Source: Planctomycetota bacterium
GTDB lineage: Bacteria > Planctomycetota > UBA8108 > UBA1146
Length of the DNA: 59,876 nucleotides
Assembly (NCBI GenBank): GCA_002711105.1
Contig: PAIH01000024.1
Location: forward strand, 1 to 59,876
Direction of reading: 5' to 3'
This document shows positions 1 to 59,876 of this stretch, one piece after another (positions within the stretch are counted from its first letter, which is position 1; the number at the start of each line of letters is the position of its first letter). The position numbers and the translations under genes were made by a program. The notes under the pieces were generated by a model that saw only the letters and a program-made list of their open reading frames with translations, was not told the origin of the DNA and made no database searches.

Positions 1-1
1 G

Positions 2-355
2 CAGGGCGGCACCGGCGGACTGGTACTGTGGCCCATCTTCGGTGTCACCAATCAACTGCTGGCGAGTCTCACCCTGGTGGTGCTGACCACCTGGCAGGCG
101 CGCAGAGGTCGTCCCATCTTGCCGACGCTGCTGCCACTCATCTTCCTCACCGTCACCGTCGGCTGGGCCGCCATCTCCCAGATGCGTGGACTACTCGGAG
201 CAGAGACCATCGCCTGGCCCCAGGTGATCGTGCTCGGCTTCGGCATGCTGCTGCAGTTGTGGATGCTGTTAGAGGGACTGATCTGTCTCACCGGGACTCG
301 CAGTGGCCAGCAAGATGAACGCATCGATTCTCTTGGGGTGGTGCGTCAGGGCTGA
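2..355 (+). CDS. cstA: carbon starvation protein CstA family, C-terminal fragment (5' end lies outside the window)
   Basis: Frame 2 is open from the window edge (QGGTGGLVLWPIFGVTNQLLASLTLVVLTTWQ...). The hydrophobic helices and the WP(I/L)FG..NQLLA motif are typical of the CstA C-terminus. TGA stop at 353-355. Confidence 0.6.
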   Translation, partial: QGGTGGLVLWPIFGVTNQLLASLTLVVLTTWQARRGRPILPTLLPLIFLTVTVGWAAISQMRGLLGAETIAWPQVIVLGFGMLLQLWMLLEGLICLTGTRSGQQDERIDSLGVVRQG

Positions 356-357
356 AC

Positions 358-1320
358 TCAGCGCGAGCAGAAGCCACGGTGCTTCTGATAATAGTCCTGG
401 TGGTATTCCTCGGCGCGCCAGAAGGTCGGGGCCTGGGTGATGATCTGGGTGCAGAAGTCACGCCCATCGAAGGCATTTTCTTCCTTCATTTGCTGCATCA
501 CCTGCTCGACCTGTTCGGCTTCGTCTGCATCGTTGCAGAAGATCACCGATCGATACTGACTGCCGACATTGGGACCTTGCTGATCGGGGGTAGTCGGATC
601 GTGCAGGGCAAAGAACAGCTGAACCAGATCGCGGTATCGGAGTTGCCGTGGATCGTAGAGCAGTTCCACCACCTCGGCATGACCGGTCTCCCCGGAGCAG
701 ACCTGCTCGTAGGTGGGATTGTCGTGGTGACCTCCCATGTAGCCGGAGACGGCATCGACGACGCCATCGAGGCTCGCAAAGCGATCCTCCACGCCCCAGA
801 ATCAGCCGCCACCGAACCAGGCGCGAGCCAGTTTCGGGTCCGAGTCCCGATCATCCAGTTCGGGAATCTCGCGCGCAATCGCCTGGCCCTCCGGATAGAA
901 ATGCAAGGATGCCGAGTTGAGGCAGTGGCGGGTTCCGGTCGGGGGAGGCCCGTCGGGGAAGGCGTGACCGAGATGGGCATCACAGCGGCCACAGGTGATC
1001 TCGATGCGCACCATGCCATGGCTCTCATCGTGCTTCTGGCAAACGTGCTGCGGGTCGAAGGTGTCGAAGAAGGAGGGCCACCCGGTACCGGAATCGAACT
1101 TGTGTTCGGAGCGAAACAACGGCAGGTGACAGACAACACAGGCGTATACCCCATCAGATTTCTCCGCCAGATTGCCGCCGCAGAAAGGAGCTTCCGTTGC
1201 TGATTTCTGGGTCACCTGGTGCTGCTCTGGAGAAAGACGCCGGGTCAGTTGTTGATGATGCAGCGGTTCCGGAGCCACGAGCGGAAAGCCGCTGGCCGAG
1301 ATTTCAGGTCCGGAAGCCAT
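358..1320 (-). CDS. msrBA: fused methionine sulfoxide reductase MsrB-MsrA. An in-frame TGA (802-804) at the MsrA catalytic position is predicted to encode selenocysteine.
   Basis: Track ORFs 802..1440 and 358..792 share one frame and are separated only by TGA. The N-terminal half carries MsrB motifs ([30 protein letters not shown]). The C-terminal half is MsrA (FWGVEDRF...GYMGG...[18 protein letters not shown]...GSQYRS). The junction reads GGG-TGA-FWGVE, matching the conserved GCFWGVE. The ATG at 1320 (MASGPEIS...) is the preferred start; an upstream ATG at 1440 is also possible. Confidence 0.8.
748..789 (-). promoter_or_regulatory. candidate bacterial SECIS region (two adjacent mRNA hairpins downstream of the UGA)
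   Basis: Hairpin 1 (789..769) is GAGG-A-UCGC-UUU-GCGA-G-CCUC and starts 12 nt after the UGA. Hairpin 2 (768..748) is GAUGGCGUC-GUC-GAUGCCGUC, a 9-bp stem including 2 G-U pairs. Both were folded by eye only. Confidence 0.3.
802..804 (-). other. in-frame UGA codon, predicted Sec codon of MsrA
   Basis: Minus-strand codons read GGT GGC GGC TGA TTC TGG GGC GTG GAG (G G G * F W G V E). The TGA occupies the Cys position of the GCFWG active-site motif. Confidence 0.75.
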
Positions 1321-1417
1321 GGAGTCTTTCCTTTCCAGCTGTTTCAACGAACCACCATCGTACCTCCAACGATGGTACCCTCGGGTCGGGGCGATCCCAA
1401 CCGGAGAATCGCCCACC

Positions 1418-2137
1418 ATGGAGGTATGCTTGGAAGACACCCAACGACCGGAAACACCCGCTCAGGAGCAGATCAGCTGGCAGATATTCCGTGATCGATT
1501 CATCTCTGCGTTGGGTCCATTTGCACCTGGATTCGCACGAGAGCAACTGGCGCGGCACGCCTGGCTGGTGCGTGAGAAAAATCAGGTGATGAATCTGACC
1601 CGGGTCACCGATCCGGAAGCGATGGCGATCCGACACACCGCCGACTCACTGGCCTCCCTGCCGCTACTGGCCGAAGGGGGAGAACAGATTTTCCATCACG
1701 TACTCGACCTCGGAACTGGAGCCGGTTGGCCCGGTCTCTCCATCGCCATCGCCTGCCCCCACCTTCGAGTGACATTGATCGATTCGACGCGCAAGAAGAT
1801 CGATTTTGTGCAATCGGTGGTCGAGGAACTGGAACTGCAAGATCGCGTCACCTGCGTCTGGGGTCGCTTCGAGGAGTGGATCAGAGAACAACGCAAGGAT
1901 ATCGATCTGGTCACCGCCCGCGCTGCCGGACCTGTAGATCGGATCCTCGGCTGGTGCACCAACAGTTACTTCGGACCGATGCTGCTGTGGAAAGGTCCGG
2001 CTGTAGACAAAGAACTGAAGGATGTCGAGGGACTGATGTGGAAACGGCGCCTGTTCGTCGCTCTCGACGAACCGTATCAGATTCCCGGCGATGAGGCGGT
2101 GCGACGACTGATTCTCATCGATCATCTGCGCAGCTAG
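1418..2137 (+). CDS. rsmG: 16S rRNA (guanine527-N7)-methyltransferase RsmG (GidB)
   Basis: [20 protein letters not shown], a SAM-binding motif [17 protein letters not shown], and [11 protein letters not shown]. Start is uncertain: the ATG at 1418 (MEVCLED) is preferred over the ORF-track ATG at 1319, which would abut the msrBA start. Confidence 0.85.
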
Positions 2138-2403
2138 CTGGCGTCGTCATCTCTACGAATAAAATGTGCGCCACGATTTGTAATCCGATCTCGTATCGCC
2201 CCGACGATGGTCGCAGTACCGGAAACGGTTAAAATGGTGGCGAGAATATACTGGATGATGTCAGGCTCGATGAAGATTGCCAGCCCTGCAAGGAGCAGGA
2301 ACGAGCCTATGATCAGTTTGCCTTTGCTTACAATATTGATAGCGCAACCGCTCCCCTCAAGATTTTTCCACGTCAATCTCCAGTGCCAGTCCCATTCCTC
2401 CAC
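2134..2403 (-). CDS. hypothetical small membrane protein (two predicted TM helices)
   Basis: An 89-aa ORF fills the lower-GC gap between the convergent rsmG and thiolase genes. It has hydrophobic stretches IIGSFLLLAGLAIFI and YILATILTVSGTATIVGAI. Its 5' end overlaps the thiolase 3' end by 47 nt. No recognisable homology. Confidence 0.3.
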   Translation of the reverse strand: MEEWDWHWRLTWKNLEGSGCAINIVSKGKLIIGSFLLLAGLAIFIEPDIIQYILATILTVSGTATIVGAIRDRITNRGAHFIRRDDDAS

Positions 2404-3541
2404 TGATGCATAGGGTCGCTAGCCCCTTTCCACCACCTCGACGTCTGAGTTCATGCAAGAGAGTGGTCGTGATGCGTGCCCCGGTCGCTCCGATGGGATG
2501 TCCGAGTGCTATCGCTCCCCCGTTGACGTTGAGACGATCTCGGTCGATGTCGATCTCACGGAGACAGGCCAACACCTGAGCAGCGAACGCCTCGTTCAAC
2601 TCGACCAGATCGTAGTCATCGATGCTGCCACCGGTTTTCTCCAGCAACTTCCCGATGGCAGGAACCGGTCCCATTCCCATCCGCTTCGGTTCGACGCCGG
2701 CGCGCGTCGAAGCACCCAGAGTCGCGAGGATCGGCCAGCCCTCCTCGCGAGCCAGAGACTCATCTGAAATCACTACAGCACAGGATCCATCGGTGATGCC
2801 CGATGAATTGCCGGCATGGATCGAGCCGTCCTTCTTGAAAACCGGTTTCAGTCGACCCATTGCTTCGATGGTGACATCGTTTCTGGGATGTTCGTCGGTC
2901 TCCACCACCGTCGCACCCTTGCGTCCAGCAATCTCGACAGGAGCGATTTCATCGCTGAAAAGACCCGCTTCGCGGGCTCTCTGACAGCGTTGTTGACTTT
3001 CGACGGCGTAGGAATCCTGTTCTTCACGAGTGATGGCAAACTCTTCGGCGAGGTTTTCGGCGGTGGCACCCATCAACTGATCAGCCAACGGACAATGAAA
3101 TCCATCACGGTACATTCCGTCGACCAGTTCTCCCTCGCCCAGGCGATAGCCCTTGCGTGCACCCAGCAGGTAGAAGGGCAATTGCGACATACTCTCGGTA
3201 CCACCGGCAACCATCACCTGCGCATCTCCCCGCTCGATGGCATCGCGGGCTTCGATGATGGACAGGAGTCCAGAGCCACAAGCCATGTTCAGGGTGATGG
3301 CGGTCGAATGTTGCGGCATCCCGGAACGGATGGCGATCTGGCGTGCCACGTTGGGACCACCGCCAGCCTGTCGGCCACAGCCGAAGCGCAGTTCATCGAC
3401 ACGGTCTGCAGAAATTCCGGCAGCTTCCAGCGCTGGCACCACGGCCGCCACTCCCAGATCAGCGGGAGTCAGCGATGAAAGGCCACCGAGGAACTTCCCG
3501 ATAGGAGTGCGCTTCGCCGAACAGATGACCGCTCGACTCAT
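2357..3541 (-). CDS. acetyl-CoA C-acetyltransferase (thiolase II)
   Basis: 394 aa. Contains MSRAVICSAKRTPIGKF, the active-site region LNMACGSGL, NVNGGAIALGHPIGATG and LCISGGMG. Confidence 0.92.
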   Translation of the reverse strand: MSRAVICSAKRTPIGKFLGGLSSLTPADLGVAAVVPALEAAGISADRVDELRFGCGRQAGGGPNVARQIAIRSGMPQHSTAITLNMACGSGLLSIIEARDAIERGDAQVMVAGGTESMSQLPFYLLGARKGYRLGEGELVDGMYRDGFHCPLADQLMGATAENLAEEFAITREEQDSYAVESQQRCQRAREAGLFSDEIAPVEIAGRKGATVVETDEHPRNDVTIEAMGRLKPVFKKDGSIHAGNSSGITDGSCAVVISDESLAREEGWPILATLGASTRAGVEPKRMGMGPVPAIGKLLEKTGGSIDDYDLVELNEAFAAQVLACLREIDIDRDRLNVNGGAIALGHPIGATGARITTTLLHELRRRGGGKGLATLCISGGMGLALEIDVEKS

Positions 3542-4689
3542 GACTGGGCTCCTGTCAGAGATCTCGAAACGAGGATCTTCTGCAGATCCTCACCACCACC
3601 AAAGGGAGCCGAGGATTGCACGTCCCGGTAGGCACGCTCCACCGGATACTCGCGGCTGTAACCATTTCCACCGAGGATTTGAACTGCATTTCTGGTCGTC
3701 TGGTAGGCTGCCTGTTTCGCCGCAAGATTCGCCATCGCAGCCTCTCGGCTCGCCGGCTTGCCACTATCGAAGAGGCTGGCAGCACGCCACAGCATCAAGC
3801 GAGCTCCCTCGATCGCGGTGGCGGACTCGGCCAACATCGCTCGTATCGACCCGAACCGATCGATCGATCGACGAAACGCAATGCGCTGCGACGAGTACCC
3901 CAGAGCCTGGCTGATGGCCCCCCGCGCCACTCCCACTGCAACCGCGGCACTGCCGAGACGAGATTTGTCTACTACCCCCGATATGGCGGACCAACCAGAA
4001 TCTGCTTTTACCAGGCGAGCACCAGCGTCAAGGCGAACCCCGTCGAGTTGAAGATCGCACAAGCCCGCCCCCCTCAGACCGAGCAGATCCTTCATCGGGT
4101 CTCGGGAACAACCATCCGATTCAGGATCGACCACATAGGCACCGAGATCCTGCAGTTGTTCGTCACCACTTCGAGCGACAACGGTGACCAGTCCGGCCAG
4201 GGCTCCTGCCACCAACCAGGTCTTTCTACCGTGCATCGAAAAACCATCTGTTTCTTCACCTACGGCACAGGTGATGCCGGAGGCATCCGATTCCGCTTCG
4301 ACCTCGGCCAGGGCAAAGGTGGCAAGGGTCTCGCCGCTGGCCAGCCCCGGAAGCCAACGCTGGTGGCCTGTCTCGTCGGCGAGATCCAGGATGGCAGCGG
4401 AACCCTCGAACAGGTGTGTCGAAAGCACCGCAGCGGTGGAAGCACAACAGCGGGCTACCTCTTCGACAACCAGACAAGCAGTGAGTAGATCCAGACCTGC
4501 GCCCCCATACTGTTCGGGAATCGTGAGACCCATCATTCCCAGTTCTGCCAGCTCGGCAATGGAATCGGTCGGTAGACCCTGAGACTCATCGAGTTGTTCT
4601 GCTCTCGGTGAGATCTCATTATCCGCAAAATCCGCGATCAGCTCGCGAACTTCCTGGTGATGTTCCTCGAAGCGGATCACGATCAACAC
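3538..4689 (-). CDS. acyl-CoA dehydrogenase family protein
   Basis: 383 aa. Has the C-terminal ACAD signature (QILGGNGYSREYPVERAYRDV) and a 4-nt overlap with the thiolase start. Confidence 0.85.
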   Translation of the reverse strand: MLIVIRFEEHHQEVRELIADFADNEISPRAEQLDESQGLPTDSIAELAELGMMGLTIPEQYGGAGLDLLTACLVVEEVARCCASTAAVLSTHLFEGSAAILDLADETGHQRWLPGLASGETLATFALAEVEAESDASGITCAVGEETDGFSMHGRKTWLVAGALAGLVTVVARSGDEQLQDLGAYVVDPESDGCSRDPMKDLLGLRGAGLCDLQLDGVRLDAGARLVKADSGWSAISGVVDKSRLGSAAVAVGVARGAISQALGYSSQRIAFRRSIDRFGSIRAMLAESATAIEGARLMLWRAASLFDSGKPASREAAMANLAAKQAAYQTTRNAVQILGGNGYSREYPVERAYRDVQSSAPFGGGEDLQKILVSRSLTGAQS

Positions 4690-4736
4690 CTTCCGTTCAT
4701 ACTAACTCGAAGCCTGCCAATGCTGCTGCGACAGCA

Positions 4737-5684
4737 TCATCGGGATATCCCCTCATCGTGGGGGCCTGTGAGCAGGGTATCCAGTGCCTCTCTGACGGTC
4801 ATCTCTCCTCGTACCACGCTGCTCGCCAGCTCCTCCATCCGCGCACAACCACCGGCAGCATCGAGACCTTGTCTCAGCCACACCTGCTCGGCTCTCCTGC
4901 GGATGCGACGAAGGATCCTGGCTTGAATTCGTGCCGGGTCAGGGGATCCTCGATGGAGCTGAGCCAGCTTGAGAAGTTCCTCTGCCACGGTATCGACACC
5001 GGTTCCGTCGTGACTGCTGACTGCGATGGGATCTGCTGTTTCTTGATCGCGCGCCGCCTCCTGGGACCACCGCATCAGTTCATCCGCTCCGGGGCGATCA
5101 AATTTATGCACGATGATACGGTCGACGATTTCCAAAACCCCTGCCTTGAGTAATTGAATCGCATCGCCCGATTCAGGGCTGAGTAGCAACCATGCCTGGT
5201 CTGTTTCCTGCCCAACCTCGACCTCGAGTTGACCGACGCCCACTGTTTCGATGATGATGATGCCAAATCCAGCGCGGGCAAGGATCTCGGCGGCAAGGTC
5301 GGTGCAGCCGGCGACACCACTGGTCGACCCACGGCTGGCGATGCTGCGAAACCAAGCTCCCTCTCCGAGGTCACCGGATAGCCGTACTCGGTCTCCTAGT
5401 AGTGCACCACCCGAGAGCGGGCTGGTAGGATCGATGGCCAGCACCGCAACACGCTCTCCCCTGTTGAGAAGTTTCGGAACCAACTGGGAGATAAGAGTGG
5501 ACTTCCCGACCCCAGGGGCTCCGGTCAAACCGATCCGAAAACTATTCGAAGACCCGGGAAGGCCCGCCAACAAATCGTCGGCAGCGGACTCGTCCTCCTC
5601 GACCGCCGTGATGGCACGCCCCAGATGGCGTCTTGACCCCTGCAGGATTCCGGCAACCAGTTCTTCGAGGTCGAAAGCTGGCAA
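4737..5684 (-). CDS. meaB: methylmalonyl-CoA mutase-associated GTPase MeaB/ArgK (G3E family)
   Basis: P-loop GLTGAPGVGKSTLISQL, then [20 protein letters not shown] and IIIETVGVGQ, followed by the (H/N)KxD-type HKFD motif. Confidence 0.88.
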   Translation of the reverse strand: MPAFDLEELVAGILQGSRRHLGRAITAVEEDESAADDLLAGLPGSSNSFRIGLTGAPGVGKSTLISQLVPKLLNRGERVAVLAIDPTSPLSGGALLGDRVRLSGDLGEGAWFRSIASRGSTSGVAGCTDLAAEILARAGFGIIIIETVGVGQLEVEVGQETDQAWLLLSPESGDAIQLLKAGVLEIVDRIIVHKFDRPGADELMRWSQEAARDQETADPIAVSSHDGTGVDTVAEELLKLAQLHRGSPDPARIQARILRRIRRRAEQVWLRQGLDAAGGCARMEELASSVVRGEMTVREALDTLLTGPHDEGISR

Positions 5685-5686
5685 GC

Positions 5687-6886
5687 TTACCCCCGCACCG
5701 GTCGAACATGCCTGGCGATGACGAGCCTCTGAATCTGACTGGTTCCCTCATAGATCTCGGTAATCTTCGCATCGCGGAAGAGCCTCTCGACCGAGCTCTG
5801 CCGTCCAATCCCCATTCCACCGTGCACCTCCAGTGCCATCCGGGCCGCATCGTTGGCGATCTCAGCAGCACTCAACTTCGCCATCGATGCCTCCTTCGAG
5901 TGTGGCAAGCCAAGATCTTTCAGAATCGCGGCTTTCCGCGTCATCAAGCGAGCTCCTTCGAGTCGAGTCGCCATCTCCGCAATCTTGTGAGAGACCAGCT
6001 GGTTGTCGGCGAGTTTCCGTCCGAACATCTGGTGGCTCTCGGAAAAATTGATGGTCTCGTCGAGACAGGCCTGGGCGATCCCATTTGCCTGTGTTGCGAT
6101 TCCGATCCGTCCTCCATCGAGGGTATGCATGGCGACCTTGAAGCCGTGGCCTTCCTCGCCGAGCAAGTTCTGGGCAGGAACTCGCAACTCGTCAAAGATC
6201 AGTTGCACCGTATCAGAACCGCGGATCCCCAGTTTCTTCTCTTTCTTACCGACTGAAAACCCAGGCATCGACTTCTCAATCACGAATGCATTGATCCCGC
6301 CCGCTCGCAGAGAAGGGTCCATCGTCGCGAAGGTCACGATGACATCCGCATAAGATCCATTGGTGATCCAGGCTTTGGTGCCGTTGAGTATCCACTCATC
6401 CCCTTCGCGACGACAGGTGGTCTCGATCGCCGCAGCATCAGAACCATGATCTGGTTCTGTGATGGCGTAGGCCCCCAGAATTTCGCCACTAGCAAGACTC
6501 GGAAAGTAGCGAGCATGTTGTTCTTCGGAACCAAAATGTAGCAGCGGGCTTGAGAAGAGCGAGTTGTGAACCGAAAGCGTCACGCCGGTAGAGGCGCAGC
6601 CTCGGTTGATCTCTTCCAGCGCCACCGAAAGAGCGAGATTGCCGAGTCCAAACCCTCCGAACTTGGAGGGAGCCAGGATGCCCATGAAACCCAGCTTGGC
6701 GAGTCGCGCCATGTTCTGGGCGGGATAGCTCTCCTCGCGGTCATGGCGATCTGCCGCGGGAATCAGTACCTCATTGGCAAATTCATGAGCGATTTCCTGC
6801 AATTCCCGATGCTTCTCAGGCAGAGAAGTCCCGAGCATCGCGCCCAGAAGACCTTCGAAATCCTCGCTCATGCTCTCTTCGAGCAT
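5687..6886 (-). CDS. acyl-CoA dehydrogenase (short-chain/butyryl-CoA dehydrogenase-like)
   Basis: 399 aa. Contains GAYAITEPDHGSDAA, WITNG, the FAD/ACAD signature QVHGGMG and IYEGTSQIQRLVIAR. Confidence 0.9.
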   Translation of the reverse strand: MLEESMSEDFEGLLGAMLGTSLPEKHRELQEIAHEFANEVLIPAADRHDREESYPAQNMARLAKLGFMGILAPSKFGGFGLGNLALSVALEEINRGCASTGVTLSVHNSLFSSPLLHFGSEEQHARYFPSLASGEILGAYAITEPDHGSDAAAIETTCRREGDEWILNGTKAWITNGSYADVIVTFATMDPSLRAGGINAFVIEKSMPGFSVGKKEKKLGIRGSDTVQLIFDELRVPAQNLLGEEGHGFKVAMHTLDGGRIGIATQANGIAQACLDETINFSESHQMFGRKLADNQLVSHKIAEMATRLEGARLMTRKAAILKDLGLPHSKEASMAKLSAAEIANDAARMALEVHGGMGIGRQSSVERLFRDAKITEIYEGTSQIQRLVIARHVRPVRG

Positions 6887-6902
6887 CTATCACTCCTTCT
6901 CG

Positions 6903-7793
6903 TCAGGAATAATCGTAGAAACCGCGGCCACTCTTCCTGCCCAGGTCTCCGGCCGCCACCATCTTTCGCAGCAACGGACAGGGGCGATATTTCGGATCTC
7001 CCAGCTCGTCTTGTAACACCTCTAGAATGGTGAGACAGACATCGAGACCGATGAAATCAGCCAGGGCCAGTGGCCCCATCGGATGCCCCATTCCCAGCTT
7101 CATCACTTCGTCGATCGACTCACGAGTCGCGACACCCTCCATCAATGCATAGAAGGCCTCGTTGAGCATTGGGGCGAGAATCCGGTTAGCCACGAAACCA
7201 GGATAATCTGCCACTTCCCACGGCTCCTTACCCAGTCGACGGGCAAGCTCGAGCGTGGCGGCAACTACATTGTCGGAAGTACGATGCCCACGGATCACCT
7301 CGACCAACTTCATCATCGGAACCGGGTTCATGAAGTGCATCCCGACGAAGGCCTCTGGTCGCGAGGTAAAGTTCGCAAGCCTCGTGATGGAGATGGACGA
7401 TGTGTTGCTGGCAATCACTCCATTGTCTGCGACCTGCTGATCAAGAGCACTGAGCACCTTCTCCTTCAGACTCTCATCTTCCGGCACCGCCTCAACTGCC
7501 CACTGCACTCCGGCAGCAGCTTCAGGACTGGTCTCGAAGGAAATTCTACCCAGGGCAGATTCTGCATCGGCGGAGGCGATCTTTTCCTTCTTCACCATCC
7601 GACCGAGACTGTTCTCGATGAAGCCACGAGCGCGTTCCAGGGCTTGATCGACCGGGTCGATGACGACCACTTCATAGCTGGACTGTGCGAAGACCTGGGC
7701 GATCCCGTTCCCCATGGTCCCGGCACCAACAACAGCGACGCGTTGTATCGAATCGACCAGAGCTCTCGCCTCTTCAGAAACTGGGTCTGACAT
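6903..7793 (-). CDS. hbd: 3-hydroxybutyryl-CoA dehydrogenase
   Basis: Rossmann motif [15 protein letters not shown], then [24 protein letters not shown], and [13 protein letters not shown] at the C-terminus. Confidence 0.92.
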
Positions 7794-7871
7794 GACGCTT
7801 CTTCCACCTTCCGGATCGAGGGTTTTGCCATTTCCCCGGATAATTCGGTACAGGGGAAAGGCAACCTCCAG

Positions 7872-7900
7872 ATCGTAGGAGCCAGCCTTGCGGTGGGCAA
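7872..7900 (-). promoter_or_regulatory. candidate sigma-70-type promoter for the hbd-led acyl-CoA operon
   Basis: On the minus strand: TTGCCC, a 17-nt spacer, then TACGAT, about 80 nt upstream of the hbd ATG. Sequence match only; promoter rules for this lineage are uncertain. Confidence 0.25.
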
Positions 7901-7981
7901 CCTTACCGCTCGAACCGGAGTCCTTGAATCGTCAATACCGGCCAGCAACAGAGCGTCAACGGTGGTTCCGTCATGAAGATG

Positions 7982-8014
7982 AAAAAAGACCCCGGAACGC
8001 TTGCCGCCCCGGGG
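7982..8014 (-). terminator. probable intrinsic terminator after the M4 protease gene
   Basis: On the minus strand: CCCCGG, a 13-nt loop, CCGGGG, then UC-UUUUUU (A-run 7982-7987 on the plus strand). It starts about 28 nt after the stop codon at 8042. Confidence 0.5.
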
Positions 8015-8041
8015 CCCAAAGTACTCATCCTCGCTTACTCC

Positions 8042-11000
8042 TCAATCACAGGCATCGTAGCCAGCGCAATCGAGAGCATCATCCGTGGGATCTGCTCCAC
8101 AACTGCCATGGGGTGGCGGAGGTGCAGCACCACCATTGAATTGATTAGCGAGGCCATAGACCGCATCGGCAATGTTCATCAGACCATCATCGTTCATGTC
8201 ACAAGCATCAACGCAGGCGTAAGTACCGCCCAGGAAAAGTATGTCGAGAGCATTAACGATATCCGCGATGTTGAACGCACCATCGACGTTGCAATCGCCG
8301 CGATCGAACCCGCCAGTAGAAACTGGATTGAGAGTCACGCTTCCGTCAATGGTGTCCGGTGTGTAAGCAGCACTGTTCACCACGACGAGATTTTGTACCG
8401 GAGTCGAGCCGATGATCTCTGACCACTGCAATGTCGTCGCCACAGGAGTAGACACTCCTGCGAGATTCCCAGCATTGGTATCGAAACCAACGATCACAAC
8501 CTCAGTATCGGCCGCGAAGGGGAGAACCTCCGTGCCGGAGAAGCTGTAGACAACACCGACAGTGACTCCGTCAGGCAATATCGTTTCGGTCATGAAATCG
8601 GGACCATTGGAACCGTTCATGGCTGCAAGGGTTGGCGAAGGCATCAGTGAGATGACAGACAGAGTCGCCGGATCACTGGCCAGGGACAGCGAGAAACCTT
8701 GAGTTGAGTTCGGGAAACCAATATTGTCATCGGCCTCACCGATGGAAAGACTCGCCACCAGGGAACCGACGCCCGTTGCCTCGTCAAACTCAGCCGTGAC
8801 CTGAGGGGCGACGAATCGGAATCCCCCAGGTTGGTCGACATCGAGCTGACAGATCGCCGAGGACTGATTCTGGGTGCAGACCCCTGTCACCACGTAGACG
8901 CGAGTTCCAACCATTGAAGTTACATCACTGTAGCTATTGACGTTACCGTCCAGGATCGCCAACAAGTTGCCATCTCGGACCACTTCGATCTGTTCGTACA
9001 ACTCACCATTGAGCCATGAGAGTTCCACTTCCAGCCCGGCCACCTGGTTGCACACCAGAGCCTGGATCGGATCACAAGTGCAACTCGGATCAGAAGCACA
9101 GTCAGGATCGAGGCAATCGACCAGACCATCGAGATCGTCATCGATTCCATTGGAACAGTTTTCCGGCTGAGCAATGTCGATCACGATTTGCATCAATCCA
9201 CTACCGCTTTGTCCTGCAGAGGCAGAACCGACACGAATCGTCAGCTGGTCGCCAGCAGTAACAGACAATTGAACCTCAGAAGCGAGACCACAAGCATCAC
9301 CGTTACAGGCGAGCTGTACCAGAGCACCACAGTTACCTTGATAAACCACGATGCTTGAATCGAAGTTCACCAGACCACAAGTGCTGATGGTCAACACTCC
9401 CGTTGCCGAAGAAACCATGCTGTACCAAATATCATTACTCATCGAACCGACGAACGAACCGGCACAAGGGCCGACTGAATCAGCGCTATCACTGGCACCG
9501 GTAGTATCGACAACATTGGAACCTTGAGATGCCACCAGGGCGGTCGCACACTCATCGCCCGGGAACGGAATGCAAGATGGATCGCCAGAGCAATCGGGAT
9601 CTTCGCAGTCAGTTAACCCATCGAGGTCATCATCAACACCGTTGGTGCAGTTTTCTGCACTGGAAGTCGAAAGACTGAGATCGAGAATACCGGTACCGGC
9701 ACTGCCCAGATTCCAACCACCAACTCGGATTATGTACTCGGTGCCTGCTGTGACAGGTAGATCACTGAGGCGAGAGGTGAAGGTGGAACAACCAGGGCCA
9801 TCGCCATTGCAGCCGACCTGGGTCAAGGCATCGCAAGTACCGGAATAGATTGCGATATCAGAGTCGAAATTGACCAGGTTGCACAGATCAGCAGTCAATA
9901 GCCCGTCACTAGCTGGCGTGAAGCTGTACCAGATGTCCTGAACAAACTGTCCAAGGAAAGTGCCAGAACACTGGGAAGGATCGGACAAATCGGTGGAATC
10001 TGTCGCACCAGTGGTATCCACGGCGTTGGAACCCAACACTGCGGCAATCGCATCTACGCACTCATCTCCTGCGGAGGGAGGACCACAGGCAGGATCCCCG
10101 GCGCAGTCGGTATCGGCACAATCGACGGCTCCGTCGCCATCATCGTCGACTCCATTACTGCAATTTTCGACCGGAGTTCCTGTACATGCCGGATCCGCAG
10201 CACAATCCGGGTCGGCACAATCAACTGCGCCATCTCCGTCATCATCGACGCCATTATTGCAGACCTCGACCGGAGTGCCGCCACCTGGAGTGAAGATGAT
10301 TTCGAGTTCACCGCTTCCACCGGTAGTTCCGAAACTACCGACACGAATCATGTAGTTGGTTCCGCCAGTTACCGAGAAGTTAGAGATGATCGAAGTAAAG
10401 TTACTGCAACCACTGCCGTCACCATTACAGGCGACCTGATTCAGTGCCCCACAGCCACCTGTGTAGACCACCAGATCGGTGTCATAACTAGCAGTATTAC
10501 AGGTAGTGAGCGTAACGATTCCATCCTGGGCCGGGGTGTAGCTGAGCCAGATGTCCTTGGACACCTGTCCCAGGAAGGTACCGGCACACTGGGCATCATT
10601 GGCAGCCACACCACTGTTGGTCGCACCACCGTTATCGATGGGATGGATTCCTGCCAACACTACCGTAGCTGTGTCGCAGTCATCATTGTCGGGAGGCGGA
10701 GGAGGATTACAGATCCCCGCACCATTCATCTCGACCGCAGTGAGGGCATTTTGTATTTGCGTCGCATCTGTTGCGGTGAATGCGATACCTGAAGAACCGC
10801 CTGTTCGCGGATCTTTGGGCGTGGTGCCCACCAGATCAGTCGCCGCTTGGTTGAACAGAACATACGCCTCGTTGAAATCGGAAGCAGGAGTGAGGTAGAC
10901 GGTCAGCGCGCGGAACCAGACCGAACCCGCCTTGATGGCGCCAATTCCTGTAACGGTAACACCGTTGAAGGTTTTGCCATCGGTGGCCATCGCAAATGCA

Positions 11001-12358
11001 TGGTTCGGGACTCCCGACCCCATGTGAACGCCACCGTTATCGAAACCAGGATCACAGCTGGTCGCCTCGTAAAGAGCACTGAGAGCACGATCAGGATCGC
11101 CTTTGCAGGTCGGCGACCACATGTCACGGATTGCCCCAAGAGAACTATCTTCTCCCATCAACCAGCGTACCGATGAATCCCCACAACCGGTGCGGCCGCT
11201 GTTGGGTGTGTCATTGCCACTGCCTGTCGGAGTCGGTGGCCAGGGAGTTCCACCGGGAGTCCCGGCGTCAGAAGCATTGCCGTTCCATAGATCTACCAGT
11301 TCTCCGAATACGTCCGAGAAGGATTCGTTCAACTGACCTGACTGATTCTGATAGATCAGATCCGCAGTGTTATCAGTGAGTCCGTGACCGAACTCATGAC
11401 CGACGATGTCATCGGTAGCGAGTCCATCACAAAAAGCCGTTCCACTACCATTCCAGATTGCATTGGGACAGATCCCATCACTCCAGTTGGCTGTGGCTCT
11501 CAAGATCCCCCCGGCACCATCGATGCCGTCGCGGTTCAGTCCACTGTTGATCAAACGATAGAAATCTCCGGTGAAGTCGTAGACTCCATCCACATCTGCA
11601 TCACCAGTCGGAGCAGCGCCTTCCGACCGAACCAGAGTTCCTGGCAATCCACCACCAGTTCCATCATGGATGCGACGGTTGATGGCAGAATGAAGCGCTG
11701 GCCAGTGGTCGACCATCGTTCCATCGATGGCGTCGATCAAAACGTGTTCTGGCAAAACGGTCTGAGAACCGACCACCATGTGCCATGCGAGTTGGATGGT
11801 TCCATCGGAAGGATCGCCATACCAACCTGGATCGACGATCGTCAATCTTTGTTCCGAAGCTCGGGGTTCGTCCATTCGTAGTTCCCCGGCAGCGAGAAAT
11901 ACTGCTTCCTCGATGGTGAGTACCGGATTTGTCGGGACATCACTTCGAAGCGGGTAAAAGTCACCGTTTACCGCAAGGAACTGTCCCTGTGGGTCCTGGT
12001 GAATGATCAGCTGTCCGGTGAAGACTTCGATTCCACGATAAATCTGCTGATAACGGTGATGGACGTTGCCCTGATCGCAGATGTCGGTACGGAGTCGCCG
12101 GAGTTGATTCCTCGGATCAGTAATACCAAAGAGGCGGCCATGAATGTCGAGCACGGCGAGAGGATCCTCGAGATTCTCGATACCAGGGATCGCGAGACCC
12201 TCTGGACCAGTAATCAGAGTAGCAAGACCTGTCACCGAAGAGCTGTGAATCTTCAGTTCACTGGCTCCCGGCTGTCGATCCTCAAGAATCTGAGCACCCA
12301 GTGGTGCTCCAAGGAAAAGACACGCGGCCATTGCCGCAACAAACCTGGAGAAGGACAT
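8042..12358 (-). CDS. secreted modular M4 (thermolysin-family) zinc metalloprotease with Cys-rich repeat modules and a C-terminal dockerin-like domain
   Basis: Start chosen at ATG 12358, with AGGAGG 6 nt upstream and signal peptide MSFSRFVAAMAACLFLGAPLGAQ. Zinc site HEFGH lies at 11384-11398 and NESFSD at 11312-11329. There are three ~130-aa Cys-containing repeats (..DIW(L/Y)S..P..DG..T...C.....D(T/S)...(V/I)Y.G.C.AL.Q..CNGD..) and four CxNG(V/I)DDD(G/L)DGxxDCxDxDC modules. A dockerin-like EF-hand pair (DCNVDGAFNIADIV / DMNDDGLMNIADAV) lies near 8160-8300. Confidence 0.85.
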   Translation of the reverse strand: MSFSRFVAAMAACLFLGAPLGAQILEDRQPGASELKIHSSSVTGLATLITGPEGLAIPGIENLEDPLAVLDIHGRLFGITDPRNQLRRLRTDICDQGNVHHRYQQIYRGIEVFTGQLIIHQDPQGQFLAVNGDFYPLRSDVPTNPVLTIEEAVFLAAGELRMDEPRASEQRLTIVDPGWYGDPSDGTIQLAWHMVVGSQTVLPEHVLIDAIDGTMVDHWPALHSAINRRIHDGTGGGLPGTLVRSEGAAPTGDADVDGVYDFTGDFYRLINSGLNRDGIDGAGGILRATANWSDGICPNAIWNGSGTAFCDGLATDDIVGHEFGHGLTDNTADLIYQNQSGQLNESFSDVFGELVDLWNGNASDAGTPGGTPWPPTPTGSGNDTPNSGRTGCGDSSVRWLMGEDSSLGAIRDMWSPTCKGDPDRALSALYEATSCDPGFDNGGVHMGSGVPNHAFAMATDGKTFNGVTVTGIGAIKAGSVWFRALTVYLTPASDFNEAYVLFNQAATDLVGTTPKDPRTGGSSGIAFTATDATQIQNALTAVEMNGAGICNPPPPPDNDDCDTATVVLAGIHPIDNGGATNSGVAANDAQCAGTFLGQVSKDIWLSYTPAQDGIVTLTTCNTASYDTDLVVYTGGCGALNQVACNGDGSGCSNFTSIISNFSVTGGTNYMIRVGSFGTTGGSGELEIIFTPGGGTPVEVCNNGVDDDGDGAVDCADPDCAADPACTGTPVENCSNGVDDDGDGAVDCADTDCAGDPACGPPSAGDECVDAIAAVLGSNAVDTTGATDSTDLSDPSQCSGTFLGQFVQDIWYSFTPASDGLLTADLCNLVNFDSDIAIYSGTCDALTQVGCNGDGPGCSTFTSRLSDLPVTAGTEYIIRVGGWNLGSAGTGILDLSLSTSSAENCTNGVDDDLDGLTDCEDPDCSGDPSCIPFPGDECATALVASQGSNVVDTTGASDSADSVGPCAGSFVGSMSNDIWYSMVSSATGVLTISTCGLVNFDSSIVVYQGNCGALVQLACNGDACGLASEVQLSVTAGDQLTIRVGSASAGQSGSGLMQIVIDIAQPENCSNGIDDDLDGLVDCLDPDCASDPSCTCDPIQALVCNQVAGLEVELSWLNGELYEQIEVVRDGNLLAILDGNVNSYSDVTSMVGTRVYVVTGVCTQNQSSAICQLDVDQPGGFRFVAPQVTAEFDEATGVGSLVASLSIGEADDNIGFPNSTQGFSLSLASDPATLSVISLMPSPTLAAMNGSNGPDFMTETILPDGVTVGVVYSFSGTEVLPFAADTEVVIVGFDTNAGNLAGVSTPVATTLQWSEIIGSTPVQNLVVVNSAAYTPDTIDGSVTLNPVSTGGFDRGDCNVDGAFNIADIVNALDILFLGGTYACVDACDMNDDGLMNIADAVYGLANQFNGGAAPPPPHGSCGADPTDDALDCAGYDACD
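10085..10268 (-). repeat. tandem duplicate of a ~93-nt coding module (CxNGVDDDGDGAVDCAD(P/T)DCAxDPAC); diverged copies near 9066-9160 and 9560-9655
   Basis: Protein reads CNNGVDDDGDGAVDCADPDCAADPAC-TGTPVEN-CSNGVDDDGDGAVDCADTDCAGDPAC. By eye the two DNA copies are similar over most positions. Confidence 0.7.
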
Positions 12359-12808
12359 TACGTCCCTCCTTTCGTGATTCCCTGATCCCATCCGATTTAT
12401 TTTCGAACTATCAGGGAAGACTGAGCGGCCCGAAGGTCGGGCACTATCATGGCGTGGCCTAGATGAAGGGAACGTGCCCCGGTTTGAGCGGTAGCTGACG
12501 CGAAACGAAGATGGACTGGAATCATGGATCCTGAACCGGGGAACTCCCCGGCAACAGCCTGGAACCTCTGCCTGATTCTTATTCATAATTGAACCCAGGG
12601 CCTGGATATCCCCAAAAACCCTGATCTGTCCCATCCCGCAAGAGCCCGGAGGCGCTCGTCTGGAAATTGGATCTCCAGAACAAAAGGAGCGCTGTCCCAA
12701 TCCACCGATCCGGTTTCCCGGTCAAATCGGACCGCCTGTTTGAAAAAAAGGCCCTGTTTACGCCCTAGCCAGGTCCATATAGGCTCTGCGACAGGAGAGG
12801 GAAGTCAC

Positions 12809-13804
12809 ATGATCAAGGTGAGAGATCTCAGAAAGGTGTTCCGGGTCCACCAGAAGGAAGCAGGGCTGGCGGCATCCGTCCGATCTCTCTTCCATCGTAA
12901 ATGGGTCGAAAAGGACGCGGTCACCGGGTCGACATTCGATGTCAAGGAAGGGGAAATTGTCGGCCTCATCGGTGCCAACGGAGCGGGGAAAACCACGCTG
13001 GTGAAGATGCTCTCGGGAATCATCCACCCCACCTCTGGAGAAGCAGAGGTTCTCGGTTACGTACCGTGGGAACGTGACAATGACTTTCGCAGACAGATCG
13101 CCCTCGTCATGGGACAGAAAGCACAGATGTGGTGGGATCTTCCCGGCGGGGATTGCTTCGAGTTACTGCGGGAGATCTATCAGATTCCTCGTGATCAATA
13201 TCAGCAATCCTTGAAAAAACTCACCGAAATGCTGGGGATCGGCGACGAGTTGAAGGTCCAGATCAGACGCCTGTCTCTCGGCGAACGAATGAAGATGGAA
13301 CTGATCGCGGCACTGCTCCATTCACCCCGTGTTGTCTATCTCGATGAACCGACCATCGGTCTCGACATCACCACCCAGAGAGCGGTGCGAGATTTCCTTC
13401 TGGACTACCGCCGAGAAAATGCTCCAGCAATGATTCTGACCAGTCACTACATGGAAGATATCGAGAGGCTCTGTGAACGAATCATCATCATCCGCGAAGG
13501 AGACATCGTTTACGACGGCAGCCTTGAGCGAGTAATGCGCGAATATGCTCCCTACAAACAACTTCGACTACATGTTCATCGCACTGCCCAACAGCAACCG
13601 GAACTGGAACTCCTGGAGAAGATGGGGCAAGTCATCGAATGTGAACCTGGCTCGATATGTCTCCGTGTAGACAGGGACAAGATTCCAGAGGTGGCAGCTG
13701 AGTTACTGAGAAAATACTCGGTGATCGATCTCTCCATCGAGGATCCGGAAATCGGAGATACCATCGAGAGAATCATGGCGGGAAGAATGGCAGATTCAGA
13801 ATGA
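12809..13804 (+). CDS. ABC transporter ATP-binding protein (partner of ABC-2 type permeases)
   Basis: Start at ATG 12809 (MIKVRDLRKVF) with GGAGAGGGA upstream. Walker A GANGAGKTT, signature LSLGERMK and Walker B VVYLDEPT are present. The C-terminal extension is typical of the uncharacterised ABC ATPases found with two ABC-2 permeases. Confidence 0.9.
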   Translation: MIKVRDLRKVFRVHQKEAGLAASVRSLFHRKWVEKDAVTGSTFDVKEGEIVGLIGANGAGKTTLVKMLSGIIHPTSGEAEVLGYVPWERDNDFRRQIALVMGQKAQMWWDLPGGDCFELLREIYQIPRDQYQQSLKKLTEMLGIGDELKVQIRRLSLGERMKMELIAALLHSPRVVYLDEPTIGLDITTQRAVRDFLLDYRRENAPAMILTSHYMEDIERLCERIIIIREGDIVYDGSLERVMREYAPYKQLRLHVHRTAQQQPELELLEKMGQVIECEPGSICLRVDRDKIPEVAAELLRKYSVIDLSIEDPEIGDTIERIMAGRMADSE

Positions 13805-14613
13805 GCCTTTCCCTCTTCTTTCACATCGTGGATCTCGAGACCAAGAAACTGATGAGCTATCGGGTCGATTTCTGGATCACGATGGTGGTCAATCTGGTCG
13901 TGAATCTGGTCATCCTGTGGGCGCTCTGGACCGCCATCTTCGCCGAGTCCGGCTCGGAGATCATCGGCGGCTGGGATCTTCCGGGAATCCTCTCCTATGG
14001 AGTGATGGTATTCCTGACCGGACGCATCGTCCGGGGTGGCGATCTTCAGATGACCGTGGCTACTGACATCTACGAGGGCGCACTCAGTCGGTTCCTCCTC
14101 TACCCCCGTCACTATGCCTTCACAAAGTATGCCCAGCAGGTCGGGAACGTCGTGCCAGATCTGTTCCAGTCGGTTCTGATGGGTCTGGTGGCACTGCCGC
14201 TGCTGGGGCTCTCGACCACAACACCCATCACCCCACTGACCGTCGCGATGTCGATCCCGACGATCCTGGTGGCGCATCTGCTTTTTTTTCTGATGGGATT
14301 GATCCCGCAGTATATCGCTTTCTGGGCCGACAACGTCTGGAGCCTGTCGGTGATGGTCCGCTTCGTGACGATGTTACTGGGAGGAGCGATGCTCCCTCTT
14401 TCATTATTCCCTGATTCAGTTCAGCAAATTCTCCACTGGCTTCCGTTTGCTTACCTGTTCGAGTTCCCGACGCTGGTCATCCTGGGAAAGGTAGATTTCT
14501 CGCAGTGGCTCACTGGCATCGGAACTTGCCTGCTGTGGTGCCTCGCCCTCGGCGTCTTATCGATTCCAGTCTGGCGAAGAGGCGACCTGCGCTACACGGG
14601 AGTAGGCATCTGA
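13801..14613 (+). CDS. ABC-2 family transporter permease
   Basis: ATGA start/stop overlap with the ATPase gene. 270 aa, polytopic and hydrophobic (about 6 TM helices). Confidence 0.8.
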   Translation: MSLSLFFHIVDLETKKLMSYRVDFWITMVVNLVVNLVILWALWTAIFAESGSEIIGGWDLPGILSYGVMVFLTGRIVRGGDLQMTVATDIYEGALSRFLLYPRHYAFTKYAQQVGNVVPDLFQSVLMGLVALPLLGLSTTTPITPLTVAMSIPTILVAHLLFFLMGLIPQYIAFWADNVWSLSVMVRFVTMLLGGAMLPLSLFPDSVQQILHWLPFAYLFEFPTLVILGKVDFSQWLTGIGTCLLWCLALGVLSIPVWRRGDLRYTGVGI

Positions 14614-15401
14614 TGATGAGATACGCACGACTCTATCTCCAGTTTCTGAAGTTCTCATTCAGCCGGGCCCTCGAGTACCGAATGGATTTCTGGTTCCGCA
14701 TCGTCATGGACTGCTTGTTTTACGCCGTAGAGCTGGTCTTCTTCACGATTCTCTACCAGCACACCAACATGATCGGCGGCTGGGACTACGATCAGGTACT
14801 GATCTTTGTCTCGGGATACCTGGTCATCGACGCCATTCACATGACCGTCTTCAGTAACAACATGTGGTGGCTACCGATCTACGTGAACAAGGGCGATCTC
14901 GACTACTACATCGTGAGACCGGTTTCCTCGCTGTTTTTTCTCAGTCTGCGAGACTTCGCGGCAAACTCGTTTTTAAATCTACTCATCGCGGGGGGGATAC
15001 TGGCCTGGTCGATCCTGCGCTACCCAGGCGAACTGGGTACAGAAAATCTGATCTGGTTCCTGTTTTTGATGCTCAATGGCAGTTTTATTTTTTATGTCCT
15101 GCAGATGCTCTTTCAGATCCCGGTGTTCTGGACCCACACCAACCGCGGTCTGTTGACCGCCTTCTTCTCGGCCAACAAATTGATGGAACGCCCTGACAAA
15201 ATCTATTCCAAATGGACGCGCAGAATTTTGATGACGGTCTTCCCGGCATTACTGGTCATCGCCCTACCCGCCAGGGTCCTCTTCGATGGTCCCGACCCGC
15301 TACTGATTACTCACATTCTCGGGGTCACCACCATCGCATTCCTCGGCATGCGCGCGTTCTGGAACCTGGGATTGCGCAGCTATTCGAGTGCATCTTCCTG
15401 A
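14613..15401 (+). CDS. ABC-2 family transporter permease (second subunit)
   Basis: In-frame ATG at 14613 overlaps the upstream TGA (MMRYARLYLQFLKFSFSRALEYRMDFW). Polytopic membrane protein. Confidence 0.8.
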   Translation: MMRYARLYLQFLKFSFSRALEYRMDFWFRIVMDCLFYAVELVFFTILYQHTNMIGGWDYDQVLIFVSGYLVIDAIHMTVFSNNMWWLPIYVNKGDLDYYIVRPVSSLFFLSLRDFAANSFLNLLIAGGILAWSILRYPGELGTENLIWFLFLMLNGSFIFYVLQMLFQIPVFWTHTNRGLLTAFFSANKLMERPDKIYSKWTRRILMTVFPALLVIALPARVLFDGPDPLLITHILGVTTIAFLGMRAFWNLGLRSYSSASS

Positions 15402-15415
15402 GCGCCGGAATGGGC

Positions 15416-16096
15416 TTACTTCTCCAGAGCCTCTTCAATCTTCGCGGTGACGAGCTTGGCCAGTTTCTTGCGACCTTCCGGCTTGAAATGAACATCCCCG
15501 GGCGCACGGAATAGCTCCGGAGGAAAGCGGCGACTGGCAGCACCGAGATCGGTGATGGGAATGCGATACTTCTTCATCAGCCTCTTGGCCACCGCGTTAT
15601 AGCGAATGTCGTCGCCCACCTTTCGTCCCGCCTCTCCTTCAGGAACGTAAGTGATGCTGGCCCAGATCAACTTGGCTCCGGTCTTCTTGAGGCGCCGGAT
15701 CAGCTTTTCCAGGTTCTTTCCGTACTGTTCGGTGGTGAAGGTCACCTTACCGTTCTTCTTGCCCTGCTTGAGACTTCCCGGCGGATCACGGTAACAGAGA
15801 TCCCATAACCCCCAGTTGAAGTGAATCACAGCCCACTTCTGGTCCCCCAGCCAAGCATCGATCTTGGCCAGTCCGGTGCCAGTGTGCTGGGCATTACCAG
15901 GATTATGGATCACCTCGGCTCGCCCTTTCAGGGCTTCCTTCACATGGGGGGTATATCCGATGGAGATGGAATCGCCGATGATGAGCACTTGAGGTAACGT
16001 CTTCTCCGCTCCAGCCGCCGGTGATGGCGTCTGCTGCGAAAGCAGCGGCGAACAAAATAGCAGGGAGAGAAACAAAACTTGCAAAATCCTGTACAT
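15416..16096 (-). CDS. secreted SGNH/GDSL-family hydrolase
   Basis: Signal peptide MYRILQVLFLSLLFCSPLLSQ, block I VLIIGDSISIGYT, and HFNWGLWD. Confidence 0.75.
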   Translation of the reverse strand: MYRILQVLFLSLLFCSPLLSQQTPSPAAGAEKTLPQVLIIGDSISIGYTPHVKEALKGRAEVIHNPGNAQHTGTGLAKIDAWLGDQKWAVIHFNWGLWDLCYRDPPGSLKQGKKNGKVTFTTEQYGKNLEKLIRRLKKTGAKLIWASITYVPEGEAGRKVGDDIRYNAVAKRLMKKYRIPITDLGAASRRFPPELFRAPGDVHFKPEGRKKLAKLVTAKIEEALEK

Positions 16097-16201
16097 CTTT
16101 ACACCTCCCTGGAGTCACATCGGGGCTTTTTCTTGAACCGTGTTTGCCTAGAATACCCGCTGCAGATCTGACGACACGTCCCCTGCTGGAAAAGGAAGCC
16201 A

Positions 16202-17584
16202 ATGTCCGAGGAATTGGTCGGAATGCTCGAAATCGATCAGCTTTCCCGACTCGTGACAAACGACGAGATCGAGACCGTCATTGTCGTCTTCCCCGATCTC
16301 TACGGTCGGTTCATGGGGAAACGATTCGACGCGAGATTCTTTCTCGACAGTGTCGCTTCCGATGGAACCCACTGCTGCAACTACCTGCTGACTGTCGACA
16401 TGGAGATGGAACCGATCAGTGGCTATTCACTGGCGAACTGGGAGAAGGGTTATGGAGACTTCCACATGGTTCCCGACCTCTCGACACTGCGTCGGGCCAG
16501 CTGGCTGGAGAAGTCAGCGCTGGTGATTTGCGATCTCATCGACGACAAAACCCATCAACCGGTTCATGCCGCCCCTCGATCGATCTTGTCGGCACAAGTA
16601 GCGCGTGCTGACGAGGCTGGCTTCCAGGTGATGGCCGCTAGCGAACTGGAATATTACCTGCTGGAAGATTCCTACCGGGAAGCCCACGAGAAGAAATACC
16701 AGAACCTGACGGCAGCGGGCTGGTACATCGAGGATTACCACATCTTGCAGGGCACCAGGCTTGAGAGTTTCAACGCACCGGCTCGTCGTCATCTGCGGCA
16801 GTCGGGCGTACCGGTGGAGAACAGCAAAGGGGAATGGGGACTGGGTCAGCATGAGCTGAACGTTCAGTACACGGACATCCTTCAGATGGCAGACCGCCAC
16901 TGCATCTACAAGCAATGCCTCAAGGAAATCGCCGATCAACAGGAAAAGAGCGTCACCTTCATGGCGAAATACGCTCCCGACGGGGCGGGTTCCAGTTCTC
17001 ACATGCATTTGAGTCTGTGGCGCGATTCCGCCAACGCTTTCGCTGGTGATCAGGAACTGGGGCCGGTCCGCTGTAGCGACACCTTCCGCTGGTTCCTCGG
17101 TGGCTGGATCGCTCACGCCACCGAGATGATGGTCTGCTACGGCCCGACCGTGAACTCGTATCGCCGCTATCAGAAAGGCTCGTGGGCACCCACCAGCCTC
17201 GCCTGGAGCCACGACAATCGCACCGCAGGATTTCGCGTGGTGGGTAGTGGATCGAGCCTGAGGATCGAGTGCCGGATCCCTGGTGCCGACTGCAATCCCT
17301 ACCTTGCTTTCGCCGCAGCTCTCGCCTCCGGTCTCGACGGCATCGAGAATCGCATCGAACCCCCTCCAGCGTTCGAAGGGGATGTATACTCTGCCGAGGG
17401 ACTTCCACAGGTTCCAGGTTCATTGAAGGAAGCCACCGACGCTTTTGCCGACAGTCATTTCGCCAGAGACGCATTCGGTGAAGCCACCGTTGATCACTAT
17501 TGCCATTTTTTCACCACAGAGCACCAGGCGGAAAATTCCGAAGATCCGCACTGGGATCACAAACGCTACTTCGAACGGATTTAA
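16202..17584 (+). CDS. glutamine synthetase family protein, gamma-glutamyl-amine (PuuA/GlnA3-like) ligase
   Basis: 460 aa. Has a GS catalytic domain (NSKGEWGLGQHELN, GSSSHMHLSLW, NSYRRY, DNRTAGFRV, RIECRIPGADCNPYLA). Gene context includes a PuuD-like hydrolase and an ALDH. Confidence 0.8.
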   Translation: MSEELVGMLEIDQLSRLVTNDEIETVIVVFPDLYGRFMGKRFDARFFLDSVASDGTHCCNYLLTVDMEMEPISGYSLANWEKGYGDFHMVPDLSTLRRASWLEKSALVICDLIDDKTHQPVHAAPRSILSAQVARADEAGFQVMAASELEYYLLEDSYREAHEKKYQNLTAAGWYIEDYHILQGTRLESFNAPARRHLRQSGVPVENSKGEWGLGQHELNVQYTDILQMADRHCIYKQCLKEIADQQEKSVTFMAKYAPDGAGSSSHMHLSLWRDSANAFAGDQELGPVRCSDTFRWFLGGWIAHATEMMVCYGPTVNSYRRYQKGSWAPTSLAWSHDNRTAGFRVVGSGSSLRIECRIPGADCNPYLAFAAALASGLDGIENRIEPPPAFEGDVYSAEGLPQVPGSLKEATDAFADSHFARDAFGEATVDHYCHFFTTEHQAENSEDPHWDHKRYFERI

Positions 17585-17592
17585 AACACATC

Positions 17593-18312
17593 ATGAAACG
17601 ACCGTTCATCGGGATTCCGATGTACCCGCCAGTTCTGGATGAAAACTACACCCTCCCCAGAGGATATGTCGGAGCGGTGAGGCGTGCCGGTGGAACTCCG
17701 TTACCGTTTCCACCCGGCGAACAGGATCCTGATCCGTGGGTCGAGACCCTCGACGGCTTGATCCTGGCAGGTGGCGGGGATGTCGATCCCAGCAATTATC
17801 TCGATGATTTCGATCCCTCGATGGCCTCCTCTCCGCCCGAACGGGTCAACCCGGATCGAGATGGGACCGAACTACAGGTGCTTCAACTGGCGATGGAGAG
17901 AAAAATTCCCATTCTCGCCATATGCCGCGGTTGCCAGCTACTGAACGTGCACCTGGGAGGATCCCTCCATCTTCATGTGCCGGATCAATTCGGCGATCAG
18001 ATCACACATGGGGTTCCAGCTCATTCTTTTGGCAAGCATTCTGTCGAGCTAGTGAGCGGCTCTTCTCTTGAGGCCAAGTTGGAAGCTACTTCTTTCGAGA
18101 TTTTTTCTTCCCATCACCAGGCTGTGGACCGGGTCGCAGAAGGACTGACCGTGGTGGGGAAAGCCCCCGATGGATGCATCGAAGCGGTGGATATGGAGTC
18201 ATACCCCTGGCTGGTTGCGGTGCAATGGCACCCCGAGGAAGGCGCTGAATCCGATCCACTGCAGCAACGCCTGTTCGACCAGCTGGTGGAGGCTACCCGA
18301 GAAACCCGCTGA
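17593..18312 (+). CDS. gamma-glutamyl-gamma-aminobutyrate hydrolase family protein (PuuD-like class I amidotransferase, peptidase C26)
   Basis: Start at ATG 17593 (MKRPFIGIP). Contains GLILAGGGDVDP, the nucleophile motif ILAICRGCQLLNV, and VQWHPE. Confidence 0.85.
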   Translation: MKRPFIGIPMYPPVLDENYTLPRGYVGAVRRAGGTPLPFPPGEQDPDPWVETLDGLILAGGGDVDPSNYLDDFDPSMASSPPERVNPDRDGTELQVLQLAMERKIPILAICRGCQLLNVHLGGSLHLHVPDQFGDQITHGVPAHSFGKHSVELVSGSSLEAKLEATSFEIFSSHHQAVDRVAEGLTVVGKAPDGCIEAVDMESYPWLVAVQWHPEEGAESDPLQQRLFDQLVEATRETR

Positions 18313-18346
18313 GGCTCGGCCTCGCGGAGGAAACTGGAGGAGTCGC

Positions 18347-19120
18347 ATGAGATTGCAGGATCGTGTCGCCCTCATCACGGGCGCAGCCAATGGAATCGGC
18401 AAGGATACTTCCCTGCTGTTCGCCAGCGAGGGAGCCCGGGTCGTAGTGGTCGATATCGACGAATCGGCAGCGGTGAAGGTGGTCGACGAGATCACAAATT
18501 CCGGTGGAGATGCGATCTTCTGTCACGGTGACGTCTCCAGCGCCGCTGACTGTCAAAAAATGATCCAGACCTGTGAAGACCACTTTGGTCGCCTGGATGT
18601 TCTCTTCAACAACGCCGGCATCATGCATGGAGACGATGGAGATGCTGAAAACACCGACGAAGAGATATGGGATCGGACCATGAACATCAACCTGAAAGGT
18701 GTCTTCTTCGGCTGCAAGTATGGCATCCCCGCCATGCGCCGTTCTGGAGGCGGTTCCATCATCAACACCGCCAGTTTCGTCGCGGTCATGGGAGCAGCCA
18801 CACCTCAGCTGGCATACACCGCCAGCAAGGGAGGAGTTCTGGCGCTGACACGTGAACTCTCAGTGATCCACGCCAGGGAAGGAATCCGAGTCAACGCACT
18901 CTGCCCTGGCCCACTGAAGACGGAAATGCTGATGAACTTCCTCGACACCGATGAGAAGAAGCAACGGCGTCTGGTCCACATTCCGATGGGTCGATTCGGC
19001 GAAGCCAAAGAAATGGCGCAAGCCGCACTGTATCTGGCATCGAACGAATCTTCTTACATGACCGGATCAACATTCCTGGTCGACGGCGGCATCACGAGTG
19101 CCTATGTAACCCCGGAATAG
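18347..19120 (+). CDS. SDR family NAD(P)-dependent oxidoreductase
   Basis: Start at ATG 18347 with GGAGGAG upstream. Contains TGAANGIGKD and NNAG, a catalytic YTASK, and PGPLKT. Confidence 0.88.
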   Translation: MRLQDRVALITGAANGIGKDTSLLFASEGARVVVVDIDESAAVKVVDEITNSGGDAIFCHGDVSSAADCQKMIQTCEDHFGRLDVLFNNAGIMHGDDGDAENTDEEIWDRTMNINLKGVFFGCKYGIPAMRRSGGGSIINTASFVAVMGAATPQLAYTASKGGVLALTRELSVIHAREGIRVNALCPGPLKTEMLMNFLDTDEKKQRRLVHIPMGRFGEAKEMAQAALYLASNESSYMTGSTFLVDGGITSAYVTPE

Positions 19121-19127
19121 GAAACCC

Positions 19128-20498
19128 ATGACGCTCGATGTTTCCAACCCCTTTGATGGGTCGCTGGTCTGTTCTCTTGACCATGACAGTGATTCTGATG
19201 TCCAGTACAAGTTACAAGCCGCATATCAATCGCAGCGCATCTGGCGGCAACTCTCAATCGAGAAAAGGATCTCCATCGTCGAACAGGGATTGAGCAACTT
19301 TCGGAACCGGGCGCAGGAGATCGCCACCGAAGTCTCTCTCCAGATGGGGAAACCGATCAGCGAGGCTCGTAATGAAATCGGGACCGTCTTTGATCGAGCT
19401 CATTACATGATCTCGATCGCCAGGGAATCACTGGCTGCCGAGGTATTGCCGGAAAAGGACGGGTTTCATCGCAGGATCGAACACCAACCTCTTGGAGTGG
19501 TTCTCAATCTGGCGGCCTGGAACTATCCCCTCATCATTCCCATCAACGTGGTCGTCCCCGCTCTGGTGGCCGGAAATACAGTACTGATCAAGCACAGCGC
19601 ACGGACTCCTCTGTCGGGAAAAGCTTACGAACAGGCCTTCGATAACCTGGAGATCCCGGGCCTGGTGACAAACCTGATCCTGGGCCACGACCAGACCGCC
19701 AAACTGATCTCAGACAAGAGAATCGCCCATGTCGCCTTCACCGGTTCTGTAGCAGGAGGGGCTGCCGTGCACAATGAAGCATCGAAACGCTTCATCGACT
19801 GTGGACTGGAACTGGGCGGGAACGATCCGGCATACATCGCTGAAGACGCTGATCTTCCCTTTGCCAGCGAAAACGTGGTCGAGGGAGCCTGTTACAATGC
19901 CGGGCAATCGTGCTGTGCGGTGGAAAGAGTATATGTCCATCATTCCCAACTGGACGAATTCGTCTCGGCATCACTCGAGGCGATGGCCGCTCTACAGATG
20001 GGAAATCCACTCGATGATTCGACCACACTCGGCCCCCTGGTCGGATCGAAGGCGCTCGATCAACTGGAAGCACAGGTCCAGGATGCCCTACAGCGAGGAG
20101 CCACCGTGGTCTGTGGCGGAAAACGCGTTCCAGGCGAAAAGGGAAATTTCTTTCCCCCGACCCTGATCGTGGGTGCCCCCAACGATTCGCTCGTGATGCA
20201 GGAGGAGAGTTTCGGACCAATCCTACCGATACTCTCGGTCGACACCGATGAAGAAGCTCTCGAGCGGATGAACGACAACCGCTATGGCCTGACCGCTTCG
20301 GTATGGACACGCGATCAGGAAAGAGCAGAACACTTTGCCCAGCATCTGGAAACCGGCACCGTTTTCCAGAATCGATGTGACTACCTGGATCCCGCACTAC
20401 CCTGGACCGGAGTCGGCGACAGCGGCAAGGGATCGACTCTGTCACGCCACGGCTACTTCCACCTCACACGCCGAAAAGCGATCCACTTTCGACTCTGA
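19128..20498 (+). CDS. NAD-dependent aldehyde dehydrogenase family protein
   Basis: 456 aa. Contains FTGSVAGG, ELGGNDP, the catalytic-Cys region NAGQSCCAVERVYV, and QEESFGPILP. Confidence 0.9.
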   Translation: MTLDVSNPFDGSLVCSLDHDSDSDVQYKLQAAYQSQRIWRQLSIEKRISIVEQGLSNFRNRAQEIATEVSLQMGKPISEARNEIGTVFDRAHYMISIARESLAAEVLPEKDGFHRRIEHQPLGVVLNLAAWNYPLIIPINVVVPALVAGNTVLIKHSARTPLSGKAYEQAFDNLEIPGLVTNLILGHDQTAKLISDKRIAHVAFTGSVAGGAAVHNEASKRFIDCGLELGGNDPAYIAEDADLPFASENVVEGACYNAGQSCCAVERVYVHHSQLDEFVSASLEAMAALQMGNPLDDSTTLGPLVGSKALDQLEAQVQDALQRGATVVCGGKRVPGEKGNFFPPTLIVGAPNDSLVMQEESFGPILPILSVDTDEEALERMNDNRYGLTASVWTRDQERAEHFAQHLETGTVFQNRCDYLDPALPWTGVGDSGKGSTLSRHGYFHLTRRKAIHFRL

Positions 20499-20517
20499 AT
20501 CGAAAAGGTCAGCCAAC

Positions 20518-20551
20518 AAAAAAGGCCCTCGCAACTTTCGTCACGAGGACC
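20518..20551 (-). terminator. probable intrinsic terminator for the minus-strand Gfo/Idh/MocA gene
   Basis: On the minus strand: GGUCCUCG, a 12-nt loop, CGAGGGCC (one mismatch), then UUUUUU (A-run 20518-20523 on the plus strand). Confidence 0.5.
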
Positions 20552-20561
20552 TCGCGGGTCG

Positions 20562-20595
20562 CCGCTGCCCGTACGGACAGCGGTTATTTCTCTTC
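20562..20595 (+). terminator. probable intrinsic terminator for the plus-strand amine-catabolic operon
   Basis: CCGCUG-cCCGUACGGa-CAGCGG hairpin followed by UUAUUUCUCUUC. Confidence 0.5.
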
Positions 20596-20605
20596 CTGTC
20601 GTTAA

Positions 20606-21922
20606 TTACAGAAACTTCGTGGTTCCAGGTCGTGGGACCTCCACCACGGGAGCAGGCCCAAACTCATACACGGGCGGAGCCAGATCCTGCTCACTCGTTA
20701 TCATATCGTCCCAGGTTATGGTTTTCCCGGTGTATGCACAGGTTCTTCCCAGGATCGAAGCCAAGGTACTATCACACATGTACTCACCGTTGTTGATTCT
20801 TTCGCGCTCTCCCTTGACGGAGCGGAACAACTCTTTCCATTCAGCGTCATACATCTCGTTGGGCGATCCGTCGAAACGCCATTTAACCTCACCGTCGATC
20901 CGGTGATTCTGAATCGCAGCGGTGCCACGGGTTCCATACACGTAGTCACTGACCTCACCATCGGCCCCAGGCCACTGCCTACAGGAGTGGAACAATTTGG
21001 TTCCATCTTCCCATTCAAAAACAGTGTTGAAGTGATCGTAAATATCGCCCCACTTTTCATCGGTGCGAACGGTACGGCCGCCACTGGCAGAACACTTCAT
21101 CGGCGGCACATCCTTCATCGCCCACATGATCTTATCGATACTATGGATGCTCTGTTCGGTGATGTGGTCACCACTGAGCCAATGGAAGTAGAGCCAGTTA
21201 CGAATCTGGTACTCCATCTCGGTCCACTCATCCTTGCGCCCACGATGCCACAGCCCACCTGTGTTGTAGGTACACTGCAACGAAACGATGTCTCCAATCG
21301 ACCCATCATGGATGCGTGCGATGGTTTCCTGTTTGGCATCCTGGTATCGATAGCAGAGTCCACTGACAACTGTGAGCCCCTTCTCGTCAGCCTGTCGACA
21401 TGCTTCTCGTACCCGCGCCACTCCGGGGGCATCGGTAGCGATGGGCTTCTCCGCGAAGATGTGCTTCCCGGCAGCAACCGCCTTCTCGATCTGTTGCGGA
21501 CGAAAATGCGGAGTCGAGGCAAGAATCACGACATCGCAGCAATCTGTGACCTTTTCAAATGCGTCCCATCCGGCGAATCGTCGCTCCTCGGGAACATCGA
21601 TGCGATCAGCATGATCTTCATCTAGAAGGTTCTTGTGCGAGCTATCGACCCGATCACCAAAGAGATCTCCCATCGCAACCAGCTTTGCGCGTGGTTCCAC
21701 ATTCAGAGCATTGGTCACTGCTCCGGTACCACGCCCTCCACAGCCGACCAACCCGACACGGATGGTGTCATCGACACTATTGTGAAAACTGGACGGAAAA
21801 GCATGCAAGGAAGTGGAACCGAGTGCAGCTGCGGCAAGAGCTCCTCCCGATGCACTCAGAAATACCCGTCGATCGATACTGGAAGGACGATTAGAAGAAT
21901 TGCTCTGGACTTGATCGCTCAT
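20606..21922 (-). CDS. TAT-exported Gfo/Idh/MocA family oxidoreductase
   Basis: Twin-arginine signal SIDRRVFLSASGGALAAAALG, and Rossmann motif VGLVGCGGRGTGA. 438 aa. Confidence 0.85.
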   Translation of the reverse strand: MSDQVQSNSSNRPSSIDRRVFLSASGGALAAAALGSTSLHAFPSSFHNSVDDTIRVGLVGCGGRGTGAVTNALNVEPRAKLVAMGDLFGDRVDSSHKNLLDEDHADRIDVPEERRFAGWDAFEKVTDCCDVVILASTPHFRPQQIEKAVAAGKHIFAEKPIATDAPGVARVREACRQADEKGLTVVSGLCYRYQDAKQETIARIHDGSIGDIVSLQCTYNTGGLWHRGRKDEWTEMEYQIRNWLYFHWLSGDHITEQSIHSIDKIMWAMKDVPPMKCSASGGRTVRTDEKWGDIYDHFNTVFEWEDGTKLFHSCRQWPGADGEVSDYVYGTRGTAAIQNHRIDGEVKWRFDGSPNEMYDAEWKELFRSVKGERERINNGEYMCDSTLASILGRTCAYTGKTITWDDMITSEQDLAPPVYEFGPAPVVEVPRPGTTKFL

Positions 21923-22014
21923 CGAGCGCCTCTCTTTCGAAGGAGGTCCCCTGAAGCCCTCTGGGGTCCCTTTTATGGTACTGACCGAAGTGACTCTCCT
22001 CCACCACCCGGTGG

Positions 22015-23079
22015 TCAGTGATTGGGATATCCTGGGAAAACTCCGAGTACCCGGGGCGGGCCTCCCACCGGATCAAAGAGCAGCGCAGAACTGCCAGGAA
22101 ACCTGTCGAGGAGCTTCCCTGCCTCTTTCTCATCGAGAACAGAAATGGCCGTAGCCAGGGCATCTGCGGTGGTTCCATCCGCAGCATGAACCGTTACCGC
22201 ATGGGGTCCAGGAACTCCTAATCCGGTGGCGGGATCGAGAATGTGACTGTATCTCTTGCCCTCGATCTCGACGAATCGAGAGGCGTCCCCACTGGTCGCC
22301 ACCGCACCCCTGCTACCGATGACCACCCGGATCACTCGATCGCTATCGGTGTCATTCCCAACACCGGCGGGCTGAAGTTCTAGCCGCCAACCTTCCTGAT
22401 CAGGAGGTGGGAAACCCAGAGAGATGTCTCCGCCCCCATCGACGAGAATATGCTTGATCCCTTGCGCTTCCATCACTTTCAGCGCCGCATCCACGGCATA
22501 GCCCTTGGCGATCCCCCCCAGATCGATAGCGATCCCTTCGCGCAACAGCTGCACTGTCCTGGCATCGCTATCGATGACGATCCCATCGATACCGATGGTC
22601 TGCCGGGCTCGTTGCAACTCATCGAGACGTGGCAACCTGCCCGCCTGCTGGCATCGTCTCCACAGTCTCACCAACGTCCCGACGGTAGGATCGAAGGCAC
22701 CACCACTGACGCGGGAGATCTCGATGGCTCGTGAAAGAACCTCGATCAATTCTTCGCTAGCCTTGACAGGGTAGTCACTGGGAGCCGTACGACACAGCTG
22801 TCGAATCTCACTATCAGATTTCCAGTCGGAACAGATATTTTCGATGCGATCGATCGTTCCCATCGCGAGCCGTGCGGCTCGTTCCACCTGCTGTGGGTTT
22901 CGATGGTAGGCGACGATGCGGAACCGGGTCCCCATGGCGGCGTGTTCAATTTCCACCTTTTGCAGAGGTCCCTGGCAACCCCAGATCGCCAGCAGCAGGG
23001 AAAGCCACCAAATCCTCTTTACCAGCAAGTGAGTGAACACCCGGGACATCTGGACGGGGGTGGCCAAGTGAGACATCAT
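22015..23079 (-). CDS. apbE: FAD:protein FMN transferase (ApbE family), probable lipoprotein
   Basis: Contains AMGTRFRI, SDSEI, FDPTVG, LGGIAKGYAVD, VDGGGD, and SGDASRF...SHILDPATG. The signal/lipobox-like N-terminus ends in LLLAIWGC. Start is ambiguous: ATG at 23079, 23076 or 23049. Confidence 0.85.
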   Translation of the reverse strand: MMSHLATPVQMSRVFTHLLVKRIWWLSLLLAIWGCQGPLQKVEIEHAAMGTRFRIVAYHRNPQQVERAARLAMGTIDRIENICSDWKSDSEIRQLCRTAPSDYPVKASEELIEVLSRAIEISRVSGGAFDPTVGTLVRLWRRCQQAGRLPRLDELQRARQTIGIDGIVIDSDARTVQLLREGIAIDLGGIAKGYAVDAALKVMEAQGIKHILVDGGGDISLGFPPPDQEGWRLELQPAGVGNDTDSDRVIRVVIGSRGAVATSGDASRFVEIEGKRYSHILDPATGLGVPGPHAVTVHAADGTTADALATAISVLDEKEAGKLLDRFPGSSALLFDPVGGPPRVLGVFPGYPNH

Positions 23080-23154
23080 GTCTCCCTTGTACCCCCCAAG
23101 GGCACTTCGGACACCCTTCACTTGTTGGGTTAGTTTCCGCGGTCCCCCGGAAGG

Positions 23155-24300
23155 ATGCCGTTGAATCCGTTGATCCTCACACTCTGGCTCTGTCATGGTC
23201 CTCTCTTCACGGCACTGCAAGAACCGCCCGCTCCGGTGCTGGAGAGTTACACCGAAAAGATACCCGGATCCGAAATCGAGATCACCTGGATTGCCATCCC
23301 GGTGGGACAGAAGGGATATCCAGAGTCGATCCGCATCGGATCACCCGAACAGGAGTCGGGACGTAACGAAGATGAAGGCCCCACCTGGACCCTGGAGGTC
23401 AAACCGTTCTGGATCATGAAATGCGAAGTGACCTGGGATGCGTTCGATCTGTTTCGCGAGCAATATGGAATTCTGCAACAGGATCGCGTTTCTTCTGACA
23501 AGGTGGACGACAAAACCTGGGCGGATGCTGTCAGCATTCCGACTCCCCTCTGGGAGCAAGATTCTCGACCGATCCTCGAAGGGCTGGGGACCGGAGGAGG
23601 ATATCCGGTCGCCGATATCACCCAGTTCGCAGCGATGCAATTCTCGAAGTGGCTATCGCGAAAAACAGGCAAAGTGTTACGTCTACCGACAGAAGCGGAA
23701 TGGGAATATGCGGCACGCTGCGGTCAGGAGACCGCATACTCGTTCGGAGATGATCCCGCGCGGTTGTCCGAGTTCGCCTGGCACTTTGACAACAGTGAAT
23801 ATGACGACCCGGATCTGGGTTTCCCGGGACTGGGAGCTGGATACCGCAAGGTTGGAACCCTGGCGGCGAACCGGTGGGGAATCCATGACCTGTACGGCAA
23901 TGTGGCAGAATGGACTCTCGACGGCTACCAGGCTCAGGCTTATGCAACAAGATCGGGAAAGACCCTGTCAGAGAAGGAGACTGTGATCTGGCCCGCGAAA
24001 ATCTGGCCAGCAGTGGTGCGAGGAGGTTCCTGGCAGGACGATCCTGAGCGATGCCGGTCGGCGGCTCGGTTACCCTCGACTCGAAAGTGGCAAAAGAGAG
24101 ATCCACAGATCCCCAAGAGCATCTGGTGGTGCACCGATGCCTTTCATGTCGGTTTCCGACTGGTTCGGCCGATGACAGCACTGGAAGCAACAGAGCGATG
24201 GTGGAATCCACAAGTGGAATCGATCCAGCGTCAACTCAAGGAGGGCTACAAGGAACTCAGGGTCCCCATCAGCAAAACAGATGCGAGTAAGGATGATTAG
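23155..24300 (+). CDS. formylglycine-generating enzyme (SUMF1/FGE-sulfatase domain) family protein, secreted
   Basis: Contains RLPTEAEWEYAARCG, GIHDLYGNVAEWTLD, and VVRGGSW...RCRSAAR. Hydrophobic N-terminus. Confidence 0.85.
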   Translation: MPLNPLILTLWLCHGPLFTALQEPPAPVLESYTEKIPGSEIEITWIAIPVGQKGYPESIRIGSPEQESGRNEDEGPTWTLEVKPFWIMKCEVTWDAFDLFREQYGILQQDRVSSDKVDDKTWADAVSIPTPLWEQDSRPILEGLGTGGGYPVADITQFAAMQFSKWLSRKTGKVLRLPTEAEWEYAARCGQETAYSFGDDPARLSEFAWHFDNSEYDDPDLGFPGLGAGYRKVGTLAANRWGIHDLYGNVAEWTLDGYQAQAYATRSGKTLSEKETVIWPAKIWPAVVRGGSWQDDPERCRSAARLPSTRKWQKRDPQIPKSIWWCTDAFHVGFRLVRPMTALEATERWWNPQVESIQRQLKEGYKELRVPISKTDASKDD

Positions 24301-25999
24301 GTCCCTTTTTGTTCTGTTTCTGACCCTGAGCCTGTGCGGGGATCTGTCCCTGTTCGCCCAGGATTCCAGCTGGAAACGCACCGATTCTGATTCGCCGTAC
24401 TTCCACCGCATCCAGTTAAGAGATTCCTCGGGCCGGGTCATCGATCCCAGTACCCCAGACGCTTCCGATCCCGATCTCTCGAAAACCTGTGCTCCATGTC
24501 ATGACATGAATGCTGCAGCCGGCGGATTGCATGCCGGGGCTGGACCGGATACCCGAGCCGGTGAACCCTGGTTTCTGATCGACACTCGCAGTGCCACCTG
24601 CCTACCAGTCCACAACAGATCATGGCCCGGTGTATACAATCCCGAGGAGCTTGGAATCGATGGGACAAGTTGGACCAAAACCTTCGGTCGGCATGACACC
24701 GGCGGTAATGCTGGTAAAACCGAAGCTGGATCTGACTGTCTCGTGTGCCATCTCGCCAGTGGTTATGACTTTGCCAGGAGAATCGAACGCTTCGATGCAG
24801 GTGAAGCATCCCTGGCCACCTTCATCGCCGCAGGTTTGATGGATACCGCCGGGAACTACGACCTTCCCCGGTTCGACAGCGAAGGACGAATCGAACTCGA
24901 CCTGCTGTCCGATGCAGGCCCGGCTGCCTGTCTCCCGTGCCACACCGTGAGAAACCTCGAAACCACTGGAAATCGTAGCTGGCTTCACGATGCAGACATT
25001 CACCTTGCCGCTGGCATGACCTGTGTCGATTGCCATCGATCAGGAATTGATCACCACATCGTTCGAGGATACGAGGGAGAATCTCATCCGACAGGGACAG
25101 ATATTTCCTCTCTCAGTTGTCGCGGTTGCCACATGGGAACTGAAGGAGGCCACCTGGGGGCTCCCAAGCCGCTCCACGCTGGTCTTCCCCCATTCCATCT
25201 CGATGAGATCCATTGCACCGGCTGTCATTCAGGTCCGGTTCCAGAATTGACCGGCATTCGACAATGGACGTCACGCGCCCATCGCCTCGGCGAACCGAGC
25301 CAGAAACGGTTCCTGACAACACCACCTCGCATCATCTCCGCTGGCATCGACAAGGACGACTCGAACAAACTGGGCCCGGTTCGTCTGGCATGGCCGGCTG
25401 GCTGGGGATTTGTCGATGAAGCCGGCAACCTGAAACCACTCCTGCCCGACCAGTTACGTCAACCACTGCGGAAAGCTCTCCGTGTGAGGGCTGATCTGGT
25501 GGGAGAACTGGCTGCCAAGCTGGGCGACAAGAACGCGACCGAGATGATCGATGCCGCACTGCTTCAGATCGACGAATCGATCGATGAGGTGGGTGTGCCT
25601 GTGTTGATTACTGGTGGCCGCGTGCTCGCCAGTGACGGCAACGGAGGACTGGCTGAAGTCAATTCCAACGCAGCCAATCCGATAAGTTGGCCCATCGCGC
25701 ACCCGGTTCGCCCAGCAAGAACAGCAGTAGGTGCCGGCGGTTGCGCAGATTGCCACTCCAGTACCAGTCACTGGCTCTCTACGGCGATAGGACCGCTTTC
25801 GATGGTTCCACTTCCTGGCACCCCCGCCGCCACCAGTCCGCTGGATAACGATGTCGTTGATCGAGAACGGTGGCTTAGCTGGTCGTTTCTGTTCAAGGGC
25901 CGAGATGCGGCAAAGATCTACTATTCACTTTGCTCTGTGCTGGCCATCTCCGGTGGCCTACTGGCTCTGTGGCGTTCCCTGGCACAGGAGCCACGATGA
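24281..25999 (+). CDS. multiheme (7 x CXXCH) c-type cytochrome with a C-terminal TM anchor
   Basis: Signal peptide MRVRMIRSLFVLFLTLSLCG. Seven heme-binding motifs: CAPCH, CLVCH, CLPCH, CVDCH, CRGCH, CTGCH, CADCH. C-terminal hydrophobic helix IYYSLCSVLAISGGLLALW. Overlaps the FGE gene by 20 nt. Confidence 0.8.
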   Translation: MRVRMIRSLFVLFLTLSLCGDLSLFAQDSSWKRTDSDSPYFHRIQLRDSSGRVIDPSTPDASDPDLSKTCAPCHDMNAAAGGLHAGAGPDTRAGEPWFLIDTRSATCLPVHNRSWPGVYNPEELGIDGTSWTKTFGRHDTGGNAGKTEAGSDCLVCHLASGYDFARRIERFDAGEASLATFIAAGLMDTAGNYDLPRFDSEGRIELDLLSDAGPAACLPCHTVRNLETTGNRSWLHDADIHLAAGMTCVDCHRSGIDHHIVRGYEGESHPTGTDISSLSCRGCHMGTEGGHLGAPKPLHAGLPPFHLDEIHCTGCHSGPVPELTGIRQWTSRAHRLGEPSQKRFLTTPPRIISAGIDKDDSNKLGPVRLAWPAGWGFVDEAGNLKPLLPDQLRQPLRKALRVRADLVGELAAKLGDKNATEMIDAALLQIDESIDEVGVPVLITGGRVLASDGNGGLAEVNSNAANPISWPIAHPVRPARTAVGAGGCADCHSSTSHWLSTAIGPLSMVPLPGTPAATSPLDNDVVDRERWLSWSFLFKGRDAAKIYYSLCSVLAISGGLLALWRSLAQEPR

Positions 26000-26358
26000 A
26001 GAAGTGGCTTTCGCTCCTGACCCTGTTGCTGCTTCTACTGGCGGCACTCAGTTCGATCCCGGCGTTACCACTGAATGTCGATCTTCGAGGTCGCTGGCTT
26101 CAGGTACACCTGCTCGTTGCCGCACCTCTGGCCTTCCTCATCGTCGTTCAGATCTGGTGGCTTCAGATCCCGATGAATCCGCTGAAAGCAGCAGCATGGC
26201 TCAGCGTCAGCACGGGACTGGGACTGATCGTGGTCCCGCTGCTGGGACTCACCGGAACCGAATCGACACACCTGTGGATCCAGAGCCATGGCTGGCTGTC
26301 GCTTCTTGGTGTCGGGTTGCTCGGTTTTTCTGCGGCACGCGCGTTTCGAAAAGGCTGA
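25996..26358 (+). CDS. small integral membrane protein (about 4 TM helices), hypothetical
   Basis: ATGA overlap with the cytochrome stop codon. MKKWLSLLTLLLLLLAALSS... is followed by three more hydrophobic segments. Confidence 0.55.
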   Translation: MKKWLSLLTLLLLLLAALSSIPALPLNVDLRGRWLQVHLLVAAPLAFLIVVQIWWLQIPMNPLKAAAWLSVSTGLGLIVVPLLGLTGTESTHLWIQSHGWLSLLGVGLLGFSAARAFRKG

Positions 26359-26393
26359 AGAAAATCAATTCGTGAATCGTAACTGACTTCAAC

Positions 26394-29300
26394 TCACATG
26401 TTCCGACGATACCGTCCGCCGACCCCGTAAAGAGAACGGGTAATCTGACCAAGACTCGCTACTCGTACGGTGTCGATCAACTCTCGGAATATGTTCCCGC
26501 CCGAGAGCGCCACTTTTTGAAGACTGGCCAGAGCAGCTTCAGTTTCGCCCTCGTGAGATTGTTGAAACTGCTGCAAATCGACAATACGTTGGTTCTTCTC
26601 CTCTGTGGTGGATCGACGTAGTTCAACTTCCTGCGGTTTTCCGAAGTCTCTGTCGGAACGAAGGAAAGTATTGATCCCGATGATCGGAATCTCTCCGGTG
26701 TGTTTACGATGTTCATACAGAAGCGATTCCTCCTGAATCTTGGAACGCTGGTATTGCCTCTCCATCGCTCCCAGGACTCCTCCTCGATCATTGAGTCTAC
26801 GGAATTCTTCCAGCACAGCTTCCTCTACAAGCTGGGTCAGTTCATCGATGATAAAGGAACCCTGGATGGGGTTGTCATTGCGTGCAAGTCCTAGTTCTTC
26901 GGCAACGATGAGCTGGATGGCCATCGCGCGGCGAACCGAATCCTCGGTCGGGGTGGTGATCGCCTCATCGTAGGAATTCGTATGCAAGGAGTTGCACTGA
27001 TCGTAGTAGGCCATCAGGGCCTGCAAAGTGGTTCGGATATCATTGAAATCGATCTCCATTGAATGGAGGGATCTACCAGATGTCTGACTGTGGTACTTCA
27101 GCTTCTGGCTGCGCTCATTGGCCCCGTAGACGTCTCGCATCGCAACAGCCCAGATCCGACGAGCGACCCTTCCCAGAACAGCGTACTCCGCATCCAATCC
27201 ATTGGAGAAAAAGAAGGATAGGTTTCTGGCGAAACTATCGATCGACATTCCCCGTGACAGATAATATTCGACGTAAGTGAATCCATTGGAGAGCGTGAAA
27301 GCCAGCTGGGTGATGGGATTAGCACCGGCCTCGGCGATGTGGTAACCGCTGATGGAAACCGAGTAGTAATTCCTTACCTGCTCCTCGATGAAGAATTGCT
27401 GGATATCACCCATCATCCTGAGGGCGAAATCAATTCCAAAAATGCAGGTGTTCTGCGCCTGATCCTCCTTGAGGATATCAGCCTGGACGGTTCCCCTGAC
27501 ATTCTGGAACACGTGCATGAATATTTTTTCCTGCTGTTCCGGCCCAGGTTCGGTTCCATTCTCAGCGCGAAATTTTTCCACCTGCTGATCGAAAGCTGTA
27601 TTGAAATACATCGCAAGAATGATGGGTGCTGGCCCATTGATCGTCATCGACACCGAGGTACTCGGAGAACAGAGATCGAATCCGTCATACAGTTTCTTCA
27701 TGTCATCCAGGCAGCAAATGCTGACCCCGCTCTCTCCGACCTTTCCATAGATGTCAGGGCGGCGGTCAGGGTCGTCGCCGTACAGGGTCACGGAATCAAA
27801 AGCTGTTGAAAGCCGATGACTTTTCTCGTTCTCGCACAGGTAATGGAACCGGGCGTTGGTCTTCTCGGGTGGACCCTCACCGGCAAACATCCGCTTGGGA
27901 CGTTCGTCTTGTCTCCGAAACGGAAACACTCCTGCAGTGAAGGGGAATCTGCCAGGCAAGTTCTCTAGCATCAGCCAGCGAACCAGATCTCCCTGGCCCT
28001 GGAACTGCGGAAGGGCAACTCTGGAAAGTCGTGTTCCCGATAAGGTTTCGACCTGCAAGGGCTCGCGGATCTCACGATCTCGAATCTTGAAAACCAACTG
28101 GTCCTTGGTGTAGGCACTGACCACCTTCGGCCATTCATCGATCAAGCTCTTGATACGGGGATCCATCGATCCCGCAATTGTCTGTGCCATCTCTTCCATC
28201 CGGGCCGAGGCATCAGGAAGCTCGGCTTTCAGAAGCTCGGCACTCCGTTGAAGCGCTTCAACATCATGAGCGGCACGACCAGACTCTTTGGCGGAGTCAT
28301 GGTAGCCATGAACTGCCTTGATGATCTGCAACAGGTAACCGGTCCGATCAGCTGGAATGATCGAGTAGGAAGATCCCTTGCTGGAAACACGGTCCTCATC
28401 GATCTTCCAGCGGTCCTCTTCAGGCCCCGAAAGTCGGTTCAACAAGAACTGATAGAATTGCTCGACTCCTGAATCATTGAAGTGACTGGCAATGGTTCCA
28501 AACACAGGAAGATCGTCATCTGAAATATCCGGATCAAAAATCCCATGACTCCGTCGATACTGTTTCCGAACATCACGAATGGCATCTTTCGCTCCGGCAC
28601 GGTCAAATTTATTGAGAACCACGATGTCAGCGAAATCGATCATGTCGATCTTCTCGAGTTGTGTCGCAGCACCGTACTCGGGAGTCATCACGTAAATGGA
28701 CAGGTCAGCGAGTTCTGTAACCCTGCTGTCTCCCTGGCCGATTCCCGAGGTCTCAAGGATGACCAGATCGAATTGATCTCCCAAAATTTGCTGAATGGCA
28801 CCCTGGATCGCCGAAGGTACCTCGACACCACTCGACCGCGTCGCGAGAGAACGTACATACGCACGTGGATTGTCGGCGCTGTTGATCCGAATGCGATCAC
28901 CTAGAAGCGCACCTCCTGTACGCCGTTTCGTTGGATCGACACTGATGATCGCGAAACGACGGTCCGGAAAATCATGGAGCAATCGCCGAAGAATCTCATC
29001 GGTCAGGGAGGACTTCCCCGCTCCTCCGGTACCTGTAAATCCAAGCACGGGAACCTTGACTTCGGCATCGGGGAATTCTTCTCCCAGTTCTACACGGGTG
29101 ATTCGCTGCGGCAGTTTGTTTCCGCGATCCAGAGTACCGTTGATGGACCCAACTCGATCCAGCATGTCACGGATCATCCCCTCGAGTCCGAGTTCGCGTC
29201 CATCTTCGGGCGAATAGATTCGATCGATCCCGTAACTATGGAGTTCCGAGATCTCCTCGGGGACGATCACTCCTCCACCACCACCGAAAATTTTAATCCA

Positions 29301-29552
29301 GGTAGCTCCCTTCTCGACGAGAAGGTCTCGCATGTATTTAAAAAATTCGTTGTGGCCACCCTGATATGAGGAAACGGCAATCGCATCTGCATCTTCTTGA
29401 ATCGCCGTATCGATGATCTCCTCGGCACTACGGTTGTGCCCGAGATGAATCACCTCCGCACCTTGATCCTGAAGAACACGACGGATGATGTTGATGGAGG
29501 CATCATGGCCATCAAAAAGGCTCGCTGCAGTGACGAACCGTACCGGTCGCAT
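26394..29552 (-). CDS. icmF: fused isobutyryl-CoA mutase IcmF (B12-binding domain + MeaI-type GTPase + mutase catalytic domain)
   Basis: 1052 aa. N-terminal B12 domain ([13 protein letters not shown]...[12 protein letters not shown]), central G3E P-loop [13 protein letters not shown] with [19 protein letters not shown], and a C-terminal acyl-CoA mutase barrel (...[23 protein letters not shown]). Confidence 0.9.
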
Positions 29553-29728
29553 CGATGCTCCTGGTCAGGGGATCAGTGTTATCAGAAGGAGGCGATCCCC
29601 GATGACATCCTCCGACAGGGTGCATCATCAAAGAGAAGGCCATCCGTTTCAAGTCGAGCCGAGGGGGAAGTTGGGAGTTCTTATCTCAGAACAACAGATC
29701 ATCGTCCCAGAAGGCTGAAACTGGCCGA

Positions 29729-31225
29729 TCAGGTACTGGTTCGCTCTTCGTGTCTTGATCCGTTGTAGCCGAAGATTTTGGTCTTTCCGTCGATGAAGGT
29801 CTCCAGATGAACCGGACGACCCCAAATCTTCTCCAGATTCTCAAGAACTCTACGGGCATAGTCCATCCGCAATGGAATACCGGACCAATCGTGCTTCAGA
29901 AGCAACTCGCTCCTGTTGCCATAATTTCCACTCTCTACAAAAATTCTTGGTCGACCATAGTTCGACAGCTGATCGAGAAGTTGACTCTTGATCTCCGGAA
30001 AGCCCCTGCTATCGAGGACGTACTGCCCCTGCTGTCGGTCAAACTTGTACGTGAACATCTTGTGCTGCTGACAGAAACTTTCGGTCAGGAACTCATCGAT
30101 AAAAGTGATGTCGTTATGGGTTCTACGAACTTCAAAGATCTTATCCATTCCTTGTTCTTCAGCTTCATTCCATTCGTTTCGGCCATGGGAGTCCTGGCAG
30201 GATTCCCATTCGGAACCATGCTGCCCCGAATCCCAGCGGCGATGAATATCCCTGAATAGTTCGATGCCTAACTTGTACGGATTCAGCATCCCAGGACTAG
30301 AACCCAACGTACCGGAATGGTGATCGGCATAATCAATCAACTCAGAAGCATCCATGATTTTTCTGGTCATCATCCTTGAGTGCCAGAAAGATGCCCAACC
30401 TTCGTTCATGATCTTGGTCATTCCCTGGGGCGCGAAGTAGTAGGATTCTTCACGGATGATGGAAAGAACATCTCTTTGCCAGCTCTGCAACTGACCGTGG
30501 TGGAGAAGGAACTGAAGTACATCCCTCTGAGGTTCGGCAGGAAACTGATCAATGTCTTCGATACGGTTGAGAATCTCTTTTTTCTCCTCAGCGATCATTT
30601 CCGGTGAATTCACAAACTCATCCATGTAGGGCTTGCCCGGGAATCGGGCGCCCTGAACATTGGGGCCTCCCTCATCCAGGTCGTCTTTACTCTTCCTCTG
30701 GTCCTTGGAGAAATATGGAGAGTACGTATCGATGAGATTTTCAACTGAAAGACAGATGTCGATGAATTCTTCGACCACTTCCAGGCCTTGGGCATCGATG
30801 TGACGACGAACCCGAACAGCATGATTCGAAATGGTGTCGACCATCTTTCGATTGGTGTGCGAATACCAGCAGTTGTTCTTGAAGAAGTCGCTATGACCGT
30901 AGACATGGGCCATCACTAGTTTCTGATCTACCAATGGATTGCTACGCATCAGGTATGCGTAACATGGGTCGTTGTTGATCACGAGCTCATAAATTTTCGC
31001 CAACCCATAGGAATATTGCTTCTGCAGTCCTTCAAACTGCATACCCCAACGCCAGTGGGGGTATCGATTCGGAAATCCTCCATAGGCAGCAATCATGTTC
31101 ATCTCGTCATAATCGACGAGTTCATAAATCACTTCGAAGAAGTCCAGAGAAGCATCCAGGGCGTGCTGGCGGATGATCCCTCTCCACTCTTCTATTTCCG
31201 GAGTAAGTAAACGACTCTGCAACAT
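29729..31225 (-). CDS. SpoVR family protein (YcgB-like)
   Basis: 498 aa. Contains FPNRYPHWRWGMQFE, AYLMRSNPLVDQKLVMAHVYGHSDFFKNN, and MNEGWASFWH. Third gene of the prkA-yeaH-spoVR trio. Confidence 0.9.
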   Translation of the reverse strand: MLQSRLLTPEIEEWRGIIRQHALDASLDFFEVIYELVDYDEMNMIAAYGGFPNRYPHWRWGMQFEGLQKQYSYGLAKIYELVINNDPCYAYLMRSNPLVDQKLVMAHVYGHSDFFKNNCWYSHTNRKMVDTISNHAVRVRRHIDAQGLEVVEEFIDICLSVENLIDTYSPYFSKDQRKSKDDLDEGGPNVQGARFPGKPYMDEFVNSPEMIAEEKKEILNRIEDIDQFPAEPQRDVLQFLLHHGQLQSWQRDVLSIIREESYYFAPQGMTKIMNEGWASFWHSRMMTRKIMDASELIDYADHHSGTLGSSPGMLNPYKLGIELFRDIHRRWDSGQHGSEWESCQDSHGRNEWNEAEEQGMDKIFEVRRTHNDITFIDEFLTESFCQQHKMFTYKFDRQQGQYVLDSRGFPEIKSQLLDQLSNYGRPRIFVESGNYGNRSELLLKHDWSGIPLRMDYARRVLENLEKIWGRPVHLETFIDGKTKIFGYNGSRHEERTST

Positions 31226-31226
31226 G

Positions 31227-32327
31227 TCAGCACCCTTTACCCAAGAACGTCTTTATCGATGGAAGAATTTCCTCCCGAGAATTGATTTCTGAGAGAATCA
31301 CCTTCTCTTCAGACCCATAGGCTTCTCGGAGATCCTTGATGAACTGCCCACTTCCATAAGCGCTCTTGACCTGGCCGTAGCAGAAAACGTTACTGCAAGG
31401 AATGAGCGTGTCTTTCAAGAGGTTCAGGCACTGAGCAGTATCGTCACCTCCCCAGTTGTCACCATCGGAGAAGTGGAACGGGTAAATGTTCCACTCGGAT
31501 GGCGAGAACTCCTTCAGAATCAGCTCCTTCGCCAGGTTGTAGGCGCTGGATATCTTCGTGCCACCTGATTCACGAACATGGAAGAAAGTGTGCGAATCGA
31601 CCAATTTCGCCTGAGCGTCGTGAATGATGTATCTGGTTTCCAGGTTCTGGTACTGACTTTTCAGCCAGGTGTCGATCCAAAAGGACTCGATCCTGACGAT
31701 GTCCTTCTGTTCATTTCCCATCGACCCCGAGACATCCATCATGTAGATGATCACCGCGTTCGACTGAGGTAGTGATTTGGTTTTCCAGGATCGATACCTC
31801 CGATCATCTCGCACAGGTATCACTCGCGGATTCTCTTTGTCATAAGTCCCCGATGAGATCTGTCTGCGGAGAGCGTTCTTGAAGGTACGCCTGAAGTGTC
31901 GCAGAGATTCTGGGCCGGTTCGATTGACTCCCGTATAGCGTTGCTTCTCGACGTGAATCGACTCGTTACCACGGGGTTCTATTCGAGGTAGCTCCAGCTC
32001 CTCACCAAGAATTTCCGCCAGCTCCTCGATGGTGACATCCACCTCGATCACGTGTTCTCCCGGCTGATCTCCCGCTTCCGGCCCAGGGGGAGCCTGTTCG
32101 CCACCGAGTGGCTTGCCTTCTTCGCCTTCTCCCTGGCCCACGCCACCTTGTTCGGTTTGCCCGAACCTGAAGTCTGGGATATCGATCTGCGGCAGCGGTA
32201 CGCTGACAATGTTCTTACCGTGACGGGCCAGAATTTCACCCTGTGAAACATATTGCTTCAGATTCTCACGAATTTTGCCGCGTACGATCTTTCGGAATCG
32301 ATTGGCATCAGGATCGATCTTGCGCAC
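31227..32327 (-). CDS. YeaH/YhbH family protein (DUF444)
   Basis: 366 aa. A VWA-like C-terminus ([11 protein letters not shown]) and an acidic Gly-rich N-terminal region. Lies 1 nt upstream of spoVR. Confidence 0.88.
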
Positions 32328-32346
32328 GACTTGGACCTTCCGATGC

Positions 32347-34395
32347 TTATTCCGAGCCCTTTAAATCGCCACGCGCAAAAATGCTCGCAACGTAATTCAG
32401 CACATCAGTGGCACTATCCTCGTTGTATCCGTATTGCTCGATGAGGCGTGCCTTCACCACATCAATCTTGGCTTGTGAATCCCTGTCCACGACATCCGAG
32501 ACCAGCGAAGTCAGTTTGATCGTGTCTTTCTTGTCCTCAAACAGTTTCATCTCAAGCGCCTTCTGAAGACGAGCATTTGTCGTGTAATCAAACTGCTTGT
32601 TGTCCACAGCCAGCGCCCCGATGTAGTTCATGATCTCCCTGCGGAAGTCATCCTTCCTGCTCTCGGGAATTTCAATCTTATCCTCGATGGCACGAAGCAA
32701 TCGTTCATCCGGGTCCTCAAACTGGCCCGTGTAGGGATTACGTACCTTCTCACGCTGAGTGTATGCCTTGACGTTATCGATGTAGTTAGAACACAACTTC
32801 TGAATCGCTTCCTCGTCAGCACTGATGGCTCGCTGGACCTCGTTCTTGACGATGTCCTCGTATTCGGCCTTGACCACTGACAACAACTCACGGTACTGCG
32901 ATCGGATTTCTTCACTCGAGATCAAGCTGTGGTTCTTGAGCCCCTCATCGATTTCGTTGAGTACCATGAATGGATTCACGTAGTTGTAATCGGAAACCAA
33001 CGCGTTGGAGATCTTGTCCTGGATGTAGCGCGGAGAGATCCCTTCCAATCCTTCACGTACCGATTCATCTCTGAGTTCCTTGACGTTCTCCTCGGTAAAC
33101 CCGGACAGGTTCTTCCCGTCGTAGAGTCTCATCTTCTGGGCAATCGAAATCTGAGCATTTTTGGGTTCTTCGAGACGAGTCAAGACCGCCCACATCGCGC
33201 AAACTTCCAGAGTGTGCGGCGCAATGTGTTTGGTCATCGAGTCTCTGCAGTAGTCCTTGCGGTAGATCCGCACCTCATCTTGCAGAGTCGTGTTGTAAGG
33301 GATGTCGATTTTCATGGTCCGATCGCGAAAAGCTTCCATCAACTCGTTGTTCTGGAGTTTTCTGTATTCCGGCTCGTTGGTGTGGCCGATTATCACCTCG
33401 TCGATACAGGTCTGAGCAAACCGTTTCGGCTTGATACGATGTTCCTGGCTCGCTCCGAGCAGGTCATACAGGAACGCTACATCCAGTTTGAGAACCTCAA
33501 TGAACTCGATGATTCCACGGTTTGCGACGTTAAATTCCCCGTCAAAATTGAAAGCTCGCGGATCTGATTCCGAACCGTATTCAGCAATTTTGCGGTAATT
33601 GATATCACCGGTTAGCTCGGTCGAATCCTGATTCTTCTCATCTTTGGGCTGGAAGGTACCGATACCGATGCGATCTTCCTCGTTCATGATGAGGCGACGG
33701 ACCCTCACATGATTCATCACCTTGTGCCAATCCCCATCGTATTTCTGCATGTAGTGGTTGTAGTACCAGCGACTGAAGGGACAGAGACTTCCTGTAAAAC
33801 TAAGCGGGTAATTTGCTTTTCCCGTAGATTGGATGTTCGCAAGCAATTCCGGACGCGATTCATCTGGAACGAGATACAGCGGATCTTCATTCATCGGGGA
33901 ATTGACCCAGTCTCCATTCTCGTCCTCCCACTGGAAGGTGTAGAGAATCCCTTCGGGAGTTCTTGAATATCTCTCCAGACCTTTTTTCAGCAACTGGACA
34001 ATGGTGCTCTTCGCTGATCCAACCGGTCCGTGCAGCAAAAGAACACGCCTCTCGGTGCCGAGACCATGGGCCGCTGATTTGAAGAAACTGACCAGTTGAT
34101 GGAGAGGTTGATCGAGTCCGAAGACTGCGTTCTTGCCCCCCTGTTCGGGATCATCGAAGAAGTTCCAGTGGACACAATCGCGAGAGTTCAACTGGCCCGA
34201 CGATTCGCTTCCCTGAGAAACAATCATGTCATGAACACGTTGGAATGCAGTCCGAAGGACAGCCGGATTCTCGTAAGCAATTTGTAGATAATCGTTGAAA
34301 CTACCGGTCCAGTTCAGTTCCCGGTATCGTTCCGTTTCAAGGTTCTTCGAAATCAGCTCGAAGAGATTGATGTGCTCATTCATTCGGTCCTCCAC
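32347..34395 (-). CDS. prkA: PrkA family serine protein kinase (YeaG-like AAA+/kinase)
   Basis: 682 aa. Walker [14 protein letters not shown], then [26 protein letters not shown], and HTNEPEY. Confidence 0.92.
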
Positions 34396-34612
34396 CCAAA
34401 TCTACTTTTCGGCTGATCCAGCGCGGGTCTTTAAAAAGAAATTCCGACCAGAAAATGCACTTCGATTGGACAGCGGGACCAAAAGACGACTTGCTCGTGC
34501 TCCAAAGCCCGACGATTCCCTGGCGACCTGCTGTTGTCGGAAGGATGGTGCCAGAAATGAGTTACTGCAACAGTGACGAATCAAACCCGCAGAAGGTTCC
34601 CGACCAAATAGA

Positions 34613-34644
34613 AGCGGCGCAGACACCTAAATGTCTGCGCCGCT
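34613..34644 (-). terminator. probable intrinsic terminator after dnaK
   Basis: Perfect 13-bp inverted repeat AGCGGCGCAGACA / TGTCTGCGCCGCT with a 6-nt loop, 33 nt past the dnaK stop. On the minus strand it is followed by UCUAUUUGG, a modest U-tract. Confidence 0.6.
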
Positions 34645-34676
34645 CACTTCTCTAAGTTCCGAAAATGTTGTAGAGG

Positions 34677-36608
34677 CTAGTCCTTTACCTTGAAATCTGC
34701 GTCCACGACCGGATCTTCCCCGGTCGGCTCAGTGGCTTGTGAACCGGCACCTGAAGTGGCTCCGGAAGGCTCTGGATCGCCTGTTGGCTGCGACTGAGAC
34801 GCCTGATCGTAGATCCTCCGGGCCAGGTCATGGGAAGCCTCATTCAGGGTGTCGAGCGCGGCACGAATCGTCTCATGAGTCGCCTCTGGAGCGTCCTTGA
34901 CCTCCTTCAGACTGGCGAGCGAACTCTCGATTTTCTCGACTTCACCGGCTTCCATTTTTTCGGAGTGGTCCTTGAGACTCGACTCGGTGGCATAACAGGC
35001 CTGATCCGCCTCATTACGAATCTCGACCAGTTCGCGCAACACTTTGTCTTCCTCAGCGAATCGCTCCGCTTCCTGGCGCATCGTCTCGACTTCTTCCTCA
35101 CTAAGACCGGAAGAGGACTGAATCTTGATGCTCTGTTCCTTACCAGTTCCGAGGTCCTTGGCCGAGACTTCCAGAATTCCGTTGGCATCGATGTCAAAGG
35201 CAACCTCGATCTGCGGAACACCTCGAGGAGCTGCCGGAATTCCATCGAGCTGGAACTTGCCAAGGGTACGGTTGTCTCTCGCCATCTCTCTCTCCCCCTG
35301 GAGAACATGGATGTCCACCGCTGGTTGATTGTCGGCAGCGGTCGAGAAGACCTGCTTTTTCTGGTGCGGGATTGTCGTATTACGTTCGATGAGTTTGGTC
35401 GTCACACCTCCTAATGTCTCAATCCCGAGCGAGAGAGGAGTGACATCAAGAAGCAGTACGTCGTTGAGTTTTTCATCGCCAGCAAGAATACCACCCTGGA
35501 TGGCAGCACCCATCGCGACCACCTCGTCCGGATTCACCGAGCGATTGGGTTCCTTTCCGAAGATCTTGTTGACCATCTCCTGGATAGCGGGCATCCGAGT
35601 TGAGCCACCAACCAGAATCACAGTGTCAACCTGATTCGGACTCAGACTCGCATCGGAGAGTGCCAACTCGCAGGGACGACGAGTACTTTCGACCAATGAA
35701 CGGGCCTTTTGTTCGAAAGTTGCACGGGTAATCGACATCAGCAGGTGTTTGGGACCGCTGGCATCTGCGGTGATGAAGGGCAGGTTCACCTCGGTTTCCG
35801 AACGACTGGAAAGCTCGCACTTCGCCTTCTCCCCCGCTTCTTTCAGACGCTGGAGCGCCATCAAGTCCTTGCGCAGATCAACGCCCTGGTCTTTCTGAAA
35901 TTCATCCGCGATGTAATCGATGAGAATATTGTCGAAGTCGTCGCCACCTAGCTGGGTATCGCCATTAGTGGAGAGAACCTTGAAGATGCCCTCATCGACT
36001 TCAAGGATCGAGACATCGAAGGTGCCGCCACCGAGATCGTAAATCACAATCTTCTCGCTACCCTTCTTGTCGAGTCCGTAACCCAGGGCAGCGGCGGTAG
36101 GCTCATTGATGATGCGCTTGACATCCAACCCCGCAATTCGTCCTGCATCTTTGGTCGCCTGACGTTGGCTATCATTGAAGTAAGCAGGAACGGTAATTAC
36201 GGCATCGGTGACTGTTTCGCCCAGATAGTCTTCGGCGGTACTTTTGAGTTCCTGCAGAATCAGCGCAGAGATCTCTGGCGGAGTGTATTCTTTGTTTTGA
36301 AGTTTCACCTTCACCAGATCCTCGGGTCCTCCGATGATTTCGTACGGGATCAGGTGCTCCTCATTATCGAGTTCCTCGTGACGCCGTCCCATGAATCGTT
36401 TGATAGAGAAGACGGTGTGCTCTGGATTGGTGACAGCCTGACGTTTGGCGGTTTGACCGACCAGGCGATCCCCCGAATCGGTAAAAGCGACCACCGACGG
36501 GGTGACCCGATTCCCATCGCGATTGGGAATGACGGTGGGTTCTCCACCTTCCATCACCGCAACCACCGAGTTAGTCGTTCCCAGGTCGATTCCTATGATT
36601 TTGCTCAT
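34677..36608 (-). CDS. dnaK: molecular chaperone DnaK (Hsp70)
   Basis: Start at ATG 36608 ([18 protein letters not shown]) with AAGGGAGAA upstream. [10 protein letters not shown] and [11 protein letters not shown] motifs are present. Confidence 0.97.
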
Positions 36609-36822
36609 GTTGAGTTCTCCCTTCGCAAACCTTCCCCGGGACCTGGTAAGACCCAGGGGCTCTGCAGAAGAAATCGCAAACCCCGTTCCAATCGAAGCAC
36701 AATCAGCCTCTAGATGTCGCAATTATGGCAGGAATAGCGAAATTCGACTCTTTGGTTGCAGGCAACTCAGAAACCTAGCTGCCACGATGGCATTACATTC
36801 CCCGGAAATACCCGGAGACTGC

Positions 36823-38244
36823 CTATTTGGCAGTATTCTCTTCCCCTTCGGTCCGAAGATCATATTCTCCGATCTTTCGATACAGAGTGCGTTCTCCGAT
36901 CCCCAGTGACTCTGCCGCCTTGCGACGGTTCCCCCCGACATGCTCCAGGGTGGCGCGGATCAGTTCCCGCTCCATCTCCTGGATGGTGACTCCCATCGGT
37001 AGGCTTCTGCTCGGATCGAGCGGTTGCTGAGGTCGGATATGACCCGGCAGATCTCCGACATCGAGCACCCTCTCCTCGGAGGTCACCACCATATTCTCGA
37101 TCGCATTCTTCAACTCCCGGACATTGCCGGGCCAGGGATACGCAGTCAGTACTCGAAGTGCCTCGCGAGAGATGCCCTCGACAGGCTTATCGTGAATGCG
37201 GGAATAATCCTCCAGAAAGTGATTCACCAGTAACGGAATGTCGACCGTACGTTCGCGCAAAGGAGGAATCTCGATGGTGACGACGTTCATACGATAAAAA
37301 AGATCCTCTCGGAACTTCTCCTCTTCAATTCTCTTGCGGAGATCTCGGTGAGTGGCGCAGATCAATCGAACGTTGGTCGGAACAGGATCATTGGAACCCA
37401 TCCTGACCACTTCCCTCTCCTCCAGAACACGCAGTAACTTGACTTGCACCGAGATTGGAATATCACCCACCTCGTCAAGGAACAGAGTTCCCTCATCAGC
37501 ATGTTCGAAGCGCCCTTTCCTCAGCGAAGAGGCACCGGTAAAGGCCCCACGTTCATGTCCAAACAACTCGCTCTCTAAAACTCCCTCACCGAGAGCCGCG
37601 CAGTTGAGAGGTACGAATACATGGCCCTTTCTCCTGCTGTTGGCGTGAATCGCCTTGGCGATCAGTTCTTTTCCTGTACCACTCTCTCCCAGAATCAGGA
37701 TCGATGCATCGGTCGGTGCCACCTGTTTCAATTTCTGAACGATGGCATGCATCACATGACTGGAACCGATGATTCCCTCGAAGCCGAAACGATCATCGAT
37801 CGTTCTTTCGAGCTCATCGGCACGCCTCCTCAATGCAGCTCCCTCGAGTGCCCGATCGACCCGAATCCGTAAACCGGTCAGATCGACAGGTTTCCTCAGG
37901 TAATCGACGGCTCCCAGTTGCATCGCCTCGACTGCGGTCTCGACAGTGCCATATCCGGTAACGACGACCACCGCGATGAACGGGTCAATCGATTGTGCTT
38001 CCCGGATCAGATCGAGGCCGTCTCGATCGCCAAGCACCAGATCGGTGATGACGATATCGACCCCTTCCTGGCGAAGTCGCTCCTTCGCTTCCTCCACAGA
38101 GGTCGCCACGATGCAGTCATGCCCTACCGAAACCAGTGCCTCTGCCAGCAGCTCGGCGTGGGCCACTTGATCATCGACGACCAGGATTCGCGCCGGACGA
38201 CTTCCCTGATCAGAAGAACCGGCTTTTCTGATCTGGTCGGTCAT
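36823..38244 (-). CDS. sigma-54-dependent Fis-family response regulator (NtrC-type enhancer-binding protein)
   Basis: REC domain (ILVVDDQ...DIVITDLVLGDRDG), AAA+ domain with GESGTGKELIAKAIH and GAFTGA, and a C-terminal HTH (AAESLGIGERTLYRKI). Confidence 0.92.
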   Translation of the reverse strand: MTDQIRKAGSSDQGSRPARILVVDDQVAHAELLAEALVSVGHDCIVATSVEEAKERLRQEGVDIVITDLVLGDRDGLDLIREAQSIDPFIAVVVVTGYGTVETAVEAMQLGAVDYLRKPVDLTGLRIRVDRALEGAALRRRADELERTIDDRFGFEGIIGSSHVMHAIVQKLKQVAPTDASILILGESGTGKELIAKAIHANSRRKGHVFVPLNCAALGEGVLESELFGHERGAFTGASSLRKGRFEHADEGTLFLDEVGDIPISVQVKLLRVLEEREVVRMGSNDPVPTNVRLICATHRDLRKRIEEEKFREDLFYRMNVVTIEIPPLRERTVDIPLLVNHFLEDYSRIHDKPVEGISREALRVLTAYPWPGNVRELKNAIENMVVTSEERVLDVGDLPGHIRPQQPLDPSRSLPMGVTIQEMERELIRATLEHVGGNRRKAAESLGIGERTLYRKIGEYDLRTEGEENTAK

Positions 38245-39002
38245 TGTGTCGATCCTTCCGCCGGAAGAACGATGGAAAAACGGCTTCCTTGCCCCGGTTC
38301 ACTTTCAACCAAGATCGTACCGCCATGAAGGCGGATGATCCGTAACGTCGTTGGAAGTCCCAGACCCGTGCCCCCCTCTGTGGTCGAGACGTAGGGCCGA
38401 AAGATTCTGGGGATCGCTTCCTCCGAGATTCCTACGCCAGTATCGGTCACTTCGATCACCACTGCACTCGAACCCCTGTAGGTAGATTCGAGTACCCGGA
38501 GGAAGATTTCACCCCCTTCGCTCATTGCGGAACAACCGTTGAGGATCAGGTTCAGGACCGCCTGATGCAGAAGAGACGCATCTCCAGCCACACGGGGAAC
38601 ATCCATGGGCTGGAAGAAAACGTTGACCCCCTCCAGTTCAATCGCCTCGCGATTCCTCGAAATAACATCCTCGACCAAACGCGAAGCATCGACCGAGTCT
38701 CTTTGCATTTGTTGGGGTCGGGTCAATTGCAGAAAGGAAGATACAATCTTCTCGATGCGCTGAATCTCCGACCTCATCGTTTCCAGTCGACGTTGGGTCC
38801 TGTGATCGCGCGGACTTTCCGGATCTCCCAGTTCTTCGAGGAGCAACTGAGATGAAATGTTCAGGGTCGAGAGGGGATTCTTTACCTCATGGACAAGCAT
38901 GCCCGCGAGGCTGGCGACATCTTGCTCCCAATTTCCTAGTTGGCTGGCATCGAAAGCGTTCACCGCGCTGCGGCTACCCTTCCGCTTCTTCTTCTTCGGC
39001 AT
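38241..39002 (-). CDS. cytoplasmic histidine kinase lacking TM or recognisable sensor domains
   Basis: Start at ATG 39002 (MPKKKKRKGS...). H-box MLVHEVKNPLSTL. HATPase_c N/G boxes are LNLILNGCSAM, VTDTGVGI and GTGLGL. There is a 4-nt overlap with the response-regulator gene. Confidence 0.85.
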   Translation of the reverse strand: MPKKKKRKGSRSAVNAFDASQLGNWEQDVASLAGMLVHEVKNPLSTLNISSQLLLEELGDPESPRDHRTQRRLETMRSEIQRIEKIVSSFLQLTRPQQMQRDSVDASRLVEDVISRNREAIELEGVNVFFQPMDVPRVAGDASLLHQAVLNLILNGCSAMSEGGEIFLRVLESTYRGSSAVVIEVTDTGVGISEEAIPRIFRPYVSTTEGGTGLGLPTTLRIIRLHGGTILVESEPGQGSRFSIVLPAEGSTQ

Positions 39003-40242
39003 CACCCTCGATCGGTTCTTCACCCTCAACCGGTTCTTCACCTTCGATTGGTTCTTCACCTTCGGCGGGCCGGAAAACTTTGTATCGGATGTTCCTGACC
39101 CGAACTGCATCCTCTGGTCGGAGGAGAATTGCTAAGCCCCCCATCGGAAAGTACGGCCGGGTGTTCTCACCGAGAGCATCGAGAGAATCGAGGTCAGTGA
39201 TACTGACGAGGCCTTCCTTGAGCTCGATCCGCATCCGGATCCATTCTTCTTCATCAGCATCGAAACTGTGCACGTCATACTTCTTCAGCGCCGAACCCGG
39301 GCGCATCCCTGCAGTGATCCCGAGATTCACCGCATCTCCTGCGACCAGTTGAATCTCCAGCTCGACGACATATTCCTCCCAGGAGTCCTCTCCGATCTCG
39401 AGCTGAGCAGGGCCAGAACTGGAATTATTGCCCACCACCTCTCCTCCATCCTCGGTCCAGACCTCTGCATCCGGATCGGAAGCAGAAGCTCTGAAAGCGG
39501 AGAGGTAGCTATCGATCGTCAGATCTTCCCACTCGATGGCAAGTTCGGCAGCCTGCGCAGAACGTGTCGCCTTGTATTCAACGAGGTACTCATCGATGGT
39601 CGTTCGGACCTCCTCATACTCCTTGGTATTCTTGTAATCACTGGAGAATGACTCCAGAAGACCGATCGCCGCGGCCAACTCCTCTTGCCTCCGGTAGGCG
39701 CGGGCACGGCGAGTGATTCGATCAAATTCGACTTCCGCCCTCTGTCTCTTGTCCACCTGTTCACACAAATTCAACCATTCCTGATGAGCCCCGGTCTTCC
39801 CAAAGGTGTCATCCGGATCGAACTTATCTAGCTCTCGCTCTGCAGCCAGCGGATCTCCCTCAGCCATCAAACTCTTAACCCGGCTAGCAATCTGCTCAAG
39901 ATGCTTCTTGCCGGCAGATTCACGAACCTGAATCTGTTCATCGAGAAGCTTCTGAGCTTTCACTGCGTAAGCGGTTCCTTCAGCGGCATAGATCATATCT
40001 TCGAGATGCAGGATCCATTCATCGTACCGTTCTGGATAATTCCGGATCGCTCCTTGAATACTGCCGAACTTCTCCTTGTACTTATCTAGCCGGATCTGCT
40101 GCATCTTGCGGGCAACCTCTTGCTCGGTCATCTGGGGTTTCGGCACGACCGGTGCAGGCGCTTCAGTTTTTGTGCAGCCCGGCATGCTAAAGAGCATCAG
40201 CAGTAGTAGAACCACAGCAGAATTCCGACGCTGGAGAATCAT
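38974..40242 (-). CDS. hypothetical lipoprotein with an acidic EEP(I/V)EG-repeat tail
   Basis: Start at ATG 40242, with signal/lipobox MILQRRNSAVVLLLLMLFSMPGC. The C-terminal part (...GGLAILLRPEDAVRVRNIRYKV) resembles the end of DUF1080-type beta-sandwich domains; this is judged by eye only. Confidence 0.6.
   Translation of the reverse strand: MILQRRNSAVVLLLLMLFSMPGCTKTEAPAPVVPKPQMTEQEVARKMQQIRLDKYKEKFGSIQGAIRNYPERYDEWILHLEDMIYAAEGTAYAVKAQKLLDEQIQVRESAGKKHLEQIASRVKSLMAEGDPLAAERELDKFDPDDTFGKTGAHQEWLNLCEQVDKRQRAEVEFDRITRRARAYRRQEELAAAIGLLESFSSDYKNTKEYEEVRTTIDEYLVEYKATRSAQAAELAIEWEDLTIDSYLSAFRASASDPDAEVWTEDGGEVVGNNSSSGPAQLEIGEDSWEEYVVELEIQLVAGDAVNLGITAGMRPGSALKKYDVHSFDADEEEWIRMRIELKEGLVSITDLDSLDALGENTRPYFPMGGLAILLRPEDAVRVRNIRYKVFRPAEGEEPIEGEEPVEGEEPIEGDAEEEEAEG
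39003..39068 (-). repeat. 18-nt tandem coding repeat (about 3.6 copies) encoding (EGEEP[IV])n
   Basis: Plus-strand units are caccctcgatcggttctt / caccctcaaccggttctt / caccttcgattggttctt / caccttcggcgg. Confidence 0.8.
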
Positions 40243-40311
40243 GTTGCTGGAACCTACCTTTCTGTTCTCTTGCACCTTCGACCCAGAATATCAGCAGTGC
40301 AGGACAGATCT

Positions 40312-41352
40312 CTATGATCCACTACTGTGACTGGCTAATACTTCCTGGCAAACCTCAAGCAGATTCGCGATAACTTCTTCTTCGGTTCCCTCCAGGCGAC
40401 AGCCGGAAGCCTTGGCGTGCCCTCCGCCTCCGAACCGAGACGCAATTGGATGAACCGAACAGTCACCACGAGACCGAAGAGATACTTTATAACGCCCTGG
40501 ACCAACTTCAACGACGAGGAATACGATCTCGGTCCCCGCTACCTGTCCCAACGTGTCCACGAACCCGTCCAGATCCTCCATATTGACTCCCCGACGAAGA
40601 CGAATCTGCTTGGAGAGCAATGAAAATAGGATCTTTCCATCGTTATGGCACTGGACGTTCGCCAGTAAATCGCCCAGAGCCTGGGTTCGCTCCAGCGAGA
40701 AGGACTGGAAAATCTTCTGGAATATGGGCTCCGGATCGACACCCAATTCGACCAGTTCCGCAGCAATTCGGTAAGCGATCGAACCCGAGTTGGAGTAGCG
40801 GAACCAACCCGTGTCAGTGGCGATAGCCACAAACAGAGATTCCGCCGAGTTCAACGGTAATTCTTGTCCCAACGCACAGATCAAATCCATCACCAGATTG
40901 CCTGTAGCAGGAGAGCCAGGTTCACACCAGATCTCCTGGAAACAATCGAGATCACCTTCAAGGTGATGGTCGACACAGACCATCGGAACCCCAGACGCTT
41001 GGACTGGCTGTCCCATGTGGCCCAGGCGTTCCAGCGACGAAGTGTCGAGAACGACGATCAGATCCGCATTCTCAGGGGCATAAAGATGAGAGGCATCCGG
41101 TTCAGCGGAAAACACCTCGGCCACTCCATCATGATCGATAAACTTCAGTTTTTCAGGAACCTCATGGGTCAGAATCGTCCGGGGTTGGGCACCGAGCTGG
41201 GCGAGACAGCGATGCATCGCAACGCACGAACCGAGAGCGTCCCCATCCGGATAGATATGAGTCAGGATCAACGGTTTACGAGTCGACCTGAGGGCCAGAA
41301 GAAGTCCTTCAGGAATCGCTCCGGGCTGCCAGAGCTGTACTTCTTGCGCCAT
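40312..41352 (-). CDS. nrnA: DHH/DHHA1 family phosphoesterase (NrnA-like oligoribonuclease / pAp phosphatase)
   Basis: Motifs LILTHIYPDGDALGS, VVLDTS, VCVDHH, ATDTGWF, and DHHA1 GGGH (FGGGGHAKASG). Confidence 0.8.
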   Translation of the reverse strand: MAQEVQLWQPGAIPEGLLLALRSTRKPLILTHIYPDGDALGSCVAMHRCLAQLGAQPRTILTHEVPEKLKFIDHDGVAEVFSAEPDASHLYAPENADLIVVLDTSSLERLGHMGQPVQASGVPMVCVDHHLEGDLDCFQEIWCEPGSPATGNLVMDLICALGQELPLNSAESLFVAIATDTGWFRYSNSGSIAYRIAAELVELGVDPEPIFQKIFQSFSLERTQALGDLLANVQCHNDGKILFSLLSKQIRLRRGVNMEDLDGFVDTLGQVAGTEIVFLVVEVGPGRYKVSLRSRGDCSVHPIASRFGGGGHAKASGCRLEGTEEEVIANLLEVCQEVLASHSSGS

Positions 41353-41363
41353 CCAACCCCTTC

Positions 41364-41392
41364 TTGAGACAATTGCGTTTTCGCAATACCAT
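41364..41392 (+). promoter_or_regulatory. candidate promoter (TTGAGA-17 nt-TACCAT) with an embedded 16-bp palindrome ATTGCG-TTTT-CGCAAT (41372-41387), a possible operator
   Basis: Located in the divergent nrnA-like / XRE intergenic region, about 105 nt upstream of the XRE start. The perfect inverted repeat fills the -35/-10 spacer. Confidence 0.3.
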
Positions 41393-41497
41393 GGAGTAGG
41401 TCTCGTCCCCGACAGCCGAGACTACAGATCGGGAGTTTACCATCGACTGACCTGCGGGAACCAGTGCTACCCAATACTGGCAGAAAGAAGGAATCCT

Positions 41498-41974
41498 GTG
41501 GAGACCGGCCGAAAAATCATGAATCTGCGCAAGGATCGCGGAGTCGCCCAGAGCTCGCTGGCGGAGATGACCTCCGTCACGCCGAGTGCTCTGTCACGAA
41601 TCGAGGCAGGGATTCACCAGCCTCGTGGCTCTGTCGCGCTACGGATCGCCAGAGAACTGGGAGTCACAGTCGATTACATCCTCGATGGGGAAGCACCGTA
41701 TCCGCCACCTCCCATGGCTCTGCTTGAAAACCTCACGGAAAACCCAGCTCAGCAGCCCAGAGACCAGAACATAAAAGTGAGTCGTGGCGAGAAGAGGCTT
41801 CTCAAGGCACTCAGAGAGCTGACTACCGAGGAACGACGATTACTGAAGACGATTCTGGAGACCAGCAACAAAGAGGTGAGACTGGCCCTCTTTGCTCTGG
41901 GTCGTAAAGATTTACTCACCCAGCTCGACGCAAATGAACTCGATAAGCTCCAAAAAACTCTCGCCAAGCTCTAG
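41498..41974 (+). CDS. XRE-family helix-turn-helix transcriptional regulator
   Basis: GTG start. The N-terminal HTH_3-like region reads IMNLRKDRGVAQSSLAEMTSVTPSALSRIEAGIHQPRGSVALRIARELGVTVDYIL. Confidence 0.75.
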   Translation: METGRKIMNLRKDRGVAQSSLAEMTSVTPSALSRIEAGIHQPRGSVALRIARELGVTVDYILDGEAPYPPPPMALLENLTENPAQQPRDQNIKVSRGEKRLLKALRELTTEERRLLKTILETSNKEVRLALFALGRKDLLTQLDANELDKLQKTLAKL

Positions 41975-41987
41975 GCTTCAGTCCAGC

Positions 41988-42932
41988 TCAAGTGATATTG
42001 ATCATTTGCGCCACCTCAGTCTGTCCGTCATGAACAGCTGCTGCCGAGGCTTGCAATGCTTCACTTTCAGCGCTACTCAGTTCGACTTCGATGATCTTTT
42101 CGACCCCGTCCGAACCCAAAATCACTGGAACTCCGACCCACGTATCTTCGATTCCGTACTGACCTTCCAGCAAGGAACAACAGGGCATGATACGTTTTTG
42201 ATCGAGTAGAATTGATTCTGCCATCGCCACTGCCGAAGCGCTCGGTGCGTAATAGGCACTACCGGTCTTGAGTAGATTGACGATCTCTGCCCCGCCGTGA
42301 CGAGTTCGATCGACCAGAGCTTCCAGGCGTTCGGCTGAAATCAGCTGCTGGACTGGAATACCACTCACCGAGGCGGTCGAGGTGAGAGGAATCATACTGT
42401 CGCCATGACCACCCAGGACCATCGCCTGAATATCTCTGACCGAGCAACCCACCTCCATGGCGAGGAAAGCTCTGTAGCGGGCGGTATCGAGTACCCCAGC
42501 CATGCCGACTACCTTGTTCTTCGGCAAACCCGAGACCTGGTGAGCCACGTAGCACATCACATCGAGCGGGTTCGAAACGATAACCAACATCGCTGAAGGC
42601 GCGAATTCCATGATTCCGGAGACCACCTTCTGCTGGATTTCTCCGTTGACACGTAATAGATCGGAACGATCCATGCCCGGCTTTCTCGGCATACCAGCGG
42701 TGATAATCACCAGCTCAGCACCTTCGAGACTGGAGTAATCGTTGGCTCCTTCGACGACAGAATCGTAGCCACAAACTGGTCCAGCCTGGACCAGATCGAG
42801 TGCTTTTCCCTGAGGCATTCCGTCGACGATATCGACAAGGACAACATCCCCGAGTTCTTTCTCGGCTAGCCTCTGGGCGGTGGTGGATCCGACGAACCCG
42901 CCTCCGATAACTCCAATCTTGCGACGTGCCAT
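41988..42932 (-). CDS. mdh: malate dehydrogenase (LDH-like MDH)
   Basis: Contains MARRKIGVIGGGFVGST, ITAGMPRKPGMDRSDLL, and the catalytic region VLGGHGDSMIP. Confidence 0.93.
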   Translation of the reverse strand: MARRKIGVIGGGFVGSTTAQRLAEKELGDVVLVDIVDGMPQGKALDLVQAGPVCGYDSVVEGANDYSSLEGAELVIITAGMPRKPGMDRSDLLRVNGEIQQKVVSGIMEFAPSAMLVIVSNPLDVMCYVAHQVSGLPKNKVVGMAGVLDTARYRAFLAMEVGCSVRDIQAMVLGGHGDSMIPLTSTASVSGIPVQQLISAERLEALVDRTRHGGAEIVNLLKTGSAYYAPSASAVAMAESILLDQKRIMPCCSLLEGQYGIEDTWVGVPVILGSDGVEKIIEVELSSAESEALQASAAAVHDGQTEVAQMINIT

Positions 42933-42988
42933 GATTGCATCCTCTCCTGGCCCACAAGAGCCGATTCTGACAAATCGGTCTCCCGGAT

Positions 42989-43867
42989 TTAGTTCTGTGC
43001 AGCGAGCAACTCGACGAGAGTGCTGCCGATTTCTGCAGGAGAAAGGGCGACCCTGACGCTCGCCCTTTCGAGCGCGGCGATCTTATCCTCTGCAGTTCCC
43101 TTGCCCCCACTGACGATAGCACCGGCATGGCCCATCCTTCGGCCTGGAGGAGCAGTTCTTCCGGCGATAAAACCAACCACCGGCTTTTTTACCTCGGCAG
43201 CGATGAACTCGGCCGCCTCTTCCTCAGCAGTCCCACCAATCTCACCGACCAGGACAATCGATTCAGTAGCCGAATCATCGTTGAACAATTTCAAAACGTC
43301 GATGAAGTTGGTGCCGATTATCGGATCGCCACCGATTCCTAAACATGTGGACTGTCCCAACCCCATCTGGGTGGTCTGATGAACCGCCTCGTAGGTCAGA
43401 GTACCGCTTTTGCTGACAATCCCCACCGATCCAGGCTGATGGATGAAGCCTGGCATGATTCCCATCTTGCACTCACCAGGCGTGATGATCCCGGGACAAT
43501 TGGGGCCCAGTAAACGTACCCCATTGGCGACAACCGCTTCCTTCGCCCGGATCATATCCAGCGTCGGAATTCCCTCGGTGATGCAAACGATGAACGGGAT
43601 GCCCGCTTCCGCGGCCTCGATGATCGCAGAGGCGGAAAACCGAGCCGGTACGTAAATGATGCTGGCGGTAGCGGCTGTGGCCTCCTTGGCGCTGCTGACA
43701 TCATCGAATACCGGACGGTCCAGGTGTGTTGACCCCCCTTTACCGGGGGTGACACCTCCGACGATGTGGGTTCCGTAAGCCATCATCTGTTCGCTATGCA
43801 GGGTACCGTTACGTCCGGTGAACCCCTGAACGATCACACGAGTCTCGGTATTGATCAGGATACTCAA
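42989..43867 (-). CDS. sucD: succinate--CoA ligase subunit alpha
   Basis: Contains [33 protein letters not shown], and the phosphohistidine region [10 protein letters not shown]. Confidence 0.95.
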
Positions 43868-45036
43868 ACCCTGCTCCCATCAGCGGCTGCAACAGCCTTG
43901 GCGGCAGCATCTGCCAGATCGTCTGCTGTGATCACATTAATTTCTGATTGGGCAAGAATCGCCTGCGCTTCGGCTACCGAGTTCCCCTCCAACCTGACGA
44001 CAAGAGGAACTTTCAGATGGGTTACTCGAGCAGCATCGATGATGCCATCTGCGATCAAATCGCAACGGATAATCCCACCGAAGATATTGACGAGAATCGC
44101 CGCTACGTTTGGATCTTCCAGGATGATCTTGAAAGCCTCGGTTACCCTCTCTGCGGTAGCAGTTCCGCCCACGTCGAGAAAGTTAGCAGGCTCCCCTCCA
44201 TGGAGCTTGATGATGTCCATCGTCGCCATCGCAAGCCCAGCTCCGTTGACCATACAACCGATAGTGCCATCCATGCCCACGTAGGAGAGTTCCGAGTTAG
44301 AGGCACGAGTCTCGCGCGGATCTTCCTCGTGCAAGTCGCGAAGTTCAACATGTTCTGGGTGTCGGAACTCAGCGTTTTCATCAAAGTTGATCTTGGCATC
44401 GAGTGCGATCACATCGCCTTCAGCGGTCACCACCAATGGATTGATCTCCGCCAGAGAACAGTCCTCCTCGACAAATGCGGTGGCGAGCTTCTGCACCAGA
44501 TCAACGAATTGATCGGCAGTCTTATCCGAGAATTGTAGCTTCGTTGCCAGAGATCGAGCCGCTGATTCGGAAATCCCCGAATCGACTCCGATTTCCTCAA
44601 AATGAATCGCCTCTGGTCGCGACGCCGCCACCTCCTCGATATCCACTCCACCCTCGGCACTGACCATCAAGACCGGCTTTTCACGAGCTCGATCGATGAC
44701 CATGCCGCAATAAATCTCCCTGGCGATATCACACCCCTCCTCGATGAGGATGGTACGAACTCGACGTCCCTCAGGGCCGGTCTGGGGAGTGACTAACTGC
44801 ATGCCCAGTATCGAACGAATCGCTTCTTCACATTCGGACCAGCTCGAAGTCACTCGAACTCCGCCACCCTTACCGCGACCACCAGCATGAATCTGAGCTT
44901 TCACAACCCAGGGCCCCTCACCAAGCTCCCTCGCTCCAGCCAAAGCATCCTCAACAGTCGTGGCTACCTCACCCCTGGGAACAGGAATTCCATGGTTAGC
45001 CAGCAGTTGCTTCGCCTGGTATTCGTGGATCTTCAA
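43864..45036 (-). CDS. sucC: succinate--CoA ligase subunit beta (ADP-forming)
   Basis: A TTG start at 45036 gives (M)[11 protein letters not shown], the canonical SucC N-terminus. Contains [16 protein letters not shown] and NFLDVGG. Has a 4-nt overlap with sucD. Confidence 0.93.
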
Positions 45037-45230
45037 GCAAGATTCCTTTCGGGCTACAGCCCTCGTCACACCGCGGTCCAATTTCTAGCAACTAATACAC
45101 AACCTCGAGATTCGGTTGTGCCAGAAACCTCCGATCAGGAACCAGGCTGTGGCTTCCTGACAACACAGGGGAAGGTAGCGCGAGCAGGTATGACGTGCAA
45201 CGAAACCCGTCAGGGAACTCCGGGTAAGCT

Positions 45231-47267
45231 TCAGGTCCCCGACTTCTCTTCTTCGATGACCCCTCCGGCGGGGGCCGGCTCGCCCTGCTCGGGCTTGCCC
45301 TCCTCCAGCAGTCTGCGTGCCGGTACGAGCAACCGTTCCAGCTCATCATTGAGGGACCCCTCGAGACGCGCGGTGCGGTGTTCGTCAATCACCCGCTGCG
45401 GATCGCTGAGAACCAGTGAAATCGCAGCAACCCGTCCACGGAAACGACCCAATTCCTTGAGAACCCTTGAGCGAAGCTCTCGCAAAGTTCGGTTGTGATC
45501 ACGCGCTGAGAAGGGAAGCGCACTATCGAAGGGAAGGTTGGTCCTATCGACCACAACCAATCCTTCGCGATATCTGGCGAGAGCTTGAATGCCATTCTGA
45601 AATGTCTCTCGGGCTTCGACCAATTGCCCTCTGCGCTTCTCAACGTCACCAGAGTTCAGCATGGCTTCCTCAGACTGGATTCGACCCAGTTCGAACCAAG
45701 CATCGGAATAGTTAGGGTCGAGCTGGATCGCCTTCTGAAGTGCGGTGCGGGATCGGTTGAAATCGAGGCCGAGCTGGTAGATTCTGCCGATGTGGTAGTA
45801 GCAAATTCTCTCGTTGATCCCATCACCGACGCCGGCCTTCCGACCCAAAGCCATTTTAAATGACTCCAGCGCTCCATCGTAATCACTCCGGCTCATGTAC
45901 AGCAGAATTCCAATGCTGACGAAAGGCCCCATCGCGGTTGGATCCACTTCCGTTGCTTGCCGGAAAAATCGCTCCGCAGCATCGATGTAACCGGCCGATT
46001 CCGCCTCGACACCTTGCCTCCACAGATCAGAAGCGCGGCGACGTTCTGCGCTGAGTTCTTCCCCGGCAAGAACAGACTCAGCCACTTTCTTGATTCGTTC
46101 CTTATTCTGCTGCCACCAACCACGCCAGAGTTTCACGGACTCTGCGCGCTCTGCAGAATCGCCTGCAGCTTCAAAACCAAAATGCTCTCCGGTATATTCG
46201 AGCAGTTTCTCAGCGGCGATGGACCGAGCTCCAGCTTCTTCCAGTTCCAGAGCACCGATCAACGTAGATATTCCTATGTAGATGCCGTTTTCCCCGAGTG
46301 CAATCGCGAGTGCCAATTGTGCACGTGCCTGGGAACTCTGCCATGCTGATAAGAGCTCTCTGACACTGTGAGTACGTTGCAAGACGTCGACACAAAAGGT
46401 GCGAACCTGAGGACTCTGTCCTTCATCCAGCAACAACAATCCCAACAATGGATAAAGATCAGAACCGTTCTCCAGCAAGGATTCGCGGAGCAATTCCACC
46501 TGCTGCTTTGGATTGCCGTCCGAAATCTCGTCGAGGAAATTAGGACGTGACTCGGTGATTCCTGCAGGAAGCGCCATCCGAAGTCGTTCTTCCAGGAGAA
46601 TCCGGCGGAAAACTACATTCTCTTCCGCCACCTGTGCATCCTCGATGAAACGCCTGGCAAAAAACCCTGCGGCGCGAAGGAACTCGGCTCCTTCCTTGTT
46701 AGCCATCGCATCTTCAGAACGAACCCCGGCGATGGCTCTCTGTATCCGGTCATCGAAATCACTCCTGACCGTAAAACGATCATCGCTACAAACACCGTTG
46801 GGCTGGATGGTTCTTTTCACCTCAGAATCTGGGTATCTGGCACTACCCAGTTCCAGATCTACGACCCACTCACGGGATCCTGTATCGAATCGTACGTTTC
46901 CAGCCACCTCGTGACCACTTTGGAAAACAAGGATGATCCCGGCGGGTTCTTCTTTGTCCGCCTCGATCTGACTCCAACCCTTCACCTCCCGCTTGAGGAC
47001 CAGGGTGGCACCCAGACGACTTCCCAACTCAAGGTATTCGTTTCCGAGGTCATAGACCCTGCCCGTAAGAACGGATCCTTCCAGTGTCCGGAGCCTCACA
47101 TCCGCCTCTGCAATCGCAATTGGCATGACGATCAGCAATAGAGTGAGGATGGAGCCGGCACCAAATGGCCACTTCCCACTACAGCTGGAATTCAAGGAAT
47201 CCTCCTGTCGAGGTCTTCGAGTAGCGAACCAGAACCCCGATTCTGCCCCATCCTTACCACCCTGCAA
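45231..47267 (-). CDS. TPR/HEAT-repeat-containing protein, hypothetical
   Basis: 678 aa with a hydrophobic N-proximal segment ILTLLLIVMPIAIA. TPR-like repeats are present (YYHIGRIYQLGLDFNRSRTALQKAIQLDPNYSDAWFELG). Start is uncertain. Confidence 0.6.
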   Translation of the reverse strand: MQGGKDGAESGFWFATRRPRQEDSLNSSCSGKWPFGAGSILTLLLIVMPIAIAEADVRLRTLEGSVLTGRVYDLGNEYLELGSRLGATLVLKREVKGWSQIEADKEEPAGIILVFQSGHEVAGNVRFDTGSREWVVDLELGSARYPDSEVKRTIQPNGVCSDDRFTVRSDFDDRIQRAIAGVRSEDAMANKEGAEFLRAAGFFARRFIEDAQVAEENVVFRRILLEERLRMALPAGITESRPNFLDEISDGNPKQQVELLRESLLENGSDLYPLLGLLLLDEGQSPQVRTFCVDVLQRTHSVRELLSAWQSSQARAQLALAIALGENGIYIGISTLIGALELEEAGARSIAAEKLLEYTGEHFGFEAAGDSAERAESVKLWRGWWQQNKERIKKVAESVLAGEELSAERRRASDLWRQGVEAESAGYIDAAERFFRQATEVDPTAMGPFVSIGILLYMSRSDYDGALESFKMALGRKAGVGDGINERICYYHIGRIYQLGLDFNRSRTALQKAIQLDPNYSDAWFELGRIQSEEAMLNSGDVEKRRGQLVEARETFQNGIQALARYREGLVVVDRTNLPFDSALPFSARDHNRTLRELRSRVLKELGRFRGRVAAISLVLSDPQRVIDEHRTARLEGSLNDELERLLVPARRLLEEGKPEQGEPAPAGGVIEEEKSGT

Positions 47268-47390
47268 GCCCCGTCAGGGGTTGCGAGAACATCAGGATCG
47301 GGTGAGACTTCAACACTTCGTGGCATTGGATAAGATAAAAATGGCTTTCGCCATGCTGAAAGGCCACAGGAAAGCGATAGGGGGCCGCCC

Positions 47391-48452
47391 TTGAACCAGC
47401 AGACGCTGGACTCGAAGAGAAGTGGTGACCGGGTCGAGGGTGTCTTCCTCGTCGAAAACGCCAGCCTGAAAACCGCTCGCAATGGCAAACTTTTCATTAC
47501 GATGACTCTCCGGGATCATACCCTCGGCCTGAAAGCGGTTCGCTGGGAAAGTAATCGGGATGAATTCAGGGAACTGGATAGAAATCCGTTCCTGCGTGTC
47601 CAGGCCCGGGTCGAAGAGTATCAGGGAAATCTACAGCTAATTCTCGACAATCTCGATCCACTCTCGGCCAGCGAAGTGGGCCTGCAAGCTGCAGAGTTCT
47701 TACCCAGAACTTCCTGCGATATTGAAGTACTTGAAAGAGAACTGGAAGAGCGTGTCACGGCCATCAAAAACAATGATGTCCGGCAAGTCGTGGTCAAGAT
47801 TCTTGAACGTCCTGGTCTCAGAGATCAGTTGAGAATTTCTCCAGCAGGCAAGACGATGCATCACGCTTACATCGGTGGGCTCCTGGAACATGTCGTCTCA
47901 CTGGTCACTCTGGCTGATCGCATCTGTGATCACTACTCGTGGCTCGATCGGGATATCCTCATCGGTGGAGTCATCTTGCACGACATCGCCAAAACCGCCG
48001 AGCTTGGTGTCGAGAATGGCATCAGCTATACCAACGAAGGTCAGTTACTCGGCCACATCGTATTGTGTTGCAACTGGATTCATGAAGCTTCGACTGAACT
48101 CGAAGATGTTGATCATGAAACGGTCCTTCAGATCCAGCACATCGTCGCCAGCCATCATGGCTTTCTTGAGTTCGGATCTCCCAAGAAGCCGATGACAGCG
48201 GAGGCTCTCGCCATGCACTACATCGACAATCTCGATGCCAAGTTGATGGCATTTCTTGGACTGTATGAAAAAGCGAGTCCGGGCCCACAAGACCCTCGTT
48301 TCGGGGAACATTCCTACATACTCGACGTAAGACCATACTTCCCCGAGCATCTCGACACTCAGGGTTCAAATGCCATCGAACGTCCGGAAATCAAAAGGAA
48401 CAAAGCCGAATCTTCCGATTCCAGTCAAGGAACCGGCAGCCTTCCGTTCTGA
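47391..48452 (+). CDS. OB-fold + HD-domain 3'-5' exoribonuclease, YhaM-like
   Basis: TTG start. The N-terminal OB fold reads GDRVEGVFLVENASLKTARNGKLFITMTLRDHT, and the HD domain contains HHAYIGGLLEH...ILHDIAK...SHHG. Confidence 0.75.
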   Translation: MNQQTLDSKRSGDRVEGVFLVENASLKTARNGKLFITMTLRDHTLGLKAVRWESNRDEFRELDRNPFLRVQARVEEYQGNLQLILDNLDPLSASEVGLQAAEFLPRTSCDIEVLERELEERVTAIKNNDVRQVVVKILERPGLRDQLRISPAGKTMHHAYIGGLLEHVVSLVTLADRICDHYSWLDRDILIGGVILHDIAKTAELGVENGISYTNEGQLLGHIVLCCNWIHEASTELEDVDHETVLQIQHIVASHHGFLEFGSPKKPMTAEALAMHYIDNLDAKLMAFLGLYEKASPGPQDPRFGEHSYILDVRPYFPEHLDTQGSNAIERPEIKRNKAESSDSSQGTGSLPF

Positions 48453-48480
48453 TAAATTTCTGGGGAACCGAGAACCTGCG

Positions 48481-49836
48481 TCAGGAACCGCGTGGATCAA
48501 CTCCAAGTTTTGATTCCATACGAGCTGAATTTTCGATGTGATCTCCCCAACGCCTGACGTCTTCAGCGCTACGGGCCTCGACGAGAATCCGCAGCAGGGG
48601 TTCGGTTCCCGAATATCGAACCAGAATCCGGCCATTGTCACCCAGAGCCTGGCGCGCTTTTTCCATCGCTGACGACAGGAATTCCAACCCCTCTATCTCC
48701 GGGCGATCGAGGATTTTCAAGGTGCGTTGTTCTTGTGGGAAACGAACAATCCCCGACCGAAGATCAGCAAGGGAACGTCCAGATTCTCTAATTCGATGAG
48801 CAATACTGAGTCCTGTTCGAATCCCATCGCCTGTCGCCGCTTCGCTGCTGTGTATGATGTGGCCGGAGGGCTCCCCTCCGAGCAAGCCGCCACTTTCACG
48901 CAAGGCTGCTGCCACGGCACGATCTCCGACAGGGGTCCGTATCACCTCGATGCCATGACGGCCGAGATGCTCCTCGATTCCAACATTGGATAGCATCGTC
49001 AACGCAACCACTGGCGGCTCCAGGCTACCGCTATCCAGCAATGCTCTGGCCCAGATGACGATGACATCATCGCCATCAACAAGATCACCATGCTCATCGA
49101 CCAGTAGCGCTCGATCAGCGTCGCCATCGAGAGCAATCCCCAGATCAGCACCGGTTCGGAGCACTTCTTTGCCGAGAATCTCGGGATGCAAAGAGCCACA
49201 CCCCACATTGATCCGAGCGCCATCTGGTTGCTCATGCAATACGGAGACCTGGGCTCCTGCTCGACGAAACGCCTCAGGTGCCCAGCCACAGCCAGCACCG
49301 CAAGCACAGTCGAGAACCAGCGAGATACCAGCGAGAAACTGTCCCGGCGGAAAGGATTTGAGCAGAGTTTCGAGATATTCAACACCCAGAGCAGGATCGA
49401 CATCGATCTCTTGCAACGGACTTGGACTCCCGACCATTCTTGAGTGATCTTCGGAAATCAATCTCTCCTGATCTTCGGTAAGCTTGGAGCCGTCCGATGA
49501 AATCAACTTGATGCCGTTGAACTCTGGAGGATTGTGAGAAGCGGAGATCACGATACCGAGATCTGCGGAACCTTGGGCAAGGAGCACTGAAACGGCAGGG
49601 GTCGGGAGCTCTCCTGCATGAACAGTGGAACAACCGGAACGGCGCAATGCTCCTGCGATGACGCTCTCGATCTCTGGCCCGGTAAGCCGAGTATCTCGCG
49701 CCATCAATACTCTCCCGTGAGCGCACCCCTCTCGAGCCAGGTGCGATACGATGGCCAGAGCGAACCTATCGATGGAATCGGTAGAAAGTAGACCTTCTCC
49801 CGGGATACCCCGAACTCCGTCAGTACCAAATATCAC
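48481..49836 (-). CDS. glmM: phosphoglucosamine mutase
   Basis: Contains MIFGTDGVRG, the phosphoserine loop ISASHNPPEFNGIK, the metal site ALDGDADR, and GEPSGH. Confidence 0.95.
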   Translation of the reverse strand: MIFGTDGVRGIPGEGLLSTDSIDRFALAIVSHLAREGCAHGRVLMARDTRLTGPEIESVIAGALRRSGCSTVHAGELPTPAVSVLLAQGSADLGIVISASHNPPEFNGIKLISSDGSKLTEDQERLISEDHSRMVGSPSPLQEIDVDPALGVEYLETLLKSFPPGQFLAGISLVLDCACGAGCGWAPEAFRRAGAQVSVLHEQPDGARINVGCGSLHPEILGKEVLRTGADLGIALDGDADRALLVDEHGDLVDGDDVIVIWARALLDSGSLEPPVVALTMLSNVGIEEHLGRHGIEVIRTPVGDRAVAAALRESGGLLGGEPSGHIIHSSEAATGDGIRTGLSIAHRIRESGRSLADLRSGIVRFPQEQRTLKILDRPEIEGLEFLSSAMEKARQALGDNGRILVRYSGTEPLLRILVEARSAEDVRRWGDHIENSARMESKLGVDPRGS

Positions 49837-50897
49837 TTTTGCTCATTCTCTACCGGAGCCTCAGGGGATTGAGCGCTATATAGGATAATCCTCTCCAGTT
49901 TCACCTGATCCCGGGAAATCTGTTGCGGGAGACTTCCTTCGAGCCACCTGACCTCCTCGGCAGGTACATTCCGGTTCTCTCCATCGGTGTTGGTCACTTT
50001 GACGAGCAAGTAGAACGTCCCCAGCTCGACCCGTTTCTGCCACTCCCGTACCGCTTCTTCCACTCCGGACACCGTAACCTTGATGGTGCGATCTCCTCGG
50101 ATGTCGAGATCGACTTCTTCATCAACGATGTACCGCACAGAAACCTCAGCCTGCGCCTGAGTTAGATTAGGCTGGAACTCAAGACGTACTTGCACCTCGG
50201 AAGGAGAACCACTGGCAATGGTGACCAGTCCGGCTTCATTTCCGACAATCACCAGCTCAACGGTCTGTTCCAGATTGAGCGTAGAAATCCCGTCGATATC
50301 GATCTCCTGCGTCAATACGCCAACACTCTCCCCTTCGAGGAGCGATTGAGGTCCTTCGAGAAGAACCACTTTGGGTTCACTTTCGATACCACCCGGATAG
50401 AGCACGAATCCAGGACCAGGTGTCCCAGATATCATCGGTTTGACTTCCCTCTCCACTTTCACCACGGGATCAACGACGACGTTCAGGGAAGAAGGGTCAA
50501 TCGACTGGATCGAAAGTCCCGAGGGCAGATCAAAAGGGTCGCCGGTTCCTAGAATGAGACGCCCGCTGCGCTCGGCCCGGATGGTCCCGGACAGAAGCGG
50601 TGTAGATTCATGATATCGGGTGAGCACGTTCCGAGGTCCAGAAATGGAAATTCGAACACGACCGTTGAATCGATCTCCTACTTGCCCAACGAATCTCGTT
50701 TGCGCAATCTCCTGCTTCACCACCACCTGATTGTCACTGAGGGGTATCACGCTGATCTCGCCCTCGATGACCGTTTCATGACCCGTATTACCAAAGGCAA
50801 ACGCCCACACCACAACAGCAAGCACCAAGCTGGTAAATTTATTGCGCGCATTACCGATGAAAAACTCGATGACGCGTACCTTCAGCGGGGTCTTCAT
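49833..50897 (-). CDS. cdaR: YbbR-domain protein (CdaR-like regulator of diadenylate cyclase)
   Basis: N-terminal TM helix followed by repeated beta-rich YbbR-like modules. It sits in the conserved position between cdaA and glmM, with 4-nt overlaps on both sides. Confidence 0.7.
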   Translation of the reverse strand: MKTPLKVRVIEFFIGNARNKFTSLVLAVVVWAFAFGNTGHETVIEGEISVIPLSDNQVVVKQEIAQTRFVGQVGDRFNGRVRISISGPRNVLTRYHESTPLLSGTIRAERSGRLILGTGDPFDLPSGLSIQSIDPSSLNVVVDPVVKVEREVKPMISGTPGPGFVLYPGGIESEPKVVLLEGPQSLLEGESVGVLTQEIDIDGISTLNLEQTVELVIVGNEAGLVTIASGSPSEVQVRLEFQPNLTQAQAEVSVRYIVDEEVDLDIRGDRTIKVTVSGVEEAVREWQKRVELGTFYLLVKVTNTDGENRNVPAEEVRWLEGSLPQQISRDQVKLERIILYSAQSPEAPVENEQK

Positions 50898-51748
50898 GCT
50901 GCCTCCCCGCCACCAGTTGATTTCTCTTCCTTCAATTCGGACTTTTCTTCGACCGCCTCATCGGTTTTCGTGTAGTAGCTTCTCAACTTGTGTGCCAGCT
51001 GCTCACGGTCCAGATCTCGATGGACTTCTCCGCGAACGCAGAGAGAGATCATTCCGCTCTCCTCGCTGACGACCACCGTCACAGCATCCGACTCCTCGGT
51101 CAGCCCCACTGCGGCACGATGTCGAGTGCCTGCCCACGATCCCAGTTGCTCGTTCTCAGACAGAGGCAGTAAACAACCGGCAGCTGCAATTCTGCCCTTC
51201 TGGATAACGACTGCCCCGTCATGAAGAGCTGTCCCTGGATAAAAGATGGTCGCCAGAATCTCGGAGGAGACTTCAGCATCGAGGATGGTACCGCGATCGA
51301 CCCACGGATTGAGTGATTGGTCCCTCTCGATGGCAAAGAGTGCACCGACCCTGCTCTTGGAAAGAGAGAAGCAAGCACGAACCAAAACCACTACTAGCTC
51401 TTGTTCATCACGAACCAGTTCTCCGAAGATCGGTGCTTGGCTGAGACGAACCAGTCCGCGTCGCAATTCCGGGTGGAGAATGACGATGATCGCGGTGAAG
51501 GCCGCCGGGGTGACGAGATCAACCAGATATCCGATCCGATCCAGATCGAGGTAATTGACCACCAGGCGCGTCACCACCACGGTGAGAATCACGGTGAGTG
51601 CCAGTCCTTTGAGAACTCCTGCCCCACGAGTCCCCTCGCAGAACACGATGAACCAGTAGATCAACAGGTAGATGACGGCAACCTCGAAGAAAACCCGCCA
51701 AGGATCGATAGCCTCTACAGCGGTCCAGATTGCCTCAAACTCGTTCAA
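50894..51748 (-). CDS. cdaA: diadenylate cyclase CdaA (DisA_N/DAC domain)
   Basis: Three N-terminal TM helices. The DAC motifs are GALFAIE, TALHDGAVVI, and GTRHRAAVGLTEESDAVTVVVSEESG. Confidence 0.92.
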   Translation of the reverse strand: MNEFEAIWTAVEAIDPWRVFFEVAVIYLLIYWFIVFCEGTRGAGVLKGLALTVILTVVVTRLVVNYLDLDRIGYLVDLVTPAAFTAIIVILHPELRRGLVRLSQAPIFGELVRDEQELVVVLVRACFSLSKSRVGALFAIERDQSLNPWVDRGTILDAEVSSEILATIFYPGTALHDGAVVIQKGRIAAAGCLLPLSENEQLGSWAGTRHRAAVGLTEESDAVTVVVSEESGMISLCVRGEVHRDLDREQLAHKLRSYYTKTDEAVEEKSELKEEKSTGGGEAA

Positions 51749-52563
51749 CTCTTTCCTCCCTCGACGAGGACCGGATCCTCGATCGCTGCCAGTGCAGACA
51801 GGTACGTAACAGTCTCTGCAACATCATGCACCCGAACCCACTCCACCCCCACCGAACGGGCTCTACTGACAAACGCCAGTGAAGCCGGCAGTCGATTCTC
51901 AGGCGGGGAATCGTCGAAAGCACCCGTAAAGGATTTTCGCGATGCCCCGATGAGGAGCGAAACACCCAGGGAACGAAACTCTTCAAGCCCCCTGCCGATC
52001 TCGTAGTTATCTACGAGACGTTTGCCAAAACCTAGCCCAGGGTCGGCGATGATATTCTCCCTGGGAATCCCGACCGACACGCAATAGTCGATCCGCTGGC
52101 AAAGAAACTCTCGAATCTCCGCGATGACATGGCTGTATCGTGGCTTTTCTTGCATCGTCAGGGGAACCCCCTGGCGATGCATCAGAATTACCTTTAACCG
52201 CTCGGAAGCGATCACTGCCGCAAGTTCAGGATCATCCACCAGCGCTGATGTATCGTTAACGATGGTGGCTCCCAGAGCAGCGGCAGCTCGTGCCACCTGG
52301 GATCTACGGGTATCGATACTGACGGGGACAGCAATCTTCCCTCTGACGGCTTCCAGTACAGGAACCACCCTCGAGAGCTCTTCCTCCAGCGACACTTCCA
52401 GAGATCCCGGCCTGGTCGACTCTCCTCCGATGTCGATGGCATCGGCGCCCTGACGAACCATTTCCAGAGCACGCTCCAGTGCGCACTCAACATCCATCCA
52501 GCATCCCCCATCACTGAAGGAATCTGGCGTCACGTTCAGAATGCCGAGTACCTTCGGAGTCAC
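51745..52563 (-). CDS. folP: dihydropteroate synthase
   Basis: Contains GILNVTPDSFSDGG, DIGGESTRPG, SIDT, and NDTSAL...MH...GIGFGK-type motifs (DPGLGFGK). Confidence 0.93.
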   Translation of the reverse strand: MTPKVLGILNVTPDSFSDGGCWMDVECALERALEMVRQGADAIDIGGESTRPGSLEVSLEEELSRVVPVLEAVRGKIAVPVSIDTRRSQVARAAAALGATIVNDTSALVDDPELAAVIASERLKVILMHRQGVPLTMQEKPRYSHVIAEIREFLCQRIDYCVSVGIPRENIIADPGLGFGKRLVDNYEIGRGLEEFRSLGVSLLIGASRKSFTGAFDDSPPENRLPASLAFVSRARSVGVEWVRVHDVAETVTYLSALAAIEDPVLVEGGKS

Positions 52564-52602
52564 GGTATTCTTCCTATCGGCGGGAACAGGGACACGTCCC
52601 GC

Positions 52603-53103
52603 TCACCGCTTCTCGTCGTACCAGGGTTCCAGTTCTGCCACCAGTCGACGGGCAATCTCCCCAACCGCTTCTGCTCGCGCATCTTCGATGCTCTCCCCCG
52701 CAGAACCAGAGAAGGATGCCATATCCTCAACCACTCGCTCGAGGAGCAAGCGTTGATCCCTCGTCCTGATCAGGCTGAGTGCAACTCGAACGACAATCCC
52801 AACCTCTTGTATCGCACCTTCGGATCCTTCGACGAGAACGCCTTGCCGGAAATCTAATACGGTTCCACGTAACACCGCATCGGCAGACTGCTCAGAAACC
52901 AGGTGAGCCTCAGTGCGTAATTGCAATTCCCGCTTCACCGCTCGAGTCAGATCGAACTCGATATCCCTTCGGAATGGAATGGTCTCGTTGAGGAACACCG
53001 GAACGGAAATTTTCTGAACTCCCCGAGGCAAGCGATACCCTGGAGAGTAGCCACAACCGATTATCCAGCACACGAGAAGCAGCAGCGCCAGAAAACGCTT
53101 CAT
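52603..53103 (-). CDS. LptE-like lipoprotein (LPS-assembly lipoprotein family), putative
   Basis: Lipobox LLLVCWIIGCG. About 166 aa. Sits directly downstream of a BamD-like gene. The family assignment rests on size, context and a weak motif. Confidence 0.45.
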   Translation of the reverse strand: MKRFLALLLLVCWIIGCGYSPGYRLPRGVQKISVPVFLNETIPFRRDIEFDLTRAVKRELQLRTEAHLVSEQSADAVLRGTVLDFRQGVLVEGSEGAIQEVGIVVRVALSLIRTRDQRLLLERVVEDMASFSGSAGESIEDARAEAVGEIARRLVAELEPWYDEKR

Positions 53104-54008
53104 GACTTCTCCTTATTTTCCGCGAAGATTTCCCGCAGCATCTGCTCTGCCTGAAGCGCTTCCTTGCTGGCAGGCACCTCCAGGATGATCTTTTCCAGGT
53201 AGATGCGAGCGGATTCGAGCTTATCGACACGGATATAGAAGTTCGCGACCAGCAATCTCCGGCGCGCCCTCAATATCTGAATCTCCTGTAGAGCACTCCT
53301 GGCTCGCTGTGCATCGTCCTGGTTCGGGTACAGACGTAGATACCTCCGGTAGTGCCTTTCAGCATCCGAGAGCGGCCCTAGATCGTACTCGACACCTTTA
53401 ATTTGCGAGAGAAATGCATCCGCAATGAGGATCTGTGCAGGAGCTGCCCAGCTACTGTTGGGATATTCACGAAGAAGTCTTCCGAAAAGACGCTCCGCCT
53501 CCTTCGGTTGTTTGTCCTTCAAGTACCAGCTAGCGCAATGATATATGGCATCGTCACTGAACGGTTGGAACGGGTAACGTTCCACCAGATCACTGAGGAC
53601 ATTGAGTCCCTTTCTCTCGGCACTCACCTCAAGACCCAGTAATCGGCGAGTCGCACCGTTGAGGTAAGCGATCCCTATCTCGTAACGAATTTCCAGAGTC
53701 CGTTGCAGCGTGCCGGAACCTGGATCCGAATCGAAGATCTCTTCGGTCACTCGCAACGCTTCATCATTGTTTCGGACAGCTCTTAATGACTCTGCCAGTC
53801 CGAGCCGGATCCTCGCAAGCAGTGGTCCAGGGGTAGGAGTTCTATCGTCGCCATAGAGAGCAATCTCAAGCGAATCTTCGTAGAGGGTCACCGCGTCAGC
53901 ATGACGACCCTCTTCCAGCGCATCTCGCGCCTGGATCAAAAGATCTGCAAGAGGATCACCACCCGAGAGGGTAGTCACCACCAAGATCAGAACGAGACAG
54001 CTGGACAA
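53100..54008 (-). CDS. BamD/YfiO-like TPR outer-membrane assembly lipoprotein, putative
   Basis: 302 aa with an N-terminal signal sequence. TPR-like repeats are present, including YPNSSWAAPAQILIADAF and YLRLYPNQDDAQRA. Confidence 0.5.
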   Translation of the reverse strand: MSSCLVLILVVTTLSGGDPLADLLIQARDALEEGRHADAVTLYEDSLEIALYGDDRTPTPGPLLARIRLGLAESLRAVRNNDEALRVTEEIFDSDPGSGTLQRTLEIRYEIGIAYLNGATRRLLGLEVSAERKGLNVLSDLVERYPFQPFSDDAIYHCASWYLKDKQPKEAERLFGRLLREYPNSSWAAPAQILIADAFLSQIKGVEYDLGPLSDAERHYRRYLRLYPNQDDAQRARSALQEIQILRARRRLLVANFYIRVDKLESARIYLEKIILEVPASKEALQAEQMLREIFAENKEKS

Positions 54009-54054
54009 CTCGGGGCTCCCCTTCCCGCTACGATGCCACCCCTGCGGGGAGACT

Positions 54055-54798
54055 TCACACGCGCAAGTATCTTAGCGACCTGGGCGGACGCTCCAAGTGA
54101 TGCAACAGAAGCGACTTCAGAAGATTCCAGGCCGCATCCACTTCCCGAGGTGGAACCTCCCAGGAAGGCACTAGACCCCATTCTCGGCCCGAATCGGCGG
54201 CCAGATAGGCCCTGACACGGGGATCGATGAACTGGCCTTCGGTCGAACCGGCACAGAAACTACAGATCAGGCCAGAGGGTATCCCCAGATAGGCCCCCGT
54301 ATCGATCTCCCGTTCGCACTCGCTACAACAATCCCAACGGGGAAGTACACCACCGGCGTGGAGGGCCGATTGTAGAAAGCGATTCCTGAGACGACGACGA
54401 CCTTGACCGTGCTCCAGTAACTTCAGGTACTGGAGGACCTCGCGCAACAGATCGGGGTGAGGATCCCCTGGAGAAAAGAAGTTCCGAAGCACATCGAGGA
54501 CAAAGGTGGCATCGAGCCAGGAGGGTAAATCTCGTCGAAGATGGTCAAATCCCTCCACCAACTGAGCTTCAGTCGCTAGATGCAGATCGGTTCCCCGCGC
54601 CCGATAGTTGAGGTCATACCAGCCAGCAAGATCGAAGGGCGAGGGAAATGCAGAGGAAGCGCGAGCTGGTCGACGAGATCCCTTCGCCAGCATATCGAGG
54701 ATACCTTGATCACGGGTAAAAACTCGGATGACCTGGGAGGTTTCTGAGAAGTCGGTAGAGCGAAGAACGAGGGCCCTGGTCCGGAAGACCCCTTTCAT
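54055..54798 (-). CDS. recO: DNA repair protein RecO
   Basis: N-terminal OB fold RTRALVLRSTDFSETSQVIRVFTRDQG, and a C-terminal Cys4 zinc motif (CCSCE...CSFC). Confidence 0.85.
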   Translation of the reverse strand: MKGVFRTRALVLRSTDFSETSQVIRVFTRDQGILDMLAKGSRRPARASSAFPSPFDLAGWYDLNYRARGTDLHLATEAQLVEGFDHLRRDLPSWLDATFVLDVLRNFFSPGDPHPDLLREVLQYLKLLEHGQGRRRLRNRFLQSALHAGGVLPRWDCCSECEREIDTGAYLGIPSGLICSFCAGSTEGQFIDPRVRAYLAADSGREWGLVPSWEVPPREVDAAWNLLKSLLLHHLERPPRSLRYLRV

Positions 54799-56103
54799 CT
54801 ACGAACCGTTCCTGTGAGGACCTTGAACTTTGGCACGGACACGCTTGATCTTCCGGTCGTCTGCTCTCGTGACCCGAAACAAAATGTGTTTCGTTCCCAG
54901 TTCTTCCCCTTCACGAGGAATATGACCGAGAGCCGAGAATAGAAAACCAGCAACCGTTTCGTAGTCGTCACTCTCTGGAATAAGATCTCCCAGGGATCTG
55001 TTCACATCCATGATGCTGGTTCTACCGTCCAGATCCCATGTCATCTCATCAATCTTACGGATCTGATCCCTGCCCGCAGTGTCATATTCATCTTCGATCT
55101 CTCCGACGATCTCCTCGAGGATATCCTCGATGGTGACCAGACCCGATGTGCCACCGTATTCATCCAACACCACTGCAATATGAAATCTCTCGGCTCTGAA
55201 CTCTCCCAATAGCTCTTTCAATTCCTTCGTTTCAGGAACGAAATGTATCTTCCGTACCACCTTCTCGATCCTCAGGTTCCGTAGCCCCTCATCGGCAGCA
55301 TGGCGGAGTAAATCCTTGACGTAGAGCACTCCGATGATCTCGTCCACGTCCTTGCGATAAATCGGAATCCTTGAGTGACCGCAGGCGATAGCCTTGGGAA
55401 TGGCGTCCTCAACGGTGTCAGAGGCCTCGAAACAAACCATGTCGGTTCTAGGAGTCATCACCTCAACCACTTCAGCATCGCGAAACTGCAATACTGATTC
55501 GATCATCGACTTCTCACCCTGCTCCAGCAGGCCTTCCCGCTCTCCAAGCTCCACTGCAGCGCGAATGCCTGCTTCAGCAAGATCCTGATCGCTACGATCC
55601 GCCCGACCTCCGATCAGGCGAAGTAGAGCACGCCGGACACCACGAAATGATGCCGTCAGCGGTGACAGCAGCTTCTCTACCGCATCCAGGGCCGGAAGCA
55701 CACGTACGAAGATTCGATCGCCAACCCACATCGAAATCGCTTCGGGAATCAACTCAAGAACGATGAGTCCGATGAATACCAGTTCGATGGCAAGCCAGAT
55801 CGGCCACCATTGTGCCAACTGGGAACCAAAATCCGATCCCAGATACCAACCCACTCCTTGAGCTCGCATCAGAGCCATGGAAGAAAACCAGGTGCCACGA
55901 AGCAGGTACTGAACCATCAAGAGCATCACATCGATGCGACGGATCCGTTCTGGTTCATCCGATTCGCCATTCTCTTGGAAAAACTCGTGGTAGTAACCCG
56001 AAGATGTAGTGCGACAACATCTCCGCACCACGGAAGCGAGAAACGCGAGCAGTAACGCGACCCATGCAACTGAACTCAGGACTTCTGCTGATGGCAAATT
56101 CAA
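54799..56103 (-). CDS. hemolysin-family protein (CNNM/DUF21 TM domain + CBS pair + CorC_HlyC)
   Basis: 434 aa. VMTPRTDMV is followed by CBS pairs, then IVGEIEDEYD, and a CorC_HlyC C-terminus. Confidence 0.85.
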   Translation of the reverse strand: MNLPSAEVLSSVAWVALLLAFLASVVRRCCRTTSSGYYHEFFQENGESDEPERIRRIDVMLLMVQYLLRGTWFSSMALMRAQGVGWYLGSDFGSQLAQWWPIWLAIELVFIGLIVLELIPEAISMWVGDRIFVRVLPALDAVEKLLSPLTASFRGVRRALLRLIGGRADRSDQDLAEAGIRAAVELGEREGLLEQGEKSMIESVLQFRDAEVVEVMTPRTDMVCFEASDTVEDAIPKAIACGHSRIPIYRKDVDEIIGVLYVKDLLRHAADEGLRNLRIEKVVRKIHFVPETKELKELLGEFRAERFHIAVVLDEYGGTSGLVTIEDILEEIVGEIEDEYDTAGRDQIRKIDEMTWDLDGRTSIMDVNRSLGDLIPESDDYETVAGFLFSALGHIPREGEELGTKHILFRVTRADDRKIKRVRAKVQGPHRNGS

Positions 56104-56208
56104 AGGACCATTCCTTCCCTCGACGGGGAAGGTGACGGTTCAGGACCTTCGTCTCCGCTTAACGCAGAATCTTCGTTATCATTCGGCAATCTCGTACCTC
56201 CAAGTAGT

Positions 56209-57396
56209 TCATCTGTCATAGAGTGGTAGATATCCCAGTGGCAATTCTAGTATCAGGAGCGCCATCGCTGTTCCGTATTCATCTCCAAAACGACTCTCCC
56301 ACGAGCCCTCATCCTTCTGCAACTCCAGAACACGTGGCCACACCGATTCACTCCATCGCTTCCAGATAGCTCCCCGCGATTGCTGAAGAACCTGACCGGC
56401 GTAAAAGTTACCGTAGTAAGGGAAATTCGTGGCCGCCCTGAAGGCACTCTTGCGACTCCGCTCGGCTTTTTCGATGGACCGTCGCAAGTACTCCATCCCT
56501 TTCTGTCGCTCCTCCAACGCATATTCCCCGGCAGAATCCATGGTCGAGAGAGAAGCGGCTGTAATTTCGAAGGAGGTTCGGTTTGTAGATCTCGTCAGGG
56601 AGTAGCGAAACGAACCGTCATCGGTGCAACACTTCTTCAGGTAGCCCACTGCCCTGGCAATCGGTTCCGCAGGTACTGCGAATCCTGAATCTTTTGCGGC
56701 TCTCAGGGACTGCAAGCAACACACTGTCAGAGATGCCTCATCGAGCGGGTCAGTCGGCTCGTACCCCCAACCTCCCTGGTTCGTCTGGCAGGAGAGGATC
56801 AGATCGATCCCGGAACGAATCACCTTCCTCAATTGATCTTCGCGTTGCGGCGTCGGTAACTGCCCCACCACTTGAGAGAGGAACAGGATGGCATAGGTGT
56901 GCCCATGCATCCTGGAACGAGTCTCACCTCGATCCTTGAGGTATCCACGCTCATCGGACCTGACAGGAGAGATCAGGTAATCGACTGCTCTCTCCAGAGC
57001 AGCACCTTCTTTTCCAACGCCATACTCCACTCCGCCGCCCAGTAGCGCCATCCCCGAAAGGGATGTCACTGCCACCGGGAATGAACTGGAGAAAGCTCCA
57101 ACACCATTCTGCTGTTCTACGAGGAAGCTGATACCACGCTGGATGGCGAGTTCACTGCGGGAATCATGAGGAGCCCCAAGGGCAACCGTCTGAGCACTCT
57201 TGCCCGACCGCTGCTCGTCATCGAACAAGGGCGAATGGGAGCAGAGGGAAGCCAAACAGAGCGCCGGAAAAAGGAACACGAATCCCCACAAAGCCAATGG
57301 CATACCGACTCGTGCCCAGCACGATGACGATACCGACCTACTCGGAGGTTCCTCGGGCGGCGATTCTATAGGTTCAGGGTGAGCGTCATCATTCAA
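56209..57396 (-). CDS. prenyltransferase/squalene-oxidase-repeat (alpha/alpha-toroid) protein, secreted
   Basis: Repeated QxxxGxW-type motifs (QQNGVGAF, QTNQGGWGYEP, TDDGSFRY, KDEGSWESRFG). The TTG at 57396 overlaps the upstream TGA. An alternative ATG at 57303 (MPLALWGFVFLFPALCLA) gives a cleaner signal peptide. Confidence 0.6.
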   Translation of the reverse strand: MNDDAHPEPIESPPEEPPSRSVSSSCWARVGMPLALWGFVFLFPALCLASLCSHSPLFDDEQRSGKSAQTVALGAPHDSRSELAIQRGISFLVEQQNGVGAFSSSFPVAVTSLSGMALLGGGVEYGVGKEGAALERAVDYLISPVRSDERGYLKDRGETRSRMHGHTYAILFLSQVVGQLPTPQREDQLRKVIRSGIDLILSCQTNQGGWGYEPTDPLDEASLTVCCLQSLRAAKDSGFAVPAEPIARAVGYLKKCCTDDGSFRYSLTRSTNRTSFEITAASLSTMDSAGEYALEERQKGMEYLRRSIEKAERSRKSAFRAATNFPYYGNFYAGQVLQQSRGAIWKRWSESVWPRVLELQKDEGSWESRFGDEYGTAMALLILELPLGYLPLYDR

Positions 57397-57791
57397 CGTG
57401 GGGATTGCTCCGGTAGTTTGCGGAAGTAGTCCTCAAGTAATATGCGGTACTTCTCTGGCAATTTACGGCGCCCGTTATCGTACATTCGCTGAATCACGGT
57501 CTTCGGTAGCCGCCCCCAACGCCCTCTTCCCTGCTGATCACGCAGATCTCCGACCTTCTCATCCGGTAGCTCTCCGTCAGCAGTGCGGTCATTGCGTACC
57601 TGGTCGGAACCGTCGGGATTCTTGGCAGACTCTGGCTTGCCCTTGGCCTGGGATGACGAGTCCTTCTGCTGACCCTTGTCTTCCTGGGAACGACTCTGAC
57701 GTTGGCCACTGGCCTGCTCCTGATCACGACCCGAAGTACCTTGCTGTCGTGCTTGCTGAGGATTCCCCGACGGGGAACCACCACCATTGGG
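57393..57791 (-). CDS. start-less 132-codon continuation of the upstream ORF beyond an in-frame TGA (Q/S/G-rich region plus a conserved-looking basic C-terminal tail)
   Basis: Not in the ORF track. Hand translation of the same frame as 57792..58325 gives PNGGGSPSGNPQQARQQGTSGRDQEQASGQRQSRSQEDKGQQKDSSSQAKGKPESAKNPDGSDQVRNDRTADGELPDEKVGDLRDQQGRGRWGRLPKTVIQRMYDNGRRKLPEKYRILLEDYFRKLPEQSPR*. There is no ATG/GTG/TTG until codon 99. Confidence 0.45.
   Translation of the reverse strand, partial: PNGGGSPSGNPQQARQQGTSGRDQEQASGQRQSRSQEDKGQQKDSSSQAKGKPESAKNPDGSDQVRNDRTADGELPDEKVGDLRDQQGRGRWGRLPKTVIQRMYDNGRRKLPEKYRILLEDYFRKLPEQSPR
57761..57779 (-). promoter_or_regulatory. GC-rich mRNA hairpin 12 nt downstream of the in-frame UGA at 57792-57794
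   Basis: GGUUCCCC-GUC-GGGGAAUC: an 8-bp stem (one G-U pair) with a 3-nt loop, or a 7-bp stem with a CGUCG loop. No U-tract follows it. Confidence 0.4.
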
Positions 57792-58211
57792 TCACGTCCC
57801 GGTGAGTCTCTGAACTTCAGTGATGAGCTCGTCGATACGACTGAGCGTTTGCTGCTGAACTGACTGGTTCTGTTCTCCCGTGTCATCATCGTCGAGTAGC
57901 TCTTCGATCTCCTTCATGTTGCGAGAGATCTCATCGATCAAGCCTTCCACTTTTCCGAGCGGATTGGCTGTATCGAGAATATCGAGCGGATCCACATCGA
58001 TGGGGTTATCGTCGAGCAACCGCTTGAGAGGATCCTCTTCATCATCGTCTGGAGCATCTATTGCCGGCTGATCAGGAGTGTCCGCTCCGATCTCCGGTGA
58101 TCCTGGTCGGACATCCGGTCGGATACCTTCGAGGTCAGCTTCCTGAGCCTGGGCCGGTATGCACAGCACCCACAGCAGGAGCAAAGAAATCTGAACGATA
58201 GCGATTCGCAT
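57792..58211 (-). CDS. secreted acidic protein, hypothetical (ends at a TGA that is in frame with 57393..57791)
   Basis: Start at ATG 58211, with signal peptide MRIAIVQISLLLLWVLCIPAQA. The rest is D/E-rich (DAPDDDEEDPLKRLLDDNPIDVDPLDILD). Confidence 0.55.
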   Translation of the reverse strand: MRIAIVQISLLLLWVLCIPAQAQEADLEGIRPDVRPGSPEIGADTPDQPAIDAPDDDEEDPLKRLLDDNPIDVDPLDILDTANPLGKVEGLIDEISRNMKEIEELLDDDDTGEQNQSVQQQTLSRIDELITEVQRLTGT

Positions 58212-58362
58212 CGGAACTCTCTTTCCTTCGCACAGGTTCGCCCGTGGGAAGATCTTCATCGGGCCTATCCGTACCAAAACGACTGTTACAGAACTCAAGA
58301 TGAAGTGCGGCCAACGACCACCCATCTAGTATACCCCGAATCTTTGCAGGATGTATCGAGCA

Positions 58363-59876
58363 TCACCCTCCCCCCTCTCCGTCCTTATCGGGTCCAGAAT
58401 CACCGGGATCTGGGCCTTCCGGAGCCTCATTAACCGTCGGAGGTTGCATCTGACGCTGGAGATCGGAAGCAATTTGTTCGGTAAGCTCGATGATGCTTCC
58501 CTGGCGCTGGACCAGTCGCTCCAGCAGCCTCTCCTCCAGAGGATTGAGTTCCTCGCCTTCTTCACGTCGCTCATCGAGACGACGAGTACGGCGCAGGACT
58601 TCCTCCTGCATCCGTTTCAGGGCCAGCAACTCAGCCGCTGGAGGGACCAGCTGGGTCTGCGCTGCCTGCTGCTGTTGTTGCTGCTGTTGCTGCTGCTGTT
58701 GCTGCTGTTGCTGTTGATTTCTTCTCCTCAATTCCTCCTCGAGAGAATCTCGCAACCTGCGCAACGAATCGAGGGCCTCAGAAAGAAGTAGTTGGGTATC
58801 GAGTCCCGGATCATTCCTCGGACTCAAACCCTCGCGAGCTTCGGCAAGATCGGCCAGAAGATCACGAATGATGTAGGAGAAAACCCGGACTTTTTGCGCA
58901 TCGAGCGCTTCCAAAACCTCGTTGCCCGAGTCCTCGACATCGGAAACTTGACCGGAGAGACGGCGCATCCGGGCACGTTGCGCCCGTCCCGGACGCCCGT
59001 CACCCACTGTCTCTGCGATGGTACGGGTCTCCGACAGAATTGAATCGATCTGGTCCGACATGTCGGTGATGGTTCCGATGAGATCGATCAGTTGCTGCTC
59101 CACCTTGAGATCAGCGAGTTCCCGTTCTTCCTCTTGCAGTCGCTGTTGCTCCTGCTCGAGTTGTTCCAGCGCTTCATCTTGTTGCTGACGTGCAGACGAA
59201 GCATCTCCGCGTTCCAGGCTTTCGGAGGCCCGATCCATACTTTCGGAGGCACCCTGTAGTCCTTCCGCAGCGGAAGGATCTTCCTCGGCGAACTCCTCGG
59301 CTCTATTTCTCGTTAATCTCTCCAGTTCATCTTGTTCGCCGGAGAGCTCGGGAGTGGCTTCCTGTTGACGCTTCAATCGCTCCAGAGCATCTTCGTCCGA
59401 TCCCTGAAGGGCCTCTTCTGCTCTTTCCAGAGCGGTCTCGGCAGCTTGCTGAGCAGACTCTGCCGCTTGACCACCACTCATCTGTTCAGCAGCGCTCTCC
59501 ATTGCGGAGCGAGCACTGCGCAAAGCTCGACGAGCGTCCCCCACCTTTTTACGAAGTTTCTCATCTTCCTCGGGAGACAGACTCTGCTGGCCCTTGGAAA
59601 GTTTCTTTTCCAGCCGGTCCAGTTCTTCCTCCAGTTCGCGTGTCAACTCGGCAAGGCGTTGCTGACGATTGGAGGGGCGATTCTCATCGGATCGCTCGGC
59701 TAGCGAGGAGAGACTTTCTGCAGCCTCCTGTGCTCGTTCGGCAGCCTCCTGAACCTGTTCGATTCGTTCCCTTTCCGACGACGCAGAAGATTCCTCGCCC
59801 TGCTCACCGGACTGTTGACCGGACTGCTCGCCAGACTGCTGGCCGGACTGCTGGCCAGACTGCTGGCCGGACTGCT
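58363..59876 (-). CDS. large Q/E-rich coiled-coil protein, hypothetical (5' end outside the window)
   Basis: The frame stays open upstream of the track TTG start (59646) all the way to the window edge (...QSGQQSGQQSGEQSGQQSGEQGEESSASSERERIEQVQEAAERAQEAAESLSSLAERSDENRPSNRQQRLAELTRELEEE...). It has heptad-like E/Q/L/R composition and a 17-Gln run. Confidence 0.6.
   Translation of the reverse strand, partial: QSGQQSGQQSGQQSGEQSGQQSGEQGEESSASSERERIEQVQEAAERAQEAAESLSSLAERSDENRPSNRQQRLAELTRELEEELDRLEKKLSKGQQSLSPEEDEKLRKKVGDARRALRSARSAMESAAEQMSGGQAAESAQQAAETALERAEEALQGSDEDALERLKRQQEATPELSGEQDELERLTRNRAEEFAEEDPSAAEGLQGASESMDRASESLERGDASSARQQQDEALEQLEQEQQRLQEEERELADLKVEQQLIDLIGTITDMSDQIDSILSETRTIAETVGDGRPGRAQRARMRRLSGQVSDVEDSGNEVLEALDAQKVRVFSYIIRDLLADLAEAREGLSPRNDPGLDTQLLLSEALDSLRRLRDSLEEELRRRNQQQQQQQQQQQQQQQQQAAQTQLVPPAAELLALKRMQEEVLRRTRRLDERREEGEELNPLEERLLERLVQRQGSIIELTEQIASDLQRQMQPPTVNEAPEGPDPGDSGPDKDGEGGG
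58666..58716 (-). repeat. CAG/CAA trinucleotide tract encoding 17 consecutive Gln
   Basis: Counted codon by codon on the minus strand: caa cag caa cag cag caa cag cag cag caa cag cag caa caa cag cag cag. Confidence 0.9.
59809..59876 (-). repeat. 12-nt tandem coding repeat (at least 5.7 copies, truncated by the window edge) encoding (SGQQ)n
   Basis: Plus-strand units are ggactgttgacc / ggactgctcgcc / agactgctggcc / ggactgctggcc / agactgctggcc / ggactgct. Confidence 0.85.

Follow-up and report, generated by a model that had tools for sequence, protein, structure and literature searches.

An msrB-like and an msrA-like reading frame in a Planctomycetota contig are separated by a single TGA, and the locus raises the question of whether this codon ends a gene or encodes the catalytic residue of one bifunctional protein. 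The window, by which we mean the whole 59,876-nucleotide stretch of DNA that was analyzed, carries the msrBA locus on its minus strand, a detail missing from the first-pass annotation of this DNA. The alignments and comparative data described below make it highly probable that the locus is a genuine Sec-decoded msrBA, one bifunctional gene with selenocysteine at the MsrA nucleophile encoded by UGA codon 173.

Anatomy of the msrBA gene

The open reading frames at 802..1440 and 358..792, both on the minus strand, lie in the same frame. The sole stop codon between them is the TGA at 804-802, which appears as 'tca' on the plus strand. The true start is likely the ATG at 1320-1318, the same start that the gene callers use for their 172-aa product, and starting there makes the TGA codon 173 of a 320-residue protein with a predicted mass of about 35.9 kDa. 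The apparent start of the downstream reading frame is the GTG at 792-790, three codons past the TGA, which encodes the Val of FWGVE. The first-pass annotation had proposed that the two frames are split only by the TGA at 802-804, that this TGA sits at the position of the MsrA nucleophilic Cys, and that the downstream start is an artefact; translation of the minus strand and alignment to E. coli MsrA bear out each of these proposals. The features of the gene are as follows.

358..1320, minus strand: complete msrBA gene, from ATG 1320-1318 through the in-frame UGA at codon 173 to the true stop, TGA 360-358
895..1236, minus strand: MsrB (SelR) domain, residues 29-142 (Pfam PF01641, E 5e-46)
376..822, minus strand: MsrA (PMSR) domain, residues 167-315, which spans the UGA (Pfam PF01625, E 4e-57, profile positions 2-148)
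802..804, minus strand: UGA codon 173, predicted selenocysteine at the MsrA nucleophile (G-G-G-U-F-W-G-V-E), from the frame translation, the alignment and the codons of relatives
367..369, minus strand: codon of Cys318 (…HRGFCSR-stop), predicted resolving Cys for the Sec173 selenenic acid, from the alignment and clade conservation

Pfam and NCBIfam scoring was done with U replaced by C and so assumes read-through. Scored in this way, the single frame encodes a SelR domain, complete with catalytic Cys and Zn-site CxxC pairs, at the N-terminus and a PMSR domain at the C-terminus. Both profile matches anticipated for the U-read translation were obtained, and the mass of the product is close to the ~35 kDa that had been claimed. 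The whole protein scores 343.1 bits against NCBIfam NF004042 (bifunctional MsrB/A), above the equivalog cutoff of 330. Since the PMSR profile is matched from position 2 onwards, the MsrA domain spans the TGA.

The catalytic residues of both halves can be assigned. The Zn site of the MsrB domain consists of the CxxC motifs C61/C64 and C110/C113, and its catalytic residue is Cys133 (RHCLNS, codon TGC). Cys47, in the motif EAPFCGG, is a candidate and probably serves as the recycling Cys of MsrB. Residues 10-150 align with the entire chain of Xanthomonas campestris MsrB (3hcj, E 2.6e-52). In the MsrA half, codon 173 aligns with catalytic Cys51, the nucleophile of E. coli MsrA (1ff3), and Cys318 aligns with Cys198, the first resolving Cys of the E. 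coli enzyme, and with the equivalent bovine Cys. Cys318 is kept in all ten clade sequences used for the comparison of the region downstream of the UGA. The protein ends two residues past Cys318, and therefore has no equivalent of Cys206.

RNA-level constraint downstream of the UGA

The nucleotide sequence immediately 3' of the UGA is constrained beyond what it encodes. Third-position entropy is 0.25-0.33 over the first ~15 codons past the UGA, compared to about 1.0 elsewhere. Codon freezing was compared at positions that encode one and the same amino acid in 11 clade members. A single codon is used at 46% of such positions in the 18-codon stretch past the UGA; the fraction is 6% for the remainder of MsrA and 0% for MsrB (Mann-Whitney p about 2e-5). 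Synonymous freezing at invariant residues shows that the constraint acts on nucleotides and not on the protein. Two adjacent hairpins are predicted past the UGA by RNAalifold.

769..789, minus strand: hairpin 1, GAGGAUCGC-UUU-GCGAGCCUC, 8 bp with one internal mismatch and a UUU/UUC loop, starting 12 nt past the UGA
749..767, minus strand: hairpin 2, adjoining hairpin 1, 8 bp with a GUC/GUU loop

The frozen codons within hairpin 1 include those for Arg, Ala, Leu and Glu. Each hairpin contains a compensatory change: U-A becomes C-G at alignment columns 27/37 of hairpin 1 in four sequences, and C-G becomes U-A at columns 45/61 of hairpin 2 in five sequences, where several G-C to G-U changes are also found. 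Standard pairs occupy 176 of the 176 pair cells over the 11 sequences, compared to 25-55% when the partners are slid, and the observed covariation score is reached by none of 500 shuffles; these values come from 11 related sequences in which two pairs vary, and the same sequences had served to predict the structure. Folded on its own, a single sequence gains no stability over its shuffled versions (z = -0.45). An Rfam search returned no SECIS-type match in the whole window at the gathering threshold or in positions 300-1500 at E≤10, and its only hits were two chance snoRNA matches.

By position, hairpin 1 is the best SECIS candidate; hairpin 2 could contribute to the same SECIS as its second part or offer SelB an alternative loop to bind. 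Hairpin 1 is spaced from the UGA as expected for a bacterial SECIS, but the G/U found in well-studied loops that bind SelB is missing from its UUU loop. The loop of hairpin 2 does contain GU, but this hairpin is further from the UGA than usual. Other clades with a Sec-type MsrA have different hairpins in the corresponding region. Such differences are usual among bacterial SECIS elements, which are heterogeneous according to reviews.

Decoding of the UGA codon

TGA is the main stop codon in the window. It ends 28 of the 43 long open reading frames, including those for thiolase (2357), ALDH (20496-20498) and cstA (353-355), and no other gene with an in-frame TGA was found in the 60-kb window, where the other TGA-bridged frames are alternative frames of longer genes. 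Given that TGA ends genes normally in the window and that codon 173 is the only place where it interrupts one, the recoding is specific to this codon and does not reflect a global reassignment, in agreement with what had been argued from the same three genes. Two further TGA-bridged frames were considered as recoded genes and rejected. The triple-segment frame at 13725-15401 overlies an ordinary ABC-2 permease encoded in another frame at 13801-14613, and the frame common to L002 and L005 is antisense to a membrane-protein gene cut off by the end of the locus.

The state of codon 173 in other genomes was determined by a tblastn scan of reference genomes (GTDB species representatives). TGA is present at this codon in 9/9 of the closest species-representative MAGs (66-81% amino acid identity), which are mostly labelled Planctomycetota, UBA1146 among them. 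The corresponding codon is TGC or TGT in 70 more distant homologues. Codon 173 is thus a Sec/Cys pair, with TGA in close relatives and TGC/TGT in distant ones.

Genes for Sec insertion were sought close to the locus. ARAGORN detected no tRNA-Sec in the window or in 33 related loci, and Pfam detected no SelA, SelB or SelD among 31 window open reading frames; both results are uninformative because 60 kb is a small part of a several-megabase genome. The product of the open reading frame at the right end of the window has no record in an exact-protein look-up. Several Planctomycetes carry full Sec-insertion gene sets (PMC4807772), and the trait therefore exists in the phylum.

A gene decoded through the UGA could also carry a standard amino acid at this position, inserted by a near-cognate Cys or Trp tRNA or by a lineage-specific suppressor tRNA. 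The lack of Sec machinery in the window and in the flanks of related loci fits this explanation, an inserted Cys would still yield an active enzyme, and the conserved 3' structure could stimulate readthrough of this kind too. We nevertheless regard it as improbable. TGA is the principal stop codon and no other gene in the window is interrupted by it. The UGA coincides exactly with a redox-active Cys position, and this coincidence, together with the Sec/Cys pair seen among homologues, is the hallmark of Sec. Experiments have established Sec-MsrA in other organisms. Cys is also encoded more simply by TGC, and TGA would not replace TGC across at least 10 species. We infer that the inserted residue is selenocysteine. 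This was the prediction of the first-pass annotation, and it draws support from the alignment with Cys51, the Sec/Cys pair, the dN/dS values given below, the 3' hairpins with their frozen codons and the absence of TGA reassignment.

Selection is evident on both sides of the UGA. Following the TGA, all ten clade sequences compared contain 147 ungapped codons that end in ...HRGFCS(R/S/H) with no further stops. The dN/dS downstream of the UGA is 0.07-0.20 at dS values from 0.4 to about 2.0 when relatives are compared to the window sequence. These data bear on whether the locus is instead two genes, an msrB that ends at the TGA followed by a nucleophile-less msrA-like gene that begins at GTG 792. 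All gene callers split the locus at the TGA and a GGAGG motif is located nearby, as two genes would predict, but the arrangement is less credible still than insertion of a standard residue. The MsrA domain already starts six residues before the TGA, and the flanking ARAWFGGG and FWG segments, which would fall outside msrA if the locus were split, are conserved as MsrA in all relatives. An MsrA without its nucleophile would be inactive, yet purifying selection on this region is strong. The GGAGG motif lies inside hairpin 1 and was rejected as a ribosome-binding site for re-initiation since no in-frame start codon follows it; its location downstream of the GTG means that it cannot be the ribosome-binding site for GTG 792.

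In any single sequence, the in-frame stop at codon 173 resembles a nonsense mutation in a decaying Cys-type msrBA. Comparison across species gives a different picture, because the TGA is kept in at least 10 species at dS up to ~2 without frameshifts or additional stops and with the low dN/dS values above. The first-pass annotation had asked whether close relatives show a pseudogenised locus; none is decayed, and the nine closest species have an intact frame that retains the TGA. The comparative data refute the pseudogene for practical purposes, since the combination of a conserved TGA, an ungapped frame and low dN/dS is a pattern that neither a pseudogene nor a sequencing error can give. A sequencing or assembly error in which TGC or TGT was misread as TGA, for which nothing speaks beyond the prior probability of such errors, is refuted by the identical codon in nine other species and in the split locus of at least 20 marine contigs. 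These contigs were assembled independently in different projects and come, among others, from Tara Oceans and from the NCBI MAG GCA_036338775.1 (JAYZBP01); the contig look-ups queried the truncated products and are biased towards TGA, and the tblastn genome scan is the unbiased test. Further assemblies with the gene are JAYZTT01, DCAA01 (UBA1146), CAWLAN01, JBBWWC01, JBBWWE01, JAYZBV01, CAYPPQ01, CBFIET01 and QNYK01.

Proposed mechanism and relationship to other Msr proteins

The mechanism proposed for the Sec-decoded msrBA starts with a ribosome at the UGA. The mRNA structure in the next ~55 nt, formed by hairpin 1, hairpin 2 or both, would recruit SelB·GTP·Sec-tRNA(Sec), and Sec would be inserted at codon 173 in place of termination. 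In the finished protein, Sec173 would attack Met-S-sulfoxide and become a selenenic acid. Cys318 would resolve this intermediate to form a Sec173-Cys318 selenenylsulfide, which thioredoxin or a similar reductant would then reduce. The MsrB domain would reduce the R-epimer in the ordinary way with Cys133, the Zn site and probably Cys47 for recycling.

The UGA is located directly past the complete MsrB domain and linker, and for this reason the gene may act as a selenium-dependent switch. A product ended at the UGA would cover the entire X. campestris-type MsrB fold (residues 10-150). It is conceivable, though we hold it only tentatively and think it rather unlikely, that the gene has two products: an 18.8-kDa standalone MsrB under selenium shortage or after a failure to insert Sec, and the 35.9-kDa bifunctional MsrB-(Sec)MsrA under selenium supply.

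Sec-MsrA is an established selenoprotein family with a GUFWG/H motif that is verified in Clostridium (Alkaliphilus) oremlandii OhILAs, where Sec gives the enzyme (CoMsrA) about 20-fold higher activity than Cys (PMC4479559, PMC13188914). CoMsrA is a standalone 1-Cys type enzyme from a strict anaerobe that has an extra C-terminal helical domain and is regenerated by glutaredoxin and not thioredoxin (PMC4479559, PMC13188914). Sec-MsrA was counted nine times in the marine GOS survey (PMC2398784) and predicted computationally in Syntrophobacter fumaroxidans (PMC1794560). It is also found in algae, and the description of the family as known but uncommon in the first-pass annotation agrees with this literature. 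The GOS (PMC2398784) and Syntrophobacter (PMC1794560) reports concern the family only, and neither an MsrB fusion nor Planctomycetota was found in them. Our literature search found no description of a Sec-containing MsrB-MsrA fusion and no mention of UBA1146.

CoMsrA and the window protein share a UGA at the MsrA nucleophile within G-U-F-W-G, and both come from bacteria, where a SECIS is expected to lie within the coding sequence directly 3' of the UGA. The window protein differs from CoMsrA in that its MsrA is fused behind MsrB, retains the Cys198-equivalent resolving Cys and carries no extra domain. The two features that define the C. oremlandii 1-Cys type, the lack of a resolving Cys and the additional helical domain, are thus both absent from it. 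By sequence, the window MsrA also resembles the CoMsrA chains 4w8c and 4u66 (E about 1e-20) less than it resembles the classical enzymes of E. coli and cattle (E about 1e-34).

The Cys-type MsrB/A proteins (NF004042), which are common in Planctomycetota, have the same domain order and length as the window protein. Where the window gene has TGA, their genes encode the MsrA active-site residue with TGC or TGT; they are uninterrupted by a stop and presumably lack a SECIS. The nearest full-length database homologues, among the matches listed, are of this Cys type and 55% identical or less. The MsrAB fusions of Streptococcus pneumoniae (3e0m), Helicobacter pylori (7e43) and Treponema denticola (5fa9) likewise join an MsrA and an MsrB catalytic domain in a single chain, but in the reverse order with MsrA at the amino terminus, and all of them use Cys, whereas the window protein is MsrB-first with a predicted Sec. 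The best structural relative of the N-terminal half is X. campestris MsrB (3hcj/3hci). Both proteins have the EAPFCG motif with the recycling Cys and GTGWPSF replacing the usual CGWPSF; X. campestris MsrB is a standalone protein whereas the window MsrB is fused to MsrA.

Metagenome DNA was scanned for the pattern GG-TGA-FWGV(E/D). The scan returned further Sec-type MsrB-MsrA fusions from other clades (L086; L093/L107/L122/L137; L114; L132) and standalone Sec-MsrAs with N-terminal hydrophobic leaders (L089, the L096 group, L101 and L130). In a rough NJ tree calculated without bootstrap, the Sec clade of the window is one group among Cys-type fusions and the other Sec fusions are located elsewhere. 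This placement suggests repeated, apparently independent switches between Cys and Sec among the MsrB-MsrA fusions. The MsrB-first layout is found in the Sec-type fusions of at least three other clades, and this recurrence would be consistent with a layout that tolerates, or even favours, the acquisition of Sec.

All public gene calls examined for the clade give two products, an "MsrB" of 172 aa and an "MsrA" of 144 aa that lacks its nucleophile, and the recovery of these two products from the marine contigs confirms that routine annotation miscalls the locus, as had been foreseen. A collection of 5.8 billion proteins contains no full-length entry from the clade among the matches listed, and the best full-length match is 55% identical. 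The split gene calls mean that inventories of the selenoproteome and of oxidative-stress proteins in marine Planctomycetota will be wrong at the msrBA locus.

The Sec-MsrA family was already known, and the fused, 2-Cys-type architecture is without explicit description. The value of the finding is more practical than conceptual, and consists of an annotation correction and a natural Sec/Cys series. It extends Sec-MsrA to an MsrB-fused, 2-Cys-type form in Planctomycetota that are mostly from the deep or open ocean. The Sec/Cys series, with several apparently independent switches, provides material for asking why MsrA selects Sec. Should the truncated MsrB prove functional, the gene would offer a simple natural case in which selenium determines the product.

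The 3' end of msrBA and its neighbors

The MsrB-MsrA fusion gene msrBA (-) converges with cstA (+), and their stop codons (360-358 and 353-355, respectively) lie 2 nt apart. A search of window positions 200-1600 found no terminator-like site. At four related loci (L142-L145; L142 is NCBI GCA_036338775.1, JAYZBP010000046.1), an identical 172-aa MsrB half is followed downstream not by the convergent cstA but by a same-strand gene for an FG-GAP repeat protein. This exchange of downstream neighbor beside an identical MsrB half places the msrBA locus at a rearrangement point between close strains.

The msrBA of a related locus, L008 (QNYK01000064.1), is 70% identical to the window gene and comes from a MAG labeled 'Bacillota bacterium'. 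Its TGA and the predicted hairpins 3' of it are the same as in Planctomycetota MAGs, and L008 and the related locus L091 are identical across the 99 UGA-proximal nt compared. The L008 record is probably mislabeled or mis-binned.

Other genes of the window

The following features were recorded elsewhere in the window.

26394-29552 (-), 1052-aa single ORF with B12-binding, MeaB GTPase and methylmalonyl-CoA mutase domains
4737-5684, separate MeaB gene within an acyl-CoA dehydrogenase/thiolase cluster (2357-7793)
29729-34395 (-), three-gene cluster of PrkA kinase, DUF444 and SpoVR
38974-40275 (-), 433-aa ORF, no Pfam match at E≤1e-3
57792-58325 (-), 177-aa ORF, no Pfam match at E≤1e-3

The 1052-aa ORF is an IcmF-like fused mutase, and the PrkA/DUF444/SpoVR cluster is the conserved stress-associated trio.

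Metagenomic matches to the Sec-MsrA pattern

The Sec-MsrA DNA pattern also caught a recurrent short sequence, translated as GGWYG(CWYGG)*FWGVDIDPFSGCASVVVVA, that lacks MsrA context at about 33 metagenome loci, mainly from ERZ77xxxx and BNJU assemblies. Examples are:

L090, L092, L094, L095, L097-L100, L102-L105, L108, L109, L111-L113
L115, L117-L119, L121, L123-L125, L127, L131, L134-L136, L139-L141

This sequence is some widespread repeated element or small gene.

Standalone Sec-type MsrA genes carry GG-TGA-FWGVE at L089:4158-4180, L096:2083-2105, L101:3429-3451 and L130:6361-6383, and L116, L120, L126 and L133 likewise hold standalone Sec-type MsrA genes. The in-frame upstream part of the standalone genes resembles a signal peptide or membrane anchor (e.g. 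...ALGALIGLLLLSPYVAVAAQP...), a hint that these metagenomic selenoprotein MsrAs may be exported or periplasmic.

Follow-up and report, generated by a model that had tools for sequence, protein, structure and literature searches.

The in-frame TGA at 57792-57794 is, in all likelihood, a selenocysteine (Sec) codon, and the gene containing it would be the Sec form of an uncharacterised Planctomycetota protein family encoded in a Bat-type envelope cluster. The window, meaning the whole stretch of 59,876 nucleotides that was analysed, carries this gene on the minus strand, where positions 57393-58211 read as one frame with 272 sense positions, interrupted only by an internal TGA at residue 140 (...ELITEVQRLTGT-TGA-PNGGGS...). 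If U is inserted at this residue, the peptide across the junction reads LTGT-U-PNGGGSPSGNPQQAR. An earlier note on this DNA had put forward four options for the TGA, and Sec insertion is the one that the evidence supports. We predict the incorporation of Sec at residue 140, and infer the biochemical role of the protein, from sequence evidence. The gene and its product have the following features.

57393..58211, minus strand: full putative selenoprotein coding sequence, with Sec at position 140 of 272 residues and the terminal TGA included; orthologues align colinearly across residues 1-272
57792..57794, minus strand: UGA predicted to be read as selenocysteine (U140), 10 residues after an invariant LI and equivalent to the second Cys of the family CxxC
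58146..58211, minus strand: predicted Sec-type signal peptide MRIAIVQISLLLLWVLCIPAQA, with inferred cleavage after AQA, from a reading of the sequence; the structure model has an N-terminal hydrophobic helix at residues 2-16
57804..57962, minus strand: conserved helical hairpin spanning residues 84-136, with the invariant ...IDELI... at its end (AF2 helices 84-107 and 113-136, pLDDT ~70-85; invariant columns within residues 91-130)
57528..57791, minus strand: low-complexity linker rich in G, S and Q, spanning residues 141-228; most of it is predicted to be disordered, with pLDDT under 50 at residues 138-161 and 180-229
57411..57530, minus strand: nearly invariant basic module at the C-terminus, GRGRWGRLPKTVIQRMYDNGRRKLPEKYRILLEDYFRKLP (~30 columns are invariant among 18 sequences of 36-74% identity; model helices at 239-245 and 253-265)
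57393..57396, minus strand: true stop TGA (57393-57395), sharing bases with the TTG (57394-57396) that starts the toroid gene downstream, as read in the sequence

The protein family and its Cys/Sec site

The predicted product would consist of a signal peptide, an acidic stretch, the helical hairpin, a TxxU motif at the helix end, the disordered G/S/Q-rich linker and the basic C-terminal module. The N-terminus, MRIAIVQISLLLLWVLCIPAQA|QE, looks like a signal peptide, as the earlier note had proposed; it is preceded by AGGAAAGAGAG, its MR start is kept within the genus, and hydrophobic N-termini are kept across the family. The most conserved part of the family is the basic C-terminal module, which is located after the UGA, and the linker, as part of the same post-TGA region, is still under purifying selection. 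The structure model, built from an 18-sequence alignment, is of low confidence (pLDDT 55.8, pTM 0.18), and a profile search of the PDB matched only de novo designed antiparallel coiled coils, which is a compositional similarity. The Sec adjoins a low-complexity, predicted-disordered linker, rather than a recognisable oxidoreductase fold.

Cys and Sec residues were matched through an ungapped alignment anchored on the invariant LI of the helix, with positions counted as LI+7 and LI+10. This replaced a plain MAFFT alignment, which had put the Cys of homologues 2-3 columns from the U in this low-complexity region. In the anchored alignment, homologues have Cys at the position of the UGA, and the family motif is CxxC. 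Within the lineage studied, the TGA corresponds to the second Cys and the first position is Thr or Ser, giving TxxU or SxxU; other lineages have a TGA at the first Cys, U..C, or two TGAs. Hence the U+10 found here and in G027 aligns with the C+10 of the CxxC forms G025 and G039, and the U+7 of G013b and G026 with the C+7 of G007, P0006, P0009, P0010 and P0011. The U+7/C+12 arrangement of G026 matches the C+7/C+12 of P0009, and the reading ...KT-U-PS... also occurs in G006b, G029 and G028. Among the top ~149 cluster representatives, CxxC stands at LI+7/LI+10 in 15, and the 25 truncated public gene calls all terminate immediately ahead of +7 (11 of them) or +10 (14). Sec had previously seemed atypical at this site, given the low-complexity context and the lack of a nearby Cys, a doubt that is resolved by the TGA being the second position of the family CxxC at the end of a conserved helix.

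On the family tree, at least four changes are required to explain the Sec state, and repeated change between Cys and Sec is typical of redox Cys/Sec sites. About half of the family representatives have neither Cys nor Sec at LI+7/LI+10, which weakens the inference of a redox role; across the sequences compared, the Cys/Sec site is thus not essential to the core function of the family. Known selenoprotein motifs derived from CxxC are UxxC, CxxU, TxxU (in Sec-peroxiredoxin) and UxxxxU (in TsoB) (PMC13188914). The present family resembles these in its variants, which comprise TxxU and SxxU in the lineage of this gene, U-x4-C, U-x5-U and a single Cys, and in the repeated exchange of Sec and Cys over its tree. 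It differs from CxxC-derived redox proteins in having no thioredoxin-like or oxidoreductase fold, in placing the motif after a coiled-coil-like hairpin, and in the half of its members that are without both residues.

This is very probably a new, uncatalogued family of exported selenoproteins in marine Planctomycetota, judging from the searches made, with the gene described here as its founding example. Pfam gave no meaningful match for both halves, the joined protein or 18 family members, NCBIfam gave no match at E<=1, and there was no family-model match to the 119 catalogued prokaryotic selenoprotein families and subfamilies (Zhang et al. 2026, PMC13188914, Table 1). No Trx-type Pfam match was found and the low-confidence model consists of a helical hairpin and disorder, so that by this test the protein is not of the thioredoxin fold. 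Those catalogue families with only cd or PTHR models (TlpA, Prx-like, CopZ, BtuF and Fe-S oxidoreductase) have folds that Pfam would detect. A search of the literature found no account of the family, nor of any Sec protein in Bat/MoxR/DUF4175 clusters. In one homologue, P0107 (1,486 aa), the module forms the C-terminus of a much larger protein; P0055 (6,400 aa, 16 matched stretches) was set aside, as it looks like an unrelated repeat protein.

The family would occupy a gap in the catalogue, as it comes from uncultured marine Planctomycetota, where selenoproteins are poorly charted. Public gene calls end at the UGA and so miss the best-conserved portion of the protein, and a family model allowing U at LI+7 and LI+10 would mend dozens of cluster representatives. 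A Sec at the end of a coiled-coil-like hairpin, beside a disordered linker and with no classical oxidoreductase fold, would be an unusual setting. The variants with one Sec, with Sec and Cys, and with two Sec offer a natural series in which to study the exchange of Sec and Cys.

The downstream hairpin and the decoding machinery

The candidate SECIS element lies within the coding sequence, immediately 3' of the UGA.

57761..57779, minus strand: SECIS core, an 8-bp stem GGUUCCCC/GGGGAAUC with the apical loop GUC, starting 12 nt after the UGA, with 20 nt from the UGA to the loop
57754..57786, minus strand: extended SECIS helix, which adds lower stems of 3 bp and 2 bp to the core and has an MFE of -16.1 kcal/mol; conservation is weaker in the lower stem

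Bacterial SECIS (bSECIS) elements are recognised by four properties: an apical loop of 3-9 nt with G in the first two loop positions, an upper stem of 4-16 bp, a distance of 16-37 nt from the UGA to the loop, and an MFE <= -7.5 kcal/mol (PMC13188914, Fig. 2A). The SECIS prediction that the earlier note had recommended returned a hairpin with all four properties, 20 nt after the UGA in this gene, in 19 of 19 orthologues. The stem positions are paired in 92% of cells, versus 45-69% when the partner strand is slid, and compensatory changes in the stem include CCCC/GGGG to CCCA/UGGG, and U-A to C-G. Covariation is modest, as only two pairs have double-sided changes, and each of these is seen in one distinct sequence. 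The hairpin, moreover, lies over conserved codons.

Two comparisons bear on whether such a hairpin is exceptional. Firstly, a qualifying hairpin of any kind follows only 17% of random genomic TGAs, and none of 242 reaches -16 kcal/mol. Secondly, qualifying hairpins follow 23/23 TGAs but only 2/8 of the Cys- or Ser-form genes that encode a similar G/S-rich peptide, a control by which the possibility that the hairpin is a by-product of G/S-rich coding was rejected. Sister pairs differ likewise in the presence of the hairpin, both G027 (U) against G025 (CxxC) and the U10 clade against G008 (Cys). The TGA-bearing homologue G029 falls outside the strict bSECIS definition, owing to a bulge. An Rfam search of the region at a permissive E-value gave only a chance lncRNA match; to our knowledge, Rfam contains hardly any bacterial SECIS elements.

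The genome encodes SelA, SelB, SelD and tRNA-SeC(tca), and its SelD itself carries a Sec-UGA and a SECIS element whose GGUCG loop resembles that of the hairpin here. All TGA-bearing genomes have SelA and a tRNA-Sec match of at least 62 bits. The Cys-form genome G008 has neither SelA nor tRNA-Sec, although its lack of SelA may reflect its 82% completeness. The prototype of bacterial selenoproteins is fdhF of E. coli, which is decoded by SelB with an in-frame bSECIS. Like fdhF, and like SelD and the MsrB-MsrA fusion of the present genome, this gene has a UGA followed within ~20 nt by a stem-loop with G-U in its small loop, in a genome with SelA, SelB, SelD and tRNA-Sec; it likewise has Cys homologues, and is truncated by gene finders. 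Unlike them, it belongs to a family outside the 119 catalogued, without a Pfam or NCBIfam model, and its Sec would sit at a helix end beside a linker.

In the proposed mechanism, the hairpin would recruit SelB with Sec-tRNA(Sec), and some ribosomes would therefore add Sec at the UGA and translate the further 132 codons up to the real stop. Since Sec decoding in bacteria is inefficient, a 139-residue form without the conserved C-terminal module is probably also made; the ratio of full-length protein to this form would depend on selenium supply.

The same hairpin might instead stimulate near-cognate decoding of the UGA by Trp, Cys or Arg, placing a standard residue at position 140 through programmed readthrough without Sec. 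A conserved frame and downstream RNA structure are equally expected of a readthrough signal. However, the hairpin fits the geometry and loop of a SelB-type bSECIS (G first, then U, with 17-20 nt from the UGA to the loop), its loop resembles that of the SelD SECIS in the same genome, and it strictly co-occurs with the TGA; furthermore, the TGA corresponds exactly to a Cys in homologues, and TGA forms are found only in genomes with Sec machinery. We know of no conserved, efficient non-Sec readthrough of UGA that has been established for bacterial chromosomal genes, and we regard this explanation as very improbable.

Reading frame and selection across the TGA

The frame ends at a terminal TGA at 57393-57395, 132 codons after the internal TGA, and this stop shares bases with the TTG that starts the next gene (cacgTTGAatg). 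The downstream gene likewise begins at the end of the extended frame or overlaps it, rather than the internal TGA, in many orthologues. The first ATG, GTG or TTG after the internal TGA is codon 99. The earlier description of the locus is thereby borne out by translation of 57393-58211: one frame with an in-frame TGA, exactly 98 codons without a start, a TTGA overlap, and two pieces that are one gene, the downstream piece not being independent.

Alignment of the orthologues, which the earlier note had also recommended, placed the TGA in the identical column in 19/19 sequences from genera g1, g5 and g7, at 55-75% identity, with the frame continuing beyond it and all indels preserving that frame. 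Among these orthologues, dN/dS after the TGA is 0.10-0.25, at dS of 1.0-1.9, and dN/dS is low on both sides of the TGA. As judged from these substitution rates, the 132 codons 3' of the TGA are under strong purifying selection. Uninterrupted Cys/Ser homologues of 250-300 aa cover both halves. The combination of a shared TGA column, frame-kept indels and low dN/dS, as estimated across the alignment, far exceeds chance, and an in-frame UGA with conserved downstream coding in the same frame is as expected of a bacterial selenoprotein gene.

Translation might alternatively end at the TGA, yielding a 139-residue secreted protein, with the downstream stretch expressed as a second product, after re-initiation or through a non-canonical start codon. 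That N-terminal product is exactly what public gene callers annotate, and the truncated protein is probably made to some extent in any case. Yet there is no start codon of the three types for 98 codons, all 19 genomes keep the upstream and downstream parts in one frame through their indels, the downstream part lacks a separate signal peptide in a family that is exported, and the homologues are single uninterrupted proteins. These observations leave two products with a slightly smaller share of probability than non-Sec readthrough. The probability of a recent nonsense inactivation, an assembly or sequencing error, or a genome-wide reassignment of TGA, which a single window alone would be insufficient to exclude, is close to nil: the disruption or error entertained by the earlier note is excluded by the same TGA in 19 independently assembled genomes of three genera, with strong purifying selection after it and TGAs at equivalent Cys positions in other families, and reassignment was rejected because TGA is the commonest ordinary stop in the genome, closing 712 of 1,239 long frames, and terminates this gene too.

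Gene neighbourhood and possible role

The putative selenoprotein gene is flanked by two partners.

56209..57396, minus strand: downstream partner, an exported terpene-cyclase/prenyltransferase-like alpha/alpha-toroid protein of 395 aa (Pfam SQHop_cyclase_C 4.7e-7, TED_complement 7.4e-5)
58363..59876, minus strand: upstream partner, the 3' part of a 977-aa Q/E-rich coiled-coil DUF4175-like protein that continues to contig position 61296 (Pfam DUF4175)

Both partners are syntenic in 20/20 loci. The cluster order is MoxR-DUF58-BatA_N/VWA-VWA-propeller-toroid-DUF4175-DUF4175-like, and two upstream genes match DUF4175. By gene content, the cluster is of the Bat type, as MoxR AAA_3, DUF58, BatA_N/VWA and VWA genes are co-directional here, as in Bat clusters, and the synteny is conserved. 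Compared with Bat clusters, this planctomycete cluster adds a beta-propeller, two terpene-cyclase-like toroids, two DUF4175-type coiled-coil proteins and the predicted selenoprotein. Bat proteins have been proposed to form a periplasmic complex with a reducing function, although the function of Bat-type clusters "remains elusive", and Leptospira bat mutants have no oxidative-stress phenotype (PMC3557215). The literature searched holds no account of a Sec- or CxxC-bearing subunit in Bat clusters.

The predicted selenoprotein is similar to the adjacent DUF4175 (PF13779) envelope proteins in its Q/E/S-rich low-complexity composition and in being exported. It differs from them in that none of the members tested matches PF13779, and in having no BLASTP similarity to the upstream neighbour; a split-off or duplicated piece of that DUF4175-like neighbour was rejected as its origin.

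If Sec is inserted at residue 140, the Sec/Cys site may have redox activity, making a selenylsulfide or disulfide bond (or binding metal) either inside the motif or with a partner, and the protein could then supply a redox-active or redox-sensing element to a Bat-type periplasmic complex. The fullest version of this proposal, in which the protein would be a redox-active, or redox- or selenium-sensing, subunit of a Bat-type MoxR-VWA-DUF4175 complex, and the UGA a selenium switch between the full-length protein and the 139-residue fragment, is speculative and, in our estimation, rather unlikely as a whole. Were it true, the assembly or activity of the complex would be tied to selenium and redox status, giving a first chemical handle on the function of Bat-type clusters. 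The fixed place of the gene in the MoxR-DUF58-BatA-VWA-DUF4175 cluster offers a testable redox lead, and the downstream toroid gene also adjoins the distant family member P0007.

A reading frame continuing through one TGA

Direct translation of the minus strand at 57393-58211 gives a single frame, which is interrupted by one internal TGA and ends at a second TGA overlapping the TTG with which the following gene begins. The earlier note had described this frame, its start-less continuation and the overlapping stop from the sequence alone, and was exact on each, the first ATG, GTG or TTG after the internal TGA being codon 99. The signal peptide it named agrees with the N-terminus, MRIAIVQISLLLLWVLCIPAQA followed by QE, which looks like such a peptide; the start lies downstream of a purine tract (AGGAAAGAGAG), and its MR is conserved within the genus.

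Features of the gene (all minus strand)
58209-58211: ATG start
57792-57794: sole internal TGA, residue 140, in the context ...ELITEVQRLTGT-TGA-PNGGGS...; the only Cys-type residue of the mature protein
57761-57779: hairpin GGUUCCCC-GUC-GGGGAAUC, beginning 12 nt past the UGA, with an extended helix at 57754-57786 (MFE -16.1 kcal/mol)
57393-57395: terminal TGA

A six-frame search reading through stops, in 40 related genomes and the source genome, found the gene in 39 of the 41. The orthologue alignment suggested in the earlier note, corrected for strand orientation, placed the TGA in an identical column in 19/19 orthologues from genera g1, g5 and g7 (55-75% identity). Each has exactly one internal stop, always TGA, followed by an in-frame continuation, and the junctions vary between LTGT-TGA-PNGGGS, LTGS-TGA-QNGGGS, LSGG-TGA-SSGGGS and LGGG-TGA-SSGSGS. 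Beyond the TGA, the orthologues differ in length only by whole codons, pairwise dN/dS there is 0.10-0.25 (dS 1.0-1.9), a constraint at least equal to that before the TGA, and the family's most conserved part in the alignment, GRGRWGRLPKTVIQRMYDNGRRKLPEKYRILLEDYFRKLP, follows the TGA. Hence a pseudogene and a sequencing error are both ruled out by the shared TGA column combined with purifying constraint beyond it, and a non-coding tail by that constraint and the conserved GRGRWGRLPKTVIQRMYDNGRRKLPEKYRILLEDYFRKLP. Genome-wide reassignment of TGA is also rejected, since 712 of the 1,239 long stop-to-stop frames end in TGA, as does this gene itself.

The hairpin after the UGA and the decoding machinery

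The bSECIS model specifies a 3-9 nt loop with G in its first two positions (usually G[G/U]), an upper stem of 4-16 bp, a UGA-to-loop distance of 16-37 nt, and an MFE of -7.5 kcal/mol or lower (PMC13188914). SECIS prediction, which the earlier note had proposed, found hairpins within all four limits in 19/19 orthologues, with a GUC loop at 17-20 nt and energies of -9.0 to -18.7 kcal/mol. More distant TGA forms have loops such as GGUC, GGUCA, GUU and GUA at 16-25 nt, despite encoding different residues; in genome G029, the same architecture carries a bulge and fails a strict parse. By pair counting, 92% of cells are paired, versus 45-69% with the partners slid, and in two pairs both sides have changed (C-G to A-U, and G-C to A-U), alongside many G-C/G-U and U-A/C-G switches, such that the covariation is modest but real, with small counts.

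Two controls weigh more heavily than the covariation. Qualifying hairpins followed only 17% of random genomic TGAs, with 0/242 reaching -16 kcal/mol. They followed 23/23 of the family's TGAs, versus 2/8 of the Cys- or Ser-form genes at the same positions, which encode a G/S-rich peptide too; hence the hairpin tracks the TGA, rather than the peptide. No Rfam model matched the region. In the genome's own SelD gene, the Sec-UGA precedes an 8-bp stem whose GGUCG loop lies at 26 nt; in MsrA (802-804, minus strand; GGG-U-FWG), it precedes a 9-bp hairpin whose GUC triloop lies approximately 42 nt away, outside the range of the bSECIS model (PMC13188914). The GUC motif is common to all three genes' hairpins.

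Selenocysteine machinery of the source genome (G000; contigs C40 and C48)
C40:46929-48023: SelA
C40:48158-49081: SelD, with one in-frame TGA at C40:48188 (...SCSG-U-ASK...)
C40:49257-49350: tRNA-Sec (selC), anticodon TCA, 67.9 bits
C48:94760-96649: SelB, 380 bits against a cut-off of 242

The first three genes are adjacent (C40:46929-49350), outside the window, with selB elsewhere. All TGA-bearing relatives have SelA and a tRNA-Sec match of at least 62 bits. In G008, which has a Cys orthologue lacking the hairpin, neither SelA nor a tRNA-Sec match above about 49 bits was found, this genome being 82% complete. SelB- and SECIS-directed insertion of selenocysteine at 57792-57794 is a well supported prediction. 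As bacterial selenocysteine decoding is inefficient, a truncated product of 139 residues is probably made as well.

A 2026 catalogue covers prokaryotic selenoproteins in 119 families or subfamilies and gives a domain model for each (PMC13188914); Pfam and NCBIfam searches matched this protein to none of them. Literature searches found neither a description of the family, nor a selenoprotein in Bat, MoxR or DUF4175 clusters. With neither match nor description, this is, as read from sequence, a new selenoprotein family, very probably decoded by the ordinary bacterial mechanism, whose structural and genomic setting is unusual.

Cysteine and predicted selenocysteine across the family

In more distant homologues, proteins of 250-300 aa run through both halves without interruption. 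As low-complexity sequence after the second helix shifted the MAFFT alignment by 2-3 columns, an ungapped comparison was anchored on the invariant ...ID.LI motif.

Cys (C) and predicted Sec (U) positions after LI, by genome (G) or cluster representative (P)
U+10: clade of the gene under study, G027
C+7 and C+10 (CxxC): G025, G039
U+7: G013b, G026; G006b, G029 and G028 read likewise
C+7: G007, P0006, P0009, P0010, P0011
U+7 and C+12: G026
C+7 and C+12: P0009
U+7 and U+13 (two TGAs): paralogues in G006, G013

In the lineage under study, Thr or Ser occupies LI+7, except for Gly in two g7 genomes, and the local motif is therefore mostly TxxU or SxxU. Among 1.84 billion cluster representatives, a profile search recovered 1,248 family members (E<=1e-3), of which the best ~149 were classified: 15 have CxxC exactly at LI+7/LI+10, about 23 arrange their Cys differently (most of them with one at or beside these positions), 70 lack Cys there, and 25 are truncated gene calls. 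All of the latter stop directly before LI+7 (11) or LI+10 (14), which argues against contig-end truncation; they are predicted to be Sec forms that gene finders truncated at the UGA, and the closest database entries are truncated in this way too.

Maximum-likelihood analysis groups the 19 U+10 sequences in a single clade (support 100/99), whose sister is a Cys/Ser clade; on this tree the Sec state requires at least four changes, with G027 (U+10) the direct sister of G025 (C+7, C+10). Such repeated Sec/Cys exchange at fixed positions is a known pattern of redox-active sites.

The two-TGA paralogues, L022 (G006:C18:78983-80600) and L023 (G013:C111:28287-29865), have their TGAs six codons apart (...NKT-U-PSGGV-U-PKTGR...). 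The second UGA is enclosed by the hairpin after the first, and has downstream of it an 8-bp stem of its own, capped by a GUU loop; both genomes also retain a Ser-form paralogue.

Architecture, gene neighbourhood and putative function

Family members have no meaningful Pfam or NCBIfam match, and the sole matches of a profile search in the PDB were designed antiparallel coiled coils. As a whole, the AlphaFold model is poor (pLDDT 55.8, pTM 0.18); its confident parts comprise a signal helix, a disordered acidic stretch, a helical hairpin (residues 84-136) with Sec140 four residues beyond its end, a disordered G/S/Q-rich linker, and C-terminal helices (239-265). In the metagenomic protein P0107 (1,486 aa), a Cys-less copy of this family's module forms the C-terminal ~210 residues, and the protein has no Pfam domains, which suggests that the module can also occur joined to a large envelope protein of low complexity.

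The gene is ninth in a co-directional, Bat-type cluster extending past the window: MoxR (AAA_3), DUF58, BatA_N/VWA, VWA, a PQQ-like propeller, a terpene-cyclase-like toroid, DUF4175, a DUF4175-like 977-aa coiled-coil protein, this gene, and a second toroid. Flanking genes are kept in 20/20 loci, a 41%-identical Ser-form member has the same downstream neighbours, and in many loci the downstream gene starts at, or overlaps, the distal stop that ends the extended frame, rather than the internal TGA.

For an exported protein bearing a Sec motif derived from CxxC, redox chemistry can be conjectured: the motif might join a partner through a selenylsulfide, bind metal or, in the CxxC, U..C and U..U forms, close an intramolecular bond. 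Bat clusters have been proposed to reduce oxidised periplasmic proteins or export reducing power, and Leptospira bat mutants had no oxidative-stress phenotype (PMC3557215). Around half of the best ~149 of the 1,248 representatives lack both Cys and Sec altogether, such that the site seems to be an addition to a structural core, and not what the protein exists for.

The exported terpene-cyclase/prenyltransferase-like toroid paralogues (56209-57396 in the window; C25:63475-64614 in the same cluster) weakly match the A-macroglobulin TED domain, and both end ...ILE(L/I)P..YLP(L/I)(Y/F)(D/E)R. The upstream DUF4175-like gene contains a run of ~17 Gln codons (58666-58716, minus strand), and comparable poly-Q or poly-L-frame tracts occur in its orthologues. 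Several cluster translations contain X where bases in C25:59877-74000 (locus L037) are ambiguous or masked; examples lie close to the ends of the 727-aa DUF4175 protein and within the DUF58 region. The hosts are uncultured marine Planctomycetota MAGs, the UBA1146 lineage among them. Clear family members also occur in L045 (QNYK01000064.1) and L065 (JAFMMO010000060.1), titled 'Bacillota bacterium' and 'Proteobacteria bacterium'; these labels are probably wrong, and the L045 record is a contig (116,560 bases) assigned to the window's own taxonomic family as G015.
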